Part shown: positions 1 through 64,000 of the stretch, piece after piece
Layout of the letters: each line of letters begins with the position of its first letter
Position numbering within the stretch: the stretch's first letter is position 1
From: Dehalococcoidia bacterium
Lineage (GTDB): Bacteria; Chloroflexota; Dehalococcoidia; Plut-88900
NCBI GenBank assembly: GCA_965249275.1
Contig: CBDFLQ010000005.1
Coordinates: 160,001-224,000 of the forward strand
Reading direction: 5' to 3'
Length of the DNA: 64,000 nt
Notes under the pieces: model-generated
What the model saw: the letters and a program-made list of their open reading frames with translations, nothing else
What the model was told of the DNA's origin: nothing
The model's database searches: none
Position numbers and translations under genes: made by a program

Positions 1-527
1 CCATGATCAAGATTTGCCCTTCCGTCGAATACTTCGAGGCCAACCTCCAGGATGCCCTCGCCGGCCGCTTTACCAACAGCCCCCAGATGTACATCCAGAT
101 ACCCTCCGTCTACGACGACTCCCTTGCCCCTCCAGGCCACTACGTCATGTCCATGTGGATGCAGCTCCAGCCGGTCACCCTTTCCAACGGTGACTGGGAC
201 CACGCGCACCAGCAGATCTTCGATGTTCTCATGGATACCATGTCCGTCTACGCTCCTAACATCCGCGAAGTGGTCGACCAGTGGCAGGTGTTCACCCCGA
301 TGGATATCGAGCGGAGGGTCGGCCTCACCGACGGGAACATCCGCCAGCTCGACACCATTCCGGGCCAGCTCTTCTCTCGCCGCCCGCTGCCCGGGTGGTC
401 GGACTACAACACGCCCGTAGACGGCCTTTATCTATGCGGCGGTGGGACTCATCCCGGCGGAGAGGTCACAGGCGCTCCGGGCCACAACGCAGCCCACGCC
501 ATCCTCAGCAACTTGGACCGCAGTTAA
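1..527 (+). CDS. Phytoene desaturase-like FAD-dependent oxidoreductase, C-terminal part (5' truncated by window)
   Basis: Motifs PSVYDDSLAPPG, TPMDIE and TPVDGLYLCGGGTHPGGEVTGAPGHNAA are typical of the C-terminus of this family. Confidence 0.8.
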   Translation, partial: MIKICPSVEYFEANLQDALAGRFTNSPQMYIQIPSVYDDSLAPPGHYVMSMWMQLQPVTLSNGDWDHAHQQIFDVLMDTMSVYAPNIREVVDQWQVFTPMDIERRVGLTDGNIRQLDTIPGQLFSRRPLPGWSDYNTPVDGLYLCGGGTHPGGEVTGAPGHNAAHAILSNLDRS

Positions 528-1441
528 CTCCCCAGCCTCGTCCCAATAAACTCCGGGCGCCCGAGGATGAAGGCCTCTATCTCCATCCCCCGACTCCCCT
601 CCGGTTGCACTTTTTTCAATGCAAGCTGACCCCGGCCCGTCTGCACCACCACCCCTCCCCTCCCCTTCATCACCATCCCTGGGTCACCCACTCCTCCCTC
701 GAAGGGTTCTGCCTCCAACACCTTCAATCTCCGTCCCGTCCACGTGGTGAAGGACCCGGGCCAAGGGTCATAGGCCCGAATTATTCTGTCTATCTCCACC
801 ACCGGCAGAGTCCAGTTGATCTCCCCGTCCCTCCGAGTCGCCTTCCGGCTAAAAGTGGCCAGCGAGTCGTCCTGCACGATTGGCTCGATCAAGCCCCGAA
901 CCCAGCCCCTCAGCGTTTCCACCAAGAGTCGCGCCCCCATCTCAGCCAGCCTCTTGGTCAAATCCCCAGTAGTTTCCCGCGGCCCGATCTCTAGGCTTAC
1001 TGAGCGGAGAATCGGGCCCGAGTCCACCTTCGGCTCGACCTTCATTACCGTTACACCGGTCTCCTCGTCGCCCTCCAGAATCGCATTGGCCACCGGCGCC
1101 GGGCCTCGATGCCGCGGCAGCAGGGATGGATGGACGTTGAGGACACCATAGGTCGGCAGGTCCAGCGTCCATTTCGGGAGGATAAGACCATACGCGGCGA
1201 CGACAACTACGTCGGGCTTGAGAGACTCCATCTCCGCTCGCGCGTCCTGCGTGGAAAGAGTTTCCGGTTGGAATACGGACAGACCCCGAGCCTCAGCCAA
1301 AACCTTGACCGGTGACTTCCTCGTCTTCTTACCCCTGCCGGAGGGCCGGTCCGGTTGAGTGTAGACCCCCACCACGCGCAACCCACTCCCGGCCAGGTGC
1401 TCGAGGGTCGGGACACCAAACTCGGGTGTTCCCATGAACAC
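524..1441 (-). CDS. fmt: Methionyl-tRNA formyltransferase
   Basis: VFMGTPEF N-terminus, YTQPDRPSGRG, VVAAYGLILP and NVHPSLLPRHRGPAP. The start may be a few codons upstream (CTG near 1450). Confidence 0.97.
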   Translation of the reverse strand: MFMGTPEFGVPTLEHLAGSGLRVVGVYTQPDRPSGRGKKTRKSPVKVLAEARGLSVFQPETLSTQDARAEMESLKPDVVVVAAYGLILPKWTLDLPTYGVLNVHPSLLPRHRGPAPVANAILEGDEETGVTVMKVEPKVDSGPILRSVSLEIGPRETTGDLTKRLAEMGARLLVETLRGWVRGLIEPIVQDDSLATFSRKATRRDGEINWTLPVVEIDRIIRAYDPWPGSFTTWTGRRLKVLEAEPFEGGVGDPGMVMKGRGGVVVQTGRGQLALKKVQPEGSRGMEIEAFILGRPEFIGTRLGS

Positions 1442-1863
1442 ACATCTCAGGTCTTGGAAGTCTTTAGGAACCTTGAATCGTCACCTCTTCTTTGCCGAGC
1501 TTTGGGCGCATTATAGGGTCTCGAAACGGGGCAGGCAAAGCATTCCATGTCGGTGGGTCAGCCCCACGAATAACCCACCAAAAGACGCGCAAAATTTGCC
1601 TTACTCATTCATTGACACGCCCATATTGGGGGTATGTTATCCTCTCTCTGTTGGTGGAGGACCAACTCTTTTGCCCCCCTTCCCCCGGCGGCGGACTCGG
1701 TTCAACCGATCCGATTGGAGTAAGGGATTGCAGATGGATTCTTAGGCCCGGAGTTCCAGGCCTGTGCCTGAATACTGTGCCTCCCCCACCCCGGCTCGAG
1801 AAGAGTCATACCTTTGCCGTATCTCTTCGCGCCCAAAATAAGACTGGTTATCATCTGGCGGTA

Positions 1864-3249
1864 ATGGAAGAAAATAACGCAAAAGACGTTTGGCGCGCAG
1901 CCCTTGGAGAGCTGGAGCTTCAGGTAACCCGACCCTATTTCGACACGTACCTTAAGGGCACCGTGGGGGTCTCGTCGGGCGAGGGCCGATTCACCGTGGG
2001 AGCGCCAAACGCCTTTGTCACGGAGTGGCTGCGCCTCAAGATGAGGCCCCGCATCGAGGAAACCATCCGAGGCCTAACAGGCATACCACTCATCGTCGAG
2101 TTCCTCGTATCCTCCCCACCGGGCCTCTCTCCCCAGACCTTCACCCCTTCCTCCGCGGTCACAGGCGGGCATGACGACGATGCGGACACGGCGGGAGCCT
2201 ACACTCCTCCTGCAGGACACAAGTCCGCCCCTCTCAACCGAAACTATACCTTCACCTCCATGGTGGTCGCCCGATTCAACAGGGTCGCCCACGCTGCGGC
2301 CCAGGCCGTCGCAGAGAACACCGATTACCCGTTTAATCCACTCTTCATCTACGGAGACGTTGGCCTTGGCAAGACCCATCTTCTCCATGCCATCGGCCAC
2401 AACGCCAGGTCTCGGAATCGGGACATGCTTTACGTCGGGGCGGAGCAGTTCACCACCGACTACGCCGAGGCGGCTCGAGAGCGAGACTTCGGCAACTTCC
2501 GGCGGAAGTACCGGGAAGTCGACTTGCTGATGGTGGACGACATTCAGTTCATCGGGGGCAAACGGCAGACCCAGGAGGGATTCTTCCACGTGTTCAACGA
2601 CCTCCACGGCTCCAACCGGCAACTGGTGTTCGCCGGGGACAGGCACCCGAGGGATATCGAAGCCCTTGACCCCAGGCTCGTGTCCCGGTTCGAAGGAGGC
2701 CTCCTGGCGGACATCACAGCCCCAAGCCTCGATACCCGGGTGGCAATCCTCAGACTGAAGTGCTCATCCATGAGCGTCGATGTCCCGGGTTCGATCCTGG
2801 ACATGATAGCCCGCATGGTCGATGGAAGCGTCAGGCAACTCGAGGGGGCTCTCAACCGGGTGCTCGCCTTAGCAAAGGCGGAATCCAAGCCCGTCACCCT
2901 GGCTTTGGCCAGCGAGGCACTTCTCAAAGGCGCCGAGCTGAGCCCAGCCAGCACATCCTCCGACGCTATCATAGAGTTCACTGCCACCCACTTCGGCCTC
3001 TCCATAGACGAGATCACCGGCAAGCGCAGGCTGAAACGCTACGTGCAAGCCAGGGACATCGCGATGTATCTCCTCCGAGAGGAGCTCCACCTGACCCCGA
3101 TGAGGATCGGGGCGCTATTCGGCGACAGGACCCCCACCGGCGTAAGCGCCGCATGCCGCAAGATTTCAGAACGAGCGCTAGCTAGCAAGTCCATTAGGTT
3201 GGACTTAGCGCGAATAAGAGACACCTTATTCAGCAACTCTCGCGTCTAA
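1864..3249 (+). CDS. dnaA: Chromosomal replication initiator DnaA
   Basis: FNPLFIYGDVGLGKTHLL (Walker A), LLMVDDIQF (Walker B), RLVSRFEGGL and a C-terminal domain IV. ATG 1864 is preferred over the longer ORF. Confidence 0.97.
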   Translation: MEENNAKDVWRAALGELELQVTRPYFDTYLKGTVGVSSGEGRFTVGAPNAFVTEWLRLKMRPRIEETIRGLTGIPLIVEFLVSSPPGLSPQTFTPSSAVTGGHDDDADTAGAYTPPAGHKSAPLNRNYTFTSMVVARFNRVAHAAAQAVAENTDYPFNPLFIYGDVGLGKTHLLHAIGHNARSRNRDMLYVGAEQFTTDYAEAARERDFGNFRRKYREVDLLMVDDIQFIGGKRQTQEGFFHVFNDLHGSNRQLVFAGDRHPRDIEALDPRLVSRFEGGLLADITAPSLDTRVAILRLKCSSMSVDVPGSILDMIARMVDGSVRQLEGALNRVLALAKAESKPVTLALASEALLKGAELSPASTSSDAIIEFTATHFGLSIDEITGKRRLKRYVQARDIAMYLLREELHLTPMRIGALFGDRTPTGVSAACRKISERALASKSIRLDLARIRDTLFSNSRV

Positions 3250-3650
3250 CTCGCCTAGCCTCGGGCCTAACCCACCCAGTTTCTATCCCAACCATGTCCC
3301 TCTGGGTTTACTTATTCATCCCCGGAATTCCCGCCACGTAACTTACTTTAATCCACAACCTGCCTTGCCGACATAGCTCGGATATAATATGTGTATTCCA
3401 ATCACTAGATCAGGTATTGGATAAACAAAAGTACGGGACCGCGTCATAAGACAAGCCTAACAGTCAAACAACTCTCGGCCCATGTTCCATTTCACTACTG
3501 ACTTTGCATGGAATAACCTTTCAGGGCAGTAAACCCAGACTACTCCTACTACTCTTGTTACATATATTCATCAATATACTCTATACAAATAAACTCACAC
3601 TGGAATAAGAATAAAGACCCGAAGTATGTCTTTAGAAATAGGTCACAGGA
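3250..3650. other. Candidate replication origin (oriC)
   Basis: AT-rich 400-bp intergenic region directly downstream of dnaA. It has a near-consensus box TAATCCACA (3349-3357) and a DnaA-trio-like run CTACTCCTACTACT (3540-3553) followed by an AT-rich tract. The top strand changes from C-rich to G-rich here. Confidence 0.75.
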
Positions 3651-4894
3651 ATGCTCGTTGACAACGTGTCGGTTGTGTTATCCGGAGGTCGAGGTGGGAG
3701 AGGGGCGGTCACCTTTAGGAAGGAGAAATTCGTTCCTTTCGGGGGGCCGGATGGCGGAGGTGGCGGCCAGGGCGGATCTGTCCTCCTACACCCGACATAC
3801 GAGGTTCGTTCTCTGTCCCACCTGGTTACCTCGCCTAAGCTTGCAGCTCATGATGGATGGGATGGCCGTCGGTCTAAAAAAATAGGAAGAGCAGGCGCTG
3901 ATCTCGTGGTCTTGGTACCTGTAGGTACCGTTGCAGAGGTAATGGGTGAGGGGGCGGGCTTTACCTTGGATATGACGTGTGCCGATGAGAAGCACATCGT
4001 TTGCAGCGGCGGGGGTGGAGGAAGAGGGAACCGCACATATGCTACCTCTACCATGAAAGTGCCTCGGATGGCGGAGGTTGGGGAGCCGGGAGAGACACGA
4101 GAGGTACGCCTGACATTTAAGATGCTGTGCGACGTGGCTATTATTGGAGATCCCAATGCCGGTAAGTCGTTGTTGCTGAACAAGATGACCGCGGCGGGAG
4201 CAAAAGTGGCCGACTACTGGATGACAACCGTCGACCCCATTGTCGGTGTGATGGAGACTGACTGGACCCAGTACCGGCTCCTTGAAGTGCCTTCGGTGTG
4301 GTCGACTTCCAGCTCGGGGGATGGTGCTCTGAAACACGCACACAGAGCCTCGCTGGTTGCACTGGTATTGGACGCCACTGAGGAATCCCTGGCCGATTCC
4401 TACCGCCGGGTAACCGACGCGCTGGCTGCGAAGGACGAGTACGTGCACGGGAAGCCGAGGCTGGTAGTTGTGAACAAGGTAGACCTTGCTGACAATGAGC
4501 TCAATGAGGCCTCTGAGAGCACAGATGAATTTCCCGGGGCTGTAGCAGTGTGCTACGTATCAGCGGCCACTGGTGAAGGAATCCCTGAGCTGATGAGGCG
4601 CCTGGTGGAATTGGTGAAAGCGACCGGAATGGAATCCTCGTCACAAGGTTCAGCTGAGGTGCCGGTGCTCAGGCCCAAGCCCAAGGGTCGGCGTATCTCC
4701 GTGGTCAAGGATGCCGAGACCTACGTAGTCCACGCCGGAGAGCTCGAGAGGCTGGTCAGGGGCACCGACATATCCGACTGGGAGGCCCGCATGCAGCTCA
4801 TGTCGCTGTTGGAAAGGGCAGGCGTGCACCAAGCCCTGCAGAAGGCTGGTGTTGTGGAAGGGGATACAGTAAGGATCGGTGGGTCGGATATGGA

Positions 4895-4904
<10 letters not shown>
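3651..4904 (+). CDS. obgE: Obg family GTPase CgtA/ObgE (divergent)
   Basis: Gly-rich Obg fold (FRKEKFVPFGGPDGGGGG), G1 GDPNAGKS, G4 NKVD, G5 VSAATG and C-terminal OCT domain (GVVEGDTVRIG). Confidence 0.93.
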
Positions 4905-7962
<3,058 letters not shown>

Positions 7963-8061
7963 CTACCTGGGACTGGCCGTCTGGCAGTCGAGAGTTGGGC
8001 CTTCGACCGGTCACGGAACCGTGGGCAAAATAAGTACAAGTACAAAACCTCGACCAAAATA

Positions 8062-8070
8062 ATTGTACCA
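8062..8070 (-). promoter_or_regulatory. Putative extended -10 promoter element for gyrB
   Basis: TGGTACAAT on the minus strand in an AT-rich patch about 140 bp upstream of the gyrB ATG. Confidence 0.4.
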
Positions 8071-8191
8071 CAATGCCCTGTTTTTAGCTACCGTTTGTGC
8101 CTGTCAAAAAATGGTGGAAACACGGGGGCACGCGGCCCGGTAGATCGGGCTGTCGGATTGTCATGTTTTGAGGGCTTTTTGATTGTTACAA

Positions 8192-9070
8192 TCAAAAGCT
8201 CGTGCCTGTTTGATTGATCTGGGAAGAAAGCCCGGCGCATCCTCGCTCGACCCTTCGACTGGGCTCCCGCCTCGGTGGATCTGCGACGGGATGAGCGACC
8301 CATCCCCAAGGAGGGGAATGCCCCGCTCCAGATTCCTTGAGGAGCCTCGGAATGACAAGGGAGCGGGGTGACGGCGTTGATTCAATTTGGGGTTTGGTTT
8401 GTTGGGGGTGGAGGTGGGAGGCGATGGAAGGTCCGAGACTCTTAAACAGGAAGACTACGACACCTGCGGCGGCCCCAGGGATCCGCCCCAGCGGATCTTC
8501 CAGGCCGGCGGCTATCCTGCGGCATCCCCACACATGTCTGAGGAGACGTGCCAAGTTCGAGGGAGTCTCTGTGTGGGGTCTATCCGTCCGGCAGCAGCGC
8601 TCGACTGAGCTGGGGGACGGGACATCGACTCTGTGCCGCGGTGCACCGAAGGGGAAACTCCGGTGGGAGCGGTGGTTGGAGTCGCATAAGGGCACTATGG
8701 CCGAAGAAGGCATGATGGCCCTAGAGGGCATGATAGCCCTAATGGGCACGATGGCCCGAGGAGGCGCTATGGCCTTAGGGGGCATAATAGCCCCAGGGAG
8801 CACGATGGCCCCAGGGAGCAGCGTGACGCTGAGCTCCAGAGCGTGGCCTGAGGAGGCGACGCCAAAACGCCCTGATGAGGGGGCGGTATATCGGCAAAGG
8901 CCCTTTGAGAGGGTGTGCCGCAAAAAGCCGATGGACCTTCCATCGCTTGGTAGGGGGTATCCGAGGGACACGATGGAGGAATGAGGACTTGGGAGGAGGC
9001 GCGTGCCGGTTGCCGTGCGGTCCCATACCGCTCGGGTGTGACGAGGCCTATGGAGGCTGGTGCGACTCAT
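8192..9070 (-). CDS. Possible orphan protein with hexapeptide repeats (AI[VM]PxR)
   Basis: AGGAG just before ATG 9070 and a promoter-like sequence upstream. Repeat variation is largely synonymous in this frame. The 3' end runs through REP-like repeats, so the extent is doubtful. Confidence 0.3.
   Translation of the reverse strand: MSRTSLHRPRHTRAVWDRTATGTRLLPSPHSSIVSLGYPLPSDGRSIGFLRHTLSKGLCRYTAPSSGRFGVASSGHALELSVTLLPGAIVLPGAIMPPKAIAPPRAIVPIRAIMPSRAIMPSSAIVPLCDSNHRSHRSFPFGAPRHRVDVPSPSSVERCCRTDRPHTETPSNLARLLRHVWGCRRIAAGLEDPLGRIPGAAAGVVVFLFKSLGPSIASHLHPQQTKPQIESTPSPRSLVIPRLLKESGAGHSPPWGWVAHPVADPPRREPSRRVERGCAGLSSQINQTGTSF
8244..8259 (-). repeat. Dispersed repeat family B core (GTCGAAGGGTCGAGCG), reverse copy
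   Basis: Exact 16-bp core also found forward at 34520-34535 and 57259-57274. Confidence 0.8.
8330..8357 (-). repeat. REP-like repeat family A, reverse copy
   Basis: Reverse complement TGTCATTCCGAGGCTCCTCAAGGAATCT resembles the consensus TGTCATCCCGAGGCYCCGCGAGGGATCT. Confidence 0.8.
8691..8834. repeat. 18-bp degenerate tandem repeat, 7 clear units plus 1 decayed
   Basis: Units such as GGCATGATGGCCCTAGAG, GGCATGATAGCCCTAATG and GGCACGATGGCCCGAGGA at an exact 18-bp period. Confidence 0.92.
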
Positions 9071-9129
9071 GGGACTCCTATGTCCTTTCCCTTGATTAGG
9101 CTCGACGTCGGTTGTCGGGCCTGGGGGGT

Positions 9130-9159
9130 AATATAGTACAGGTGTTCACATCGAGTCAA
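9130..9159 (-). promoter_or_regulatory. Sigma70-like promoter overlapped by a LexA-box-like site
   Basis: Minus strand reads TTGACT-N18-TATATT. GAAC-acct-GTAC (9136-9147) in the spacer is one mismatch from GAAC-N4-GTTC. Confidence 0.55.
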
Positions 9160-9626
9160 GGGGGTGGCGTCACTGGCCTGAGGCGAGTCTTCGATCCCAT
9201 CCCCCCGGGAATAAATGGAGGGGCGCCTAATGGACAGGCTCAGACCACTGACTCGACCTGCCTACATTTGAACAAAGGCCAAAATCAGATATACGACTAG
9301 GAACAAGCCCAGGCCCAACCCGAGGATAGCGAGCCCATACACCATCTTGTGCAGCCAGCTACGCATGGGCATCAACTATCGTTATCGGGAAAATGAACAT
9401 CTCTTTGCGGAAAGCTCCTTGAGTAGATTCAAGGCCGCAAGACAGATGATGAACAGTGCAAGCGGACCGTACCAGTGGACGTGCAGAATGAATAGAGGGT
9501 GCACATAGGGCAACCCGAGGTAGGCAAGGCCGAACAAGAGGCCAAGCCAACCCCATGACCTGCCACAGCTTCACCGCATCAGCACTCAACTGCCCTGATT
9601 CTGCCCGCTCTTAAACTACGGCTGTA

Positions 9627-9653
9627 GTGCTAGTGATGCAGCCGCACTAGCAC
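9627..9653. terminator. Hairpin downstream of the diiron protein gene
   Basis: 9-bp inverted repeat GTGCTAGTG / CACTAGCAC. Confidence 0.4.
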
Positions 9654-9776
9654 CGGTTTGGCTCTCCCGGTCTCAAATTCGGCACAGTTTCGTTAGTATT
9701 TGAGACGTTGGTCCTGGCCGGACGTTGCGATTTCAGGACCATCCGACAGCACAAGCGACCACCCGGGGCTCTAGCG

Positions 9777-10691
9777 CTACGCTGAGAGCGCTGCGGCGAC
9801 GCCCTCTATTTTCCCCGGCCCTGATGTAGTCAGCTCACTGACCGCTTTGACAATGTTCGGGTGCTGCAATCCAGATACGAGGAAGGTCCACCGACACGCC
9901 CGCTGCGTATTCGTCGTGATCTCCTCCTTCTCGGCAGCCGTGAACGTCCGTCCCGTCACCCTCTCAAGAGCTTCTACGTTCAGCCCAATCTGCTGTGCCA
10001 GGAGCCCGTCGATCGCCCCACCAAGCTCCAGAACCTCATCGATTGCACTCTCCCGCTCTTCAAGGGTCAGGTGCTCGGCTACTTCACTGATCAGCAACGT
10101 GTCCAGCTTGGCGTGCTGCGCCTCTTCAATCCAATGAAACCTCAGGAGATCCCGGACCAGCCCATCGAGGTCCGAGTCGTCGCGCACATGCTCTATGTAG
10201 TGGAGCTGGGTGAACCATTCGATAATCGCGGTCAATAGCATGACGGCCAGCTTTGACTTGCTCCGAACTACTTTCGCCACCTCTTCCCGGCCAGGGATTA
10301 AGCCGCACTCACTGCCGAAACCCCGGCCGAAGAGTTCAACCGATCTCCGAAACAGCTCCTGATGCTTGAGTTCTTCCTCAGCGAACCGCAATAACGAGCG
10401 GGCCCTGACTTCATCCCCATAGACATCATTCATAGCCTCTTCCGTGACGGTGGGGATTATGAACTCCTCCACGAACGCGAAGATGTGGCAGTAGGCGTTG
10501 CCCATAATCTGATTCAGCTGACGCCTCTCGTTGTCGTTCAAACATCCGATCTCGTCTACACCGGTCAGCCTGTTGGGCAGAAAGCGTTTCGAGAAGTCGA
10601 AATTCTTGTCGGCCAGGACATCGTCTTCCAACCAGGAGACCCTCTTCGAGATGTCAAGACACTCTTGGTACGTGTAGTTGTGTGAAAGCAT
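9777..10691 (-). CDS. Ferritin-like diiron protein (AurF-like oxygenase)
   Basis: Two ExxH motifs (EEELKH, EEAQH) with upstream Glu ligands (FVEE, IIEW). RBS AAGGAGGAG. Confidence 0.75.
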   Translation of the reverse strand: MLSHNYTYQECLDISKRVSWLEDDVLADKNFDFSKRFLPNRLTGVDEIGCLNDNERRQLNQIMGNAYCHIFAFVEEFIIPTVTEEAMNDVYGDEVRARSLLRFAEEELKHQELFRRSVELFGRGFGSECGLIPGREEVAKVVRSKSKLAVMLLTAIIEWFTQLHYIEHVRDDSDLDGLVRDLLRFHWIEEAQHAKLDTLLISEVAEHLTLEERESAIDEVLELGGAIDGLLAQQIGLNVEALERVTGRTFTAAEKEEITTNTQRACRWTFLVSGLQHPNIVKAVSELTTSGPGKIEGVAAALSA

Positions 10692-11346
10692 GGGCTACTC
10701 CTCCTTGCACTTGGCCTTTTGCTGCGATTCTCCATACTCAGCTTACTGGATCCAACACCAACACAATAACATAGGTGACATACATAGGACTTTCACTCAC
10801 GAATGCAGGCAAACTTTCTATCATGCCCGCAGATCCATCCGGGGAGCGGTCTGAGCCGGGTGACTGGTGGGCCACTCGGCCCGTACATTCGAAGTCCGCG
10901 CGTACGGCCTTCCTGCCGTCGCTTCGACAAGTGGCCGATATGGAAGGTCCTTATCTGGACCAACCCCGTCTTCATCGCAATCTTCCGCCGATGGAAGAAG
11001 TTCTGGTGCGGCTGGTACTCGCGTGCGGTGAGATAGGGCGCAGGTGGTTGGGTGGGCATGGGTTTAGGCAGACGGCGGGGCTCGGACTAAATCAGGGGAG
11101 AGGGGTGGGGTGGATGTGGAGAGAGGGCGTGGCAAAGGGAATCTATAGATGGAGGGGGTGGGAGTGCTAGGCTACGTGGGGGTTGGCTCAGGTGGTGAGA
11201 GCGCTTGCTTCACAGGCTAGAGGGCAAGGTGTCGAGTGCAGGGTAGGACCTGATTCCCCATGATGTTCCCTCTTCTGGCAAGTTTGACATCTCACTGTAT
11301 TGATACCTAACATACGCGGCAGCATACCAATAAAGGCGGTGGAACT

Positions 11347-11679
11347 ATGACCGACGCCTCCATAAAATCTCACGTCAAATACAACTTCATCAAGAGCCAA
11401 CAATATCGAGATATTCAGATTGACGGTATCTGGGGAGGAGTCCATCCCGGAGGATATATACAGATGGCCGTCTTCAAGGATAAATCGCACTTGCCTGAAA
11501 TGGTTGAATACGAAGTAGGTGAAGATGGCCGGATTGGTAAAGAATCATCTCGCGAGTTGCCCGATGGCATTACAAGAGTACTTGAAGTTGATATTGCGAT
11601 GAACCTAAATGTCGCAATAGTAATGAGAGATTGGTTGAACCAGAGAATTAGAGAGTTGAGTCCGCGTGAAGCGCGGTGA
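11347..11679 (+). CDS. Hypothetical protein (gene 1 of AT-rich islet)
   Basis: 110-aa ORF with RBS-like GGTGGA. Pattern IKS..YR.I.IDGIWGGV.P.G...RVLEVDI.M....A...RDWL looks like a conserved hypothetical family. Confidence 0.75.
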   Translation: MTDASIKSHVKYNFIKSQQYRDIQIDGIWGGVHPGGYIQMAVFKDKSHLPEMVEYEVGEDGRIGKESSRELPDGITRVLEVDIAMNLNVAIVMRDWLNQRIRELSPREAR

Positions 11680-11715
11680 AACCGGAAGACAGACCACTGA
11701 CTGTAGAGGTGTGGA

Positions 11716-12222
11716 TTGAATACCCAGACTCAGGGAGCGAGCATCCTAGACAAGTGCCCCATTCCCAAGGACTCTCCTCTTGGACACATGCGCTTCGAAG
11801 GCATCTGGAACTATGGAATACCTCTAGAAACCGCTGGGCCACCCAGTCATAGGCAATTAGCAAGATCTTCTAGCGGGATGGCCCCATTTAATGTCGATTT
11901 AGCTCTGTTGTTTCCCGACTTGCACGAGAACGTTGAAAACAAGTTCCAGCGCTTGTCCCGTCAGTGGAAGCATGACACAGGGCATATGTCAATGGGTTCG
12001 CGGATTGTAGCGCATCCAGCCTACCTCGAAATAATCGCAATAGGTAAGGCTGCAATTCCGCTAATTCTAGGAGATTTGGCAATGGAGCCGAATCACTGGT
12101 TTTCTGCACTGTCTGCAATTGCCGGCGATGGACCAAACATATCTGAGGAGGATAGAGGGAATATCATGAAGATTTCCCAAGCTTGGCTGGAATGGGGGAA
12201 GAGCAAGAAATACATTGAATAA
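11716..12222 (+). CDS. Hypothetical helical protein (gene 2 of islet; start uncertain, possibly ATG 11878)
   Basis: Conserved-looking C-terminal domain FQRL..QWK..T...S......HPAYLEIIAIG..AIPLIL..L...PNHWF.AL..I.G. It ends 3 bp before the next gene. Confidence 0.7.
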   Translation: MNTQTQGASILDKCPIPKDSPLGHMRFEGIWNYGIPLETAGPPSHRQLARSSSGMAPFNVDLALLFPDLHENVENKFQRLSRQWKHDTGHMSMGSRIVAHPAYLEIIAIGKAAIPLILGDLAMEPNHWFSALSAIAGDGPNISEEDRGNIMKISQAWLEWGKSKKYIE

Positions 12223-12225
12223 CAA

Positions 12226-12654
12226 ATGCGAAAAAATTATTGGTGGCTGCCAAGATTGGTTGATTTCGACGTAACTAGTGAAGCAACTCTACAATACAAT
12301 TGCATTGCGTGGGCACTGGGCAATAACTCCTCGTGGTTTGATCCGACTTTAGACTATGCCTACTGGCCTGAATGCATACCGAACGATGTTACCGTAGATT
12401 CCATTGTGGAGCTATTTCGAAGTGAGGGATTTGAGCGGTGTAAGGATGGCAGCTTAGAGCAAGGGTATGAAAAAATCGCTATCTACGCCCTCGAATATGA
12501 AGTCACTCATGTGGCACGTCAACTAGTCGATGGAAAATGGACGAGCAAATTGGGCAAATACGAAGACATAGTTCATTCATCTCTTGAGGACTTAGAAGGA
12601 GACGGGTTCCATTCGTACGGACGATTGACAGCATTTATGATTCGCCCCCATTAG
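12226..12654 (+). CDS. Papain-like Cys-His domain protein (DUF7689-like)
   Basis: YNCIAWALG, THVARQ and WTSKLG motifs. Confidence 0.7.
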   Translation: MRKNYWWLPRLVDFDVTSEATLQYNCIAWALGNNSSWFDPTLDYAYWPECIPNDVTVDSIVELFRSEGFERCKDGSLEQGYEKIAIYALEYEVTHVARQLVDGKWTSKLGKYEDIVHSSLEDLEGDGFHSYGRLTAFMIRPH

Positions 12655-12999
12655 CCCACTTTGGATTTGAAACCCCCACTTTGTGAATTGCGGCGCAATG
12701 TTGACATAAGGTTATTGGATCTTTAGTATGCTAGTTACCCTAGGGACTACGGGATTACACCCGAGAATGGAGGGTCGGATGAAAAGGATTCATCTCCTGT
12801 TTAGCCGTCTCGAAATTGATTGTAGCGGCCCCGCCGGAGACACAGGTATGGGCGGCATGATGTTGGGGGCGTCTCCGGTGGGGAACCGGAAGTCCGTCTC
12901 GAGGCCCTAACCAGCAAGCTCCCCTTACGGGATGCTCCTCCGGTTTAGATCACCGGAACAGAAAAGCCAGAGACGGCCAGCAATAATTTTGGTATCAAT

Positions 13000-13029
13000 A
13001 GAGGCCCGGGTGCAAAAGCCCGGGCCTCT
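13000..13029. terminator. GC-rich hairpin, probable terminator
   Basis: 11-bp stem AGAGGCCCGGG / CCCGGGCCTCT between convergent transcription units. Confidence 0.65.
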
Positions 13030-13161
13030 TGATATTCCTGGCTTTTTCCTCTTGTAGGACCTCCGGTCGGAGGCGGTCTGTGACGACATGGACGACTCCC
13101 CAAACACTCCACCACTGTAGCGCAGGTGTTGGTTTTGATGTTGGTTGGTGTGCATGCGCGT

Positions 13162-13191
13162 TAGATTCCTCGCGGAGCCTCGGAATGACAG
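13162..13191 (-). repeat. REP-like repeat family A, reverse copy
   Basis: Reverse complement CTGTCATTCCGAGGCTCCGCGAGGAATCTA. Confidence 0.85.
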
Positions 13192-13323
13192 GGGAGAAGG
13201 GTCTGGTCGAGGGAGAGGGGAGAGGACGCCCCCCGCTCATACTTCGAGAGCCTCCCGCCCCAGGCGGCTCTTCGACATCACAAGCGGCCACACCCCATCC
13301 GACCCAGGAAATGCGAGGTATCT

Positions 13324-13599
13324 CTATGCTTTTGAGAGCTCTTCCAGGAGCTCAAAAATCCTCGGGGCGGAGTCACGGGCCTGGGCTTTAAGCTCTTTGA
13401 GGTCTTCGACGGAGACCATCATCGGGCCTCTGCCGAAGCGGGGGCCGTGGTAGTAGCAGAAGCGTAGGGACTCCTCGCCGTCTTCGTAGCGGAGGAGCTG
13501 GATGGTCGGTTCCCAGTGGGGGCGCATCACGCTCACCTCTTCCACCACCTGTCCACCACCCCAGGGGAAGCTGAACGGTCTTGGTAGCTGTCTGTCCAC
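13324..13599 (-). CDS. Conserved hypothetical protein downstream of ruvA
   Basis: 91-aa ORF 12 bp after the ruvA stop, with GGAG RBS and protein-like composition (EPTIQLLRY..G..SLRFCYY). Confidence 0.75.
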   Translation of the reverse strand: MDRQLPRPFSFPWGGGQVVEEVSVMRPHWEPTIQLLRYEDGEESLRFCYYHGPRFGRGPMMVSVEDLKELKAQARDSAPRIFELLEELSKA

Positions 13600-13611
13600 G
13601 GCGTTGCGCTC

Positions 13612-14193
13612 CTACCCGGAGCCTAATCCCTGGAGCACCAGCATGATCTTCTCTTCCAGGGGGGTGGCGGGGTCTATGTTCATGCCCGACAGCGCCGCAC
13701 GGGCCTCGGCCGGCGCGTAGCCCAGGGCCGAGAGGGCTGCTACAATTTCGTCGAGGTCGGGCCTCGGCGATACGGTTGCCTCTCCCCACTCCCGCTCCAG
13801 CTTACCCTTCAATTCGAGAATCAGCCGACCCGCTGTCTTTTTCCCCAGCCCGTTGACCCGCGTTAGAGAGCCCGTGTCCTCTGCGCCTATTGCCCCGGCC
13901 AACTCTCGAGGCGACATGGTTGATAGGATGCTTAGCGCGAGTCTCGGGCCCACCCCAGACACCCCGATCAGCATGACGAACAGATCCCGCTCCTCCAGCG
14001 AGCCGAACCCGTACAGCGACAGGACCTCTTCCCGGATGTAAAGGTAGGTGTGCAGCCGCACGGACCCGCCGACTGGCCCCACCGTCCCGATGGTCGAAGT
14101 CGGGGCGAAGACCTCCAGGCTCATGGGCCCGATGTCCACGGTGAGGGAATCGTCGGATATCGCTTCCAGGGTGCCGCGCAGGCCGGTAATCAC
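13612..14193 (-). CDS. ruvA: Holliday junction branch migration protein RuvA
   Basis: MITGLRGTL, LYGF...EER.LF, VSGVGPRLAL, GLGKKTAGRLILELKGK and ALSALGY motifs. Confidence 0.97.
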   Translation of the reverse strand: MITGLRGTLEAISDDSLTVDIGPMSLEVFAPTSTIGTVGPVGGSVRLHTYLYIREEVLSLYGFGSLEERDLFVMLIGVSGVGPRLALSILSTMSPRELAGAIGAEDTGSLTRVNGLGKKTAGRLILELKGKLEREWGEATVSPRPDLDEIVAALSALGYAPAEARAALSGMNIDPATPLEEKIMLVLQGLGSG

Positions 14194-14197
14194 AGTC

Positions 14198-14695
14198 CTA
14201 CCCCTGCGCGCTCTCGGCGATCAGCCGTGCTCGGGCGCTTTGCTGGATATGGCACAGGGCCACGGCCACGGCGTCGGAGGCGTCCAGGGAGTCGGGGTAC
14301 GCGTCCAGGTCCAGCTGGAGGCATACCATCTCCCGCACCTGCTCCTTGTCGCTGCCTCCGTGTCCCGTGACGGCCATCTTCACCTGCCTGGGGCTGTATT
14401 GAGAAACTCCGGATCCAGCCTCGGCGGCCGCCAGAAGGGCAACCGCGTTGGCCTGCCCTATAAGCATCGCCGAGCGGACGCTCTTGTAAACGAAGGGCTC
14501 TTCCACCGCCACCTCATCCGGCGAGTACTGCTCGATGAGCTCCCGAAGCCCGTTGTACAGCTTGTGTAGGCGTTCTGGGATTGGCCGGGAGGATGGGGCT
14601 TTCAGCACACCGCATGAGACCAGGCTGGGACCCGCGTCGCTGTCGTCCAGGACTCCGTAGCCCATGTTAATGGTGCCCGGGTCGACGCCCAACAC
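14198..14695 (-). CDS. ruvC: Crossover junction endodeoxyribonuclease RuvC
   Basis: LGVDPG, VAVEEPF, VKMAVTGHG.SDKEQV and DASDAVAVALCH motifs. Confidence 0.97.
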   Translation of the reverse strand: MLGVDPGTINMGYGVLDDSDAGPSLVSCGVLKAPSSRPIPERLHKLYNGLRELIEQYSPDEVAVEEPFVYKSVRSAMLIGQANAVALLAAAEAGSGVSQYSPRQVKMAVTGHGGSDKEQVREMVCLQLDLDAYPDSLDASDAVAVALCHIQQSARARLIAESAQG

Positions 14696-14728
14696 TCTCA
14701 GCAGGACACCTCGCTTAATCTGTACCGG

Positions 14729-15487
14729 TCAGTTCTCTTCGCCGTACCTCTGCAGGGCCTCGGGTGGAAAGTCAGCGTTGCTGTAGACCCGCTGGATATC
14801 GTCCAAGGACTCCAGCTTGTCCATCAGCCGGAGGGCTTGAAGGGCGCCCTTTTCGTCCAGCTCGACCACGTTCTTGGGGATCAGGGACAGTTCCGCGGAG
14901 TCTATTGTGACGTTGTGCCCCTCCAGCTCCTTGCGGACCGACTCCAGGTTCTCGGGCCTGGTATAGACCTCGAGCACCGAGTCCTCGATCTTCACGTCGT
15001 CGGCCCCCGCGTCGATGGCCGTGAGGGCCACCTCCTCGGGGTCTTCCGATCCCGGTGCGATCATGATCACGCCCTTGGAGTCGAAGTTCCAGGCAACGGA
15101 GCCCGTCTCCCCCAGGTTGCCGCCGTTGCGGGTGAGGGTGCTGCGGACCTCCGCCACGGTGCGGTTCTTGTTGTCCGTGACGGCCTGGAGCATCAGGGCC
15201 GCGCCGCCGGGGCCGTAACCTTCGTAGGTCACTTCCAGCAGGTCGTCGGCGCTGCCCCCGTCACCCGAGGCCTTCTTTATTGCCCGGTCTATGTTGTCCA
15301 AGGGCATATTGTTGTCTCGTGCCCTCTGGACTGCTAGGCGCAGGCTGAAGTTGGTGTCTGCGTCGGGGCCCCCCCGGCGCACCGCAACGGATATCTCCCG
15401 GCCCAATTTGGTGAAGAGTTGACCGCGGCGGGCGTCGTTAGCGCCCTTCTGCCTTTTGATGGTGGACCATTTGGAGTGTCCCGACAT
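14729..15487 (-). CDS. yebC: YebC/PmpR family protein
   Basis: MSGHSKWSTIKRQK, YEGYGPGG and TDNKNRT motifs. Confidence 0.96.
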   Translation of the reverse strand: MSGHSKWSTIKRQKGANDARRGQLFTKLGREISVAVRRGGPDADTNFSLRLAVQRARDNNMPLDNIDRAIKKASGDGGSADDLLEVTYEGYGPGGAALMLQAVTDNKNRTVAEVRSTLTRNGGNLGETGSVAWNFDSKGVIMIAPGSEDPEEVALTAIDAGADDVKIEDSVLEVYTRPENLESVRKELEGHNVTIDSAELSLIPKNVVELDEKGALQALRLMDKLESLDDIQRVYSNADFPPEALQRYGEEN

Positions 15488-15566
15488 GGCGTTTAACTCC
15501 CTGAAGATTCCCGAAACCAACGACGCTTCGGAACTTTATTATAGCGGATGAGCGGGGAGGCGCGGC

Positions 15567-16085
15567 TCAGAGCAGCTCCGTATTCTCCACGACCATCCGA
15601 CCGGCTTCCAGGTCGATCTCAGCGACGAACTGCGGCAGGGCCGGGACCAGGCGCTCGCCGCCCGACCCCTTTATAAGATAGACGTCGTTACCGCCCGTTT
15701 CCAGCACGTCCGTCACCCGGCCAACCTCGTCGCCGTCCCTGGTGACGGCCAGCAGGCCGATTACCTGGAAACGGTAATACTCACCCTCGGGGAGGGGGTG
15801 GAGGTCGGACTCAGGGACATGCAGGGCGCAGTCACGCAGGTCGTCGGCTTGCTCCGGGGTGTCGACACCCTTCAGCTTCAGCAACCAGCGGCCCTTGTGG
15901 GGCTGGCTCGCCGAGATTTCGAAGGATTGGCCCTCGATGAGGATGGCGCAGCCCGGCGCGAAACGTTCTGGGAAGTCCGTTAAGGGATGGATGACGATCT
16001 GGCCCCTCAGTCCGAAGGGCTTAATGACACGGCCGACCGTAATTAGGCCGGGGGATTCTTGTTCAGGTTGGGACTCGGGTTCCAT
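15567..16085 (-). CDS. rimM: Ribosome maturation factor RimM
   Basis: VGRVIKPFGLRG, LPEGEYY and ETGGNDVY motifs, in rpsP-khpA-rimM synteny. Confidence 0.95.
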   Translation of the reverse strand: MEPESQPEQESPGLITVGRVIKPFGLRGQIVIHPLTDFPERFAPGCAILIEGQSFEISASQPHKGRWLLKLKGVDTPEQADDLRDCALHVPESDLHPLPEGEYYRFQVIGLLAVTRDGDEVGRVTDVLETGGNDVYLIKGSGGERLVPALPQFVAEIDLEAGRMVVENTELL

Positions 16086-16112
16086 GGTGCAGGAAGCCCG
16101 TGAGCGGAGCTG

Positions 16113-16340
16113 CTATACGATCTCGAGGACTGCCCTAACTCCGCGCTTGGCTGCGCCAACGCGGAGCAGAGTTCTCATCGCCTGGGCAACCCGGCCTTCT
16201 CGGCCGATAACCTTGCCCTTGTCGTCGGGGGCGACTTCCAACCGGATGATTATCCGGTCGTCCTCTTCCTCCTCGGTCACCACCACGTCGTCCGGAGAGT
16301 CGGCGATGAACCGGGCGAGGTATTCGATCAGCTCTTTCAC
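16113..16340 (-). CDS. khpA: KH-domain RNA-binding protein KhpA
   Basis: [20 protein letters not shown], located between rpsP and rimM. Confidence 0.93.
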
Positions 16341-16594
16341 CCTTCCTTCACCTTTTCCAAGGTGCCGGCCCTCTTCAGGAGCTTGGCGACGCTATCCGTG
16401 GGCTGTGCACCCTTCCTGAGCCAACCGATCGCCTTCTCTTCATCAATGGTGAGAGCAGGCGGGTCGGGGATGGGATCGTAGTGGCCGATGTTCTCGACGT
16501 ACCGGCCGTCCCTGGGGGAGCGGGAATCGGCGACGACAACCCTGTACTTGGGGTTCTGCTTGGACCCGACACGGCGAAGCCTGATTTTTAGCAT
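16337..16594 (-). CDS. rpsP: 30S ribosomal protein S16
   Basis: [24 protein letters not shown] and GAQPTDSV motifs. Confidence 0.99.
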
Positions 16595-16676
16595 TTATTG
16601 CTTTTTCCATACGTAATCGGAGCGCGCCTACACGGTGGAGGCGGCCCGAACGTTTTGTTTGGTAGAATTGCAGCGA

Positions 16677-16706
16677 ATTCTAGCTTTGCAAGGCTGTCAT
16701 TGTCAA
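16677..16706 (-). promoter_or_regulatory. Sigma70 promoter of the rpsP operon
   Basis: Minus strand TTGACA-N18-TAGAAT. Confidence 0.6.
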
Positions 16707-16710
16707 ACTA

Positions 16711-16864
16711 AGGAATGGCAGCGGCTCACGGTCGCGCAGGAACTCTCCCCTTGTCAACAACTATGGTAGTCCACCGGCCTCATCCCCGTCCTGAGACTAG
16801 CCGAGAAACGGTGCGTGACATCGCTGCGTTTCTTGAACGCGTTGGAGGGATTACTAATGCTTGA
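16711..16864 (+). pseudogene. hicA: Truncated, frameshifted hicA toxin remnant
   Basis: NGSGSR in one frame and HRPHPRPETSRETVRDIAAFLERVG in another, overlapping the hicB start. The N-terminus is missing. Confidence 0.65.
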
Positions 16865-17195
16865 ATACAAGGGCTACGTAGGAGAAGTCGTATTCGATGA
16901 CGAGGCGGGGGTTCTACATGCCAGGGTAATCAACAGCGGCTCCTATCCGATAGCCAATGCCGAGGCCCCCGACGCGGAGGAGATCAGGCGGGAGTTCCGA
17001 ATCTCCATTGACGAGTACCTCGCTTCTTGCAAAGAGTTGGGTATTGAGGCGGTCAGACCCTTTTCAGGAGATCTTCGTCTCCGTCTGGGCTCTGAGCTTC
17101 ACCGACGGGCTACGATGGCAGCAATGGAAGCCGGTGTGAGCCTTAACGCCTGGATTAGACAGGCCGTCGAGACTGCAACCAAGATAAGAAACTAG
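16857..17195 (+). CDS. hicB: HicB family antitoxin
   Basis: MLEYKGYVG.V.FD, IDEYL..C...G and PFSG...LRL..ELHR......A...GVSLN.WI motifs. Confidence 0.92.
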   Translation: MLEYKGYVGEVVFDDEAGVLHARVINSGSYPIANAEAPDAEEIRREFRISIDEYLASCKELGIEAVRPFSGDLRLRLGSELHRRATMAAMEAGVSLNAWIRQAVETATKIRN

Positions 17196-17349
17196 CGAAG
17201 GACTTGAGGCAGGATATGGAGGCCGAGGCTCGGGCTGCTCTTGACCAGGGGCTTTCCCCTTGTCAACGTGAAAGGTGTTAGTTAGAGTAGCGAGACTTAA
17301 GGCCCGATTTGTAAAGAGGCTCCAGGTCGGAGCCTGGGAGGTTGCTCAG

Positions 17350-17745
17350 TTGTCCATTACACTTTCAGAAGCCGAAACTATCCTCGCCGCCGCAAAGGCG
17401 GAGGCCCGCAGCATGGGCGTGACCATCAGCGCGACTGTAGTGGACGCGAGGGGAGACTTCAAAGCCGGGTTCCGCATGGACGGCGTCGGGTGGTTTACCG
17501 CCGACGTCTGCAGGGGCAAGGCTTTCGCCTCGGCCAACTTTGGCGTCCCCACCACCGACTTGGCGGAGCTGGCCGGTAACCCGGTATTTCAGAGCCTGGT
17601 AGCCATGCAGGGGGGTCGCATGGTCCTTGGTAAGGGCGCAGTGCCCATCAAGAAGGGCGATGACGTGATCGGGGCCATAGGCGTGAGCGGCGGTACGGCC
17701 CAGGAAGACGAAGACATCGCCATTGTCGGGGCCCGGGCTATTTAG
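17350..17745 (+). CDS. GlcG/HbpS family heme-binding protein
   Basis: VVDARG, RMDG, GKAFAS and IGAIGVSGGT..ED..IA motifs. TTG start after GGGAGG. Confidence 0.88.
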   Translation: MSITLSEAETILAAAKAEARSMGVTISATVVDARGDFKAGFRMDGVGWFTADVCRGKAFASANFGVPTTDLAELAGNPVFQSLVAMQGGRMVLGKGAVPIKKGDDVIGAIGVSGGTAQEDEDIAIVGARAI

Positions 17746-17803
17746 CGCCCGCACATATTAAGAAGACCCGCAAATATCGACCCAAGAACGGGAGCATACA
17801 GAC

Positions 17804-18958
<1,155 letters not shown>

Positions 18959-18981
18959 TCCACCAATTTAGAACTCGCGAT

Positions 18982-19017
18982 AAGGCTCGGCCCTTCTAGA
19001 GGCCGGGCCTTTCCTTT
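18982..19017 (+). terminator. Intrinsic terminator after the malic enzyme gene
   Basis: Stem AAGGCTCGGCC / GGCCGGGCCTT (one G-U pair) followed by a T-rich tail. Confidence 0.55.
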
Positions 19018-19148
19018 AGTGGAAGCGTCGTCCTGCTCCCGCGCCATAGGTAAATCCTGAAAGAGCAACCCGCGGGCTCTCGGAAGCGTACTTTTTTGGA
19101 CGGCGAACCCCCTCCCCGAAAGCCCCCAAAACTCGTCCCGCAACCCCC

Positions 19149-19241
19149 TTGACATGCTTTGTGAAAGATATTACAGTCTCATATATACGTCACTATAAGA
19201 CATACATATATCTTTATAAATACGCAAGCATATAAATGTAT
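19149..19241 (+). promoter_or_regulatory. Sigma70 promoter with downstream AT-rich direct repeats
   Basis: TTGACA(19149)-N17-TACAGT(19172). CATATA occurs at 19180, 19205 and 19229. Confidence 0.7.
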
Positions 19242-19286
19242 GCACTGCAACGTACTGCCAGGCTCGTATGTGGCGGATGGGATGCT

Positions 19287-20012
19287 ATGAACTTGAGATC
19301 ATCGAACGGCGTTCAGGACCTGGAACGAGATCCCCTTACCGGGCTCTATACACGCGCCTCGGCCAACCGCATCGTCAAGATCGGCATCGAGGAAGCGCAA
19401 GGCGACGAGGGTGTCATTTCGGTGGCCCTCCTCGACATCGACCGCTTCGAGCACTTCGATGAAGAGCACGGGCTCTCTGCAGGAGACGCCCTCTTAAAGT
19501 CGGTCTCCGAAATCATTCTCGCCGCCGAGACGGGCGCCGACGCCATATCCCGATACAGCCGGGACACCTTCCTCCTCGTCTTCCCCGGCAGGGGCCCCGA
19601 GGATGCCCTCCTCGCAGCCGAGAAAGTCCGCTCCTTCTTTGACACCAACCCCCTTATTCTCGGCCATCAGGATGAACCCCTGGAGGTCAAGGTCTCCCTG
19701 AGCAGCGGCGTCGCATCCTACCCCAACCAGGCCCACGACGACCGGGACCTGCTCCGCAAGGCCCAGGGCGCGCTCGTCCGTGCCAAGGAGACGGGCCGGG
19801 GGCGCACCAATCTGTGGCAGCGCTCCAAGGAGACCCGCATGGCCCTGAAGACCAGCTACTACGCCCAGACCCAGCTCGACCAGCTTTCCGAGCTGGCCGA
19901 CGAACTGTCCAGAAGCGAGGCGTCGCTCCTCCGGGAGGCCATGGACGACCTGCTCTGGAAGTTCTACAGCCTTCGAGTCCGGCCCCCCGAAGAACCGAGG
20001 GGCAAGAAGTAG
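19287..20012 (+). CDS. Degenerate GGDEF domain fused to a C-terminal ribbon-helix-helix domain
   Basis: DPLTGL, LLDIDRF, HG..AGD.LL and AK..GR motifs, with the signature reading RYSRDTF. C-terminus KTSYY...QLDQL..LA....RSEASLLREAMDDLL.K is RHH-like. Alternative start at 19236. Confidence 0.8.
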   Translation: MNLRSSNGVQDLERDPLTGLYTRASANRIVKIGIEEAQGDEGVISVALLDIDRFEHFDEEHGLSAGDALLKSVSEIILAAETGADAISRYSRDTFLLVFPGRGPEDALLAAEKVRSFFDTNPLILGHQDEPLEVKVSLSSGVASYPNQAHDDRDLLRKAQGALVRAKETGRGRTNLWQRSKETRMALKTSYYAQTQLDQLSELADELSRSEASLLREAMDDLLWKFYSLRVRPPEEPRGKK

Positions 20013-20055
20013 GCTGTTCCAAACCTGAGATCAAACATTTTAGGAGGTTTCAAAA

Positions 20056-21039
20056 TTGGAAAAGTTCGTGAAAGCCATGCCCAAGCGGCGCCTTACCGCT
20101 GTGCTGCTTGCAAGCCTGTTGCTTGTGGCAGCGGCGGCGGCGTGTGGTGGTAAAGACGCCACTTCGTCCACCGGGGACGCCACGACGGAAGAGCTGAGCG
20201 GCACAATCGAAATCGACGGCTCCAGCACAGTCTTCCCCGTGACTGCGGCGGTGGCGGAAGAGTTCCGCAAAGAGCACGGCGACGTGAACATCAACGTCGG
20301 ATTCTCCGGGACTGGCGGCGGCTTCAAGCGCTTCACCGCAGGCGAAACGGTGATCAGTGACGCCTCAAGGCCCATCAAGGAGTCGGAGATTGAGGCGGCA
20401 GATGAAAACGGCATCGAGTACATCGAGCTCAGGATCGGCACCGACGGTATTTCCGTCATGGTCAGCCTCCAGAACGACTTCATCGACTGCCTGTCCATCG
20501 ACCAGTTGCACGAAATCTGGAAGCCCGAGAGCACGGTCTTCAAGTGGACCGACATCAACCCCGACTGGCCGGACAACGACTTCAACCTCTACGGCCCGGG
20601 CACTGACTCCGGCACATTCGACTATTTCACCGAAGAGGTCAACGGTGAGGCCAAGGTCAGCAGGGCAGACTACACGGCCAGCGAGGACGACAACGTCCTA
20701 GTGCGCGGCATTGCAGGCGACCGCAACGCCCTGGGTTACTTCGGCTACGCTTACTACGCAGAGAACGCAGACAAGCTGAAGGTCATTGGCGTCGACAGCG
20801 GCGACGGTTGCGTACTCCCCTCTGCCGAGACAATCGAGGATGGCCGCTACTCACCGCTCTCCCGGCCCCTGTTCATCTACGTGTCGGTTGAAGAACTGAA
20901 GACCAGTCCGGAGGTCGCCACCTTCGTCGACTTCTTCCTGGACAACGCCCCGACCTTGGTCAGGGAAGTCGGCTACATCCCCGAAGCGCCCTCCGTCTAC
21001 GACGAGGGCCGGGCACAGGTGGCTGCAGCCAAACAGTAA
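20056..21039 (+). CDS. pstS: Phosphate ABC transporter substrate-binding lipoprotein
   Basis: Lipobox AAAC plus IDGSSTVFP, SGTGGGFKRF, DSGTFDYF and LSRPLFIY motifs. RBS AGGAGG before TTG. Confidence 0.96.
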   Translation: MEKFVKAMPKRRLTAVLLASLLLVAAAAACGGKDATSSTGDATTEELSGTIEIDGSSTVFPVTAAVAEEFRKEHGDVNINVGFSGTGGGFKRFTAGETVISDASRPIKESEIEAADENGIEYIELRIGTDGISVMVSLQNDFIDCLSIDQLHEIWKPESTVFKWTDINPDWPDNDFNLYGPGTDSGTFDYFTEEVNGEAKVSRADYTASEDDNVLVRGIAGDRNALGYFGYAYYAENADKLKVIGVDSGDGCVLPSAETIEDGRYSPLSRPLFIYVSVEELKTSPEVATFVDFFLDNAPTLVREVGYIPEAPSVYDEGRAQVAAAKQ

Positions 21040-21172
21040 GCCATAAACAAGACAACAACCTAATTTCCCTCCGTCTTTAAGGGGAGTGGCGGCGCCCAAA
21101 CGCGCCGGGGTGGGACAGCCGCTCCCCTCATTCTTGCCAAACAATTAGGGAAAGGCCCACAAAGCTCTTATA

Positions 21173-22141
21173 ATGAAGCACTCGATCGTTGAGACAGGGG
21201 AGCCCACGATCCCTTCAAAGACAGAGACCCGGGCCCCTATGCGGGTCAAAGATAAGCGGCGCCGGTGGCGGGACCTGGAAGGCAACGCCGTCCGGTATAT
21301 TTTCTTCCTCTGCGCTCTGGTATCGATTGTCACCACGGCCGGCATAGTCGTCAGTCTGCTTAGTCAGGCCGTGGGATTCTTCCAGGAAGTCCCATTCTGG
21401 GAGTTCTTCTTCGGCACTCGCTGGACTCCGATCCTCAAACCCAACTCTTACGGTGTCCTACCATTGGTCGGGGGCACGTTGTTGGTTGCAGGGTTGGCCC
21501 TTGCGGTGGCCATCCCAGTCGGCCTCGCCATCGCAATCTTCCTGGCCGAATACGCCCCCGACAAATTGAGAAGGACCATCAAGCCCGCCCTCGAGGTCCT
21601 CGCCGGGATTCCCACTGTGGTCTACGGCTATTTTGCCCTCACCTGGGTCTCTCCCCAGCTGCAGAACATATTCCCCGACATGCTCATCTTCAACGCCCTA
21701 AGCGCGGGCGTAGTCATGGGCATCATGGTAATCCCCATGGTCTCGTCCCTGAGCGAAGACGCCATGCTCGCCGTGCCCCGTTCTCTTAGGGAGGGGGCCT
21801 ATGCCCTGGGCGCGACGAAACTGGAAGTCTCTCTCAAGGTCGTGGTTCCGGCGGCGCTGTCGGGAATCGTGGCGGCCTTCATACTCGGGCTCTCCCGGGC
21901 CATTGGTGAGACGATGCTGGTGACTATCGCCGCAGGAGCGACTCCCAACCTCACGTGGAACCCTACTGAGAGCATCCAGGCCATGACCGCCTACATCGTG
22001 CAGCTGGCCCTCGGTGAAGCCCCCCACGGCTCAATCGAATACCAGACCATCTTCGCTGTGGCGATACTACTCTTCGTGCTCACGCTGTCGGCCAATATGC
22101 TGGGCCACTGGTTTGTCCGCAGGTGGCAGGAGAAGTATTGA
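21173..22141 (+). CDS. pstC: Phosphate ABC transporter permease PstC
   Basis: [21 protein letters not shown] and SRAIGETM motifs. Confidence 0.96.
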
Positions 22142-23025
22142 TGCAGCGGACAACCGGCGGCTCCTTTGATCCACGCCTGGCCTTCCGCAAGGCCGTAGGG
22201 ACCGGATTCCTTGGCCTCTTCATCCTGGCCCTGCTTGTCGGCCTGTCCGGCCTTGCTATCTTAATTATCCAGGTGCTCATCGAAGGCGTCCCCTGGCTCA
22301 GTTGGACTCTCGTGTCCAGCTACCAGTCCCGCTTCCCCGAACAAGCGGGTGTCCTGGCTCCCCTTATCGGCAGCCTATGGCTCATGGCGCTCACGGCGGC
22401 TTTCACCGTTCCCGTGGGTGTCGGGGCAGCGGTCTACCTGGAGGAATACGCCCCCAAGAACCGTTTGACCCAGCTAATAGAGATCAACATCTCCAACCTC
22501 GCCGGGGTCCCGTCTATCGTGTACGGACTTCTGGGCCTGGCCGTCTTCGTACAGTGGATGGCCATGGGCCGCTCTCTTCTGGCCGGGGGGCTCACCCTCT
22601 CGCTTCTAGTGCTGCCCATCGTGATTCTCACGTCCAGGGAGGCCATAAGGTCCGTGCCCCAGAGCTACCGGCAGGGGGCCTACGCCCTGGGCTCGACCCA
22701 GTGGGAAGTCACCAAGAAGATCGTGCTGCCTTCCGCCTTCCCTGGAATACTCACCGGTGTCATACTGGCAATGTCACGGGCCATTGGGGAGGCTGCGCCG
22801 ATACTGGCGATAACCGCCCTGGTCTACGTGACCTTCGTACCGACAAATCCCCTGGACAGGTTCACCATCCTGCCCCTCCAGATCTTCGACTGGGTGGGCA
22901 GACCCCAGGAAGACTTCCAGTCCCTGGCCGCCGCAGGCATCATCATCCTGCTGGCCATGCTCCTGTCCATGAATGCATTGGCTATCTTTCTTCGCAACAA
23001 GTATCAAAAGAGGTCGGAGGAATAG
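22141..23025 (+). CDS. pstA: Phosphate ABC transporter permease PstA
   Basis: [20 protein letters not shown] and SRAIGEAAP motifs. TGATG coupling with pstC. Confidence 0.96.
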
Positions 23026-23026
23026 A

Positions 23027-23800
23027 ATGGCGGAGTCGGATGTCATCCTCGAAGCCCGGGACCTGCATATTTGGTACGGGTCATTTCGGGCGGTCAAGGA
23101 CGTGACTATGGGCATCGAACAGAACAAGGTCACCGCGCTCATCGGTCCCTCCGGTTGTGGTAAGAGCACCCTGCTCCGGTGCTTCAACCGGATGAACGAG
23201 CTGGTCCCCGGCGCCCATATCGACGGCGAGGTCCTCTATCACGATGAGGACATCTACGCCGACTACATGGACGCCACCGAGATCCGGTCCAAGATCGGCA
23301 TGGTTTTCCAGAAGCCCAACCCCTTCCCCAAGTCCATCTACCAGAACGTCTCCTTCGGCCTGCAGATCAATGGGTACAAGGGAGACGAGTACGCCGCCGT
23401 CGAGCAGGCCCTTCGCAGAGCGGCCCTCTGGAACGAGGTGAAGGAGCGGCTCAATGAGGGCGCCCTAACCCTTTCCGGGGGCCAGCAGCAGCGCCTCTGC
23501 ATAGCCAGGGCCCTTGCCGTGGAGCCCGAGGTCCTGCTCATGGACGAGCCATGCTCGGCCCTCGATCCCATAGCCACCCTCGCCATCGAAGACCTTATCC
23601 GGGAACTCTCCACCGAGATCACCATTGTCATAGTCACCCACAACATGCAGCAGGCGGCCCGGGTTTCCGACCAGACCGCCTTCCTGATGATGGGCGAAGA
23701 CCGCGCCGGCTACCTTGTCGAGCGCGGGGCCACCAACGATATCTTCACCAACCCCAAAGAAGAGAGAACCGAGGCCTACATAACCGGCAGATTCAGCTAG
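23027..23800 (+). CDS. pstB: Phosphate ABC transporter ATPase PstB
   Basis: [31 protein letters not shown] and YITGRF motifs. Confidence 0.98.
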
Positions 23801-23818
23801 AGTTACAGGCGGTACCCC

Positions 23819-25162
23819 ATGCCTAGAGTCGATTTCAGAAACGACCTTAAGCTCCTGGAGGAGGGCCTCCTTGATATGGGCAATATGGTCGAGGAGGCCG
23901 TAGATCGGGCCCTGGAGGCTCTCGCCAAGCGCGATCTCGAGGCTTCGGCCCAGGTGATTCGGGACGACGACCAGCTCGACCAGATGCAAATGGACATCGA
24001 GGAGAAGTGCATCGAGCTCATTGCCACCCAGCAGCCAATGGCAGGCGACCTCAGGGCCCTGGTAACGGTTTTAAGCGTCGTCAGCGACCTCGAACGGATG
24101 GGGGACTACGCCGAGGGCATCGGCAAGATCAGCCTCCTCATGGGCGACGAGCCGCCCATCAAACCCCTTATTGATATCCCCCTGATGGCCGAGAAGGCGA
24201 AGAAGATGCTCGAGGGCAGCCTCGAGGCCCTGGTGAACCGGGACGTGGAGCTCGCGGCTCAGGTCAGCGTTGATGATGATGAGGTCGACTCCCTCTACGA
24301 CCAAGTGTACCGCGAGCTTCTCACCTACATGATCCAGGACCCCAAGAACGTACAGCGGGCCACCTACCTCCTGTGGGTCGCCCACGATCTGGAAAGACTC
24401 GCCGACCGTGCAACCAACATCGCCGAGCGGGTCATCTACCTGGTAACCGGCAAGCAGGTTACCGTAGAAGTCTCGCCTTCGACGGTCAGGGTCAGGGAGC
24501 AGCAAGGAAAAATCAGGAGGCAGACAATGGCCAGATCGCCGTCCGTCCCCGGCGCCTACGAAAAGTTCTACGAGCTGCTCCAGAGCGAGGCAGCCAACCT
24601 CAATACCACGGCCCACGCCCTCGCCGAGATGATGGACGACTTTACATCGGTTGAAGAGAAGGCTCTGAAGATCCGTGACCTGGAGCACACCGGGGACGAA
24701 ATCATCCACAGCATCATGCGCCTTCTGCACGGCACCTTCGTTACGCCCCTCGACAGGCAGGACATCCAGAACCTGGCCGAGCGGCTGGACGACGTGGTCG
24801 ACCACATAGAAGAAGCCGCTCGGGACATCCAGGAGTTCAAGATCGACGCCCCCACCCCCCAGGCCGCCGAAGTCGCCCACGTGCTTCAGCAGGCAGGGGT
24901 CGAGTTGGAGAAAGCAATAGGCTGGTTGCCTTCCATGAGAAGCCGTAAGGATGACATCCTGGAGTTGTGCCGCAGCATCAGCACCCTGGAGGAGGAGGCC
25001 GACCGGGTTGGTCGGGAGGCCCTCATAGAGCTGTTCAACGATGGCCGCTCCTTTAACGACGTGATGAAGTGGCGGGAGGTCTATCAACACCTTGAAGATG
25101 CGGCCGACAGCTGCCAAGGCGCGGCAATCGTCCTCGAAGGCATCGTCCTGGAGTACGCCTAG
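23819..25162 (+). CDS. phoU: PhoU in frame with a DUF47 (Pit accessory) domain
   Basis: QQPMAGDLR, DLERMGD and LERLADRATNIAE (PhoU), then LEHTGD, TFVTPLDRQDI, LDDVVD and LEDAAD (DUF47). Internal AGGAGG and ATG at 24527. Confidence 0.9.
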   Translation: MPRVDFRNDLKLLEEGLLDMGNMVEEAVDRALEALAKRDLEASAQVIRDDDQLDQMQMDIEEKCIELIATQQPMAGDLRALVTVLSVVSDLERMGDYAEGIGKISLLMGDEPPIKPLIDIPLMAEKAKKMLEGSLEALVNRDVELAAQVSVDDDEVDSLYDQVYRELLTYMIQDPKNVQRATYLLWVAHDLERLADRATNIAERVIYLVTGKQVTVEVSPSTVRVREQQGKIRRQTMARSPSVPGAYEKFYELLQSEAANLNTTAHALAEMMDDFTSVEEKALKIRDLEHTGDEIIHSIMRLLHGTFVTPLDRQDIQNLAERLDDVVDHIEEAARDIQEFKIDAPTPQAAEVAHVLQQAGVELEKAIGWLPSMRSRKDDILELCRSISTLEEEADRVGREALIELFNDGRSFNDVMKWREVYQHLEDAADSCQGAAIVLEGIVLEYA

Positions 25163-25189
25163 CTGCCTCCGACTCCCCAGGTTGTCTCC

Positions 25190-25867
25190 TTGCAAAGCTC
25201 TCTGTCCAAGCGCTGTCTCGCCGAGATCATCGGCACGTTCGGCCTGGTGTTCGCCACGGCCGGTGCAAATGTAGTCGATGAGCTATCCGACGGTCGGATC
25301 ACCCACCTGGGAGTGGGCATTGTCTCGGGCTTGATCATCACCGTGATGATCTATGCCGTGGGGCATATTTCGGGAGCACATCTCAACCCCGCCGTGACCC
25401 TGGGCTTTGCCGTAGGCCGGCACTTCCCCCTGAAAGAAGTCCCCATCTACTGGGCCTCACAGCTGCTGGGGGCCGGCGGCGGCGCTTTCAGCCTCCGAGC
25501 CCTCTTCGGCGAAGTTGGGATCATGGGCGGCACCGTGCCCCGGGGTTCGACCCTTGAGTCCTTCGGCTTCGAGATTCCCCTGACCTTCATCCTGATGTTC
25601 GTCATCATAGCCGTCGCAACCGACTCTCGGGCCAAGGGGCCGCACGCTGCCCTCGCCATCGGCGCGACGGTGGCCCTCAACTCGATATTCGGAGGCCCGA
25701 TATCGGGCGGGTCTATGAACCCGGCCCGGTCCTTCGGGCCTGCTTTGGCGGCGTGGAACTGGGGAGACCACTGGATCTATTGGGTCGCGCCGCCCATCGG
25801 GGCTGCTATAGCGGCGTTGGCGTATAATCTCCTACACTCTACTAGGGAAGACACGCCCAACTCGTAG
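25190..25867 (+). CDS. MIP family channel (aquaporin, NIP-like)
   Basis: ISGAHLNPAVT and GGSMNPARSFGP motifs with hydrophobic helices. Start uncertain. Confidence 0.93.
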   Translation: MQSSLSKRCLAEIIGTFGLVFATAGANVVDELSDGRITHLGVGIVSGLIITVMIYAVGHISGAHLNPAVTLGFAVGRHFPLKEVPIYWASQLLGAGGGAFSLRALFGEVGIMGGTVPRGSTLESFGFEIPLTFILMFVIIAVATDSRAKGPHAALAIGATVALNSIFGGPISGGSMNPARSFGPALAAWNWGDHWIYWVAPPIGAAIAALAYNLLHSTREDTPNS

Positions 25868-25898
25868 CTGCTCAGTCGGCTATAACAAGGAGACCGCC

Positions 25899-26342
25899 AT
25901 GCTCGACGTCAAGCCCATTCCCGACGGCTATTCAGTTATCACGCTGTATCTCATAGTAGATGACGCTGCTGGATTTATAGATTTTCTGTCCAAGGCCTTC
26001 GGCGCCGTGGAGAGGCTGCGGATCCCGATGCCCGGAGGCACCATCGGGCACGCGGAGGTGGAGATAAACGGGGCGGTGCTGATGGTGAGCGATGTAGCAG
26101 GCACTGACTTCCAGACTACCAGGTCCCTGATACACCACTTTGTCGAAGACGTTGACTCCGCCTACAAACGGGCCATAGACGCGGGAGCCACACTCATCGC
26201 CGAGCCGGAGACCCAGTTCTATGGAGACCGCATGGGCCACGTCCTCGATCCTTCCGGCAACCGGTGGGTGCTGTCCACGCATGTACAGGACGTGGACATG
26301 GACGAGGTTATGAAGGCTATTGAGGGGATGGGGGAGGGGTAG
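25899..26342 (+). CDS. VOC/glyoxalase family protein
   Basis: KPIPDGY, HAEV.I.G..LM and QFYGDR.G.V.DP.GN.W motifs. Confidence 0.9.
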   Translation: MLDVKPIPDGYSVITLYLIVDDAAGFIDFLSKAFGAVERLRIPMPGGTIGHAEVEINGAVLMVSDVAGTDFQTTRSLIHHFVEDVDSAYKRAIDAGATLIAEPETQFYGDRMGHVLDPSGNRWVLSTHVQDVDMDEVMKAIEGMGEG

Positions 26343-26447
26343 GGGTGTACGTTTCCTTTGCGTTGCACATGAGCCCGCATGCAACCTACAATGAGGACAT
26401 ATTCAGCATAGCCGCTTGCGGCACAACCGGGCAGGGAGGGCGAAAAC

Positions 26448-26891
26448 ATGGCTAACGAACCTCAAGTCCACGCTATCAACATTTCTAAGAGCCACTTTGG
26501 GGACATGGAATCCCAGGCCAATGCCAAGGTCATCGAGGACCTGGGTATCGAGGGAGACCGCTACGCTATCAAGCGGGGCATGAACCGTGCCAAGCGCCAG
26601 GTCCTCCTGATGGACAAGGAGACCCTCGAGATCCTTGGCCTGACCCCCGGCACAGTACGGGAGAATATCACCACCCGGGACATGGACCTCTACTCGCTGA
26701 CTCCGGGGCAGAAGGTGCGCATCGGGGCCGAGGTGGAGCTTGAGATCACCGAGCTCTGCAACCCCTGCGAGCGTATGGACGAGATCCGGCAGGGTCTCAG
26801 GGAAGAGCTGGAAGGGCGTCGGGGAATGCTAACGCGCGTTGCCAAAGGTGGGGATATCGCTGTCGGGGATACGATTTCCGTCGTTAGCTAG
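26448..26891 (+). CDS. MOSC domain protein
   Basis: GIEGDR, RQV.L, RENITT, CNPC and G.I.VGD motifs. Confidence 0.9.
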   Translation: MANEPQVHAINISKSHFGDMESQANAKVIEDLGIEGDRYAIKRGMNRAKRQVLLMDKETLEILGLTPGTVRENITTRDMDLYSLTPGQKVRIGAEVELEITELCNPCERMDEIRQGLREELEGRRGMLTRVAKGGDIAVGDTISVVS

Positions 26892-26916
26892 CGGCTGTCC
26901 GGAAGCTGGGATTCTG

Positions 26917-26950
26917 GGATCACCCTCACTCTCCACAGCGAGCCTACGGC
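26917..26950 (+). repeat. 34-bp repeat with an inverted partner at 29875-29908
   Basis: 31 of 34 positions identical to the reverse complement of 29875-29908. Confidence 0.85.
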
Positions 26951-26981
26951 TGTACGACCGAGGACATGGGTGACAGTTAGA

Positions 26982-27003
26982 CCGAGGCTCCGCGAGGGAT
27001 CTA
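26982..27003 (+). repeat. REP-like repeat family A, 5'-truncated forward copy
   Basis: CCGAGGCTCCGCGAGGGATCTA. Confidence 0.8.
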
Positions 27004-27154
27004 AAGCGTCGGCCCACCACCCACCTACCTCACCCCCATTCGACCTTCCCCGTCATTCGGCCCCCAAGCCGGCCGCAGATGCTGCAAGTGTGCCTTTGGC
27101 GTGCGCCGAGCCGGAATCCATCCCCCTTCATACCATCTCAGTTCGTAACAGCCC

Positions 27155-28396
27155 CTAACCCACCACCCCCCGCCCCACCAGCCCCTCTACCTCCTCCCGC
27201 GAAAGCCCCATCAACTCCTCCAGCACATAGCCGTTGTGCTCCCCCATCTTCGGTCCCGGCCGAGTCATCGCCAACGGCGTCCCCGACATCTTCCAAGGCT
27301 GCGCCGGCATCTTCGCCTGACCCTGCACCGGGTGCTCGTCCCACGTGAAGAACCCCCGAGCCGCCAGATGTTTGTCGTGATATAGGTCCGCGTTCGTAAA
27401 TGTCGCCACAGCCCCTAACCCTACCCCCTGTAGAGCATTCATTGCCTCTAACTTGGAACGCTGTCCCGTCCACCCTTCGACTATCTCGTCCAGAGCGTCT
27501 TCATGCCCCTTGCGGGCCGACGCCGTGGCGAACCTCTCGTCCCGTGCCAGGTCATCCCTCCCGATTGCCGAGCATAGCCTCACCCATTCTTCGTCGCTCG
27601 TTATGACAATACTGATCCACGAGTCTTCCCTGGCGCAGCGATATATCCCGTGGGGCGCCATGCCGGGGGCCCGATTGCCCATCCGCTCCGCCTCTGCCCC
27701 ATTCATCTCGTAGTCCATCAGCTTCTCAGGCTGGAACCCGATAACCGTCTCTTCCTCCGAAAGGTCGATGTACTGGCCCCTGCCTGTCCTCGACTGGTAA
27801 TGCAAAGCAGCCAGTATCGCCGAGGCCCCCGCCACTCCCCCCGACGGATCGGGCATCTCGACCCAGTCGGACACGGCTTCCGCACCCGGATATCCCACTG
27901 AGGTCATAAGCCCCGAGATGTTGGACACGTGCATCCCGTAAGTCACCCATCGGGACCTAGCCCCATATGCCCCAAACCCCGAGAGCGCCGCCATGATCAC
28001 TTGCGGATTTACTTTGATCAGATCCTTGTATCCCAACCCCAGCCTGTCCGCCACTCCGGCCCGGAAGTTCTCCGCCATTACGTCGCTGATGGCGACCAGC
28101 CTCTTGGCCAATTCCACGCCCTCGGGCTCGCGCAGGTTCAGGGTCACACTCAGGCTGTTCCGGTGCATCTGTGCGAACCACATCGCCGTGTCCGGGCCGG
28201 GGATGTTGTCCTTGAAGGGAGGGTAGTACCGCGCCAGATCCAGCTTGGCGCTGCTCTCTATTTTGATGACCTCTGCCCCCATGAACGCCAGCAGCGACAC
28301 ACAATGAGGCCCGGCCCACGACGCAGTAAAGTCAGCTACCCGAATTCCGTCCAGCACCCCCTTGAGCCCCACAGGCCCTCTGCCTGTCGACGCCAA
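27155..28396 (-). CDS. Family III CoA-transferase (CaiB/BaiF)
   Basis: LDGIRVADFT..WAGP, MGAEVIKIES, ENFRAGV..RLGL and GRGQYIDLS motifs. Confidence 0.93.
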   Translation of the reverse strand: MASTGRGPVGLKGVLDGIRVADFTASWAGPHCVSLLAFMGAEVIKIESSAKLDLARYYPPFKDNIPGPDTAMWFAQMHRNSLSVTLNLREPEGVELAKRLVAISDVMAENFRAGVADRLGLGYKDLIKVNPQVIMAALSGFGAYGARSRWVTYGMHVSNISGLMTSVGYPGAEAVSDWVEMPDPSGGVAGASAILAALHYQSRTGRGQYIDLSEEETVIGFQPEKLMDYEMNGAEAERMGNRAPGMAPHGIYRCAREDSWISIVITSDEEWVRLCSAIGRDDLARDERFATASARKGHEDALDEIVEGWTGQRSKLEAMNALQGVGLGAVATFTNADLYHDKHLAARGFFTWDEHPVQGQAKMPAQPWKMSGTPLAMTRPGPKMGEHNGYVLEELMGLSREEVEGLVGRGVVG

Positions 28397-28399
28397 ACC

Positions 28400-29617
28400 T
28401 TAGATAGTCCCTTCCCGCCTGAGCCGCGCCAACTCCTCCCCCGAGCACCCAAGCCTCTCACCATAAACCTCATCATTGTGCTGCCCGAGCAGAGGCGCTG
28501 ACACCCGTGTCGAGCTATCCGTCTCCGAAAACCTGAACGGCACTGAAGGATATCGCAGCTTGCCCGCCTCCTGGTGGTCCATCTCGACGAAAAAACCGCG
28601 CTCCTTCAGGTGTTCATCCCGGGCCAGCCGTTCCGCGGTCACGCCCACGGGGCTCGCCGGGACCCGGTTCTCGATGGCGCGCTCCACCACCCAATCCTTA
28701 TTCTTGTCCTCCAGCCATTCCATGATGAAGGCATTTATGATGTCGTAGTTCAGCCGACGCCCCTCGGCGCTCTGCGTCCACTCCTCCCGGCTCCACTCCG
28801 GCTCTCCCAGCATTTTGACTAGCCCCACCCACTGGTGAGGCTCGATGGCGCTCAGGAGCACGTAGCCGTCCCGGCACGGAAGAATCCCAGAGGGAACCGA
28901 CGCGGGAATCGCAACTTCCTTGCCCTGTATCCGGTTCTCGCCGTTGTAGATGGGAAAGCCGGCAGCCAGTATGAAGGCCATCGCCTCCTGCTCCGACACG
29001 TCGATGTGCTGCCCCTCCCCACCCCGGTCTCTGAAATAAAGCGCCCCCAGCGCAGCCGTCAGCGCGCTATATGCAGCCTGGAACGCAGGAAGAAATCCCG
29101 GCGCACGCACCGGATGCCCCGGAATACCGTAGGCATCCCGCTCCCTCCAGAGATATCCCCAACCCCCCGCATGCCACCGGTTCAGGTCGTGTGCCACGTA
29201 GTCCTTGTATGGCCCCTCCTGCCCGAAAGGGGTTATCGACACCATAATCAGACCCGGGTTCTCTTTCCTCAGCGACTCGTACCCCAATCCCAGCTCCGAT
29301 AGCCTACCCGGAGGCCCATTTTCTACCAGTATGTCCGACCCCGACACCAACCGCCTGAACATCCGATCACCCTCCGCCGAGGTCACGTCCAGCATGATCC
29401 CCTTCTTGTCCAGGTTCATTGCGAGGAATAGGCCGCTCTTCTCCGGGTGAGCCTCACCGCCTGGAAAGGGCCCGTGGCCCCGCGCCCCGTCCCCCTCCGG
29501 TGGCTCCACCTTGATCACTTCCGCTCCGAGAGAGGCCATCAGCCGAGCACAATACGGCGCCGACACCATCTCCCCCAACTCAACCACCCGGATGCCATCA
29601 AGCGTTCTTTCTTCCAT
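28400..29617 (-). CDS. Family III CoA-transferase (CaiB/BaiF)
   Basis: LDGIRVVE, LGAEVIKVEPP.GD, SITPFGQ.GP and APLLGQHN motifs. Confidence 0.93.
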   Translation of the reverse strand: MEERTLDGIRVVELGEMVSAPYCARLMASLGAEVIKVEPPEGDGARGHGPFPGGEAHPEKSGLFLAMNLDKKGIMLDVTSAEGDRMFRRLVSGSDILVENGPPGRLSELGLGYESLRKENPGLIMVSITPFGQEGPYKDYVAHDLNRWHAGGWGYLWRERDAYGIPGHPVRAPGFLPAFQAAYSALTAALGALYFRDRGGEGQHIDVSEQEAMAFILAAGFPIYNGENRIQGKEVAIPASVPSGILPCRDGYVLLSAIEPHQWVGLVKMLGEPEWSREEWTQSAEGRRLNYDIINAFIMEWLEDKNKDWVVERAIENRVPASPVGVTAERLARDEHLKERGFFVEMDHQEAGKLRYPSVPFRFSETDSSTRVSAPLLGQHNDEVYGERLGCSGEELARLRREGTI

Positions 29618-29874
29618 CAGCGCGTTAAGCCCCTAATCGCTGAAATAGGTGTCCTTCGCATAACAACAGCGGATCGGTGTCCAATCCCCCCTCCCCTCGA
29701 CGAGTCGCAGATGCGCCTTTGGCGTGACCCTTGCATAACCTCTCTCGGTGGGGCCGGGGCCGCTCGTGCTGAGGCTCTCGAAGTATGAGCGGGGGGTGGA
29801 AGTCATGTGATCTGGACAGTACAGCGAAGGCAATTTGTAGTTACGCAAAGGTCTCTCGACGTGAGAGGGCTAGG

Positions 29875-29908
29875 GCCGTAGGCTCGCCTTGGAGAGTGCG
29901 GGTGATCC
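29875..29908 (-). repeat. 34-bp repeat, partner of 26917-26950
   Basis: 31 of 34 positions match in inverted orientation. Confidence 0.85.
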
Positions 29909-29972
29909 AAGGTCATCAAAGGCAGTTGCTCAAAGGTCTCTTGCCACAGCGAAGGAGCAAGGAATTATCCGG

Positions 29973-31256
29973 CTAAGGGTAGATGCCCCGCGTGTTGTGC
30001 GCCGCCACCACCCTGCTCACCCCCTGGATATACGCCCCCATCCTCATGCTAACCCCATTCTCCTTGGACGTAGCCAGCACCGACTCGAAGCTGTGCTTCA
30101 TTATCGAGTCCAGCCGCTTCTCCACTTCCTGCTCTTCCCAGAAGTAGAACTGCAAGTCCTGCACCCACTCGAAGTAGGAGACGATAACACCCCCCGCATT
30201 GGCGAGAATGTCCGGCACCACGAACACCCCCATGTCCTCCAATATCCTATCTGCCTCCGTAGACGTGGGGCCGTTCGCCCCTTCCACTATTATCTTTGCC
30301 TTCACTTTCGCTGCGTTGGCGCCGCTTATCTGCCCCTCCATCGCCGCCAGCATCAGGATATCGCAAGGCAGTTCCAGCAGCTCCGCATTGGTTATCCGGT
30401 CCCCGTGCTTTGAGTCCCGCAGATTAGGGATCTCCTCCTTTTGGGCGAGCATCTCCCGAACGTCCAATCCCGATCCGTTGTAGACCCCGCCCGAGGCGTC
30501 GCTTATCGCAATTACTTTGCATCCCTGGTCCTGCAGCATCTTCGCCGCCACCGACCCCACGTTCCCGAACCCCTGCACCGCCACCCTCGCCCCTTCCATC
30601 GGCATGGATAGATGAGCCGCCGTCTCCCGGGCCATGTTCATGCATCCCCGCCCCGTCGCATCCACCCTTCCCCGCGTCCCTCCTACGCTGAACGGCTTGC
30701 CTGTCACCACCCCCGGCACCGAATAGCCTTTGTGCATACTGTAGGTGTCCATGATCCAGGCCATGATCTGGGCGTTGGTGTTCATGTCGGGCGCCGGGAT
30801 GTCGCCTTCGGGACTTATGATTATCGATATCTCGGAGGCATACCGCCTGGTTAACGCCTCGAGCTCCCTCATCGAAAGCAGCTTGGGGTCGCAGGCCACG
30901 GCGCCCTTGGCTCCGCCGAAGGGGATGTCCACCACTGCGCACTTCCAGGTCATCCACATAGCGAGAGCACGCACTTCATCCAGGGTAACGTCCGGATGGT
31001 ACCGGATCCCGCCCTTGGCCGGACCCCGAGACATGCTGTGCTGGACTCGATACCCTGTGAATATTTGTACATGCCCATCGTCCATGCTGACGGGAAAGTG
31101 AACGATCAGCTCCCTTTTCGGGTGTCGAAGTATCTGTCGGGTGTTCTCGTCGAGACCCAGGTAGTCGGAAGCGGTCTCCAGCTGTTGTAGAGCCGTATCG
31201 AGGGCTCCGTCCCCATTCTGTTTTGCCGGCTGGTCTACCGTTACCTCACTAGTCAC
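29973..31256 (-). CDS. gdhA: Glu/Leu/Phe/Val dehydrogenase (glutamate dehydrogenase)
   Basis: GPAKGGIRY, MTWKCA, PFGGAKG, DIPAPD, QGFGNVG and ANAGGV.VSYFEW motifs. Confidence 0.95.
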   Translation of the reverse strand: MTSEVTVDQPAKQNGDGALDTALQQLETASDYLGLDENTRQILRHPKRELIVHFPVSMDDGHVQIFTGYRVQHSMSRGPAKGGIRYHPDVTLDEVRALAMWMTWKCAVVDIPFGGAKGAVACDPKLLSMRELEALTRRYASEISIIISPEGDIPAPDMNTNAQIMAWIMDTYSMHKGYSVPGVVTGKPFSVGGTRGRVDATGRGCMNMARETAAHLSMPMEGARVAVQGFGNVGSVAAKMLQDQGCKVIAISDASGGVYNGSGLDVREMLAQKEEIPNLRDSKHGDRITNAELLELPCDILMLAAMEGQISGANAAKVKAKIIVEGANGPTSTEADRILEDMGVFVVPDILANAGGVIVSYFEWVQDLQFYFWEEQEVEKRLDSIMKHSFESVLATSKENGVSMRMGAYIQGVSRVVAAHNTRGIYP

Positions 31257-31310
31257 CCCGAGCTCCTTTCAGGTGGGCTTAATCCTGTGCCAAAACCGGC
31301 GCAAGTATAC
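31221..31310. repeat. 90-bp direct repeat, copy 1 (gdh promoter, RBS and 5' codons)
   Basis: Ungapped similarity to 31851-31940 at a 630-bp offset. Confidence 0.9.
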
Positions 31311-31337
31311 AGCAAAACCCTTTGCCCCCTGATAGAA

Positions 31338-31378
31338 GAAAGGCCGATACAAGCTCATCGAGCTTGTATCGGCCTTTC
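31338..31378. terminator. 19-bp perfect stem-loop between the hicA end and the gdh promoter
   Basis: GAAAGGCCGATACAAGCTC-atc-GAGCTTGTATCGGCCTTTC. Confidence 0.85.
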
Positions 31379-31395
31379 AATTGATTCTCGAAAGA

Positions 31396-31617
31396 TTACC
31401 GGAGAAGGGCTAGGAACTCATCCCGTGTGAGTCCAGCGTCTCGGATCAGGGCCCTTAACAGGCCTCGCCCTAGTGAGCTATGCCTGGGGACTGAGAGTCT
31501 GCGGCCACCTGGGCCTGTCAGTATCATGTGACTGCCCTATGTACGGCGCCAGACAAATCCTGCCTTGGCAACCGCACGCACGAACTCGTCGCCCGACATA
31601 ACGGGCAAGCGGGGCAC
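31396..31617 (-). pseudogene. hicA: HicA toxin with an in-frame amber stop at codon 27
   Basis: Translates as MPRLPVMSGDEFVRAVAKAGFVWRRT*GSHMILTGPGGRRLSVPRHSSLGRGLLRALIRDAGLTRDEFLALLR. TAG at 31537-31539. TAGTG overlap with hicB. Confidence 0.9.
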
Positions 31618-31886
31618 TACGCTGTAACTTCTACAACCTCATATTCAGAGGAGGAGGGCAGAGGCACACCATCTTCTCGCATAGTTGCAAGGTAACCTCT
31701 GATTGCTTCCCTCACGTTTTCCAGGGCCTCACGCCTGGTTCGGCCCTGACTGAGACATCCGGGAAGAGTGGGACAGCTGGCAACTTCCCAACCATCCTCA
31801 TCCTTCTCAAATACCACCAACAACTTGAGAGCTTGGCTATCTCCCTCCCGTTTTGCCGGATTGTCTACCGTCGCCTCACTAGTCAC
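31617..31886 (-). CDS. hicB: HicB-like antitoxin with a gdh-like N-terminus
   Basis: EKDEDG...ASCPTLPGCLSQG.T..EALEN.REAI motif. GTG start after AAAGGAG. Confidence 0.9.
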   Translation of the reverse strand: MTSEATVDNPAKREGDSQALKLLVVFEKDEDGWEVASCPTLPGCLSQGRTRREALENVREAIRGYLATMREDGVPLPSSSEYEVVEVTA

Positions 31887-31940
31887 CCCGAACTCCTTTC
31901 GACGTGGCCTCTTCCCGTACCAAATGCGCCGCAAGTATAC
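31851..31940. repeat. 90-bp direct repeat, copy 2 (upstream region and 5' end of hicB)
   Basis: Matches 31221-31310. Confidence 0.9.
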
Positions 31941-32019
31941 CTTACACTCCCTATCCCATCTTTCCTCAGAATAGTCCTGGGGCTGTAGCCCGACACGCAA
32001 AAAGGCGTATAATTCCTCC

Positions 32020-32907
32020 ATGTTCGCCACAATCGGCAGAAGCTGGCAGCTCTACAAGGTCTGTTGGAAGGTCCTCCTCCACGACAAAGAACTGCTCGTC
32101 TTCCCCCTCATCTCGACCATCGCCCTTATCCTCACCATCGCCGTGATCTTCGGTTCCGGCATGGTCTTCCGCGCCGCCGACTCCGTTGAAGGCGGCCTCG
32201 TCCTGGGCCCCGCCGACTTTGTCATAATGGGCGTCTTCTACTTCATCAACTACTTCATAATCATCTATTTCAACGCCGCCCTAATTGGAGCGGCCCGCAT
32301 CCGGCTCCGCGGCGGTGACCCTACCATCCGAGACGGCTTCCGGGCCGCCAATTCCAACCTGATGGGCATCATCGGATGGGCCTTCATTTCCGCCATCGTC
32401 TCACTCATCTTCTACGCACTGGAAAAGGCCGCTTCTAACCGCGGCGGCTTCGGTGGCATCGCACTGATGATCACCACATGGTTGCTTCGCGGTGCATGGT
32501 CCGTCTTCACCTACCTCGTGATACCCGTGCTGGTAATCGAAGGTGTAGGCCCCATCGAGGCCATAAAGAGGTCGGCTGCACTCCTCCGTAAGACATGGGG
32601 TGAGCAGCTTGTCAGCAGGTTCGGCTTCGACTTGATGGTCATGATCGTCGGCCTGCCCATTGTCCTGGTGGCCGTCGCAATCGGGATTGTGATTCCCCAG
32701 CCCGCAGGCCTCATCATCGCCGTAGCCTTTGGGGTTGTGGCCCTCGGGGCCCTCATACTCGTGACCGCCGCCCTCAAGGCCATATACGTGGCAGCTCTGT
32801 ACGAATACGCCACCGACGGCGTCCTCCCCGACTTCTTCCCCCGTGAAGTCGTATCCGACAGTTGGACCCCTAAGGGCGGCCCTCAGTTCAGCCAGTACCG
32901 TCCTTAG
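32020..32907 (+). CDS. Membrane protein (DUF6159-like)
   Basis: DKELLVFP, FNAAL, GG.PTI..G and AIKRS..LLRKTWGE motifs with multiple TM segments. Confidence 0.8.
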   Translation: MFATIGRSWQLYKVCWKVLLHDKELLVFPLISTIALILTIAVIFGSGMVFRAADSVEGGLVLGPADFVIMGVFYFINYFIIIYFNAALIGAARIRLRGGDPTIRDGFRAANSNLMGIIGWAFISAIVSLIFYALEKAASNRGGFGGIALMITTWLLRGAWSVFTYLVIPVLVIEGVGPIEAIKRSAALLRKTWGEQLVSRFGFDLMVMIVGLPIVLVAVAIGIVIPQPAGLIIAVAFGVVALGALILVTAALKAIYVAALYEYATDGVLPDFFPREVVSDSWTPKGGPQFSQYRP

Positions 32908-34346
32908 ACTTCCGCCACCCCCGAGGCCACCGGACCTCCCAAGGGCGCTTTCGGACCTCCGCAAGCCACGAATTCTCCGTAGCCCGGCTTCTGCAGGATC
33001 TCCCCCTCCTTCATCACCACCTGTCCTCTCACCATCGTCATCCAGGGCCGGCCCTTCTGGCCCCACCCTTCGTAAAGGGTCAGTCCTGCATTGGTCTTCA
33101 GGTCCGATGCTGTGATAGTCCGCTCGTAGTCCGGGTCTATCAGTAGTAAGTCCGCGTCCGACCCTATGCTGATCGTCCCCTTCCGGGGGTACAGCCCGAA
33201 CACCCGCGCCGGGTTCTCCGCCAACGCCCTGGCTATCCATGTTATCGACATCCCCCTCTTCACCACACCCTCGCTGTACATCAGCGGCAGCATAGTCTCC
33301 ACCGACGCACTCCCGAAGGGCACCGTGTTCCCCTGCGCGTCCTGGAACACGTTGTCCCACCCCGACTCCTTCTTCTCCTTGTGCGTCGCCGAGTGGTCGC
33401 TCGCCACTATGGAGATTTGTCCGCCTTGCAGCCCTCCCCACAGGGCTTCCTGGTCAGGCCCTTCTTCCGGCCTTAGAGGAGGCCCGATCTTCGCATGGGG
33501 CCCCCACTTCTCCATCTCTGCATCGGACAGCAACAGGTACTGGGGACAGGTCTCGGTCCACACCCGCTGGCCGTTCTGCTGGGCATCCTTGATCTTCTCC
33601 AGCCCTCCCTGCGTGCTTAAGTGCACCACGTAGGTTGGGCAATTGGTCATCGCACCCATCTGGATCGCCCTATTAACGGCCTCCGCCTCGGCCCACGGGG
33701 GACAGGCTTGAGGGAAGAAGCGCGGATGCGTGCATCCTTCGGACATGAGCTTGTTCTGCAGGTAGTCCAGCACGTCGCCGTTTTCGCAGTGAAGCTGGGT
33801 CAGCCCGCCGTGACTCCCGATAACGTCCATGGCCTGGCAGATGAAGTCGTCAGAGCACATTCGGTACTTGCGTGTTTTGTAGGTCATGAACATCTTGTAA
33901 GACGTGACACCCATGTCGAAGGCCTCGGGGAGACCCTCCAGTATGTAGGGCTGCTTGTGTAGGATGAAGTGAAAAGCGTAGTCCAGCACCGACGCCGCCT
34001 TCGCCTCTTCCTTGATGCGCCTGATCGCCGTGGGAATCGTCTCACCGTTCAGGTCGTCGTATATGCAGAACACTATCAGGCTCGTGATGCCTGAATGGGC
34101 CGCGGCCAGCGGAGCGTCGACCCAGTCGTCGCACTTCAACGAGTCTATGTGCATGTGAGCGTCTATCGCGCCTGGCAGCACATACTTCCCCGAGGCATCT
34201 ATGTACCGCTCAGCCTCCGGCAGCAACTCCCTCGGCCCCAGCGCCACGATCCTCCCATCCTTTACTGCCACACTCGTCCGTACCACGTCTGACGACGTAA
34301 CTACCTCACCATCATGCACTATCGTATCTACGTGCCTGCTGTTCAT
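32904..34346 (-). CDS. Dihydropyrimidinase/hydantoinase-like cyclic amidohydrolase
   Basis: PGAIDAHMH, SYKMFM (carbamylated Lys position), LHCENG, VVHLS, ASDH and KG.I..GSDAD motifs. Confidence 0.9.
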   Translation of the reverse strand: MNSRHVDTIVHDGEVVTSSDVVRTSVAVKDGRIVALGPRELLPEAERYIDASGKYVLPGAIDAHMHIDSLKCDDWVDAPLAAAHSGITSLIVFCIYDDLNGETIPTAIRRIKEEAKAASVLDYAFHFILHKQPYILEGLPEAFDMGVTSYKMFMTYKTRKYRMCSDDFICQAMDVIGSHGGLTQLHCENGDVLDYLQNKLMSEGCTHPRFFPQACPPWAEAEAVNRAIQMGAMTNCPTYVVHLSTQGGLEKIKDAQQNGQRVWTETCPQYLLLSDAEMEKWGPHAKIGPPLRPEEGPDQEALWGGLQGGQISIVASDHSATHKEKKESGWDNVFQDAQGNTVPFGSASVETMLPLMYSEGVVKRGMSITWIARALAENPARVFGLYPRKGTISIGSDADLLLIDPDYERTITASDLKTNAGLTLYEGWGQKGRPWMTMVRGQVVMKEGEILQKPGYGEFVACGGPKAPLGGPVASGVAEV

Positions 34347-34460
34347 AGGGTATTCCTCCTGAAGTTGGGGGGTCGCGCCCGTGCCGCTGCCCGTAATTCT
34401 AGTCTACCCTTCCTAGTATTTCACCCCCACGACTCCCTCCGTCCTCCCAAGATTCTTTCC

Positions 34461-34535
34461 GTCATTCCTGCGGAGGCATGAACCGATCCCCGGCGGCGGG
34501 GCCGCTCACCCTGAGCTTAGTCGAAGGGTCGAGCG
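34461..34535 (+). repeat. Composite REP-like cluster (GTCATTCCTGCGGAGG plus family B core)
   Basis: Both 16-mers recur at 57293-57308 and 57259-57274 in swapped order. Confidence 0.8.
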
Positions 34536-34694
34536 GGGGTGGCGCCCGCAATGCCAATCTGTCGTGGTAGCCCTAACACCACTCCACCCCCTTCTCCCCC
34601 ATCATCCCCTTCCCCCTCCCCACCTGGGATATACTACCCGTTAATCAGTCCCGCATATTCGAAGCCCTTGCTCAGCACCGAAAGGGGAATTCCC

Positions 34695-35306
34695 ATGGTA
34701 CAGCTAGGAAAATTAGTCGAGTCCGTCACCATCCCCGCCCGACACGGGCGCGCTGTCGTAGTGCGCGGAGGCCAGAAAGTAAAGGTGACCGATGTCGACG
34801 GCAAGCAGGTCTGCGACTTCTTCGCCCTCCGCGCCTCAAACCCTTCCGTATACCTCTCCGGCGTCTACACTCGCAGCACCATCGCAAGGGTGCGCCCCCG
34901 CGTCGGGGACACCCTATTCGACAACCATCGAATCGCCATCATGGCCTTCCTGGAAGACACTACCATCGGCATCCACGACATGCTCTACGCACCCTGCGAC
35001 CCCCAGAGATACCTCATCGACTACGAGGTAACCGAGCATCGGAGCTGCAAGGAAAACGTTCTGGAAGCCCTGGCAACGCTCGATGTTCACCCCCCCGTAA
35101 CCCCCGAGGTCTTCAACATCTTCCAGAACAGCAGCCCCGACGACGATGGCAACCTTTCCGTGAAGGAGCCCGTCTCCCGGGCCGGCGACTACGTAGTCCT
35201 GCTGGCCCTCGACGACCTGATCGTAGCCGGTTCGGCCTGTCCCCAGGACCTCAACCCCTGCAACGGGTTCAACCCCAGCGACCTCACCCTGGAGGTGTAC
35301 GACTAG
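34695..35306 (+). CDS. DUF1989 / urea carboxylase-associated family protein
   Basis: V.D..G.QV.D, HDML..PCD, H.SC.EN, FNIFQN and SACPQD motifs. Confidence 0.9.
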   Translation: MVQLGKLVESVTIPARHGRAVVVRGGQKVKVTDVDGKQVCDFFALRASNPSVYLSGVYTRSTIARVRPRVGDTLFDNHRIAIMAFLEDTTIGIHDMLYAPCDPQRYLIDYEVTEHRSCKENVLEALATLDVHPPVTPEVFNIFQNSSPDDDGNLSVKEPVSRAGDYVVLLALDDLIVAGSACPQDLNPCNGFNPSDLTLEVYD

Positions 35307-35322
35307 GGGACGGGCATCGCCA

Positions 35323-36324
35323 ATGAAAGCCATGTCCTTCAGCGCTCCCGCATTAGTGGAGCGTAGGCCCCTCCAATTGACGGAGTCCCTGGCCCCCGAG
35401 CCCGGCCCCGGTCAGGTACTCGTCCGGGTCACGGCTTGTGGCGTCTGCCGCACCGACCTCCACATCATCGAAGGTGAGCTCCCGCCCAGAAAATCCCCCC
35501 TGGTTCCCGGTCACCAGGTAGTCGGGACCGTGGAGAAGTTGGGCCCCGAAGTTGAAGGCTTCGAAATCGGAGCCCGAGTCGGCATCCCGTGGGTACATCG
35601 GACCTGCGGCTGCTGCGCCTTCTGCCAACGTGGCCGCGAGAACCTCTGCGAGTCCGCCCTCTTCAACGGCTACAGCGTGAACGGTGGCTACGCCGATTAC
35701 ATCCTGTCTGATGAGAGTTTCACATTCCCCATCCCCGACGCCTTCCCCGACCTCCAGGCCACCCCCCTCCTCTGCGCCGGGGTCATCGGCTACCGCGCCC
35801 TCCGCCTCGCCGATGTCCCAACCAACGGCAGGCTCGGCCTATACGGTTTCGGAGGTTCGGCCCACGTAGTCATACAGATCGCCGTCCACATGGGCCTCGA
35901 AGTCTATGTCTTCTCCCGCAGCGAGAAGCACGGTGCCTTGGCCCGAGACCTCGGCGCAGTGTGGGTCGGAAGCGCGAAGAAAGGCCCACCCCGAAAGCTC
36001 GACGCCTCAATCATCTTCGCCCCCGCCGGCGAGCTCATCCCCCTCGCCTTGGAACATCTCACAAAGGGCGGTGTCCTCTCCCTCGCCGGAATCTACATGA
36101 CCCAAGTCCCGGCCCTAGACTACACCCGACAGCTCTACGACGAAAAGGTCATTCGCAGCGTCGCCAACAGCACCCGCCAGGACGTGAAAGAGCTGCTAAC
36201 CCTCGCCGCCGAGGTCCCCGTCCGCACCCGAGTCCAACCCTTCCCCCTGGAATCCGCCAACGACGCCCTAATAGACCTAAAACAAGGCCGCATCAACGGC
36301 GCCGCCGCCCTTACCCTCACCTAA
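35323..36324 (+). CDS. Zinc-dependent alcohol dehydrogenase family protein
   Basis: CGVCRTDLH, PGHQVVG, C..C..C.......C and GLYGFG motifs. Confidence 0.95.
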   Translation: MKAMSFSAPALVERRPLQLTESLAPEPGPGQVLVRVTACGVCRTDLHIIEGELPPRKSPLVPGHQVVGTVEKLGPEVEGFEIGARVGIPWVHRTCGCCAFCQRGRENLCESALFNGYSVNGGYADYILSDESFTFPIPDAFPDLQATPLLCAGVIGYRALRLADVPTNGRLGLYGFGGSAHVVIQIAVHMGLEVYVFSRSEKHGALARDLGAVWVGSAKKGPPRKLDASIIFAPAGELIPLALEHLTKGGVLSLAGIYMTQVPALDYTRQLYDEKVIRSVANSTRQDVKELLTLAAEVPVRTRVQPFPLESANDALIDLKQGRINGAAALTLT

Positions 36325-36360
36325 CCCCTCCCCCTATCCGTGTCACCCTCTATTCTTCTA

Positions 36361-36400
36361 CTGTCATCCCGAGGCTCCGCGAGGGATCTAGGACTTGCCC
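36361..36400 (+). repeat. REP-like repeat family A, forward copy
   Basis: CTGTCATCCCGAGGCTCCGCGAGGGATCTAGGACTTGCCC. Confidence 0.92.
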
Positions 36401-36549
36401 TCTCACTTACCTACTTCATTCCACTTCCCTTCTCCCCTTAAACAAAGCGATATGGCTGATGCTGCTTAGCAGCATCAGCCATATCGCATCAAACAGGGCG
36501 GGTGGGTGGGAACCTATTTTCCCGCCGTAGGGGCACTTTCTAAGCTAGT

Positions 36550-37071
36550 CTAGTAAAACCACCCCAACCCCTTGTGCAGCCCTCGCAGGTAGGCTATCTG
36601 CCCTCCGTGCACCATCGCCTCGTTCACAATGACCTGAACGATGTTTGCCAACGGCACCGTACCATCGCCCATCATCGAAGGCACCTGCTTGTCCAGGTCC
36701 TCGGAACTCAGCGACGCCAGGTACTCCGCCACCTTCTTCTCCGTTTGCCCGAAGTACTCCTTCAGTGCATCCACTGACCCCACACCAAACGACTCCAGGT
36801 CCTCCGCCTTATGTCCGAAGCCCATACCCTTGGTTTCCTCGGAAATTCCGCACTTCTCCGCCCATCCATCGTTCCACAACTCCGCCGACCCGTCCAAAGA
36901 CGATACTAACCCGTCCTCCGCCCGAGCCAGGTGCCACAGCAGCCAAACCATCGAGTTGCATTCCGAATTCGGCCTGGTCGCAACCTCCTCATCCGAAAGG
37001 CCGCCCAGGGCCTTTCTAATCATGCTCCGGTTCCCCTTCAGCAGATTCGTCAGCAGCTCATTGGCTTCCAT
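36550..37071 (-). CDS. DinB/YfiT-like four-helix protein
   Basis: NSM.WLLWHLAR.ED and HGGQIAYLRG motifs. Confidence 0.85.
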   Translation of the reverse strand: MEANELLTNLLKGNRSMIRKALGGLSDEEVATRPNSECNSMVWLLWHLARAEDGLVSSLDGSAELWNDGWAEKCGISEETKGMGFGHKAEDLESFGVGSVDALKEYFGQTEKKVAEYLASLSSEDLDKQVPSMMGDGTVPLANIVQVIVNEAMVHGGQIAYLRGLHKGLGWFY

Positions 37072-37194
37072 ATCCCCTCCGAATTGTTGCTCTATCTAGA
37101 CTTCTGTTGCGCTCCCCGCGGTCGAACCCCGATTTTAACATAGCCATCCCGTCCCCCGATCCGACTAACGAAGTACGGTTATCCATGCCTTGAC

Positions 37195-39309
37195 CTACCT
37201 CACAAAAACCGACAACCCTATAAGTTGCTCACTAAGGAAGCCCTCACCTGTGTCCCGCCAGACGGTTACCGTGTACACGCCGGGCTTTTGGATAAGCCCA
37301 CTCACGTCTGCCGAGAAACTGAATCTTTCATCGGTCTCACTCCAAGAATCTGCGACTACTTCATTGCCGTCTAGGTTTGAGTAGTGCCACCCCGGTTCAG
37401 GGGGTTCAAGTATACGTATGACCGGATCGCCACATCTCGTCGTCTGCCCTCCCCCGACACAATAGCTGTCCAGTCTCTCTATCTGTGCCACAGACATCCG
37501 CACAGGTGTGGGATCGTAGTAGATGCTCACTACTTGCCCAATGTCGATTCCCCGCTCTCGTTTTACGAGTTCCAAGGAAAGAGTCCCATTCCGAGTAAGC
37601 GTGGGCCTCGACCGAACAGTTACTGCTCCTCCCTCGAAGTGCTGTACGAATGCCACTCTCTTCTTGTTCCAAAAGATGCCTATGTTGACTGCCCTGTGGC
37701 TCTCCCCAAGTATGTTATCCCGATGGCCCCAGTCCGCATGCGCATCGTCGTACATCATCGCCCACTGGTGATTAGTTATTGCTTCCTCTGGGTCTGATAA
37801 ATTGCACCTCACCAACCACGAATCGCAATTTTGAGTTTGCCATCTTTGGTCGGTCCACCCACTGAAGGCCGCATTCTCGCTCGCGTAGCTCGTGCCCCCG
37901 TTCTGTGTGTAGACCATATATGGCTTACGGCCATCCACCCACCAGTGGCCCAGATAACCATGTTCGACCATGTCTTGGGCATGGAGCTGGGCAGCAATGT
38001 TGGAGCCCAAAACTACAGTTGATAGTCCATATTTGGCCCTGTCCTCGTTAATCAACTTCAAAGCATGCTCTCGCAAACACTCTATGTCGTTACTGCATGG
38101 CCGAGGCGTCGCAGTAGGCCGTGGTGTTGCCGTCGGAGCAGGAATAGTGGTGGGCCTTGGCGCAGGCGTGGGCACGGGTGTAGCGGTGGGAGTTGGGAGT
38201 GGAACAGGTGTAGAAGTGGGTATCGGGGTGGAGGTCGGTACCGGAGTTGAGGTCGGTATCGGCGTCGGCGAGGGCACCGGCGTCGGCGATGGCACAGGCG
38301 TGGGCACGACGCTGCACGACGGCAGTCCGAGGGTGTTCAGATCGTCGTCGTAGATAGCAGCCTGCAGTTCCTCCGATATGCACCCTGACAACGGGTTCCC
38401 CTCCACCAGCAGGCTGGTCAACCTGCCCATGTTGAACAGGTTGATTGGCACTACACCATTCAAGTTGTTGTCGATCAGATACAGGAGGGTGACCCTGCCA
38501 TCCGAGTCCGTATCCACCCCATACCACTCCCTAAGGGGCGCGTCGCTGAGCCAGTTGCGATTGTCCGTCCAGTTCGAACCATCGGTGGCTTCATACAGCC
38601 GGACGAGTGCCTCCCGGTCGGTGGCCGGGGATTGCACGTCGGGTGGGAGGGGGAAAGGCACCGGAGTTGGGGTGAGAACCGGGGTAGCAGTAGGGCCAAG
38701 GGTTGGCGTCGGGGGCAGGGCTGTTGGAGGAGCCGGCGTAGACGTTGGGGACGGGACCGCTTCTTCTCCCTCATCAACAAAGTACGGCAAGGCCAAGTAG
38801 ACCCGGACAACCCCTCCGGCAATCAACAAGACCAGACAAGCAAGAATTAGGCATCGCCGTATTTGCTTACATCCCCGATGTTGACCTCTTCCAGCATCTG
38901 TCTTACGTCCTTGAGTTTCTTCGGCAGGACGTCTATCTCCACCCCTCGAGGCTGATTCCCTAGCCCTCCGTTCCGCCCCGGCCTTTCGTGCGACTTCCCT
39001 TGCAACCCGAGCCTTCTCTACTGCGTCTTCCGCTTGACGTACAGTTTCCTTATCTCTCCGCTTACTCTGTGCTTCATGAGCAGCTTCCCTTGCTCTGCGG
39101 GCGGTTTCACTCTTTTCGCCTGACTTATACTCCCCACCATGCCGTCTCACCGGTCCCGACAGGAACCCTTTCCCAAAACACCTGGGGCAGCGCACCCACC
39201 GTCCGCCGGGATCACGACTCGCGTACTGCCCATGCACTCTGCCATGACCACCGCACAGGTCGCACTCGTACAGAAAAATCTCGTGACCCTGGTCTCGGTG
39301 CTGGCCCAC
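37195..39309 (-). CDS. Membrane-anchored multidomain protein: CxxCxGxG zinc finger, TM, Pro/Thr linkers, LRR cap and CAP/SCP domain
   Basis: CDLCGGHG...CPRCFGKG, a hydrophobic helix, DREALV.LY.AT.G.NW....WLS, then LIN.DR, AQ.HA.DM, EN.A and WGHRDNIL. Confidence 0.78.
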   Translation of the reverse strand: MGQHRDQGHEIFLYECDLCGGHGRVHGQYASRDPGGRWVRCPRCFGKGFLSGPVRRHGGEYKSGEKSETARRAREAAHEAQSKRRDKETVRQAEDAVEKARVAREVARKAGAERRARESASRGGDRRPAEETQGRKTDAGRGQHRGCKQIRRCLILACLVLLIAGGVVRVYLALPYFVDEGEEAVPSPTSTPAPPTALPPTPTLGPTATPVLTPTPVPFPLPPDVQSPATDREALVRLYEATDGSNWTDNRNWLSDAPLREWYGVDTDSDGRVTLLYLIDNNLNGVVPINLFNMGRLTSLLVEGNPLSGCISEELQAAIYDDDLNTLGLPSCSVVPTPVPSPTPVPSPTPIPTSTPVPTSTPIPTSTPVPLPTPTATPVPTPAPRPTTIPAPTATPRPTATPRPCSNDIECLREHALKLINEDRAKYGLSTVVLGSNIAAQLHAQDMVEHGYLGHWWVDGRKPYMVYTQNGGTSYASENAAFSGWTDQRWQTQNCDSWLVRCNLSDPEEAITNHQWAMMYDDAHADWGHRDNILGESHRAVNIGIFWNKKRVAFVQHFEGGAVTVRSRPTLTRNGTLSLELVKRERGIDIGQVVSIYYDPTPVRMSVAQIERLDSYCVGGGQTTRCGDPVIRILEPPEPGWHYSNLDGNEVVADSWSETDERFSFSADVSGLIQKPGVYTVTVWRDTGEGFLSEQLIGLSVFVR

Positions 39310-39436
39310 GTGCGACCTGCAGAGTAGCCTCCAGTCCGTTTGGCAGTAGCAATACGCCGGAAGCCCGCAGCGAGGAACACTGCAATAGAAGCCCTCGCTC
39401 TGTTGGAACGCATTGAAGCGACCTTATCCTAGAACA

Positions 39437-40567
39437 TTAAGCCCCGTTAATCGGCGGCCCCCCCTCCCCTTCTGACCCCGCCACCTCGCTCGGGTACACC
39501 AGCTTCCGTACCGGGTAGTTGATCTCGATCCCTTCCTCCCTGAACCTCCGGTGCACTCCCCGGATGATCTGGTCCCTGAGTAAGTACTGATCCACGAACC
39601 CCTTCACCTTATAGATGATCGAGAAATCGATGTTTGAATCTCCAAAGTTGCTGAACCTCACCGCCGGTGTATAGCTCATGTCCGCCCTGTCCGTCCGGCT
39701 TAACACGTCGTTGACAACCTCCAGGGCCACGTCGTTTACGTGCTGCAGGTCGCTCTCGTAGCTTACCCCTCCCTTCACTATCGCAAAGACAGAAGGATCG
39801 GGCCCCTGGTAGTTCGTCACCAACGACTCCGATAGCTTCCCGTTCGGTATGATCATCATGTTGTTCCAGAACGTCCTTATCTTCGTCGTCCGCCACCCCA
39901 CGTGCACCACCCACCCTGACGCTCCGCTCTCCATCTCGATGTAGTCTCCTACCCCGATCCCACTCTCCGTCACCGTATACGTACCCGCTACAAAGTTTGC
40001 CAGCGTCGGCTGAATCGCCAGGGCCACGGCCAACCCGCCGATGCCTAGTCCGGCAATCAGAGGACTCACGTTCAACCCCTGCGACTGCAGGACCAGCATC
40101 ACCACGAGGCCATAGATCACCACGCTGGACACCCGTTGGACCAGGGGCAGCACCCTGTCGTCCCAAGTGGCCGCCGTTTTCCCGGCAATCTCCTGGCCGT
40201 ACCAGATGATCACCGCATCGATCACCCGCTTTATCAAGTAACCCACTACCAGGATCAGTGCGGAAAGCAGGCCTCTGTCTACCAGTTCCTGGTGCTCGTC
40301 CAGAAAAGTGGTGGCTGTCAAACCTATGTACGGGCCGAAAACCAGCACGAACAGGAAGACCGGCCGGCCTATCGCGCTGACCAGGAGGTCGTCCAGAGAC
40401 GTGCTCGTCCTGCCCGTCGCCTTCCTGACTACCTTGCTGACAATGAAATACACCAGGAAGGCCGCCACTATAGCCACCCCGAAGTAGGCCGCTCCGAATG
40501 CGGCCTCCAACCCCGCCGACCCTACCGCAAATTCCGGAAGCAGGTATGTTGCCTCATTTTCGTTCAT
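39437..40567 (-). CDS. mscS: Small-conductance mechanosensitive channel
   Basis: LGIGGLAVALA.Q.TL.N..AG, GD.I, GWRTT.I and IPN..L motifs. Confidence 0.93.
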   Translation of the reverse strand: MNENEATYLLPEFAVGSAGLEAAFGAAYFGVAIVAAFLVYFIVSKVVRKATGRTSTSLDDLLVSAIGRPVFLFVLVFGPYIGLTATTFLDEHQELVDRGLLSALILVVGYLIKRVIDAVIIWYGQEIAGKTAATWDDRVLPLVQRVSSVVIYGLVVMLVLQSQGLNVSPLIAGLGIGGLAVALAIQPTLANFVAGTYTVTESGIGVGDYIEMESGASGWVVHVGWRTTKIRTFWNNMMIIPNGKLSESLVTNYQGPDPSVFAIVKGGVSYESDLQHVNDVALEVVNDVLSRTDRADMSYTPAVRFSNFGDSNIDFSIIYKVKGFVDQYLLRDQIIRGVHRRFREEGIEINYPVRKLVYPSEVAGSEGEGGPPINGA

Positions 40568-40663
40568 AGCTTTTTATCCCGTTCATTGAGAGTCCTTGGC
40601 CACTTCAGGCCATTATACTTAGCCGCCCTACTAAGGCGAAGGCCAAACCCCCTCTGGTCATCC

Positions 40664-40701
40664 CCCACCCCAGGGCGACCGGCCGGTCGCCCTGGGGTGG
40701 G
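40664..40701. repeat. Perfect 38-bp palindrome (REP-like core GGGCGACCGGCCGGTCGCCC)
   Basis: CCCACCCCAGGGCGACCGG|CCGGTCGCCCTGGGGTGGG with no spacer. Confidence 0.9.
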
Positions 40702-40783
40702 CCCCCTGTTTCGTTCTCAATACCGGAACGTTAGAATAGGTGCCGCGCCTATAGAGCGCCGCCACAAGTAACCGGAGGTCTCC

Positions 40784-41302
40784 ATGCCCGAACCCACCCA
40801 AGATATGGGGCTCGTAACCACCTTCATCGCCGAGTCCATCGGCCAGCCCGGCAAACGTACTTTCCGGCTCCTCTTGGGTTCGGATGCGGGCACTGCCGTC
40901 ATCTGGCTTGAAAAAGAGCAGCTCCTGGAGCTAAGCCTCCATCTCAAACGGACAGTCGGCATGCTCGACGAGACCGAGCAGCCCCCCACCCCCAGCCAAG
41001 AATACCCGGGCCCCGAGACCCCCGTCGTAGAGTTCAAGCTCGGCAAGCAAGCTATAGAGTTCGACGAAGAGCACTCTGTCTTCCGTTTCTGGAACTACGA
41101 CGTAGAAGATGAGTCCAACGTAGCCTCCCTGGTCTTCGAAGCAACCATAGCGCAGGTCGAGCACTTCTCCGATGAAAGCCTCAAGGTCTGCTCCTCCGGT
41201 CGACCCATCTGCCAGCTCTGCCACCAACCCATCGATCCCGACGGCCACTTCTGCGCCCGCTCCAACGGCCATCCCATCAACGCGGTCGAGAGGTTGCAGT
41301 AA
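40784..41302 (+). CDS. DUF3090 family protein
   Basis: IGQPGKRTF.L, WLEKEQ and GRP.C.LC..PIDPDGHFC.RSNG motifs. Confidence 0.9.
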   Translation: MPEPTQDMGLVTTFIAESIGQPGKRTFRLLLGSDAGTAVIWLEKEQLLELSLHLKRTVGMLDETEQPPTPSQEYPGPETPVVEFKLGKQAIEFDEEHSVFRFWNYDVEDESNVASLVFEATIAQVEHFSDESLKVCSSGRPICQLCHQPIDPDGHFCARSNGHPINAVERLQ

Positions 41303-41303
41303 C

Positions 41304-42074
41304 GTGGCACGGGAGGATGAGGGCACCGAGAGCCCGGCCCCGCCTAGCATCGACCCTAACCTCCACCCCGATATCTGCCGCGACCTAATCCGTTCCTCCG
41401 CAGTCAAATGCGATCAGATTCTCCGGGGTTCTAACTACACCTTCCTGGTCGAACTCACCCTTGACGGTAAGCCCTTCGAATACGGCGTCTACAAGCCCCA
41501 GCGCGGCGAAAATCCCCTCTGGGACTTCCCCATCGGCACCCTATACAAACGGGAGGTCGCCGCCTATGTTCTCAGCGAAGCCCTCGGCTGGCACTTCGTC
41601 CCTCCCACCGTCATATGGGATGGCCCTTATGGTGAAGGCTCCCTGCAGCTCTTCATCCGCGACTCCCATACAACCCACTATTTCGAGCTTCGCGACACTC
41701 ACCCTGAGCAGGTGAAGCCCATCGCAGTTTTCGATCTGATGGTCAACAACACCGATAGAAAAGGGGGCCACTGCATCAAGGACCCGGGTGGCAAGGTATG
41801 GGGCATCGACCACGGCCTGACTTTCAGCATCGAGTCCAAGCTCCGCACCGTGATCTGGGACTTCGGCGGTGAGAAGATCGCGCAAGACACCCTCACCCCG
41901 ATAGCCCGGGAACTGGCCCGCTTCTACAACCCCGAGGGCCTTGCTACCATGCTCCACCCTCTCCTAGACTCCGACGAGATCGACAGCCTGGCCAGGAGAA
42001 TGCAAGCCGTCCTCCAGGACCCCGTCTTCCCCATCCTCAGAAGCCGCTATGAAGTCCCCTGGCCCCTGGTCTAA
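41304..42074 (+). CDS. SCO1664 family protein (PI3/PI4-kinase-like fold)
   Basis: GSNYTF, VYKP..GE.PLWDFP.GTL..REVAAY, NNTDRKGGH and IDHGLTF motifs. Confidence 0.9.
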   Translation: MAREDEGTESPAPPSIDPNLHPDICRDLIRSSAVKCDQILRGSNYTFLVELTLDGKPFEYGVYKPQRGENPLWDFPIGTLYKREVAAYVLSEALGWHFVPPTVIWDGPYGEGSLQLFIRDSHTTHYFELRDTHPEQVKPIAVFDLMVNNTDRKGGHCIKDPGGKVWGIDHGLTFSIESKLRTVIWDFGGEKIAQDTLTPIARELARFYNPEGLATMLHPLLDSDEIDSLARRMQAVLQDPVFPILRSRYEVPWPLV

Positions 42075-42117
42075 ACCCCCCTCGCCCCGAGCCCGCCGAA
42101 GACCCCACCCTGCTCTG

Positions 42118-42156
42118 TGTCATCCCGAGGCCCCGCGAGGGATCTAGGACTTGCCC
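42118..42156 (+). repeat. REP-like repeat family A, forward copy
   Basis: 39-bp core identical to the copies at 44484 and 48254. Confidence 0.92.
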
Positions 42157-42204
42157 ACTCACTTACCTCCTACTCACGTCGTCCAACCCCCCGTGGTCAC
42201 ACCC

Positions 42205-43113
42205 CTAAGAACTTCCCCCAAAAACCCCCTTCACCTTATCCACAAGCGTCTCGTGTCTCGCGTACCGCGCCAGGTACCGCACCATCTCCTCACTGCCCAC
42301 CATTATCGGCGAGTGCCAGTCCCTTAGGCGCGCGCCACCGCCCTTCCCCTCCCCCGACGCATTGCCAAACCTGCAAAACTCATGCCACTGCTTCTTTGCC
42401 CTGTCGTACGTCAGCACCGAGCCTGCCGCCTCTTTCGCCAACGCTATGCCCGCCGCCACGTCCCAGATCCGAGGTGCTGTGAACACCGAGTATTGGAAAA
42501 CTCCGCTCGATGTCAGGGCCATTTCGTAAGCCAGGCTCCCGGGCCCACGCGCCTCGCCAATGGGCGCACTAGCGCCCGCATTCTTGCCGTACAACAGCCT
42601 GAAGTCTCGATGAAAAATAGCCAGTTGACCGGGCTGTGGCACCGAGTTCGATCGCACGGTAATCGGCGTCTCGTCCATAAATGCCCCACCACCCTTGCAG
42701 GCGTGGAACAGCGCTCCTTCGGCCTTCGCCGGCCAGGGCGTCCATATGCACCCTACCTCGGGCACACCTCTGTTCAATACCCCTATCGAGACCGCGTATA
42801 TAGGCAGGCCGTTAATGTAGTTGAGCGTGCCGTCCAGCGGGTCCAGAACCCAAAGGAAGTCGGAATCCTCGGGCTTCTCGTCCGTCCCCTCTTCACCCAC
42901 TATCCCGTGGCCCGGGTATCGACGCCTGATCTCTCCCTTCAGGTAAGCTTCGCTCTCCTTGTCCGCCTCCGAGACCAGGTCCGACTTGCTTCCCCCCTTC
43001 CCATGCACACCTCCCACGTGGCCAAAGTGCGACTCCAGTATCCTGGCCGCCCCTTTCGCCATCTCGATGGCCGAGTCTTTGATATCTGCCAGCGAGATGG
43101 CTTCTTGTCCCAT
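42205..43113 (-). CDS. Inositol monophosphatase family protein
   Basis: VSEAD, GEEG, WVLDPLDGTLNY and WDVAAG motifs. Confidence 0.93.
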   Translation of the reverse strand: MGQEAISLADIKDSAIEMAKGAARILESHFGHVGGVHGKGGSKSDLVSEADKESEAYLKGEIRRRYPGHGIVGEEGTDEKPEDSDFLWVLDPLDGTLNYINGLPIYAVSIGVLNRGVPEVGCIWTPWPAKAEGALFHACKGGGAFMDETPITVRSNSVPQPGQLAIFHRDFRLLYGKNAGASAPIGEARGPGSLAYEMALTSSGVFQYSVFTAPRIWDVAAGIALAKEAAGSVLTYDRAKKQWHEFCRFGNASGEGKGGGARLRDWHSPIMVGSEEMVRYLARYARHETLVDKVKGVFGGSS

Positions 43114-43129
43114 TCCTTTTTCTACGCTC

Positions 43130-43612
43130 CTACAGCCCGGTATCCGAGTCCAGCAAAACGTCCCGAAGCAGCTCTACTGCAGCCGCCGACGCCATCTCCC
43201 GGTTTTCAGCCCGATCGCCGGAAAACCGCCGTTCTACACACACGTCTATCTCATTCCCCACAACCGCTACGAAGAATAGCCCGACCGGCTTGGCCCTTGT
43301 ACCGCCCGTCGGGCCCATCACCCCCGTCGCCGAGACCGCCAGGTCAGACCCTATTAGCCGTCGGGCCCCTTTGGCCATTTCCCGCGCCGTCACCTCCGAA
43401 ACCGACCCCTCACGAATCATTACTTCTTTGGGAATGCCCAGCACATTCTCCTTTATATCGTTGGCATACGCCAAAACTCCCCCAACAAAGAACCTCGAGC
43501 TCCCCGGCACGCTGGTCAGCTTGGCCGCTATCAACCCCGAGGTACATGCCTCCGCCACGGACACCGTAAGCCCTCGCTCCTTCAGAATTCCTGCAACTTC
43601 CTCTTCGATCAA
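43130..43612 (-). CDS. CinA C-terminal domain protein (PncC-like)
   Basis: VAEACTSG, VPGSS, YAN..K...LG and TGVMGP.GG...KPVG motifs. Confidence 0.9.
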   Translation of the reverse strand: MIEEEVAGILKERGLTVSVAEACTSGLIAAKLTSVPGSSRFFVGGVLAYANDIKENVLGIPKEVMIREGSVSEVTAREMAKGARRLIGSDLAVSATGVMGPTGGTRAKPVGLFFVAVVGNEIDVCVERRFSGDRAENREMASAAAVELLRDVLLDSDTGL

Positions 43613-43718
43613 ATCTCCCCCTTCAATGCCCGTTTTTTATTACCTCCCCAATTATAGCCCCCAAACCTCCTCCTTCCCCTTTCCGGCACCCCGTCCCGGA
43701 GCCGTAATCGATCCCCAC

Positions 43719-44330
43719 CTAAGACCCCACCTCCACACTGATATCCGTAGGCGTGCCGCTATTCGTCGCATTCTGGTCCTGCGGACACGCCGACACGCAC
43801 ACCCAGCAGTCCATCTCCACCCTGAGCAGCACGTAGTCCCCTGCCTTAGTCTCCGGCGCCGCTATGTCCATCCTACCGTCTATAAACACGCGAAAGTTGG
43901 TGAACAGGTTAACCGGCTGCGGTATCTCCACCCCTGGCACCCCGATGGCCTCCATACACTTCCGAAGGTTCTCCTCACAGCTGGCATGCCACCCCTCCAC
44001 CCCCAATTCCCGGTACCTGCTGGGATTGCACGACGCGTACAGCAAGTCGTGAATTCCGGGGCTATGGTCCTCGACAAGCGTGAGGATAGGTCGGCGCTCC
44101 TGGGTATAGAACGCCTCTTCCTCCTTCGGAAACAGCCTGGAAATGGAGGGCCTCGTATGTTCGGCGCTCAGGTACTCTTTCACGTTCTCCACGTTGAAGG
44201 CAAACAGGTCCACGGCCTGCCCGCCATGCAGATCTATCACCTTAACCAGCTCACCCTTACTTGCCCGAAACGCCTTCCCTTCCCGAGCCGGTACATGGTA
44301 ATCCAATCGTTTCTGCCTTAGCTCCGTCAT
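43719..44330 (-). CDS. DUF1989 / urea carboxylase-associated family protein (second copy)
   Basis: G.QAVD, LSAEHTR, HDLL..SC, HASCEEN and SACPQD motifs. RBS GGAGGTG before ATG 44330. Confidence 0.9.
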   Translation of the reverse strand: MTELRQKRLDYHVPAREGKAFRASKGELVKVIDLHGGQAVDLFAFNVENVKEYLSAEHTRPSISRLFPKEEEAFYTQERRPILTLVEDHSPGIHDLLYASCNPSRYRELGVEGWHASCEENLRKCMEAIGVPGVEIPQPVNLFTNFRVFIDGRMDIAAPETKAGDYVLLRVEMDCWVCVSACPQDQNATNSGTPTDISVEVGS

Positions 44331-44483
44331 CTGCTCACCTCCGCTCTCGATTCGCTTGTTTCCCATGACAGTTTAATCCGTCCAAGCTCCCGCATACACC
44401 CCCACCCCCTCAACCATCCCGATAACCTCACCAACACTTTTCAGACATCCTTTGCGACCTACCCAGCATCCCACTCTTGACTG

Positions 44484-44522
44484 TGTCATCCCGAGGCCCC
44501 GCGAGGGATCTAGGACTTGCCC
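44484..44522 (+). repeat. REP-like repeat family A, forward copy
   Basis: 39-bp core identical to the copies at 42118 and 48254. Confidence 0.92.
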
Positions 44523-45072
44523 AACCACACCCTTCCCCCTTTACGCCTTCCCATTCCTCGTGGTTGCCCTACCCCCTCCCCACTGCCCCCCAATCAAAGG
44601 ATCACCCTATGTGACACCAACCCCTTGACTCCATCAGACCATACGTACTAACCTCCTCTTGGTCCCCGTCTGCACAGCCGACTCACTACCGCCGACATCC
44701 TCACCTCTTCTTTCCGAACGGTTTTCCCTCCGACCCAACAACCCCATACACCTAATCCTGAAGGACCTTGCCCAATTCTTAAACTCCAGCAGCCATTCCA
44801 ACACCCCTCTCCCCGAGAATTTCTCCTTCCCTGGCCTATGATTCAAATTCCCTCCGACAAGCAGACAATCAGAATTCGTGCCTGCTGCCCGCAAACAATC
44901 AAACACAAAGCTGATTCCTTTGATTGCCCCCTTCGACTTTGATAGTAGTATGTCAACTTGCCCCCACGCCTTGCCTCCCACCCCCTATCCGCCTAAACTA
45001 TCCCAGCATCTCTGGTATAACATTGTCTAATACACACAATAACCAATTGCATGGATTCACACCCTGGGGAGA

Positions 45073-45306
45073 ATGGACATAGAAGGAGACATAGCAGTAG
45101 CCGACCACTGGGACGCCGGTCACATGGGCTGCGGTGAGGTTGTCATCATGCTCAGGATGCGATTTCAACCCCTCGCTCCTGGCCAGGTCTTCAAGCTCAC
45201 GACCCAGGACCTGGGCGCCCACGAAGACATCCCCGCCTGGTGCCGGCTCACGAGTCGCCGCCTCCTCAAAGCCGACCACCCCCACTACTGGATCGAGCAG
45301 AAATAG
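45073..45306 (+). CDS. TusA/SirA-like sulfur carrier protein
   Basis: WDAGHMGCGE, L.PGQV and D.GA.EDIPAWC motifs. Confidence 0.85.
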   Translation: MDIEGDIAVADHWDAGHMGCGEVVIMLRMRFQPLAPGQVFKLTTQDLGAHEDIPAWCRLTSRRLLKADHPHYWIEQK

Positions 45307-45324
45307 ACCTTGGAAGGAGTCGAC

Positions 45325-45687
45325 ATGTCCGGAAAGTTCTGCGTCAGCCTCACCCATGCCAAGGACAACACCGACAAAGCCACCGTGGCCTTCGTAATAG
45401 CCAACGCCGCCTTGGGTTCGGAGAAGGAGACCATGGTCTTCCTCAGCACCGAGGGAGTTCGTGTTGCCGAGAAGGGTTATGCCGACGACATCAACGAGGA
45501 AGGGTTCATGCCTCTCAAGGATCTGATGGACAGTTTCGCCGCATTCGGTGGTGATATCTACGTCTGTGCCCCGTGCTTCAAGAAGCGCGGCCTCGACGAG
45601 AACAACCTCGTTGACGGGGCCACGATAGTAGGAGGCGCCAAGCTCGTAGAGTTCCTCTCCGATAACAGCCCTTCCGTCTCTTACTGA
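45325..45687 (+). CDS. DsrE/DsrF-like protein
   Basis: ATVAF..A.AA, VFLS.EGV and YVCAPCF.KRG motifs. RBS GAAGGAG. Confidence 0.88.
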   Translation: MSGKFCVSLTHAKDNTDKATVAFVIANAALGSEKETMVFLSTEGVRVAEKGYADDINEEGFMPLKDLMDSFAAFGGDIYVCAPCFKKRGLDENNLVDGATIVGGAKLVEFLSDNSPSVSY

Positions 45688-45708
45688 CCTCCCGCACCCG
45701 AGCCTCTC

Positions 45709-47229
45709 ATGGACCCTATCGAACGTCACGTATACCAGCCCGACGTCAGCTTCGACGGCGGTGATCTCGACTGCGGCGGCGGTCTGCTCCTGCTCATCCG
45801 CCGTCACATCGACCCCATGGAGCGCGGCGGCCTCCTGGAGATCCTCTCCACCGACTCCACCGTCGAGGTCGAGCTGCCAGCCTGGTGCCGCATGACCAAG
45901 AACGAGATGGTCTCCTGGACCAAGAGGAATGGTCAGCGCAGCTTCCTGGTCTGCAAGGGTCTTATGGAAGAGCGTCGGCCCACGGCCACCCTCCCACCCC
46001 CCGCCTCCATAGGCGAACAGCTGCGCGTGAAGGTCACCATCCCCGACTCCCTCCCCCCACCCTCCCCTGCTCCCGAAATCACGCCTTTGTCGGTCATGGG
46101 TATCGGGAGTTGGCCCCGGCCCCGCTGGATGCTCCAGGCAGTCCACGACAGGCTGGAAGGGCGCCTCAATGAAGAGGACTTCCAAGCCACCGCTAACGAT
46201 GCCGCTCGACTCTCCATCGACACCCAACTTCGCGCCGGTGTCGACGTGGTCACAGACGGCGAGCAGCGCCGCGACAGCTATGCCAGCTTCGTAGGCGGCC
46301 TTCTCGACAACTGCCAGCTCATCCCACTAACCGATCTCACCGCTATGGTCGACGACCCAGACAAGTTCGAGAAGGAGCTGCGCGCCCTCGATGTGCCCGC
46401 TGGCGACGTACGCCACCCTGTCGTCTACGGCAAGCTCGGCCGAAGCAAACCCCTCGCACTCCACGAGCTTGAATTCGCCGCCCAATGCACCGACAGGCCC
46501 ATCAAGGTCGCCCTCCCCGGCCCTTACCTCCTCACCCGTACCATGTGGCTCGACTGCCTCACCGACCTCCCCTACGAGACCCGTGAAGACCTAGCCCAAG
46601 ACGTCGTCCGGGTCCTCCGCGAAGAGCTACACTTCCTTCTTGCATCCGGTGCAGCCCTAGTCCAGTTCGACGAGCCCGTTCTCACTGAGGTCGTATTCGG
46701 CGCCCCAAGCGGCAACCGCACCTTCATGTGCGGTGCCCTCAGCGAAAAACTGGCCCCTGCCGCAGAGCTTGATTTTGCCGCAGGCCTCCTCAACGACGTC
46801 GTTACCGGCCTCCCACCCGACCGCCTTGGCCTCCATATCTGCCGCGGCAACTGGACTCGCGACGAGTCTGCCGCCCTCTCCGGCGACTACCGCCCCCTCC
46901 TCGACCTTCTCGAACAAGTCCAGGTAGGGACCCTATTCCTGGAGCTCTCAACCCCCCGCGCCGGTGAAGCTGCAGTTCTCCGTTCTCTCCCCGACGACAA
47001 GCGCATCGCCATCGGCGTCGTCAACCAGAAGCTCGACGCTGTGGAGAGCCCCGAGGACATCAGCCGGAACATAGACCTCGGCCTCAACCTCTTCGGAAGT
47101 GAACGCCTTCTCCTCACCCCTGACTGCGGCTTCGCAACCTTCGCCGACAACCCCGTCGCCTCCGCCACCATCGCCGAGGCCAAGCTCCGGGCCATAACAC
47201 AATCCCGAGACCTGGTACCTGCATCATGA
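45709..47229 (+). CDS. TusA-like domain fused to a cobalamin-independent methionine synthase-like catalytic barrel
   Basis: N-terminal FDGGDLDCG...LPAWC, then IGSWPRP, TDGEQRR, LPGP, QFDEP, HICRGN and PDCGF (H-x-C / E / C zinc ligands). Confidence 0.88.
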   Translation: MDPIERHVYQPDVSFDGGDLDCGGGLLLLIRRHIDPMERGGLLEILSTDSTVEVELPAWCRMTKNEMVSWTKRNGQRSFLVCKGLMEERRPTATLPPPASIGEQLRVKVTIPDSLPPPSPAPEITPLSVMGIGSWPRPRWMLQAVHDRLEGRLNEEDFQATANDAARLSIDTQLRAGVDVVTDGEQRRDSYASFVGGLLDNCQLIPLTDLTAMVDDPDKFEKELRALDVPAGDVRHPVVYGKLGRSKPLALHELEFAAQCTDRPIKVALPGPYLLTRTMWLDCLTDLPYETREDLAQDVVRVLREELHFLLASGAALVQFDEPVLTEVVFGAPSGNRTFMCGALSEKLAPAAELDFAAGLLNDVVTGLPPDRLGLHICRGNWTRDESAALSGDYRPLLDLLEQVQVGTLFLELSTPRAGEAAVLRSLPDDKRIAIGVVNQKLDAVESPEDISRNIDLGLNLFGSERLLLTPDCGFATFADNPVASATIAEAKLRAITQSRDLVPAS

Positions 47230-47909
47230 CCGGCCCGGCTGGCCCTCCACCCACCGACGACGAGGCCATCCAGGTCCAGGGCTACCAGCGGTTCCGTGCC
47301 CCGGAAGGCCATTCCGGCCAAGGCATCCTGATCAACACCTCCCGCGGCAGCATATTCAGTCTTTTTCACCCCACCGAGACCATGGACGCCGCCGTCCTTT
47401 GGGTCTGGGGCGCCAGCGGGGGCGTCACCGGCCCCGCCGACAGCATTTACGTCCGCCTCGCCGAGCGCCTCGCCAGTGAAGGCATAGCCTCCCTCAGGCT
47501 CGACTACCGTTTACCCAATGACCTCTACGAATGCGTACTCGACACCCTCGCCGGGACAACCCTGCTGCTGGGTGTTGGCTTCAAGCGATTGGCCTTGGTT
47601 GGCCACTCATTCGGAGGGGCTGTGGTCATAGCCGCCGCCCCCTACAATGACAAGATAGTAGCCGTAGTGGGTCTGTCCAGCCAGAGCGCAGGTGCGCAAC
47701 GTGTTTCGGAAGTCGCCCCCAGGCCCTTGCTCCTGGTCCACGGCGCCGACGACGCCATAATCCCCGTCCGAGCCTCCCAGTTCATCTATGACCTCGCCGA
47801 TCAACCCAAGGAACTCCGCTACTTCCAGGGCGCGGGCCACGGCCTGAACGAGTGCCGTGAAGAGCTGGACGAACTCCTTCACGGCTGGCTTAGGGATAAG
47901 CTGGCTTAG
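47226..47909 (+). CDS. Alpha/beta hydrolase
   Basis: GHSFGG nucleophile elbow, LLLVHG..D and GAGH. ATGA overlap with the upstream gene. Confidence 0.88.
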   Translation: MTGPAGPPPTDDEAIQVQGYQRFRAPEGHSGQGILINTSRGSIFSLFHPTETMDAAVLWVWGASGGVTGPADSIYVRLAERLASEGIASLRLDYRLPNDLYECVLDTLAGTTLLLGVGFKRLALVGHSFGGAVVIAAAPYNDKIVAVVGLSSQSAGAQRVSEVAPRPLLLVHGADDAIIPVRASQFIYDLADQPKELRYFQGAGHGLNECREELDELLHGWLRDKLA

Positions 47910-47919
47910 GGACTAGCAG

Positions 47920-48333
47920 ATGAAGCTAAAGTACGCTGTCGTCTATGAACAAACGCCCAACAACTTCTGCGCCTACGCTCCTGACCTGCCCGGTTGCGTC
48001 AGTACGGGCAAGACTTGGGACGAAGTCCGAGAGATGATGCGGGAGGCAATCGGATTCCATTTAGAGGGAATGCTGGAACATGGCGAATCCGTCCCGGAAC
48101 CGCGAATGTCCATTGAAGACGCTAAGGCCTATCACAACGACCCTCTCTCCAAGCAAGAGCAAAAGGCCCTTGCAGCCTACGGCGCTGATGCTCCCAACCT
48201 GTCAACCACTTTCGACATGGCAGAGATTGAGGTAAACCTCGCCCCTACCCCCATGTCATCCCGAGGCCCCGCGAGGGATCTAGGACTTGCCCCTTCACAT
48301 CCCTCTCGACCATCCCCTCCCTACCCCTCCTGA
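47920..48333 (+). CDS. hicB: HicB-like antitoxin (orphan), with C-terminus reading through a REP-like repeat
   Basis: YAVVYE....N..AY.PDLPGCVS.G.T..E....MREAI.FHLEGM...G..VPEP motif. Confidence 0.88.
   Translation: MKLKYAVVYEQTPNNFCAYAPDLPGCVSTGKTWDEVREMMREAIGFHLEGMLEHGESVPEPRMSIEDAKAYHNDPLSKQEQKALAAYGADAPNLSTTFDMAEIEVNLAPTPMSSRGPARDLGLAPSHPSRPSPPYPS
48254..48292 (+). repeat. REP-like repeat family A, forward copy inside the hicB 3' end
   Basis: 39-bp core identical to the copies at 42118 and 44484. Confidence 0.92.
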
Positions 48334-49568
48334 TTACACACATCCAGCGCCGTAGCTGCCATCACCTTGGCGCAGGTGACCATGTCGCTGATGCGGACGT
48401 AGTGGTCCGGTTCATCTTCCCGTGCGTCCCAATCGCCCCCGGGTCCGTAAAGCACGCACGGAATGCCTGCCTTCCACATGTGGGTGGTGTCGTTCCCCGA
48501 GTAGGAGTTCGGGGTCTTGCTCCCGACGTAGGCCAACTCGCCCCCCGTAACCGCCCTGAACCCCCGAGCCACTGCCTTCACGATCTCCTCGTCCGTGGGC
48601 ATGTTCATCGGCTCCATCACCGTGCGAAGAACTCTGTAATCTGCCGGGGGCGGCATCTCGATCTCATAGTCGAACTCGGGGTCCGACGCTTTGACTCCAT
48701 CCAACGCCCGCCTCACCTCTTCCAAAACACCCGCAGAGGTCTGCCCAGGGACCATGCGCCCGTCAACTAGCGCCGTGCAGAAGTCCGGCACGAAGTTCGG
48801 GCCGTTAATAACATGGTTCCTCCCCTGTCCCCCGATAACCGCCCCAACGTGCAGCCGAGGCAAGGATGGCAGAGCCGCAAACGGTGTGTGCGAAAGCTCA
48901 AGCCCATTTATCGCCTCAATGGCCTTGGCCATCTTCTGAATGGCGTTGACCCCGCTCTCTTTCTGGCTTATATGCCGAGACTCGCCCAACACGTGTACCG
49001 CCATCTCCAGCCATCCCGCGTGGATCGTGAGTACGGTGTCCGCATCGTTCGGCTCCGCCACTATCGCCATGTCGGGCCGGTACCCGTGCTCCAGGGCGTA
49101 CTCCGTCCCCACCCCTCCCTGCAGCTCCCCGACAACGCACGCCACCTGTAGGTCACCTTTAAGTGACGCCTTGGCCCGGCGCACCGCCTCAGCCGCCGCC
49201 ACTATCGACGCAACACCGCCCTTCATGTTGTATATCCCCGCCCCATACAGCCGGTCACCTTCCACCGAGGACTTCCACGGGTCACGCTTCCAACCCATTG
49301 AAAGCGGGTCCTGGTCTATGTGCCCGTTCAGCATCAGGGTTTTCCCACCTCCCGTGCCCCGCAGCGTAGCAATGACCTGGTATCGGCCCGGATCGACCTC
49401 CTGAAGGTCGACCTCATATCCCCATCGCCGGAAGTTCGATGCCAGGAACAGCGCTATCTGAGATTCCTCGGTCTTGAAGCTGGGTATGTCGATTAGCTTC
49501 TTCGCAAGCCCGACAACCCAGTCTTCCTTTACCCGATTCGTTACTCTGTCTAAAGTTGTTGCAGCCAT
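48321..49568 (-). CDS. M20/ArgE-like metallohydrolase, paralog 1
   Basis: LMLNGHID, LYGAGIYNMKGG, VVGELQGG and VAEP motifs. Confidence 0.9.
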   Translation of the reverse strand: MAATTLDRVTNRVKEDWVVGLAKKLIDIPSFKTEESQIALFLASNFRRWGYEVDLQEVDPGRYQVIATLRGTGGGKTLMLNGHIDQDPLSMGWKRDPWKSSVEGDRLYGAGIYNMKGGVASIVAAAEAVRRAKASLKGDLQVACVVGELQGGVGTEYALEHGYRPDMAIVAEPNDADTVLTIHAGWLEMAVHVLGESRHISQKESGVNAIQKMAKAIEAINGLELSHTPFAALPSLPRLHVGAVIGGQGRNHVINGPNFVPDFCTALVDGRMVPGQTSAGVLEEVRRALDGVKASDPEFDYEIEMPPPADYRVLRTVMEPMNMPTDEEIVKAVARGFRAVTGGELAYVGSKTPNSYSGNDTTHMWKAGIPCVLYGPGGDWDAREDEPDHYVRISDMVTCAKVMAATALDVCNQEG

Positions 49569-49583
49569 TCTCGACCTCCCCGG

Positions 49584-50828
49584 CTAGGCCGGCAGGTTAC
49601 AGACTTCCAGTGCCGTTAGGGCGTGAGTCTTTGCACACTCGACCATTTCGCTCACGTTGACGAAGGTATCGGCCTCTCCACCGAGCGACCTGTCGCCCCC
49701 CGGCCCGTTCAGGACACACGGAATGCCCGCCTTCCAAAGGTGGCACGTGTCGTTGCCCGCGTAGGACCGAGGCAGTATCGCTCCGACATTCTCGGGTGGC
49801 GCACCCATGTGCCCTTCAATGGCCCGTGACACCGCCCCGACTATGTACTCGTCCTTCGGGATGTCCACCGGGTCCATGGTCACGGCTACTCCCTTGTATT
49901 TCGCAGGCGGTGGTATCTCCAGCTCCCATTTCAGTTCCGGGTCCTCGGCGCTCAGGCCGTTCAGGACCTTCCTCACGTCCTCCTCTACGGTCTCGGCGGT
50001 CTGTCCGGGGACTATGCGCACGTCCCAGATGGAGGTGCAGAAGTCGCTCACGTAGTTGGGGCCCTTCAGGTCGTGGTCCCGGCCCCGCCCCCCGATAATT
50101 GCCCCACAGTTTATCCTCGGCAGCCCCGGCAGTTCGGGGTGCGGCGTATGCCTCAGTTCGACTTTGTCCACCGCATCGATCACCTTCATCATCTTCCCAA
50201 TCGCGTCGACCGCCTCTTCCCTCACCGTGATGTGCTTGGAGTACCCCAGGACGTTGATCGCCATCCCGATAACTCCGGCATGGATAGTCATGATAGTCTT
50301 CGACCCGAAGGGCTCGGCTACAATGGCCATGTCCGCCGTCACCCCGCTTTCGAGAGCGTGGACCGTCCCCACCCCTCCCTGCAGCTCTCCCACCACGCAC
50401 GCCACTACTATGTCTCCCTTAAGCTCCACCTTAGACTTACGAATAGCCTCCGCCGCCGATATCATCGAAGCGACTCCACCCTTCATGTTGAAGGCTCCAC
50501 CCCCGTACAGCCGGTCCCCTTCCCAGCTGGGCGTCCACGGGTTCCGTTTCCAGCCCATCGCCAGCGGGTCGATGTCTATGTGCCCGTTCAACATCAGGCT
50601 CTTCCCCCCACCCGACCCCTTAAGCGTAGCTATGGTCTGATACCGCCCCGGCTCCACTTCCTGTAGATCGACCTCATATCCCCTCCGCCGGAAGTACGTG
50701 GCGAGATACTTGGCTACCTTCTGCTCTTCCGTCTTGAAGCTCGGTATGCGGAGGATCCTGCTGCACAGGTCCACCACCTCCCGATCCTTGATCTTTCCCA
50801 GAACCCTATCCTTCACTGCTGCATCCAT
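49584..50828 (-). CDS. M20/ArgE-like metallohydrolase, paralog 2
   Basis: LMLNGHIDIDP, YGGGAFNMKGG, VVGELQGG and VAEP motifs. Confidence 0.9.
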   Translation of the reverse strand: MDAAVKDRVLGKIKDREVVDLCSRILRIPSFKTEEQKVAKYLATYFRRRGYEVDLQEVEPGRYQTIATLKGSGGGKSLMLNGHIDIDPLAMGWKRNPWTPSWEGDRLYGGGAFNMKGGVASMISAAEAIRKSKVELKGDIVVACVVGELQGGVGTVHALESGVTADMAIVAEPFGSKTIMTIHAGVIGMAINVLGYSKHITVREEAVDAIGKMMKVIDAVDKVELRHTPHPELPGLPRINCGAIIGGRGRDHDLKGPNYVSDFCTSIWDVRIVPGQTAETVEEDVRKVLNGLSAEDPELKWELEIPPPAKYKGVAVTMDPVDIPKDEYIVGAVSRAIEGHMGAPPENVGAILPRSYAGNDTCHLWKAGIPCVLNGPGGDRSLGGEADTFVNVSEMVECAKTHALTALEVCNLPA

Positions 50829-50871
50829 CGGTTTCTCCGTAAGCTATTGGGCTGGCAGCCTCACTCACCCG

Positions 50872-51558
50872 TTATTCTTCTACCTTTGTGACCGGCTTTG
50901 ACAACTTTTCCTTCAACGGATTTGTTGGCCTGACGGGATACAAAGAGTCTAGGCTTTCCAATTCCGAGAGCACCTTCACCAAAGCACGACGCGTGGTAGG
51001 CCTGCAACCCTGTATCGCCTTAATCAGTTCCCGAACGGTTTTGTCGCTAGTCTCCTTCTTATTTTGTGCGAAGTCGTTTTGCGCATAGTTGATGGAAAAC
51101 TTATCCATGCTGGTCAGCGACCCGAATTTGGGACGCCACCAAGTGGGACACAAATTCAGAAGGTCGACTTCTTCCCTAACCGTAATCACCACCACGTCAA
51201 CGCCTCGCTTGCGTAGAGTATCCAATTTCCGGCATTTCTCTTCGCTGGGCGGACTGCTGACAACCACTTCGATGATTCTGAGCGGCTTGACTTCGTCGTC
51301 GCCGTAGAGGATGAGATCAGGCACGATGCCTCCCACACTGTCCCACTCCGGGTCTGGAACCTTGACACTCCCAACTCCGGCCCGCAGGTCGTGCGACAGC
51401 TCCCCGTCCGGTTCAAGTCTCGCCCGAATCTCCTCTCCCCTATCTAAGTCAGGGCGCGTCAACTCGTCGTAGAGCAGAGCTACAGCCCGTTCGTGCAGAG
51501 CACTGACAGGCCAAGCCTGCGTTCCGACATTCCTGGCCATGTCCCCGTTCTCGCTCAT
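50872..51558 (-). CDS. Hypothetical protein with a PD-(D/E)xK nuclease-like motif
   Basis: S.LHE.A...L, then VPDLIL...IIEVVVS. Lower GC than its neighbours, with a GGAGG RBS. Confidence 0.6.
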   Translation of the reverse strand: MSENGDMARNVGTQAWPVSALHERAVALLYDELTRPDLDRGEEIRARLEPDGELSHDLRAGVGSVKVPDPEWDSVGGIVPDLILYGDDEVKPLRIIEVVVSSPPSEEKCRKLDTLRKRGVDVVVITVREEVDLLNLCPTWWRPKFGSLTSMDKFSINYAQNDFAQNKKETSDKTVRELIKAIQGCRPTTRRALVKVLSELESLDSLYPVRPTNPLKEKLSKPVTKVEE

Positions 51559-51575
51559 TGGGATACCCCCCTCCC

Positions 51576-52826
51576 CTACTTCTCCTGGTTGCACCAGTCC
51601 ATCGCCGCCAGGGCATACGTCTTCGCCAGCTGCACCATGCTCGGCACTATGACGTAGGAGTCGGGCTCACCCTTCTGGTCCCGGCCGTTCTCGGCGCCCA
51701 TCAGGCACACTGGAATACCCGCCTCCCAAATGTGGCAGCTGTCGTTGCCCGCATAGGATTGGGTCAGTATCGCCCCTATCTTGTCCGGCGCCCGACCCGA
51801 AACCTTACGGTAGGCCTTCTCCAGGTTCTGCACTATCACGTTGTCTTTGGGCACGTCCATCGGGTTCATGAACACCGTCATCACCTTGTACTCCGGCGGC
51901 ACCGGCGTCACGATTTCGTACTCGAAGGTCGGGTCCTCTTCCTTGATCTTGCTCAGTGCCCGGTCAAGGTCTGCCTTGACCGTCACGTGCGACTGCCCAG
52001 GCACGATCCTCGCATCGACTATCACCGTGCAGTAGTCACAGGTGAAGTTCGGCCCTTTCAGGTCGTGGTTCCTCCCCCTCCCCCCGATTATCGTCCCAGC
52101 GATAATCCGTGGCAGATCGGGCAGGTCGGGCCTGTGCTCGTAGGTGAATTCTACGTTCTTGATTGCCGGTATGGCCTTTGTCATCATCTCCAGGGCGTCG
52201 ACGGCCAGATGAGAGCGGCTCACGTGCTGCGACTGCCCGACGGTGCTGATAGCCAGCTCCACGACTCCTGCGTGAGTCGTCATTATGTTGTCTCCGTCGC
52301 CCGTGGGCTCCGCGACATACGCTCCGTCAGTTCTCAGTCCTTGGTTCAAGGCGTAGACCGTCCCCACCCCTCCCTGTAGCTCCCCGACAACGCACGCCAC
52401 GACAAGGTCGCCCTTCATCGGGGCCTTGGCCTTCCGAATAGCCTCGGCAGCGGTGATGATCGCCGTCACGCCGCCCTTCATGTTGTTGATCCCAGCACCG
52501 TACAGCCGGTCCCCTTCCCAACTGGGAGTGAACGGCTCCCGCACCCAGCCCATCGCCAGCGGGTCGATGTCTATGTGCCCGTTCAGCATCAGGCTCTTGC
52601 CCCCACCCGACCCCTTCAGCGTCGCTATCGTCTGATACCGACCCGGCTCCACTTCCTGCAAATCTACCTCATACCCTCTGCGACGGAAGAACCCGGCCAG
52701 GAACCTTGCAACTTTCTGCTCTTCCGTCTTGAAGCTAGGCATGGAGATCAGGTCGCTGGCCAGCTTGACTGTCTGCTCGGTCTTGATCTGACGAAGGACG
52801 CGTTCCTCGACCGCTTGGTCAACCAT
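51576..52826 (-). CDS. M20/ArgE-like metallohydrolase, paralog 3
   Basis: Same motifs as paralogs 1 and 2. RBS GGGAGGT before ATG 52826. Confidence 0.9.
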   Translation of the reverse strand: MVDQAVEERVLRQIKTEQTVKLASDLISMPSFKTEEQKVARFLAGFFRRRGYEVDLQEVEPGRYQTIATLKGSGGGKSLMLNGHIDIDPLAMGWVREPFTPSWEGDRLYGAGINNMKGGVTAIITAAEAIRKAKAPMKGDLVVACVVGELQGGVGTVYALNQGLRTDGAYVAEPTGDGDNIMTTHAGVVELAISTVGQSQHVSRSHLAVDALEMMTKAIPAIKNVEFTYEHRPDLPDLPRIIAGTIIGGRGRNHDLKGPNFTCDYCTVIVDARIVPGQSHVTVKADLDRALSKIKEEDPTFEYEIVTPVPPEYKVMTVFMNPMDVPKDNVIVQNLEKAYRKVSGRAPDKIGAILTQSYAGNDSCHIWEAGIPVCLMGAENGRDQKGEPDSYVIVPSMVQLAKTYALAAMDWCNQEK

Positions 52827-52961
52827 TCTTACCTCCCGAGACACATGGGTTCTTTAGGAAGAAGGACTGTTTGCCCTTCTCAAGGACGAGGCGAGTATAT
52901 TATCAGCCCCGACCACAAACAAGCCGAAACGCCACTCCACCCCCGTAGGTGCACCCCCTAG

Positions 52962-54617
52962 GAGCCTGTCTCACAAGTGGGGTGGGGTGTGGCAAGAGTG
53001 AAGGGCTAGATGGGGTGTCATTTGAGCAATGATCGGTCACGACGACTCATGCCGGGTGGCCGATGATTGAGTTGCGCACCAGCGATGGGATGAGATTGCG
53101 GCCCCATATGCGGGTTGTCCGGCCGTGCCATACCCGCCACAGGGTGCGCAGATTGAAGGCCGAGGCCAACAGGCCCCACTCGGCGGCCACGTTGTTGAGG
53201 CCCCGCAGCAGGAACCTACGCGCCGCCTGTTGCTCTTTGATGATCCCGAACACCGGCTCTACCAGCCCCTTCCTGCGACGGTACAACTCTCTGGCTTCAT
53301 CGCTGCCCATCCAGGACCGATGACGACGCAAGGCTGTGTCGTGGGGCCCTATCTCAAGCCCTCGCCCATGTCGGCCGTCCCTCGTACACACCCCGAAGAC
53401 CGGGCACCCTCGGCAGATGGCCCCCGAGGCCCGGTAGAGCCTCATCGGCATCCCACGGGTGCGCTTGATTCGGGTGAAGCGTAGTCGTTGTCCTTGCGGA
53501 CAGATGTAGCTGTCGGTATCCTCATCGTAGGCGAATCGGTCCTTGTGATAGGGGCGGCCCAGTGCCCGACGCTGTGCCTCAGGCATCACAACTTTCTGCT
53601 CTCTGCGCCCACACTGCTGCAGATTGCTCCCTGAGTGATAGCCCGCATCGGCCAGCGTCGTCTCAGACCTGAGGCCGGTGGTCTCCTCCGCCCTCTGAAG
53701 CATTGGAACGAGTTGGGAATGGTCGTCGGGATCATCGGCTACCTCTACTGCAGTGATCAACATGCCCTTCCCGCCTGTGTCGGTCTTCGTCGGCGATACC
53801 ATCGCCTGTGCGTTGTAGCAGGGCGCTATCCCCCGGCGAGTCCTCATCAGACGTGCGTCTTTATCCGTGAGGTTTATCTGTTTGATCTCACTGCGCTCCG
53901 AGAGTTCGTCCATAGCTCGGCGCACCTTCTCTCTCAGCGCCGTCTTCTCGGTCAACTCATCAGGCAGATGGACGGGTGCGGCATCCTCCCCCGTCTCGTT
54001 CTCAGCCTCCAGTTCCTTCAGCGACTGCTCCACACGCCTCAGCAGACGCTCCAATCCTTCTCCATCCAGGCTCCTGTCTCCCGTCGCATTCGCACCCACC
54101 TTCGTGCCGTCCACTGCCTGCAGCGTCAGGTCGATAAGGTCCATCCCGAGCGCCGTTTGCACTGTGCGCTTCAGCAGTTTACGCATCGACTGGCGATTGC
54201 TCTTGTAAAACCTCCACAGCGTGTTGTGATCTGGACGCTGCCATCCCGTCAACCATAGATACGGTATCTGGTCACGGCAGGCCCCCTCCAGCTTGCGGCT
54301 CGACCTTACCCCCGTCATGAATCCGTACAGCCACACCCCCAACATTGCCCTGGGATGGTACGCCGGCGCTCCCGTCCAGCTTCCGTCAATGTCTACTCCC
54401 ATCTCTGCCCAGTCCTCCCGTCCCAGTGCATCGACGAACTCCGCCACGAACCGCACAGGATGATCTTCCGGCACCATCTCATCCAGGGTCGGTGGCAGCA
54501 TCCACACCTGCTCTCGTCCCATCGGTCTCAGTGGCATCTCCATAACCTCCACTCAGAGCTTCTCCCCTCCTAGTTTACCCTCATGCATAAACCTCCACTC
54601 CCTTTTGAGACAGGCTC
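52962..54617 (-). mobile_element. IS1182-family insertion sequence, 1656 bp
   Basis: Terminal IRs GAGCCTGTCTCACAAG / CTTTTGAGACAGGCTC (15 of 16 match). 5-bp direct repeat CCTAG at 52957-52961 and 54618-54622. Confidence 0.92.
53047..54552 (-). CDS. IS1182 family transposase
   Basis: G.PAYHP..ML, SSRKLE, PDHNT, VDGTK..ANA, TD.DA, YNAQ, LADAGY and VEPVFG.IK motifs. Confidence 0.95.
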   Translation of the reverse strand: MEVMEMPLRPMGREQVWMLPPTLDEMVPEDHPVRFVAEFVDALGREDWAEMGVDIDGSWTGAPAYHPRAMLGVWLYGFMTGVRSSRKLEGACRDQIPYLWLTGWQRPDHNTLWRFYKSNRQSMRKLLKRTVQTALGMDLIDLTLQAVDGTKVGANATGDRSLDGEGLERLLRRVEQSLKELEAENETGEDAAPVHLPDELTEKTALREKVRRAMDELSERSEIKQINLTDKDARLMRTRRGIAPCYNAQAMVSPTKTDTGGKGMLITAVEVADDPDDHSQLVPMLQRAEETTGLRSETTLADAGYHSGSNLQQCGRREQKVVMPEAQRRALGRPYHKDRFAYDEDTDSYICPQGQRLRFTRIKRTRGMPMRLYRASGAICRGCPVFGVCTRDGRHGRGLEIGPHDTALRRHRSWMGSDEARELYRRRKGLVEPVFGIIKEQQAARRFLLRGLNNVAAEWGLLASAFNLRTLWRVWHGRTTRIWGRNLIPSLVRNSIIGHPA

Positions 54618-54618
54618 C

Positions 54619-54990
54619 CTAGCGGTTGCTCGTCCCTTCAGCTCCATCCAACTCCACGGCCTGCCGGATTATCCCTCCAAGGGCCGGTGCCTCCAGGTCC
54701 TCCACACTCCTGAGCTTCACGTGCCTCATCCGCTTCCCCGTGCCCTCGATCAAACCGTCGGGGTTCGGGAGCAAGGCTCCTTGCCACAGCCCCAGGGTAA
54801 CGTATTTGTCCGCCTGTGAAGCTATGTAGAAGATCCTAACCTTCTTTTCAAAGAACGGGTTGCCCCACTTAATCGACTCCCGTAAGTCGAGCCCAGCCTC
54901 CAGGAACATCCGACGTAGCTCTACTGCCAGAGGCCTCAGCCGCGTATCCACCTCAACCAACCAGTCGTCAAAACTCTTCTTAGACGGCAT
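54619..54990 (-). CDS. DUF1801 (YdhG-like) protein
   Basis: ESIKWGNP, VTLG...GA.L and EGTGK.MRHVK motifs. Confidence 0.9.
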   Translation of the reverse strand: MPSKKSFDDWLVEVDTRLRPLAVELRRMFLEAGLDLRESIKWGNPFFEKKVRIFYIASQADKYVTLGLWQGALLPNPDGLIEGTGKRMRHVKLRSVEDLEAPALGGIIRQAVELDGAEGTSNR

Positions 54991-55007
54991 AGTCGTATCC
55001 CTGTGCC

Positions 55008-55967
55008 CTATTTCGTGCCGGGAACCAGCGTGAGCAGGAACTGCAGCACCAGGTTGGCAGCGAGAAGCGAGGTTATTTCAGAAATATCGTAGGCGGGAGC
55101 CACCTCCACGATATCAAACCCAACCGCCCCGATACCCCTCAGGCTCTTGACCAGGGCCATCGCTTCCCGGCTGGTGAGCCCCGCCACCTCCGGGGTCCCG
55201 GTTCCCGGGGCGAAACCAGGGTCCACGCTGTCGATGTCGTAGGAGATGTGCACCGGACGACCCTTTGTGGCCGACCTTATCTTCTCGATAGTGGCATCGA
55301 CACCCGTGTGCCAGAACTCCTCGCCCGTGATCACGGTAATGCCCGCGGCCTTTACCTCCTCGACTATCCCCATTGAGGGCCGTCCCCGTATCCCCACCTG
55401 CACTGACGTCGCCGGGTCCATGATCCCCTCATCCGAGGCGATGCGGAACATGGAGCCGTGGTGTATAGGCATATCCTTGGGCGGCTCCCAGAAGTCGGGG
55501 TGTGCATCGAAATGGACGAGGGATATCTTCCCGTGCTTCTTGTACAGCGCCCTCAGAATAGGAAGAGAAACCGTGTGGTCTCCCCCGAGGCACACCGGGA
55601 AGACGTCCTGGGAGATGATATCCGTGACGACAACCTCTATGCGCCTGACCGCCTCTTCAATGTACCCATAGGTGAGTTCGATATCTCCATAATCTACGAT
55701 GCGGAGGCTCTTGAAGGGCTCGGTCAGCTCCGCCGCCTCCAGCCCGTGCTGCCCGACGTGCATGGACGCAGTACGTATACCCCTAGGCCCGAACCTCGCC
55801 CCCGAGCGAATGATGGTCCCCAAATCCAGCGGAAGCCCGACTATCGCCACGTCGGCTTTGGACAGGTCCCGGCTCCCGGGAATCTGCATAAAGGTGCTTG
55901 GGCTCCCGTATCGGGGCCCGTTTTGCCACGCTTCAGGCATCAATCGATTTTCTTCAGTGTTACCCAT
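55008..55967 (-). CDS. Agmatinase-like ureohydrolase
   Basis: GARFGP..IR, GGDH, HFDAHPD and SYDIDSVDP..APGTGTPE motifs. Confidence 0.92.
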   Translation of the reverse strand: MGNTEENRLMPEAWQNGPRYGSPSTFMQIPGSRDLSKADVAIVGLPLDLGTIIRSGARFGPRGIRTASMHVGQHGLEAAELTEPFKSLRIVDYGDIELTYGYIEEAVRRIEVVVTDIISQDVFPVCLGGDHTVSLPILRALYKKHGKISLVHFDAHPDFWEPPKDMPIHHGSMFRIASDEGIMDPATSVQVGIRGRPSMGIVEEVKAAGITVITGEEFWHTGVDATIEKIRSATKGRPVHISYDIDSVDPGFAPGTGTPEVAGLTSREAMALVKSLRGIGAVGFDIVEVAPAYDISEITSLLAANLVLQFLLTLVPGTK

Positions 55968-56085
55968 AAACCATTACTCCGGTTCTTGTCTGGTCACTTC
56001 CGGCATCGTTGCCGGAGATGTTAGCATATCGCTGGAACATCCCGGTGCCGTGCGACTAGAGGTGGACAAACTCAGGAGGTGACCC

Positions 56086-57216
56086 ATGGCAACTTCTCTT
56101 ATTGGAAGCTACGTTTCTGCGGATGGACACGTCGTGGAACCGAAGGATCTGTTCTCTTCCCGCATGGACCCGAAGCTCGTGGAAAAGGCCCCTCACATCG
56201 AGTCCCGGGACTCCGGCGACTTCTATGTCATGGAAGGCTTCGGAGAATTCGCCATCGGCCTTTCCGGCGAGGGCAGTGCAGCCACAGACAAAGCCGAGGG
56301 CAAGGAAATCCACATGGCTGGCCTCCGCTATGATGACACCCGACCCGGCGCCTGGGATCCCGCCGCACGGCTCAAAGATCAGGACCTGGACGGCATCCGC
56401 GCCGAGGTCATGTACCCCGGTGTCTTTGGCCTCTGGTGCTATAACGCCTCCGACGCCGACCTACACATCGAAATCGTCCGCGTCTATAACGACTGGATCG
56501 CCGAGTTCAGCGCCTCCGCCCCCGACCGCCTGGTTGGCGTCGGCATCCTGCCTATGAGAGGTTCGACCGAAAGCAAAGTCGCCGAAGTGGAAAGGGTCGC
56601 CAAGCTTGGGCTCAAGTCAGTGATGCTTCCCCTGGAAGTGGAGGGCGGCTACGTCAACATGGAGGGTGGCGACCGGCTTTGGGCTGCCCTTCAGGACGTC
56701 GGGCTGCCCCTCGGATTTCACGTCGGCTCCAGCACCAAGTCGGTCAGCGCTGACAAGTACCGGAGCCTGGGAGTAGGCGTAGCCGTAATCGAGCAGAAGA
56801 TCTGCGCCGTGGCCCGTGGCCTCACCGACCTCATCCTCTCCGGCGTCCCCCAGTCCTTCCCCGGCCTCCGGTTCGTCATGGCCGAGGGCGGCATCGGCTG
56901 GATACCTTCAGTCCTACGTCTCAACGACCACTGGTGGGAAGACCACCGGCACTGGATGGAGCCCAAGCTGGAAGAGGCGCCGAGCAGCTACTTCTTCCGC
57001 CAGTTCTGGGCCACTTTCGAAGACGACCGCGCCGGCCTCCTCACCCGGGAACTCCTCAACGTCGACCACCTGATGTGGGGGTCCGACTACCCCCACCCCG
57101 AGGGTGTCTTCCCCTTCTCAAGACAGCAGATCGCCAAGGACTTCCACGACATCCCCGAACATGAAACGGTAAAGATCGTCGGCGACAACGCAGCGGCGCT
57201 GTACGGCCTGAATTAG
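56086..57216 (+). CDS. Amidohydrolase_2 family protein
   Basis: SADGHVVEP, RL.DQD.DG...EV.YP, YNDW, FH, EGGIGW.P and MWGSDYPH motifs. Confidence 0.9.
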   Translation: MATSLIGSYVSADGHVVEPKDLFSSRMDPKLVEKAPHIESRDSGDFYVMEGFGEFAIGLSGEGSAATDKAEGKEIHMAGLRYDDTRPGAWDPAARLKDQDLDGIRAEVMYPGVFGLWCYNASDADLHIEIVRVYNDWIAEFSASAPDRLVGVGILPMRGSTESKVAEVERVAKLGLKSVMLPLEVEGGYVNMEGGDRLWAALQDVGLPLGFHVGSSTKSVSADKYRSLGVGVAVIEQKICAVARGLTDLILSGVPQSFPGLRFVMAEGGIGWIPSVLRLNDHWWEDHRHWMEPKLEEAPSSYFFRQFWATFEDDRAGLLTRELLNVDHLMWGSDYPHPEGVFPFSRQQIAKDFHDIPEHETVKIVGDNAAALYGLN

Positions 57217-57243
57217 GATCTCCATCCGTAAACTTGGGGAACT

Positions 57244-57308
57244 GCTCGCCCTAAGCCTGTCGAAGGGTCGAGCGTAAGCGCATGCCTAGTGCGTCATTCC
57301 TGCGGAGG
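57244..57308 (+). repeat. Composite REP-like cluster
   Basis: Shares both 16-mers with 34461-34535. Confidence 0.8.
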
Positions 57309-57412
57309 GCACATTTGTGCCTCTGGTATACAGGCTGCAAGTACGCCAAGCTGAAAGTTTTCCTCCGGCGGAGCGTGAGCCCATCCCCCCACTTGTATGC
57401 TACCCTCAACGC

Positions 57413-59569
57413 ATGAGAACTGCTTCCTTGGCCCTCCTTTTCCTCATCGCCGCCGCCCTCCTCTCAGCCTGCTCCACCGACCCGACGCCCACACTCATAC
57501 TCACACGCACAGCCACTTCCCCGTCCCCCACCCCTGTGCTGCCGGACACGCCAACACCCGTGCGTGCCGTTCCCCACATCCCAATCCCGACCAGGGAACC
57601 CACGCCGACGCCTAATGTACAGTCCACCTTGCCAACCCTCACACCCACGCCGAGCACCAGCGGAGAGGCGCGCGCTCTCCTTGCGTCGGGTGCAGCGGCC
57701 CTCAGCGAAGCCAAAGGTGCCGCCTTTCAAATAGACGCCACACTTCAAGCCGGGACCGAAAACTTTTCCATTAATTATTCGGGGGACTTTGCTGTAATAC
57801 AGTACGTTTCCACAATTGCCACCGTGACAACTCCTGAGGGAAACGTATTCAAGAGTCGCATAATCTCAGGATTCCACGAGTTCTATTTTTTCAATGAGAC
57901 GACTCGAGAGTGGGAATCTTCAGACTATAGGGACGCGCCGTTTGTCACCAACATTGGCGCCCTTTTCGGATGGCGATGGGATATGCTTACCGGCTTGTCC
58001 CTCGGAGACCGAAAGACAATTGAGGGCGTTGAGTCTCAGGCGGTGTCGGGCCGACTGGATTCGCTACAGTTTAGTGGCCATCGTGGAGACTTTGAAGCTA
58101 CTTATTGGTTCGGCGTGGAAGACAACCATTTGAGGAAGGTCTCTCTATCGGGCATCATCCAACTCGACGAAGAATATTCAATTGTTGGTGTCGACGCTCA
58201 GCCCGGGGCCCAATTGTCCTTGGAATTGACCGCCCGAGTGTTCGATCACGGCAAAAGAGTTCCCGTGCTTACACCGGACCCCTACTTTCCTGTCTATTCC
58301 GGTCACAAGGGGATACTGCTGGACGACGGCCGGGTCCTTATGGCGGGAGGATTTACCGGCTTCGTAGCCAACAACAACCTCATCATTCCCTCTCCTGTCG
58401 GTCCCGTCCAGATATACAACCCATCCACTGAAGAATGGGCTTTATTAGAGCCTATCGAAGGCCCAGGACTGCTCTATTCCATAGTCGAGCTGGTCGATAA
58501 GAAAATTCTCATGGTCGGAATGCGCAGTGACGAAGAAGGCGAAGTTGTCCCTATGGCCTCTTTGTTCGATGCCGCCTCGGACTCTTGGACCGCCGCCCCG
58601 CGGCCCACTGCCCTGAGAGCCCAACCTAACTTACTGCTGCTTCAGGACGGACGCGTCCTGATGACCGGAGGATGGGCCGTCACCGATAACGATGCCATGT
58701 TCTTCGCCGATCCCGAAAACTTGAACTCATCCGAGATTTTTGAACCCTCCACCGGACTATGGACGCAAGCGGCGCCCACTCACAAGGTGATGGAAGGACA
58801 GAGGTTATCCTTATTGGAAGACGGCCGCGTCCTGGCGATCGGGACGGCAGGGGATGCATATGCCCCGACATCTCATGCAGAAGTATATGATCCCGCAACG
58901 GACGAATGGAGCGTCTTGGAAAGCTTGGACCCCCACTATGTGCCCACCAATGTGGTCAGACTCGCCGATGGAAGGCTGCTGGTGACGGGCGATTACACCG
59001 CAACGGATAATGCGAGCATCGTACATCGCGCTGCTGGAGTAGTCACTCTCCAGCTTCCCGACGGTACCCTCCTAACCTTTGAGTATGACGACACCGGGAT
59101 ACAATCTGTCCAGCTTCCCGACGGCACCCGAATATCCAATGCGGACTTCGGGGCCCGGTTCTTTGGGGCTAAGTTGTATGATCCCTCCATCGACCTTTGG
59201 GCCCCCGCGGGAATGACGGCCCCTGCTGGACTGATGATCCACCCACGAGAGGCAGCCACTTTGACCCTACTATCCGACGGACGAATACTAGCCGCTGGAG
59301 GGGTGAAAGTGGTTCTACCGTGGAGATTCTTCCGCACTCAAGACCCTTCTAGCGAAGACCCAACATTGATCTCCTTCACCGAAATCTTCGATCCGGTTAC
59401 CGGTCTGTGGTCATTGGGGCCTGAGCTCTCCGAACCGCGAGTGGACCACTCTGCAACCGCGCTGCCCGATGGACGCGTGTTGATTGCCGGCGGCATCGGC
59501 TTAACTCGGACAGAGAACCCGGAGATTTATCCGCTGGCTGCGTCCGAAGTTATAGACCCTAACCCTTAA
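57413..59569 (+). CDS. Lipoprotein with Pro/Thr linker, LolA/LppX-like region and kelch-repeat beta-propeller
   Basis: Lipobox LSAC. Repeated L.DGRVL..GG...E.YDP.T..W units. The LppX-like call is tentative. Confidence 0.8.
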   Translation: MRTASLALLFLIAAALLSACSTDPTPTLILTRTATSPSPTPVLPDTPTPVRAVPHIPIPTREPTPTPNVQSTLPTLTPTPSTSGEARALLASGAAALSEAKGAAFQIDATLQAGTENFSINYSGDFAVIQYVSTIATVTTPEGNVFKSRIISGFHEFYFFNETTREWESSDYRDAPFVTNIGALFGWRWDMLTGLSLGDRKTIEGVESQAVSGRLDSLQFSGHRGDFEATYWFGVEDNHLRKVSLSGIIQLDEEYSIVGVDAQPGAQLSLELTARVFDHGKRVPVLTPDPYFPVYSGHKGILLDDGRVLMAGGFTGFVANNNLIIPSPVGPVQIYNPSTEEWALLEPIEGPGLLYSIVELVDKKILMVGMRSDEEGEVVPMASLFDAASDSWTAAPRPTALRAQPNLLLLQDGRVLMTGGWAVTDNDAMFFADPENLNSSEIFEPSTGLWTQAAPTHKVMEGQRLSLLEDGRVLAIGTAGDAYAPTSHAEVYDPATDEWSVLESLDPHYVPTNVVRLADGRLLVTGDYTATDNASIVHRAAGVVTLQLPDGTLLTFEYDDTGIQSVQLPDGTRISNADFGARFFGAKLYDPSIDLWAPAGMTAPAGLMIHPREAATLTLLSDGRILAAGGVKVVLPWRFFRTQDPSSEDPTLISFTEIFDPVTGLWSLGPELSEPRVDHSATALPDGRVLIAGGIGLTRTENPEIYPLAASEVIDPNP

Positions 59570-59604
59570 TTTCCTAAAACCCTATATAGCCTAATGAACA
59601 GGCT

Positions 59605-60438
59605 CTAAGGCCGCCAAGCCTCGGGAATCGGGCCGCTGGGCGGGTATCCACCCTGGTCGTCGTGGGTCTCCTCTCCAACCAGCGGAGGATTGAACACGCT
59701 CATCAGGTAGAAATCGGTGTTCGCCTGTATCTGGTGCCGGTCCTTGGGCCCGACTACGTATACCGTCCCCGGGGCAAGGTCCCACTCCTCCCCTGTCGTC
59801 TGGTCCTTCACAGAACCTTCGCCCTCCAGGATGTAGTTAGCCTCCACGTGGTTCTGGTACCAGAGGACAGTGCTCTTGCCCGCAGGGGCGCGGGGCGTAG
59901 ATATTGTGAAGCCGCACCCGTCTTCCTGGGTGAGGTATCGATAGGCGTTCGCGCGGCCGTGGCCTATTACGATTACCGGGATGTCTTCCAGTCTTTTCAC
60001 GTACATAGTTCGGCCCGCATCACCCTGCCAGGCAGGGGGGATATCGCCGGTTGGGGGGAAGGCGCCGTCCGCGTCGTGTCTCTCATTACCCATCACGGCG
60101 GGGCTGAAAATACTGACCAAGTGGACATCAGTCTTGGCCGTTAGACGATGTCTATCCTTAGGCCCGACCACGTACAGTCCTCCGTCCTCCAGGTCCCAAC
60201 TATTGCCGTTGCTCAGGTCTGTCACCTCGATGACCCCTTTGATGATCAGATTCCCCTCCACGTGGTTCTTGTAGTGAAGGTCGATGGAGAATCCCGCCGA
60301 GAAACGGACGTCGGCAAGGGAGAAGCCGCAACCGTCGGCCTTAGTCAGGAGACGCCTGGCATGCAACACCTTGTCGCCGTCGCGTCGCACCATCTCTTTG
60401 TCGGTCCCGGCCAGATCATCCAGCCTTCTTGCGAACAT
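59605..60438 (-). CDS. Tandem two-domain ectoine synthase-like cupin, copy A (277 aa)
   Basis: Two repeats of D..GFS/T...Y.NHVE...G..Y......DRH...F.P...G.E.HD..G.(Y/F)P. GGAGG RBS. Confidence 0.88.
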   Translation of the reverse strand: MFARRLDDLAGTDKEMVRRDGDKVLHARRLLTKADGCGFSLADVRFSAGFSIDLHYKNHVEGNLIIKGVIEVTDLSNGNSWDLEDGGLYVVGPKDRHRLTAKTDVHLVSIFSPAVMGNERHDADGAFPPTGDIPPAWQGDAGRTMYVKRLEDIPVIVIGHGRANAYRYLTQEDGCGFTISTPRAPAGKSTVLWYQNHVEANYILEGEGSVKDQTTGEEWDLAPGTVYVVGPKDRHQIQANTDFYLMSVFNPPLVGEETHDDQGGYPPSGPIPEAWRP

Positions 60439-60543
60439 AATTGCACCTCCAAATGATGTGGCCGCTCATATGTCGACCCCCCAGCGGAGGATCTTGGGCA
60501 GTACGAGCGGCCACCTGGTCCGCGGAATTTTCTGCCTATCGCG

Positions 60544-61377
60544 CTACGGCCGCCACCCCTCGGGGATGGGGCCGGTGGGTGGGTAACCTCCCTGGTCGTC
60601 GTGGGTCTCGCCACCGTATATTGGCGGGTTGAAGACACTCATCAGGTAGAACCCGGTGCTGGACTTCAACTGGTGCCGGTCTTTAGGCCCGACCACGTAC
60701 AGCGTGCCCGGGTACAGGTCCCACTTCTCGCCAGTTGTCTTGTCTTCGACGGAACCCTCGCCTTCGAATATGTAGTTGGCCTCGACGTGGTTCTGGTACC
60801 AGAGGACGATGCCATCGCCCGCAGGGGCGCGGGGCGTGGATATAGTGAACCCGCACTCGTCATCATGGGTGAGGTAGCGGTATGCCTTGGTGCGCCCGTG
60901 GCTTATGCCGACCACGCGGGTCTCCGAGAGCCTTCTTACGAACATGGTCCGGCCGGATTCTCCCTGCCAGGCGGAGGGAATCTCGCCGGTAGGCGGGTAG
61001 GACCCGTCGGCGTCATGCCTCTCGTTGCCCATTGTAGGGGGGCAAAACACGCTGACTATGTGCGCATCTGACTTGGCCGTACCCCGGTGCCGGTCCTTCG
61101 GGCCGACAACGTAAAGGTCCCCGGGGCCCAGGACCCAGCTGTCGCCGCTGGTCAAGTCAGTCAACTCCATTTCGCCGGTAACGATGAGGTTTCCCTCCAC
61201 GTGATTCTTGTAATGCAGGTCTGTGGACATGCCCGCAGAGATGCGGACGTCGGAAAAGGAGAAGCCACAGCCGTCAGCCTTGGTGAGCAGGCGCCTGCCC
61301 TGAAGTTTCTTGTCGCCGTCGACCCGCAGCATCTCCTTGTCCGTTCCGGCCAGGTCTTCCACTCTTCTAACGAACAT
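60544..61377 (-). CDS. Tandem two-domain ectoine synthase-like cupin, copy B (277 aa)
   Basis: Same architecture. True start is ATG 61377 after GGAGGTG. Confidence 0.88.
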   Translation of the reverse strand: MFVRRVEDLAGTDKEMLRVDGDKKLQGRRLLTKADGCGFSFSDVRISAGMSTDLHYKNHVEGNLIVTGEMELTDLTSGDSWVLGPGDLYVVGPKDRHRGTAKSDAHIVSVFCPPTMGNERHDADGSYPPTGEIPSAWQGESGRTMFVRRLSETRVVGISHGRTKAYRYLTHDDECGFTISTPRAPAGDGIVLWYQNHVEANYIFEGEGSVEDKTTGEKWDLYPGTLYVVGPKDRHQLKSSTGFYLMSVFNPPIYGGETHDDQGGYPPTGPIPEGWRP

Positions 61378-61399
61378 AACTACACCTCCGGGTTTGGTC

Positions 61400-62233
61400 C
61401 TACGGCCTCCACGCCTCTGGGATGGGACCGTTGGGCGGGTAATTGCCCTCTTCGTCGTGAGTTTCGCCCCCGACAAGGGGCGGGTTGAAGACGCTGAGCA
61501 AGTACGTATCGGTGAACTTCACGGTCTGGTGTCGGTCCTTGGGCCCGACGAAGTACATGGTGCCGGGGGCCAGGTCCCACTTCTCGCCGGTGGTCAGGTC
61601 TTCCACCGTCCCTTCGCCTTCCAGGATGTAGTTCGCCTCCACATGGTTCTTGTACCAGAGGACGATACCCTTGCCCGCAGGGGAGCGGGGTGTCGACATG
61701 GTGAAACCGCAACCGTCCTCCTGGGTGAGGTAGCGGTAGGCCGTGGACTTGCCGTGGCTGATACCGACTACCCTGGTGTCCTCCAGGCGCTTCACGAACA
61801 TAGTCCGCCCATTCTCTCCCTGCCATTCGGGTGGGATTTCGCCGGTGGGCGGGTAGGAGCCGTCCGCGTCGTGCCGCTCGGTGCCGAGGGTCGCGGGGTT
61901 GAAAACGCTGACGATGTGGATGTCGCTCTTGGCGGTGATCCGGTGCCGGTCCTTGGGCCCGACCACATACAAACCTCCGCCGCTCACGTCCCAACTGTTG
62001 CCGTTGTTGAGGTCTTCCACCTTCAAGTCGCCACTGACCACCAGGTTCCCCTCGACGTGGTTCTTGTACCAGAGGTCGATTGACCATCCCTCCGATAGCC
62101 GAACGTCCGACATTGAGAAGCCGCAAGCGTCGGCCTTGGTGACCAGGCGCCTGGACTGCAATCTCTTGTTGCCGTCGACGCGCACCATCTCCTTGTCCGT
62201 GCCGGCGAGCTCCTCCAACGTTCTTACGAACAT
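61400..62233 (-). CDS. Tandem two-domain ectoine synthase-like cupin, copy C (277 aa)
   Basis: Same architecture. GGAGGTG RBS. Confidence 0.88.
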   Translation of the reverse strand: MFVRTLEELAGTDKEMVRVDGNKRLQSRRLVTKADACGFSMSDVRLSEGWSIDLWYKNHVEGNLVVSGDLKVEDLNNGNSWDVSGGGLYVVGPKDRHRITAKSDIHIVSVFNPATLGTERHDADGSYPPTGEIPPEWQGENGRTMFVKRLEDTRVVGISHGKSTAYRYLTQEDGCGFTMSTPRSPAGKGIVLWYKNHVEANYILEGEGTVEDLTTGEKWDLAPGTMYFVGPKDRHQTVKFTDTYLLSVFNPPLVGGETHDEEGNYPPNGPIPEAWRP

Positions 62234-62324
62234 AACTTCACCTCCAGATCCTTTTCATATATACGGGTCTCGGGGGACAGTCTAACTTAAACCGAGAAAG
62301 CGGACACTCACCATTGCCGGCTCT

Positions 62325-63158
62325 CTACGGCCTCCAGGCCTCAGGGATGGGGCCGGTGGGGGGGTAGCCGCCCTGGTCATCGTGGGTCTCATTGCCGACG
62401 AGGGGCGGGTTGAATACGCTCACCAGCGCGAAGGCCGTGTTGAAGGACATCAAGTGCCTATCCTTCGGGCCAACGAAGTACATCGATCCGGGAGCCAGGG
62501 CCCACTTTTCCCCCGTGTTCAGGTCATCGACGGAACCCTGGCCCTCCAGAACGTAGTTGGCCTCGACGTGGTTCTGGTACCACAACTCCTTCCCGTGGCC
62601 CTCCGAGGAACGGGGGTTAGAGATGGTGAAGCCGCAGCCGTCGGCCTGGGTGATGTAGCGGAAGGCTTGGGCACCCGTGCCCCGGACGCCGACGGCCTGG
62701 GCATCGGACTGTCTCTTCACGATCATGCTGCGGCCCGACTCACCAGCCCAGGCAGGTGGAACTTCACCGGTTGGGGGATAAGCGCCGTCTTCGTCAGGGG
62801 TCTCATCGCCTTTGAGCGCTGGGTTGAAAACCGTGACGGCGTGCAATTCGGTCTTGGTCGAGACGTGATGCTTGTCCTTCGGCCCGACCACGTACAAGTC
62901 CCACGCCCCGACCTCCCAGCTCTTGCCGGTGGCGTACTCCGTAACCGTGGCACTGCCGGAGACTATGAGGCTTGCCTCCACATGGTTCTTGTAGTGACAG
63001 TCGATCTCCCAGCCAGCGGAGAGGGTGACGTCGGCGAGGGAAAAGCCGGCGCCGTCATCCCTGGTTACTAATCGGACGGCCTTAAGCCACAGGTCTCCAT
63101 CCTGCCATTTGACTTCCTTGTCGGTGCCTGCGAGATGGTCAAGGGTTCTTACAAACAT
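62325..63158 (-). CDS. Tandem two-domain ectoine synthase-like cupin, copy D (277 aa)
   Basis: Same architecture. GGAGG RBS. Confidence 0.88.
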   Translation of the reverse strand: MFVRTLDHLAGTDKEVKWQDGDLWLKAVRLVTRDDGAGFSLADVTLSAGWEIDCHYKNHVEASLIVSGSATVTEYATGKSWEVGAWDLYVVGPKDKHHVSTKTELHAVTVFNPALKGDETPDEDGAYPPTGEVPPAWAGESGRSMIVKRQSDAQAVGVRGTGAQAFRYITQADGCGFTISNPRSSEGHGKELWYQNHVEANYVLEGQGSVDDLNTGEKWALAPGSMYFVGPKDRHLMSFNTAFALVSVFNPPLVGNETHDDQGGYPPTGPIPEAWRP

Positions 63159-63221
63159 GTCGGGTGTCCTCCGGCAGATATTTCGTATAAGGGGATAAAG
63201 ACTAGTCCGGCCTCAACTCTC

Positions 63222-64000
63222 TCATGCGTACCTAGGTATCCACGCCTCGGGGATGGGGCCGGTGGGCGGGTAGCCGCCCTGGTCATCGTGGGTCTCATTG
63301 CCGACGAGGGGCGGGTTGAATACGCTTAACAGGTAGAAGCCGGTGGTGGTGTTAACCTGGTGCCTGTCCCTGGGGCCCACAAAGTACATGGACCCGGGGA
63401 ACAGGTCCCATTTCTCGCCAGTGGTCAGGTCTTCGGCAGTCCCCTCGCCCTCAATTACATAGTTAGCTTCCACGTGGTTCTTGTAATGGAGCACGATGCC
63501 GTCTCCCGCAGGAGAGCGGGGGGTGGAAATGGTGAAGCCGCATTCATCTGCCTGGGTGAGGTAGCGATAGGCCTTGGCAGCGCCATGGCTAACGCTGACT
63601 TCACGGGTGTCCGCAAGTCTCTTGAGGAACATCGTCCCTCCCGAATCACCGGCCCATGCGGGTGGGACCTCGCCCGTCGGTGGGTATGCGCCGTCCTCAT
63701 CGGGTTTTTCGTTGCCGATAAGCGCGGGGTTAAATACGGTGACGGCGCGCATCTCGGTTTTAGTTGACACGTGGTGCTTGTCCTTCGGCCCGACCACATA
63801 CAAGTCCCCCGGGCCCACGTCCCAGCTTTTGCCGGTGGCATATTCCGTTAGCGTCGCGTTGCCGGAAATGATGAAGCTGGCTTCGATGTGGTGCTTGTAG
63901 TGGCAGTCTATCTCCCATCCTGCAGAAAGCCGGACGTCGGCGAGGGAGAAGCCGACAAGGTCGCTCTTGGTCACAAGCCGCGCGGCTCTGAGCCACAGGT
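63222..64000 (-). CDS. Tandem two-domain ectoine synthase-like cupin, copy E (5' truncated by window)
   Basis: The frame is open to the window edge (LWLRAARLVTK aligns with LWLKAVRLVTR in copy D). Confidence 0.88.
   Translation of the reverse strand, partial: LWLRAARLVTKSDLVGFSLADVRLSAGWEIDCHYKHHIEASFIISGNATLTEYATGKSWDVGPGDLYVVGPKDKHHVSTKTEMRAVTVFNPALIGNEKPDEDGAYPPTGEVPPAWAGDSGGTMFLKRLADTREVSVSHGAAKAYRYLTQADECGFTISTPRSPAGDGIVLHYKNHVEANYVIEGEGTAEDLTTGEKWDLFPGSMYFVGPRDRHQVNTTTGFYLLSVFNPPLVGNETHDDQGGYPPTGPIPEAWIPRYA

Follow-up and report, generated by a model that had tools for sequence, protein, structure and literature searches.

A conserved gene cassette pairing TusA-like and DsrE-like carriers with a TusA-fused, single-barrel MetE homologue probably transfers selenium or sulfur at a homocysteine-binding site

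Closest described systems

For core enzymes of the MetE type, the methyl donors described are folate and corrinoid proteins or, in the case of MesD, an unknown oxygen-dependent source, and we know of no such enzyme that works with cysteine-based carrier proteins. Epoxyalkane:coenzyme M transferase is a single-barrel member of the MetE family in which a Zn-activated thiol attacks an electrophilic carbon. Among sulfur carriers, persulfide is passed from TusA to DsrE. MesD (structure 3RPD), which works with MesX, consists of one MetE-type barrel, has no folate-binding domain, relies on a non-folate partner, and is usually found alongside MetH or MetE; its membership was set at about 55% or more identity to ACIAD3523-type sequences, and a Ser/Glu (or Gln)/Asp triad was given as the homocysteine-binding residues of core methionine synthases (Price 2021, PMC7857596). 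YedF (TIGR03527), which combines a TusA-like domain with a DsrE-like domain carrying a CGxC motif, was statistically tied to the selenophosphate synthetase SelD (Lin 2015, PMC5322559).

Gene content and conserved residues of the locus

Four ORFs, all in the same orientation on the plus strand, were located between positions 45073 and 47909 of the window (the whole stretch of 64,000 nucleotides that was analyzed), as placed in an initial annotation of this DNA. They were predicted to encode, in order, a TusA-like carrier, a DsrE-like CxxC protein, a fusion of a TusA-like domain to a single MetE-type barrel, and an alpha/beta hydrolase; the order of the two carrier genes matches the known direction of persulfide transfer.

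The stand-alone TusA-like protein (77 amino acids; 45073..45306, plus strand) scored 27.4 bits against Pfam TusA (PF01206), just below the gathering threshold of 28.6 bits. The TusA-like domain at the N terminus of the fusion (residues 1 to 84; 45709..45960, plus strand) likewise fell just below it at 26.9 bits, and free and fused orthologues scored above it (43.2, 36.7, 30.1, and 32.2 bits, of which 30.1 and 32.2 came from fused domains). NCBIfam TusA scores of the cassette proteins were far under the cutoff. Cys20 of the free protein aligned with the cysteine of CPEP (in RCPEP) in Escherichia coli TusA (1DCJ and 3LVJ), the persulfide-carrying residue of which we take to be Cys19, and by this alignment Cys20 is in the canonical persulfide position. 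The CPxP motif was absent from the free protein and the fused domain, which read C-G-E-V and C-G-G-G, respectively, at this position, and likewise from their orthologues, so that the initial description of CG in place of CPxP in both domains was borne out. Cys20 and a second cysteine, Cys57 (in PAWCR), were invariant in 63 of 63 orthologues of the free protein. In the fused domain the corresponding sequences contained Cys22 (DLDCGGG) and Cys60 (PAWCR), and Cys22 was kept in all 21 fusions of a 35-sequence alignment. The fold predicted for the fused domain was beta-alpha-beta-alpha-beta-beta, with pLDDT values of 81 to 95.

The DsrE-like ORF (45310..45687, plus strand) encodes 125 amino acids from a TTG start at 45310 or 120 amino acids from an ATG start at 45325, and the product matched PF02635 at 58.6 bits (cutoff, 22.7). 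The protein was 66 to 98% identical across phyla, and its motif C86-A-P-C89 and a further cysteine, Cys11, were almost completely conserved among orthologues (Cys86, 74/74; Cys89, 73/74; Cys11, 73/74). Its nearest solved structure was the DsrE/DsrF-like protein 3MC3, in which the cysteine of YVC aligned with Cys86. Proteins of this kind are labeled "predicted peroxiredoxin" in databases.

As in the relay from TusA to TusBCD or DsrEFH, a TusA fold with a cysteine at the persulfide position is found here together with a DsrE fold with a conserved loop cysteine. Unlike that relay, the cassette has C-G-x-x instead of CPxP, a lone DsrE-like gene, encoding CxxC, where the relay has three DsrE/F/H or TusB/C/D subunits, and a MetE-like enzyme instead of TusE or DsrC as the terminal partner. 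A DsrEFH or TusBCD heterohexamer was rejected on the basis of the single DsrE-like gene and of NCBIfam TusD and TusC scores of 11.6 to 18.5 bits against cutoffs of 79 to 94. YedF resembles the cassette in bringing the same two folds together, in the CxxC of its DsrE part, and in its SelD link; the cassette differs in its separate genes, in CAPC rather than CGxC, and in CG rather than CPxP, and Lin 2015 (PMC5322559) links YedF to no MetE-like enzyme. Membership in YedF was also rejected, as TIGR03527 gave no match at an E value of ≤0.01 or of ≤10 and the two folds lie on separate genes.

The fusion (506 amino acids; 45709..47229, plus strand) continues from its TusA-like domain through a Pro-rich linker (residues ~85 to 128; 45961..46092, plus strand), delimited from the sequence, the pLDDT profile, and the alignment, into a single (beta/alpha)8 barrel (46093..47229, plus strand). 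Residues 93 to 103 were the sole predicted-disordered part of the linker, and residues ~110 to 128 were conserved and modeled with high confidence. The barrel matched PF01717 (Meth_synt_2) at 91.2 bits (cutoff, 21). Its putative Zn ligands H376 and C378 (in H376-I-C378), E412, and C473, each with conservation of 90% or more across the 35 aligned sequences, aligned with the ligand motifs of Thermotoga maritima MetE (1T7L) and of 3RPD, and S134, E185, and D321, also conserved, aligned with GS(F/L)P, DGE/HGE, and DEP of the same two proteins. Three extra conserved cysteines, Cys202 (DNCQ), Cys283 (LDCL), and Cys341 (FMCGA), and two insertions (about residues 196 to 233 and 327 to 358) were present in the barrel. 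Database entries for such fusions are named putative methionine synthase or "TusA family protein."

The catalytic C-terminal barrel of MetE (1T7L, 1XDJ, and others) has the same fold, and its GS(W/F)P, DGE, DEP, H-x-C, E, and C motifs align; the N-terminal barrel, which forms the folate site in MetE, is missing from the fusion. PF08267, which describes that N-terminal barrel, reached only 18.5 bits in the fusion (cutoff, 27), with the match inside the same catalytic barrel, and the best NCBIfam methionine synthase model gave 150 bits against a cutoff of 406, all models being far under their cutoffs. MesD was the best match in the PDB both by sequence (3RPD; E value, 1.9e-23; phmmer, 86 bits) and by fold (Foldseek; target-normalized TM score, 0.80 to 0.82), with 1T7L and 1YPX also matched by fold. 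Like MesD, the fusion has a single barrel and no folate-binding domain, with the same Zn ligands and Ser/Glu/Asp residues; a dependence on non-folate partners and the usual coexistence with MetH or MetE would be further likenesses to MesD as described (Price 2021, PMC7857596). The barrel was only 22% identical to 3RPD in the Foldseek alignment, which rules out membership in MesD at the identity of about 55% or more used by Price. In contrast to MesD, the fusion adds an N-terminal TusA domain, the two insertions, and the three extra conserved cysteines, and its candidate partners are cysteine carriers. MesX (DUF1852; PF08908) was not found among the neighbors in the window or among 124 flanking ORFs from 14 loci, and PF08908 gave no match in the genome of the window in a weak search whose control matched in no genome. 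Epoxyalkane:coenzyme M transferase is set apart by description, the thiol there being coenzyme M, whereas the fusion keeps the amino acid-binding triad.

From these residues the barrel is predicted to bind a homocysteine-type amino acid. The intact Zn site and homocysteine triad argue that the carriers do not replace homocysteine, and the initial proposal that a carrier cysteine does so is unlikely for this reason, S134, E185, and D321 being conserved as in MetE and MesD; the part of that proposal which places the carrier on the donor or acceptor side is compatible with these residues. The carriers more likely act where a methyl donor protein would dock.

Conservation and genomic context of the cassette

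Conservation was assessed in 80 loci that represent species of at least 8 phyla, drawn from Dehalococcoidia, Latescibacterota, Acidobacteria/Terriglobia, Planctomycetes, Verrucomicrobia, Burkholderiales, Binatia, and Methylomirabilota. The order TusA, DsrE, fusion was kept in 62 of the 80 loci, with median gaps of 23 and 38 nucleotides; the remainder contained DsrE and the fusion only (11/80) or the fusion alone (4/80) or were too short to judge (3/80). The fusion was 62 to 96% identical across loci, and the cassette occurred in roughly 3 to 9% of genomes in four sampled lineages. Flanking genes varied between phyla, and no further conserved neighbor was found among the 124 flanking ORFs of 14 diverse loci. 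The recurring order and the invariant carrier cysteines indicate that the grouping is more than chance, and the earlier view that the carrier genes and the MetE-like enzyme form a real functional unit, together with its expectation that the cluster would be conserved elsewhere, was upheld by the 62 loci with the complete trio. A self-contained, horizontally spread cassette of three genes is the best explanation, and cysteine chemistry at a thiol-activating Zn site is its natural reading. No description of the cassette was found in the literature searched.

The hydrolase (227 amino acids; 47226..47909, plus strand) matched several alpha/beta-hydrolase families in Pfam and is dienelactone hydrolase-like, with a GHSFGG elbow. 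Its start overlaps the fusion stop by ATGA. The initial annotation had tentatively read the locus as a pathway, for example in organosulfur processing, in which a carrier cysteine, instead of homocysteine, is the alkylated thiol; in a four-gene form of this reading, which the co-orientation, the overlap, and the thiol activation for alkyl transfer by MetE-family enzymes would suit, the hydrolase would perform the last step. A downstream hydrolase was present in only 6 of the 80 loci, all of them relatives of the window at 84 to 96% identity, and is a genus-level add-on outside the conserved cassette; this part of the organosulfur reading is largely refuted. The homocysteine pocket is intact, organosulfur catabolic genes were not conserved in the flanks of 14 loci, and the flanking genes change from phylum to phylum, so the four-gene pathway as a whole appears highly improbable.

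The complete set of homocysteine-activating residues and the proximity to MesD are also what would be expected of a fifth folate-independent ("core") methionine synthase, for which TusA and DsrE might supply or regenerate the methyl donor, as MesX does for MesD and corrinoid proteins do for MesA to MesC, or might keep an oxidation-prone Zn-thiolate site reduced in aerobes. MetH was present in 29 of 37 fusion genomes and, in one Dehalococcoidia genus, in 5 of 5. Among the 8 without a MetH match, 7 contained other PF01717 genes, and the genome of the window itself contained a split MetE. With the exception of one metagenome-assembled genome of unreported completeness (G314), the fusion was clearly the sole methionine synthase candidate in none of the genomes tested. 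As a rule these genomes encode another methionine synthase as well, which makes a housekeeping role improbable, and the fusion is unlikely to be the ordinary methionine synthase of the cell; coexistence is not excluding in itself, as MesD too usually coexists with MetH or MetE (Price 2021, PMC7857596). A search upstream of the cassette, in the window and at 10 diverse loci, gave neither a SAM nor a cobalamin riboswitch, and a cysteine thioether or persulfide would be a poor methyl donor. A fifth core methionine synthase is accordingly regarded as unlikely, although in 10 Binatia-type loci of one lineage the cassette was divergent from metY-metX-metW, a context as compatible with the biosynthesis of methionine or homocysteine as with selenium.

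The same Binatia-type loci, in which metX (for synthesis of O-acetylhomoserine) and metY adjoin the cassette, are consistent with a role in sulfur rather than selenium transfer. A persulfide would then pass from TusA to DsrE, to the tethered TusA, and to the Zn site, where attack on an activated homoserine (a PLP-independent homocysteine synthesis) or formation of a homocysteine persulfide could bring carrier sulfur into the methionine branch. TusA and DsrE are families of persulfide carriers, as recovered here by the Pfam matches and the alignment to E. coli TusA. Rhodanese genes were found near the closest TusA-less paralogues of the fusion (41 to 47% identity) in 4 of 10 loci, and a cysteine desulfurase-like Aminotran_5 gene and a thiol oxidoreductase gene lay near one cassette locus. 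Neither a cysteine desulfurase nor a rhodanese was a conserved neighbor of the fusion cassette in the flanks of 14 loci, and we know of no MetE-family enzyme that catalyzes gamma-substitution of amino acids; a sulfur-only relay is considered a minor possibility.

Metal-related genes were found in two lineages. A Fur-family regulator was divergent from the cassette in four loci of one Dehalococcoidia lineage, three of which also had ZnuA there, and in 9 Binatia-type loci FUR (7 loci) and/or CobW (5 loci) lay a few kilobases downstream. CxxC DsrE-like relatives of SaoD adjoin AztC/AztD zinc uptake genes (Haft 2022, bioRxiv 10.1101/2022.07.06.499078). Such neighbors could point to metallochaperones, with the small Cys-rich proteins loading the zinc site of a MetE-type isozyme, or substituting for its loading, under zinc limitation. 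The restriction to two lineages, the commonness of Fur-family genes, the absence of any match of the DsrE-like protein of the window to SaoD-type NCBIfam models even at an E value of ≤10, and the alignment of Cys20 with the persulfide position rather than a typical metal-binding motif make this very improbable.

Association with selenium genes and proposed chemistry

The selenophosphate synthetase gene selD was present in 62 of 66 fusion genomes. Compared to lineage-matched genomes, selD was more frequent with the fusion in an order of Planctomycetes (4/4 versus 29/147) and an order of Verrucomicrobia (4/5 versus 53/146; pooled one-sided Fisher test on the lineage-matched samples, not corrected for relatedness, P = 3e-4). 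In the class Dehalococcoidia, 27 of 27 fusion genomes, representing only 4 genera, contained selD versus 201 of 274, and no enrichment was seen in Burkholderiales (5/7 versus 152/194); where selD is common in any case, as in two of the four lineages sampled, co-occurrence says little. In 6 genomes from 4 phyla, the cassette had genes for selenium metabolism no more than 10 kb away, a pattern spotted post hoc: selD in three, selD, selB, and selA in a fourth, a selD fusion, selA, and selB directly convergent with the cassette in a fifth, and selB in the sixth. The carriers in these loci contained Cys and not Sec, and the linkage therefore cannot be put down to a selenoprotein in the cassette itself. 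With one tblastn query each against the 80 representative loci with ±6-kb flanks, SelD was found in none and SelB in one, and in the genome of the window selD was on a different contig from the cassette. In 7 of the 10 loci examined, the TusA-less paralogues had OsmC-like genes as neighbors, and the OsmC-like protein of the window genome had "OsmC-related (seleno)protein" as its best NCBIfam match, below the cutoff.

Support for the selenium link is moderate, and YedF, with its tie to SelD, is a precedent. The selD association and the adjacency of sel genes are left unexplained by a core methionine synthase, and the adjacency in 4 phyla and the co-occurrence in Planctomycetes and Verrucomicrobia are likewise unexplained by a sulfur relay unless the machinery serves both elements. 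What the cassette moves at the homocysteine-binding site is probably selenium or sulfur, and ordinary methionine synthesis is not its probable role. That a Zn-dependent single-barrel MetE-family enzyme is served by TusA-like and DsrE-like carriers in the exchange of a chalcogen or a methyl group is a proposal on which our judgment is evenly divided.

In the proposed mechanism, the tethered TusA-like domain would stand in place of the folate-binding N-terminal barrel of MetE. The catalytic barrel would bind homocysteine, methionine, or a selenium analogue with the chalcogen on zinc, and Cys22 would approach the open face of the barrel, where folate (in MetE) or a corrinoid protein (in other core methionine synthases) presents the methyl group. 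The group exchanged between Cys22 and the Zn-bound chalcogenolate, in one direction or the other, could be a chalcogen (selenium as Cys-S-Se-, or sulfane sulfur) or methyl, with C202, C283, and C341 of the barrel as possible way-stations. The DsrE-like protein (C86xxC89 and C11) and the free TusA-like protein (C20) may shuttle the group to or from other partners, of which the SelD pathway is the favored candidate. More tentatively, and as an unlikely reading, the cassette could be a dedicated selenium machine built on a methionine synthase barrel, in which Zn would bind selenomethionine or selenohomocysteine through Se, Cys22 as thiolate or persulfide would take the methyl group or swap Se as a Cys-S-Se- perselenide, and the DsrE-like and free TusA-like proteins would pass the protected Se towards SelD. 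Such removal of the methyl group would be helped by selenolate, which leaves much more readily than thiolate.

The 62 to 96% identity of the fusion over at least eight phyla implies a strongly selected function that has so far gone unnamed. The readings considered here lead to three outcomes, all open to ordinary genetics and mass spectrometry. Should the selenium link be false, the cassette would represent a new route for carrier sulfur into the methionine branch or a fifth folate-independent methionine synthase. Should it be true, it would offer a testable answer to how bacteria obtain selenium for SelD and shield it, and a dedicated selenium machine would be the first MetE-fold enzyme in selenium salvage or supply, naming a selenium source for selenophosphate synthesis in many bacteria without a known donor.

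The TusA-DsrE-fusion trio and its distribution

Four co-oriented ORFs occupy positions 45073-47909 on the plus strand of the window. ORF 1 (45073-45306, 77 aa) encodes a TusA-like protein scoring 27.4 bits against Pfam TusA, just below the gathering threshold of 28.6, and ORF 2 (45310-45687, 125 aa from a TTG start or 120 aa from the ATG at 45325) encodes a DsrE-family protein (PF02635, 58.6 bits). ORF 3 (45709-47229, 506 aa) encodes a second TusA-like domain (26.9 bits) fused to a MetE-type barrel (PF01717, 91.2 bits), and the ATG of ORF 4 (47226-47909, 227 aa), which encodes an alpha/beta hydrolase whose elbow motif is GHSFGG, overlaps the ORF 3 stop codon as ATGA. Each element described in the initial annotation (ORFs, domains, motifs, and the coupled hydrolase) was confirmed in the window.

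Cys20 of ORF 1 aligned with the cysteine of RCPEP in E. coli TusA (1DCJ/3LVJ) and Cys57 with the second conserved cysteine, the motif being C-G-E-V, not CPxP. Both of these canonical positions were invariant in orthologues (63/63). The DsrE-family protein contains Cys11 and a C86-A-P-C89 motif, and its nearest solved structure was the DsrE/DsrF-like 3MC3; Cys86 was present in 74/74 orthologues, and Cys89 and Cys11 were each present in 73/74. Assignments of the small proteins to YedF, SaoD, TusD, or TusC were rejected, as none had NCBIfam support. The fusion consists of a TusA-like domain (residues 1-84, with the motif DLDC22GGG), a Pro-rich linker, and one MetE catalytic barrel.

The best 120 matches in a word-indexed protein search all had lengths of approximately 500 aa and identities to the fusion of 74% or more. 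With one genome retained per species, 217 stretches encoded a relative, and the best 80 of these 217, all from metagenome-assembled genomes (MAGs), were used for locus counts. These 80 showed 62-96% identity over nearly the full length and, by record title, came from Dehalococcoidia, Latescibacterota, Terriglobia/Acidobacteria, Planctomycetes, Verrucomicrobia, Burkholderiales, Binatia, Methylomirabilota, and others. The order TusA-DsrE-fusion was kept in 62/80 (tblastn with the window proteins), the median intergenic distances being 23 and 38 nt. The remaining loci had DsrE and the fusion without a stand-alone TusA (11/80; 10 of Binatia type and 1 truncated by a contig end), had the fusion by itself (4/80), or had too little upstream sequence for a verdict (3/80). 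The high identity across phyla suggests that the trio has spread horizontally under strong constraint.

The conserved unit is the trio. The hydrolase was found 3' of the fusion in only 6 of these best 80 loci, all of them the closest relatives of the window, and the claim that it belongs to a conserved unit was therefore not upheld. The hydrolase, DUF1989, CinA, inositol monophosphatase (IMPase), and M20 peptidases were all rejected as module members, as they recurred in loci L009-L014 only. Pfam scans of 124 flanking ORFs from 14 phylogenetically spread loci yielded no further conserved neighbor. A four-gene organosulfur pathway, as originally proposed, is considered very improbable.

Several other features surround the cassette. 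A 39-nt dispersed repeat occurs in four copies in the window (plus strand, 36362-36400, 42118-42156, 44484-44522, and 48254-48292) and in 19 copies genome-wide (13 forward and 6 reverse), and two copies flank the block from TusA to a HicB-like antitoxin ORF (47920-48333, plus strand). This ORF has no obvious adjoining HicA partner, and its 3' end enters a repeat copy. Repeat variants change ATCCC...GGGAT to ATTCC...GGAAT, and because this change in a short stem is compensatory, the repeat is possibly a REP-like element with secondary structure; Rfam gave no match across window positions 43000-48500. Three tandem paralogous M20/M25/M40 peptidase genes (minus strand, 48321-49568, 49584-50828, and 51576-52844) lie just downstream of the block, an arrangement kept in the closest relatives of the window. 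The genes for a DUF3090 protein and a PI3/PI4-kinase-like protein overlap (40784-42074, plus strand). GC skew was negative on the plus strand throughout positions 38000-55000 (-0.06 to -0.40 in 1-kb windows), independent of gene strand.

The barrel and its relation to methionine synthases

In HMMER alignments with 1T7L (T. maritima MetE) and 3RPD (MesD of the core methionine synthase system), GIGS134WPRP fell on TIGSFPQT and TAGSLPKP, TDGE185Q on VHGEFE and SDGEQ, QFD321EP on QIDEP and QFDEP, and PDC473GF on PDCGL and TNCGM, respectively, with H376IC378RGN on HICYG and LE412LS on IEAS. In E. coli, zinc is bound by His641, Cys643, Glu665, and Cys726, and homocysteine is held, through its amino and carboxyl groups, by Ser433, Glu484, and Asp599 (Price et al. 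2021, PMC7857596). Conservation at each of these seven zinc and homocysteine positions was 90% or higher across 35 aligned rows, comprising fusions and relatives without the TusA domain, and the site is intact in the fusion. Because the amino-acid pocket is retained, the suggestion in the initial annotation that a carrier cysteine takes the place of homocysteine is unlikely; if the carrier cysteine reacts at the active site, it would approach from the methyl-donor side. A complex prediction of the barrel (residues 105-506), the TusA domain (residues 1-92), and zinc gave an ipSAE of 0.00 in two runs, which is not evidence on docking in either direction.

AlphaFold2 modeling from the 35-row alignment gave a mean pLDDT of 87.3 and a pTM of 0.77, with values below 50 at residues 93-103 and 333-338 only. 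Foldseek ranked 3RPD first (target-normalized TM score, 0.80-0.82), with MetE C-terminal barrels and 1YPX next. Unlike MetE, the fusion has no N-terminal folate-binding barrel, the carrier domain standing in its place. It differs from MesD (3RPD) in two insertions, at about residues 196-233 and 327-358, and in three further conserved cysteines, of which Cys202 (DNCQ) and Cys283 (LDCL) were confined to fusions in the alignment, and Cys341 (FMCGA) was common to fusions and their closest TusA-less paralogues.

The intact site and the similarity to MesD are what a new core methionine synthase would show. The fusion scored far under all NCBIfam methionine synthase cutoffs (best, 150 bits versus 406), and MesX was not found in the assembly containing the window, a weak result given that the control of that genome-wide search was silent. 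Coexistence with MetH or MetE was frequent. The assembly containing the window (2.9 Mb, 87% complete), in which no MetH activation domain was found, carries several other MetE-like genes besides a split MetE (G000:C6:923474-925417, or L096:2474-4417), in which an N-barrel-like gene (Meth_synt_1, 101 bits) directly precedes a catalytic barrel gene (Meth_synt_2, 271 bits). Full-length MetH was present in 5/5 tested genomes (~2 Mb) of one Dehalococcoidia genus, g9, and the MetH activation domain was present in 29/37 further fusion-bearing genomes; among the remaining 8, one had full-length MetE (493 bits), six had other PF01717 genes, and MAG G314 showed the fusion only. By these gene counts, the fusion nearly always occurs as an additional copy. 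MesD is likewise usually an extra beside other synthases (Price et al. 2021), so coexistence lowers the probability of a methionine synthase role only in part, and such a role for the fusion is considered unlikely. Rfam searches of the sequence 5' of the cassette found no SAM or cobalamin riboswitch and no other family, either in the window (E ≤ 1) or at 10 diverse loci (gathering threshold).

Association with selenium genes

The association between the fusion and selenium genes was moderate and lineage dependent. The selD gene, which in the assembly containing the window has an in-frame TGA, was found in 62/66 fusion genomes overall and in 26/28 from phyla other than that of the window. In a Dehalococcoidia class sample (301 genomes), selD was present in 27/27 fusion genomes versus 201/274 others; this co-occurrence is uninformative because selD occurs in 228/301 genomes (a count that takes in one unpublished genome, G243, which adds to no other tally) and the 27 fusion genomes represent four genera. 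Enrichment was absent in Burkholderiales (201 genomes; 5/7 fusion genomes versus 152/194 others). Frequencies were 4/4 versus 29/147 in a Planctomycetes order (151 genomes) and 4/5 versus 53/146 in a Verrucomicrobia order (151 genomes); pooled, these gave P = 3e-4 (one-sided Fisher test), an overstatement because relatedness was uncorrected.

Physical linkage was observed at individual loci, all spotted post hoc. Three Burkholderiales genomes carry selD at a distance of 2.4-7 kb from the fusion, beside a cystathionine-beta-synthase-like gene. In one of these (G316), selD, 7 kb from the trio, is followed by genes for a group-1 glycosyltransferase and a DinB_2 plus FGE-sulfatase protein (L094:12031-15394), an order which we take to resemble that of the selenoneine genes senC-senB-senA. 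A planctomycete (G650) has selD, selB, and selA 3-7 kb upstream of the cassette; in a verrucomicrobium (G735), the trio is directly adjoined, in convergent orientation, by genes for a Pyr_redox_2::SelD fusion, SelA, and SelB, and selB is 1.2 kb downstream in a Dehalococcoidia locus (L074). Within ±6 kb flanks of the best 80 of 217 loci, tblastn with one SelD query gave 0 matches and with one SelB query gave 1, and the fusion and selD are far apart in most genomes with known coordinates.

A trivial cause of such linkage, that the cassette itself encodes a selenoprotein, was rejected: the carriers have cysteine, not selenocysteine, in 11/11 loci checked, sel-adjacent ones included, so linkage does not simply reflect a need for selenocysteine machinery. 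YedF, a two-domain protein with TusA-like and DsrE-like parts and a CxxC-type motif, is tied to SelD (Lin et al. 2015, PMC5322559), which provides a precedent for these folds serving selenium; the TusA and DsrE proteins of the window do not match the YedF model.

Putative exchange at the barrel and competing contexts

The nearest relatives of the barrel without a TusA domain (41-47% identical over residues ~110-500) were found in the assembly containing the window and in 16 further genomes of the Dehalococcoidia class sample, all 16 of which were selD positive. Downstream of the paralogue in the former assembly (G000:C6:42775-43941, 41% identical) come genes for an OsmC-like protein and a two-domain rhodanese (whole block, G000:C6:42775-45410, or L095:4446-7410); the best NCBIfam match of this OsmC-like protein was "OsmC-related (seleno)protein" (48.6 bits, below the cutoff of 95). 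Of 10 paralogue loci examined, 7 had an OsmC-like gene adjacent to the paralogue or close by, and 4 had a rhodanese gene. This branch of the MetE family, fusions and paralogues together, thus regularly occurs alongside small carrier or redox proteins based on cysteine. A distant MetE-like ORF in g9 genomes (L106:4022-5311 in G075; also G181 and G165) has an in-frame TGA at the H-x-C cysteine (HLURGN), by its position a candidate selenocysteine zinc ligand. An ORF with such an in-frame TGA would normally carry a truncated-gene annotation.

In the proposed mechanism, the substrate, (seleno)homocysteine or (seleno)methionine, would be held as a Zn-bound chalcogenolate, and tethered Cys22 would visit the open face of the barrel. 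Between the two, either a methyl group or a chalcogen would be exchanged, the chalcogen being selenium in perselenide form or sulfane sulfur. Free TusA and DsrE would link this exchange to other partners, plausibly SelD. This general picture is given an even chance of being correct, and, should it hold, the probability that selenium is the physiological element falls slightly short of one-half.

Other neighborhoods point elsewhere. At the ten Binatia-type loci, effectively one lineage because they are 92-95% identical to each other, the DsrE-fusion pair is divergent from metY-metX(-metW). FUR and/or CobW genes lie a few kilobases downstream at nine Binatia-type loci (FUR at 7, CobW at 5). In one Dehalococcoidia lineage, genes for a Fur-family regulator and ZnuA are divergent from the trio. 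DsrE-like SaoD relatives with CxxC are reported to adjoin zinc uptake genes (Haft 2022, bioRxiv 10.1101/2022.07.06.499078). These contexts keep methionine-branch and metal readings as rivals: a sulfur-only relay feeding the methionine branch is judged improbable, and a metal role for the cassette is far more doubtful still. In two Planctomycetes, a small ORF containing only a molybdopterin-dinucleotide-binding domain lies directly 3' of the fusion (L109:~12630-12920, plus strand; L110:3857-4192, minus strand).

Public annotations of the cassette proteins are generic. Searches of the main texts of papers found neither a TusA::MetE fusion nor the trio described, and Price et al. (2021) contain no mention of TusA or DsrE. 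Two systems of known kinds, a TusA/DsrE relay and a core MetE enzyme, are joined here in a manner not described before, and the chemistry of this combination is possibly new.

Follow-up and report, generated by a model that had tools for sequence, protein, structure and literature searches.

A five-gene array of two-domain EctC-like cupins with an altered substrate pocket in a Dehalococcoidia genome

The 64,000-nt stretch of a Dehalococcoidia genome analyzed here (the window) ends in a tandem array of genes for EctC-like proteins that very probably does not serve de novo ectoine synthesis. Its five members are likely to be functionally diverged paralogs; a tentative reading, close to an even proposition, is that they are metal-dependent catabolic hydrolases that act on C–N bonds in cyclic amidines or imines distinct from ectoine.

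Array organization

The earlier note described at least five co-oriented paralogs, the complete ones 277 aa long with their own ribosome-binding sites. Five minus-strand paralogs are indeed present, and copies A–D each run 277 aa from an ATG preceded by GGAGG. The open-ended count did not stand: all 10 PF06339 matches in the genome lie inside copies A–E, which places the array's boundary at copy E and fixes its size at exactly five. The features of the array and its surroundings are as follows (window positions).

48321-49568, 49584-50828, and 51576-52844, minus strand: three tandem M20 ArgE/DapE-like deacylases (context; syntenic in the genus)
55008-55967, minus strand: arginase/agmatinase-family ureohydrolase (context; syntenic in the genus)
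56086-57216, plus strand: Amidohydro_2 gene (context; downstream of the array, syntenic in the genus)
59605-60438, minus strand: copy A, 277-aa double EctC-like cupin; last gene of the array, ortholog group A
60446-60450, minus strand: GGAGG ribosome-binding site of copy A
60439-60543, minus strand: B-to-A spacer, 105 nt, with a predicted long hairpin (-42.1 kcal/mol, a value without a shuffle baseline)
60544-61377, minus strand: copy B, 277-aa double EctC-like cupin
61385-61389, minus strand: GGAGG of copy B, within the 22-nt C-to-B spacer
61400-62233, minus strand: copy C, 277-aa double EctC-like cupin, modeled as a bicupin
62241-62245, minus strand: GGAGG of copy C
62325-63158, minus strand: copy D, 277-aa double EctC-like cupin with a D/E-type domain 1
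63168-63172, minus strand: GGAGG of copy D
63222-64064 (window part 63222-64000), minus strand: copy E, 280 aa, with a D/E-type domain 1; first gene of the array

Copy E starts 64 nt past the window edge (genome position G000:C5:223222-224064), and in all five copies GGAGG lies 7–9 nt upstream of the ATG. For copy B, the ORF finder's 310-aa TTG start sits upstream of the ATG that bears the ribosome-binding site. The 22-nt spacer suggests that C and B are co-transcribed. A promoter scan around copy E returned no sites against 2.5 expected by chance. Contigs from 4 of 12 listed RNA runs overlap parts of the array at at least 88% identity, although contigs cannot prove transcription. A kelch gene without RNA-contig coverage is a variable insert, and so provides no valid silent control.

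The copies are 59–75% identical in pairwise protein comparisons and 65–75% identical in DNA. Because they have diverged in this way, and because the same array recurs in all eight other genomes of the genus, it is not an assembly artifact, as had been anticipated.

Domain architecture and active site

A profile search recovered two PF06339 stretches in each of the five proteins (209–222 bits per protein and 104–116 bits per domain, cut-off 27), which bears out the proposal of two EctC-like cupin domains per copy. The halves are 46% identical to each other. What had been read as a "PP/SxW linker" between them consists largely of the C-terminal tail that belongs to the domain itself, and recurs at the end of domain 2. 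An AF2 model of copy C, built with a 74-row alignment (a single-sequence model with pLDDT 44.6 was discarded), agrees with a fused two-domain bicupin fold, with pLDDT 96.2, pTM 0.93, and two barrels confidently packed together. The predicted N-terminal strands of both halves (residues 2–5 and 146–148) would be compatible with the head-to-tail interface of the EctC dimer. The model's best structural matches are bicupins (Z 20–23 at the top; VIA-align Z 19–23 over 200–240 residues for bicupin enzymes; also Foldseek), and domain 1 superposes on EctC 5ONO with an rmsd of 1.7 Å over 120 residues at 32% identity. A sequence search of solved structures gave four matches, all of them EctC.

The metal-binding Glu, Tyr, and His (equivalents of Glu57, Tyr84, and His92) are kept in all ten halves, as the earlier note had claimed, and Arg25, Tyr52, His55, and Phe106 are retained alongside them. 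The lid residues Glu114, His116, and Asp117 are likewise present throughout, save that Pro replaces His116 in domain 1 of copies D and E. This loss, noticed at the outset, is shared by all 18 D/E orthologs from the genus. Trp21, Asn38 (His in many EctCs), and Thr40, the residues with which EctC positions the ectoine precursor, on the other hand, occur in none of the ten halves: the corresponding residues are Leu, Ser/Ala, and Val in domain 1, and Ala/Ser/Thr, Ser, and Pro in domain 2. Cys104 is replaced by Ser or Thr, and position 23 is Ala in domain 2 of every copy. No half has Trp at positions 19, 21, or 23; domain 1 of D and E has Trp at position 20, where the alternation of side chains along a strand would be expected to point it out of the pocket. 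In a comparison set of 56 single-domain EctCs, the majority from ectABC loci, 55 carry Trp21 and all 56 carry Thr40.

These replacements uphold the suggestion that the substrate pocket is altered in a way that argues against ectoine synthesis. In P. lautus EctC, W21A leaves 9.7% activity (PMC6344544); in S. alaskensis EctC, the values are 26% for W21A, 12% for T40A, 21% for S23A, 44% for H117A, and 84% for C105S (PMC4795551). The Thr40/Asn38 relay has been proposed to activate the attacking amine (PMC6344544). By analogy with the single mutants that keep 10–26%, the copies may have some cyclase activity.

The expected motifs GFSxxDVR (domain 1) and GFTxSTPR (domain 2) fail in copy D, which has GFSLADVT and GFTISNPR. 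Its domain 2 is the most diverged of the five, and its D/E-type domain 1 carries Ala38 and Thr104 along with the Pro. Domain 1 had been described as more variable than domain 2, which is true of nine of ten copy pairs; the exception is D–E (81% identity in domain 1 vs. 68% in domain 2). Across pairs, identities range over 54–81% in domain 1 and 63–77% in domain 2.

Database labels

EctC is a marker gene for ectoine production. Public sources label the proteins studied here "ectoine synthase," and every cluster returned by the ESM Atlas bears the name ectoine synthase or a similar one. Against NF009806 (cut-off 128), all ten halves score 104.5–121.4 bits, whereas three single-domain controls score 175–198. 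Whole copies exceed the cut-off only as the sum of both halves, which explains the label. Genomes with such genes, with halves below the cut-off and key residues gone, would thus be miscalled ectoine producers.

Family distribution and ancestry

Genomes of the genus carry 3–7 intact copies each, and sister genera have one copy each. Within the genus, the ortholog groups follow array position, forming five stable groups under purifying selection (dN/dS 0.055–0.14, with dS between paralogs of about 1–1.6). This fits the proposal that the paralogs are stable and diversified. Group A is present in duplicate in three genomes (G001, G002, G005), and the copy C group is the most conserved (93% mean identity, dN/dS 0.055).

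The fusion emphasized in the earlier note is real, but it does not define the family: 92 of 98 short, single-domain homologs examined have also lost Trp21 and Thr40. The clade without these residues contains one-, two-, and three-domain proteins, and its single-domain forms branch below the fused ones. With single-domain relatives sharing the loss, the pocket change rather than the fusion is the main novelty. A clean split between fused and single forms (support 89/90) arose only because single-domain relatives were missing from that tree. Nor does the array fit the suggestion of an undescribed system: its genes form a subfamily of enzymes arranged as tandem paralogs, with no new multi-part system.

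The fused halves nest within orphan-type single-domain proteins (support 92/93). Descent from the class's own ectBC-linked EctC was not supported, as four such proteins group with bona fide EctCs instead. Plasmid and viral sequences gave no fused form, judging by the best 20 of 121 records for plasmids and the best 80 of 183 loci for viruses; their identities and the lengths of the matches are those of single domains. Some distant members have lost metal ligands in one half (L031, L032-L034, P0169, P0178, P0181). One clade member belongs to a named species, Bradyrhizobium arachidis (WP_258769026.1), and may lend itself to genetic work. In the literature covered, which was mostly non-subscription, no EctC that is fused or without Trp21 is described; the 582 EctC-type proteins compiled in PMC5924519/PMC6344544 may include one.

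Ectoine pathway genes and gene neighborhoods

The reported absence of ectA and ectB held. A custom EctA profile of 14 sequences found no ectA in any of 12 family genomes (80–94% complete, several of them single contigs); the same profile detects ectA at E ≤ 3e-48 in four of six control genomes, the two without a match being G046 (a draft with no ectA beside ectB) and G049 (an orphan-ectC MAG). TIGR02406, also used for ectA, matched neither the family genomes nor its intended positive control, G046. Among 80 metagenomic loci, none carried ectA. The best EctB match in the array genome is 28% identical and scores 196 bits against a cut-off of 552, so that no true ectB was recovered. EutE and EctD gave no match above cut-off, and EhuB at best 37 bits against a cut-off of 191; there is therefore no recognizable ectoine pathway in either direction.

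Multi-copy catabolic enzymes are routine in the array genome. It has 102 Amidohydro_2 matches, which makes the Amidohydro_2 neighbor uninformative, and DAO-like genes at about 18 places. The EutD-like M24 neighbor was likewise set aside as a sign of ectoine catabolism, being one of about 20 paralogs and far below cut-off: of 28 genome matches to TIGR02993 it ranks 19th, at 119 bits against a cut-off of 613, the genome best being 225. The single copies of sister genera are not adjacent to M24 or DAO genes. In other lineages, neighbors include FAD amine oxidases, GcvT-like demethylases, GbcA-like Rieske oxygenases, MttB, EutD-like M24 proteins, AstE deacylases, and DHDPS-like lyases. The neighborhood signal is weak, however. 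An FAD oxidase adjoins the cupin in 8 of 64 metagenomic loci with a called neighbor. Counted by groups of similar cupins, this falls to 6 of 47 at 90% identity, 3 of 20 at 80%, and 1 of 11 at 70%, and the adjacency was largely set aside as independent evidence. Unrelated neighbors also occur at several metagenomic loci (an NAD-dependent epimerase in seven, an AMP-binding enzyme in eight).

Proposed function and alternatives

Under the hydrolytic reading, each gene would encode a bicupin from an orphan-EctC-like ancestor, in which one chain would provide both halves of the EctC homodimer and thus two Glu/Tyr/His metal sites, each predicted to be closed by an EctC-type C-terminal lid. By comparison with EctC, the half of the site that activates the amide or amidine carbon (the metal, Tyr52, Glu57, Phe106, and the carboxylate-binding Arg25) appears to be kept, while the half responsible for holding the alpha-amine and taking up its proton for ring closure (the Thr40/Asn38 relay and the Trp21 piston) appears to be replaced by smaller or apolar residues. 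Such a combination would make the reverse direction the most likely reaction. A metal-bound water would attack the C=N or C–N bond in a substrate bulkier than ectoine (a cyclic amidine, an imine, or a related acid bearing an amide), and the products could feed amine oxidases, M24 and M20 hydrolases, and ureohydrolases in the degradation of small, nitrogen-rich compounds. The paralogs would widen the substrate range, chiefly through domain 1. EctC itself is reported to hydrolyze ectoine and ring-size analogs to a small extent (PMC4795551, PMC6344544). Counting against hydrolysis, the equilibrium of true EctC favors the ring-closed side (PMC6344544).

The copies could instead perform other cupin chemistry, as metal/Tyr-dependent lyases, isomerases, or tautomerases, with onium osmolytes or the imines made by amine oxidases as substrates; we consider this unlikely. 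The structural search with the model also returns DddK and KdgF (Z 11.7 and 11.6), which have such chemistry; of the characterized proteins, DddK, a DMSP lyase, and KdgF are structurally the nearest to EctC and have the same dimer (PMC6344544). Demethylation genes (GcvT-like, Rieske, MttB) among the neighbors point the same way, and an apolar Val or Pro at position 40 would suit a substrate without a free amine there. The halves are, however, much nearer to EctC (32% identity to 5ONO vs. 12% to DddK), with its unusual metal site and lid.

Somewhat less probable still are biosynthetic cyclodehydratases that would form ectoine-like rings from different N-acyl diamino acids or amides (N-acetyl-ornithine, N-acetyl-lysine, glutamine, larger acyls). 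The retained metal, Tyr52, Glu57, Arg25, and Phe106 would serve such a reaction, the replacement of Trp by Leu/Ala/Ser/Thr and of Asn by Ser/Ala would enlarge the pocket and admit bigger substrates, and EctC converts glutamine to ADPC as a side reaction (PMC4795551). But the amine-activating relay is gone from every half, and hydrolase and oxidase genes flank the array, with no acetyltransferase or other biosynthetic gene seen beside the array at the genus loci.

It is improbable that the copies are ordinary orphan ectoine synthases, using scavenged N-acetyl-DABA and amplified for dosage. Whole proteins do exceed the PF06339 and NF009806 cut-offs, single pocket mutants of EctC stay partly active, and a solitary ectC from P. 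syringae complemented an ectC mutant (PMC5924519). Against this, published orphan EctCs keep Trp21 in 145 of 145 cases (sometimes shifted by two residues), with other pocket residues mostly kept (PMC6344544), while the copies lack it; each half scores under the NF009806 cut-off; the paralogs are old, diverged, and in separate ortholog groups, unlike a dosage amplification; and EhuB, the one ectoine importer component sought, is not found above cut-off. A non-catalytic role in metal or ligand storage or sensing is very improbable: non-enzymatic bicupins are numerous, with seed storage globulins among the structural matches, and the distant members noted above have one half without metal ligands, but all ten sites keep their ligands and lid Glu114/Asp117 under purifying selection, and a Pfam scan shows no DNA-binding or membrane domain.

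Returning to the hydrolytic reading, a broader and more doubtful version of it is that the whole Trp21/Thr40-less branch, mostly from uncultured bacteria, consists of metal-dependent ring-opening hydrolases for cyclic amidines or imines, which one genus expanded to 5–7 specialized two-site enzymes that would draw on a range of such nitrogen-rich molecules. If so, it would represent a new catabolic route and give an EctC-like orphan a concrete function for the first time. Hydrolysis by the copies would constitute a new reaction class for cyclic nitrogen compounds, with possible biocatalysts for ectoine analogs. The clade is a sharply defined, testable EctC-like subgroup, with ten active-site variants in one array.

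Comparison with known systems

The large catabolic paralog sets of marine Dehalococcoidia SAR202 (PMC10444878) resemble the pattern in the array genome, a likeness drawn at the level of the shared class. The published expansions comprise enolase-superfamily proteins, flavin monooxygenases, dehydrogenases, and sulfatases, and the words "cupin" and "ectoine" are absent from the main text (PMC10444878). Orphan EctCs, like the copies, occur without ectAB, with multiple copies per genome in 31 genomes (PMC5924519); their function is an acknowledged open question there and in PMC6344544. Unlike published orphans, the present clade lacks Trp21 and Thr40, has mono-, bi-, and tricupin forms, and forms tandem arrays.

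With EctC (EC 4.2.1.108; PF06339, NF009806; PDB 5ONM/5ONN/5ONO, 5BXX), the copies have in common the fold, the metal site, Arg25/Tyr52/His55/Phe106, and lid Glu114/Asp117; unlike EctC, they have two domains per chain, no Trp21/Asn38/Thr40, and no accompanying ectA or ectB. Two barrels per chain are also found in quercetin 2,3-dioxygenase, oxalate decarboxylase, ureidoglycine aminohydrolase, BacB, and pirins, but these bicupins are only 10–18% identical to the copies, whose EctC-type Glu/Tyr/His site is unlike the canonical His-rich cupin motif. The copies are an independent duplication from an EctC-like domain, and share with other bicupins only their architecture.

Five tandem genes with paired EctC-like domains

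The window covers positions 160001–224000 of contig C5. The array comprises five co-oriented genes, each with GGAGG before its ATG and each encoding a protein in which PF06339, the Pfam profile for ectoine synthase (EctC), matches two stretches (domain 1 and domain 2):

59605–60438, minus strand: copy A, 277 aa
60544–61377, minus strand: copy B, 277 aa
61400–62233, minus strand: copy C, 277 aa
62325–63158, minus strand: copy D, 277 aa
63222–64064, minus strand: copy E, 280 aa

Spacers measure 63, 91, 22, and 105 nt (E–D, D–C, C–B, and B–A), and the proteins are 59–75% identical; the two domains of copy C share 46% identity. The profile search proposed in an earlier note agrees with its description of co-oriented double-domain genes, four of them complete at 277 aa with their own GGAGG. 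That note counted "at least" five genes and ten domains; five and ten are present, and the whole genome (G000) holds exactly ten PF06339 matches, every one inside the array.

Structure prediction and comparison with EctC, also proposed there, gave an AlphaFold2 model (74-row alignment) of two cupin barrels (pLDDT 96.2, pTM 0.93). Its domain 1 aligns with the structure of P. lautus EctC (5ONO), rmsd 1.7 Å over 120 residues at 32% identity. The model's top structural matches are bicupins (Z 19–23, 10–18% identity), and solved structures matched by sequence are EctC in 4/4. In the EctC dimer, the N-terminal strand of one monomer pairs with a strand of its partner (excerpts of PMC6344544). Because a predicted strand of that kind opens both halves, the single modeled chain likely mimics this dimer.

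Four RNA runs from three studies contain contigs at least 88% alike to parts of the array, one spanning B–C–D; two of the four are labeled sponge metagenome, with array-like contigs of 150–360 nt. Such contigs would fit expression of the array in closely related organisms, though they do not prove it.

Active site and substrate pocket

Residues are numbered after P. lautus EctC from locus L063, with key residues as in excerpts of PMC6344544. The alignment places Glu57, Tyr84, and His92, the metal site that the earlier note saw in both halves, in 10/10 halves, together with Arg25, Tyr52, His55, and Phe106. The pocket differs from EctC, as claimed: Trp21, Asn38, and Thr40 are absent from all ten halves, replaced by Leu, Ser/Ala, and Val in domain 1 and by Ala/Ser/Thr, Ser, and Pro in domain 2, which also has Ala23. 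Among 56 comparison EctCs (single-domain, from named genomes, mostly adjoining ectA/ectB), Trp21 occurs in 55, Thr40 in 56, and His or Asn at position 38 in 51.

Excerpts of PMC6344544 give 9.7% activity for P. lautus EctC W21A; those of PMC4795551 give 26% for W21A, 12% for T40A, 21% for S23A, 44% for H117A, and 84% for C105S in S. alaskensis EctC. Since the W21A and T40A mutants are strongly weakened, joint loss of Trp21, Thr40, and Asn38 should, by analogy, cripple ectoine formation. A Cys-to-Ser change is, by the same analogy, harmless, given the activity of C105S. Copies D and E do lack the E.HD His in domain 1, where Pro stands instead; this need not make the site dead, given the activity of H117A.

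Against NF009806, the NCBI EctC profile, the ten single halves score 104.5–121.4 bits (cut-off 128; three controls, 175–198). Whole array proteins exceed the cut-off only by summing two sub-threshold domains, hence their public "ectoine synthase" labels.

Search for an ectoine pathway

The reported absence of ectA and ectB held. TIGR02406 had no match in G000, but it also had none in the chosen control genome, so a separate EctA profile was built from 14 sequences. This recovered ectA in 4/6 control genomes (E ≤ 3e-48), the two misses being an orphan-ectC MAG and a draft without ectA beside ectB. It found none in 12/12 family genomes, and weak matches only (E ≥ 2e-4) or none in five further genomes carrying fused genes. 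In G000, which is 87% complete (several relatives are single contigs), tblastn with 14 EctA queries gave 0 matches, and the best EctB match is 28% identical; EctD, EutE, and EhuB are absent or under cut-off there. The draft of Paenibacillus lautus NBRC 15380 (L063) has no ectA beside ectB-ectC and differs here from strain NRS-1281 (L062), through deletion or an assembly gap.

Gene neighborhood

Upstream of copy E lie a low-GC insert, an M24 hydrolase, restriction-modification genes, and an FAD amine oxidase; downstream of the array are a kelch-repeat insert, an amidohydrolase, a ureohydrolase, and three M20 deacylases. Across the genus, 8/9 loci with a copy E have the M24 hydrolase ahead of it (uncalled in L028). 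Downstream of the array, or of its second half, come the ureohydrolase and M20 genes. The M24 protein's best NCBI families are ectoine hydrolases, but far under cut-off, and it stands 19th among the 28 matches of this kind in G000. In other lineages, where 74 selected proteins were scanned, the neighborhood contains several subfamilies of FAD amine oxidase as well as GcvT-like, GbcA-like Rieske, MttB, AstE deacylase, and DHDPS-like genes and an EutD-like M24 protein (L221; 414 bits, cut-off 613); unrelated epimerase and AMP-binding genes also occur. An FAD oxidase adjoins the cupin gene in 8/64 loci, or 1/11 after clustering. Gene context leans toward amine catabolism, without naming a substrate.

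Amidohydro_2 has 102 matches in G000 (2.9 Mb), which also encodes about 20 full-length M24 proteins resembling EutD/creatinase. None of these passes the EutD cut-off, and there are tandem copies among the hydrolases (e.g., contig C5, 493422–497283). An amidohydrolase/M24 expansion of this size may be undescribed in Dehalococcoidia.

Both array ends are insertion hot spots; inserts there and other genes nearby include:

57317–59569, plus strand: kelch-repeat gene, GC3 0.61, downstream insert
Contig C5, 224194–225366, minus strand: low-GC orphan ORF, GC 0.44, upstream insert
53047–54552, minus strand: DDE transposase (PF13751, DUF772), upstream of the M20 trio
47920–48333, plus strand: HicB-like antitoxin gene, downstream of the M20 trio

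The upstream site holds different inserts in L021, L022, L028, and L111; L112 has another kelch gene downstream, and L022 a transposase-like ORF (by eye) between array copies.

Distribution and origin of the fusion

The proposed survey of Dehalococcoidia found 7–14 domain matches in each of the 8/8 other genomes of the genus, one fused gene in each of three sister genera, and 0/29 genomes of other families above cut-off. Among 401 class genomes, full-length matches occur in this family only (12 genomes); nine others pair a single-domain ectC with an adjoining ectB-like gene (judged by eye). A fused gene is also present in each of two more MAGs from this class (L031, L035).

When 53 full-length proteins are placed in a tree, which omits a longer G006 copy, a broken G007 copy, and the G044 gene, copies from different species cluster according to their place in the array (E, D, C, B, A), with three further groups, none represented in G000. 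Genomes G006–G008 divide the set between two loci. Identity within ortholog groups is 86–93%, with dN/dS of 0.055–0.14 (simple Nei-Gojobori counts), and dS between G000 paralogs is about 1–1.6; the copies are old paralogs, each maintained separately. Gene content points to birth-and-death turnover. The third copy of the C-B-H locus in G007 (L024:9757–10620) is split into two ORFs, and G003 has three intact copies and one fragment. The proposed diversification stands as to separate ortholog groups and pocket-facing differences (mainly domain 1 positions 23, 38, 59, 104, and 116; domain 2 position 21); these are modest, so distinct substrates are only likely.

Fused homologs are widespread, with 482 proteins (E ≤ 0.001; 152–485 aa). 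Some forms have three domains (P0069, P0082), and in a Bradyrhizobium arachidis protein the two halves are near-identical. A Rhodospirillaceae MAG has a six-gene array and two other MAGs partial ones. In 80 metagenomic loci retained out of 284, at least two copies occur in seven (an apparent eighth is a single broken gene), ectA in none, and Trp21 or Thr40 in 0/177 halves.

In a carefully built 85-domain tree, the 48 fused halves fall together (89/90) within the orphan-type EctCs, separate from the class's own ectBC-linked EctCs. The tree suggested earlier thus grouped the fused halves, but this changed once short homologs, found by a later search, were added. Of 98 short proteins (those of 125–143 aa that start with Met among the best 120 of 144 matches, a few matches being fragments of fused genes), 92 lack both Trp21 and Thr40. 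A quick tree over 136 columns, rooted on Paenibacillus independently of the midpoint, places 128–132-aa forms below the fused group and 137–138-aa forms inside it. Since single-domain forms without Trp21 and Thr40 branch below, the simplest reading is pocket change first and duplication afterwards. Excerpts of PMC6344544 report Trp21 in 145/145 orphans of finished genomes, and the survey therefore appears not to have covered this clade. The listings, abstracts, and excerpts searched give no account of fused or Trp21-less EctC.

Several related architectures also occur. Seemingly independent arrays with as many as six fused genes are present in L034 (5073–11314), L032, L033, L167, and L156, which stand for the Rhodospirillaceae MAG and contigs related to it; in L032–L034 the array contains a GcvT-like gene. 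Divergent AstE/AspA deacylase genes accompany these arrays, and in one type of copy domain 1 has lost Glu57 and His92. EctC is fused to other domains in P0241, P0256, P0268, P0281, P0295, P0315, and P0215, the partners (named by eye) being EctD-like dioxygenase, formyltransferase-like, EctA-like acetyltransferase (these fusions carry N-terminal extensions), ATP-grasp-like, and glyoxalase-like. Methanomicrobia/Methanosarcinales MAGs (L043, L045, L047, L048, L050) have a 605–621-aa ORF directly 5′ of ectC, resembling an EctA-EctB fusion by eye. Viral contigs yielded 183 stretches with single-domain EctC-like proteins, 29–42% identical to the query (best 80 of 183, L228–L307); such phage-borne genes may merit separate study.

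Possible function

In EctC, Fe(II) polarizes the acetamide carbonyl, Thr40/Asn38 deprotonate the alpha-amine, and Trp21 drives ring closure (excerpts of PMC6344544). The array proteins retain the metal, carbonyl-polarizing element and lack those for deprotonation and ring closure. Our preferred reading, at somewhat below even chances, is metal-activated hydrolysis, in which a C=N/C–N bond would be cleaved in cyclic amidines or imines distinct from ectoine.

A lyase, isomerase, or other cupin chemistry is a real minority possibility. Cyclization of other N-acyl amines is unlikely, and ectoine salvage is improbable. Non-catalytic binding proteins, with the metal site so uniformly kept, are very improbable.

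These proteins are a real, undescribed EctC-family variant in a stable paralog array, and not a system of a new kind. Such expansions are common in G000. The hydrolysis proposed would be in line with the minor hydrolysis of ring-size analogues that excerpts of PMC4795551 and PMC6344544 report for EctC itself.
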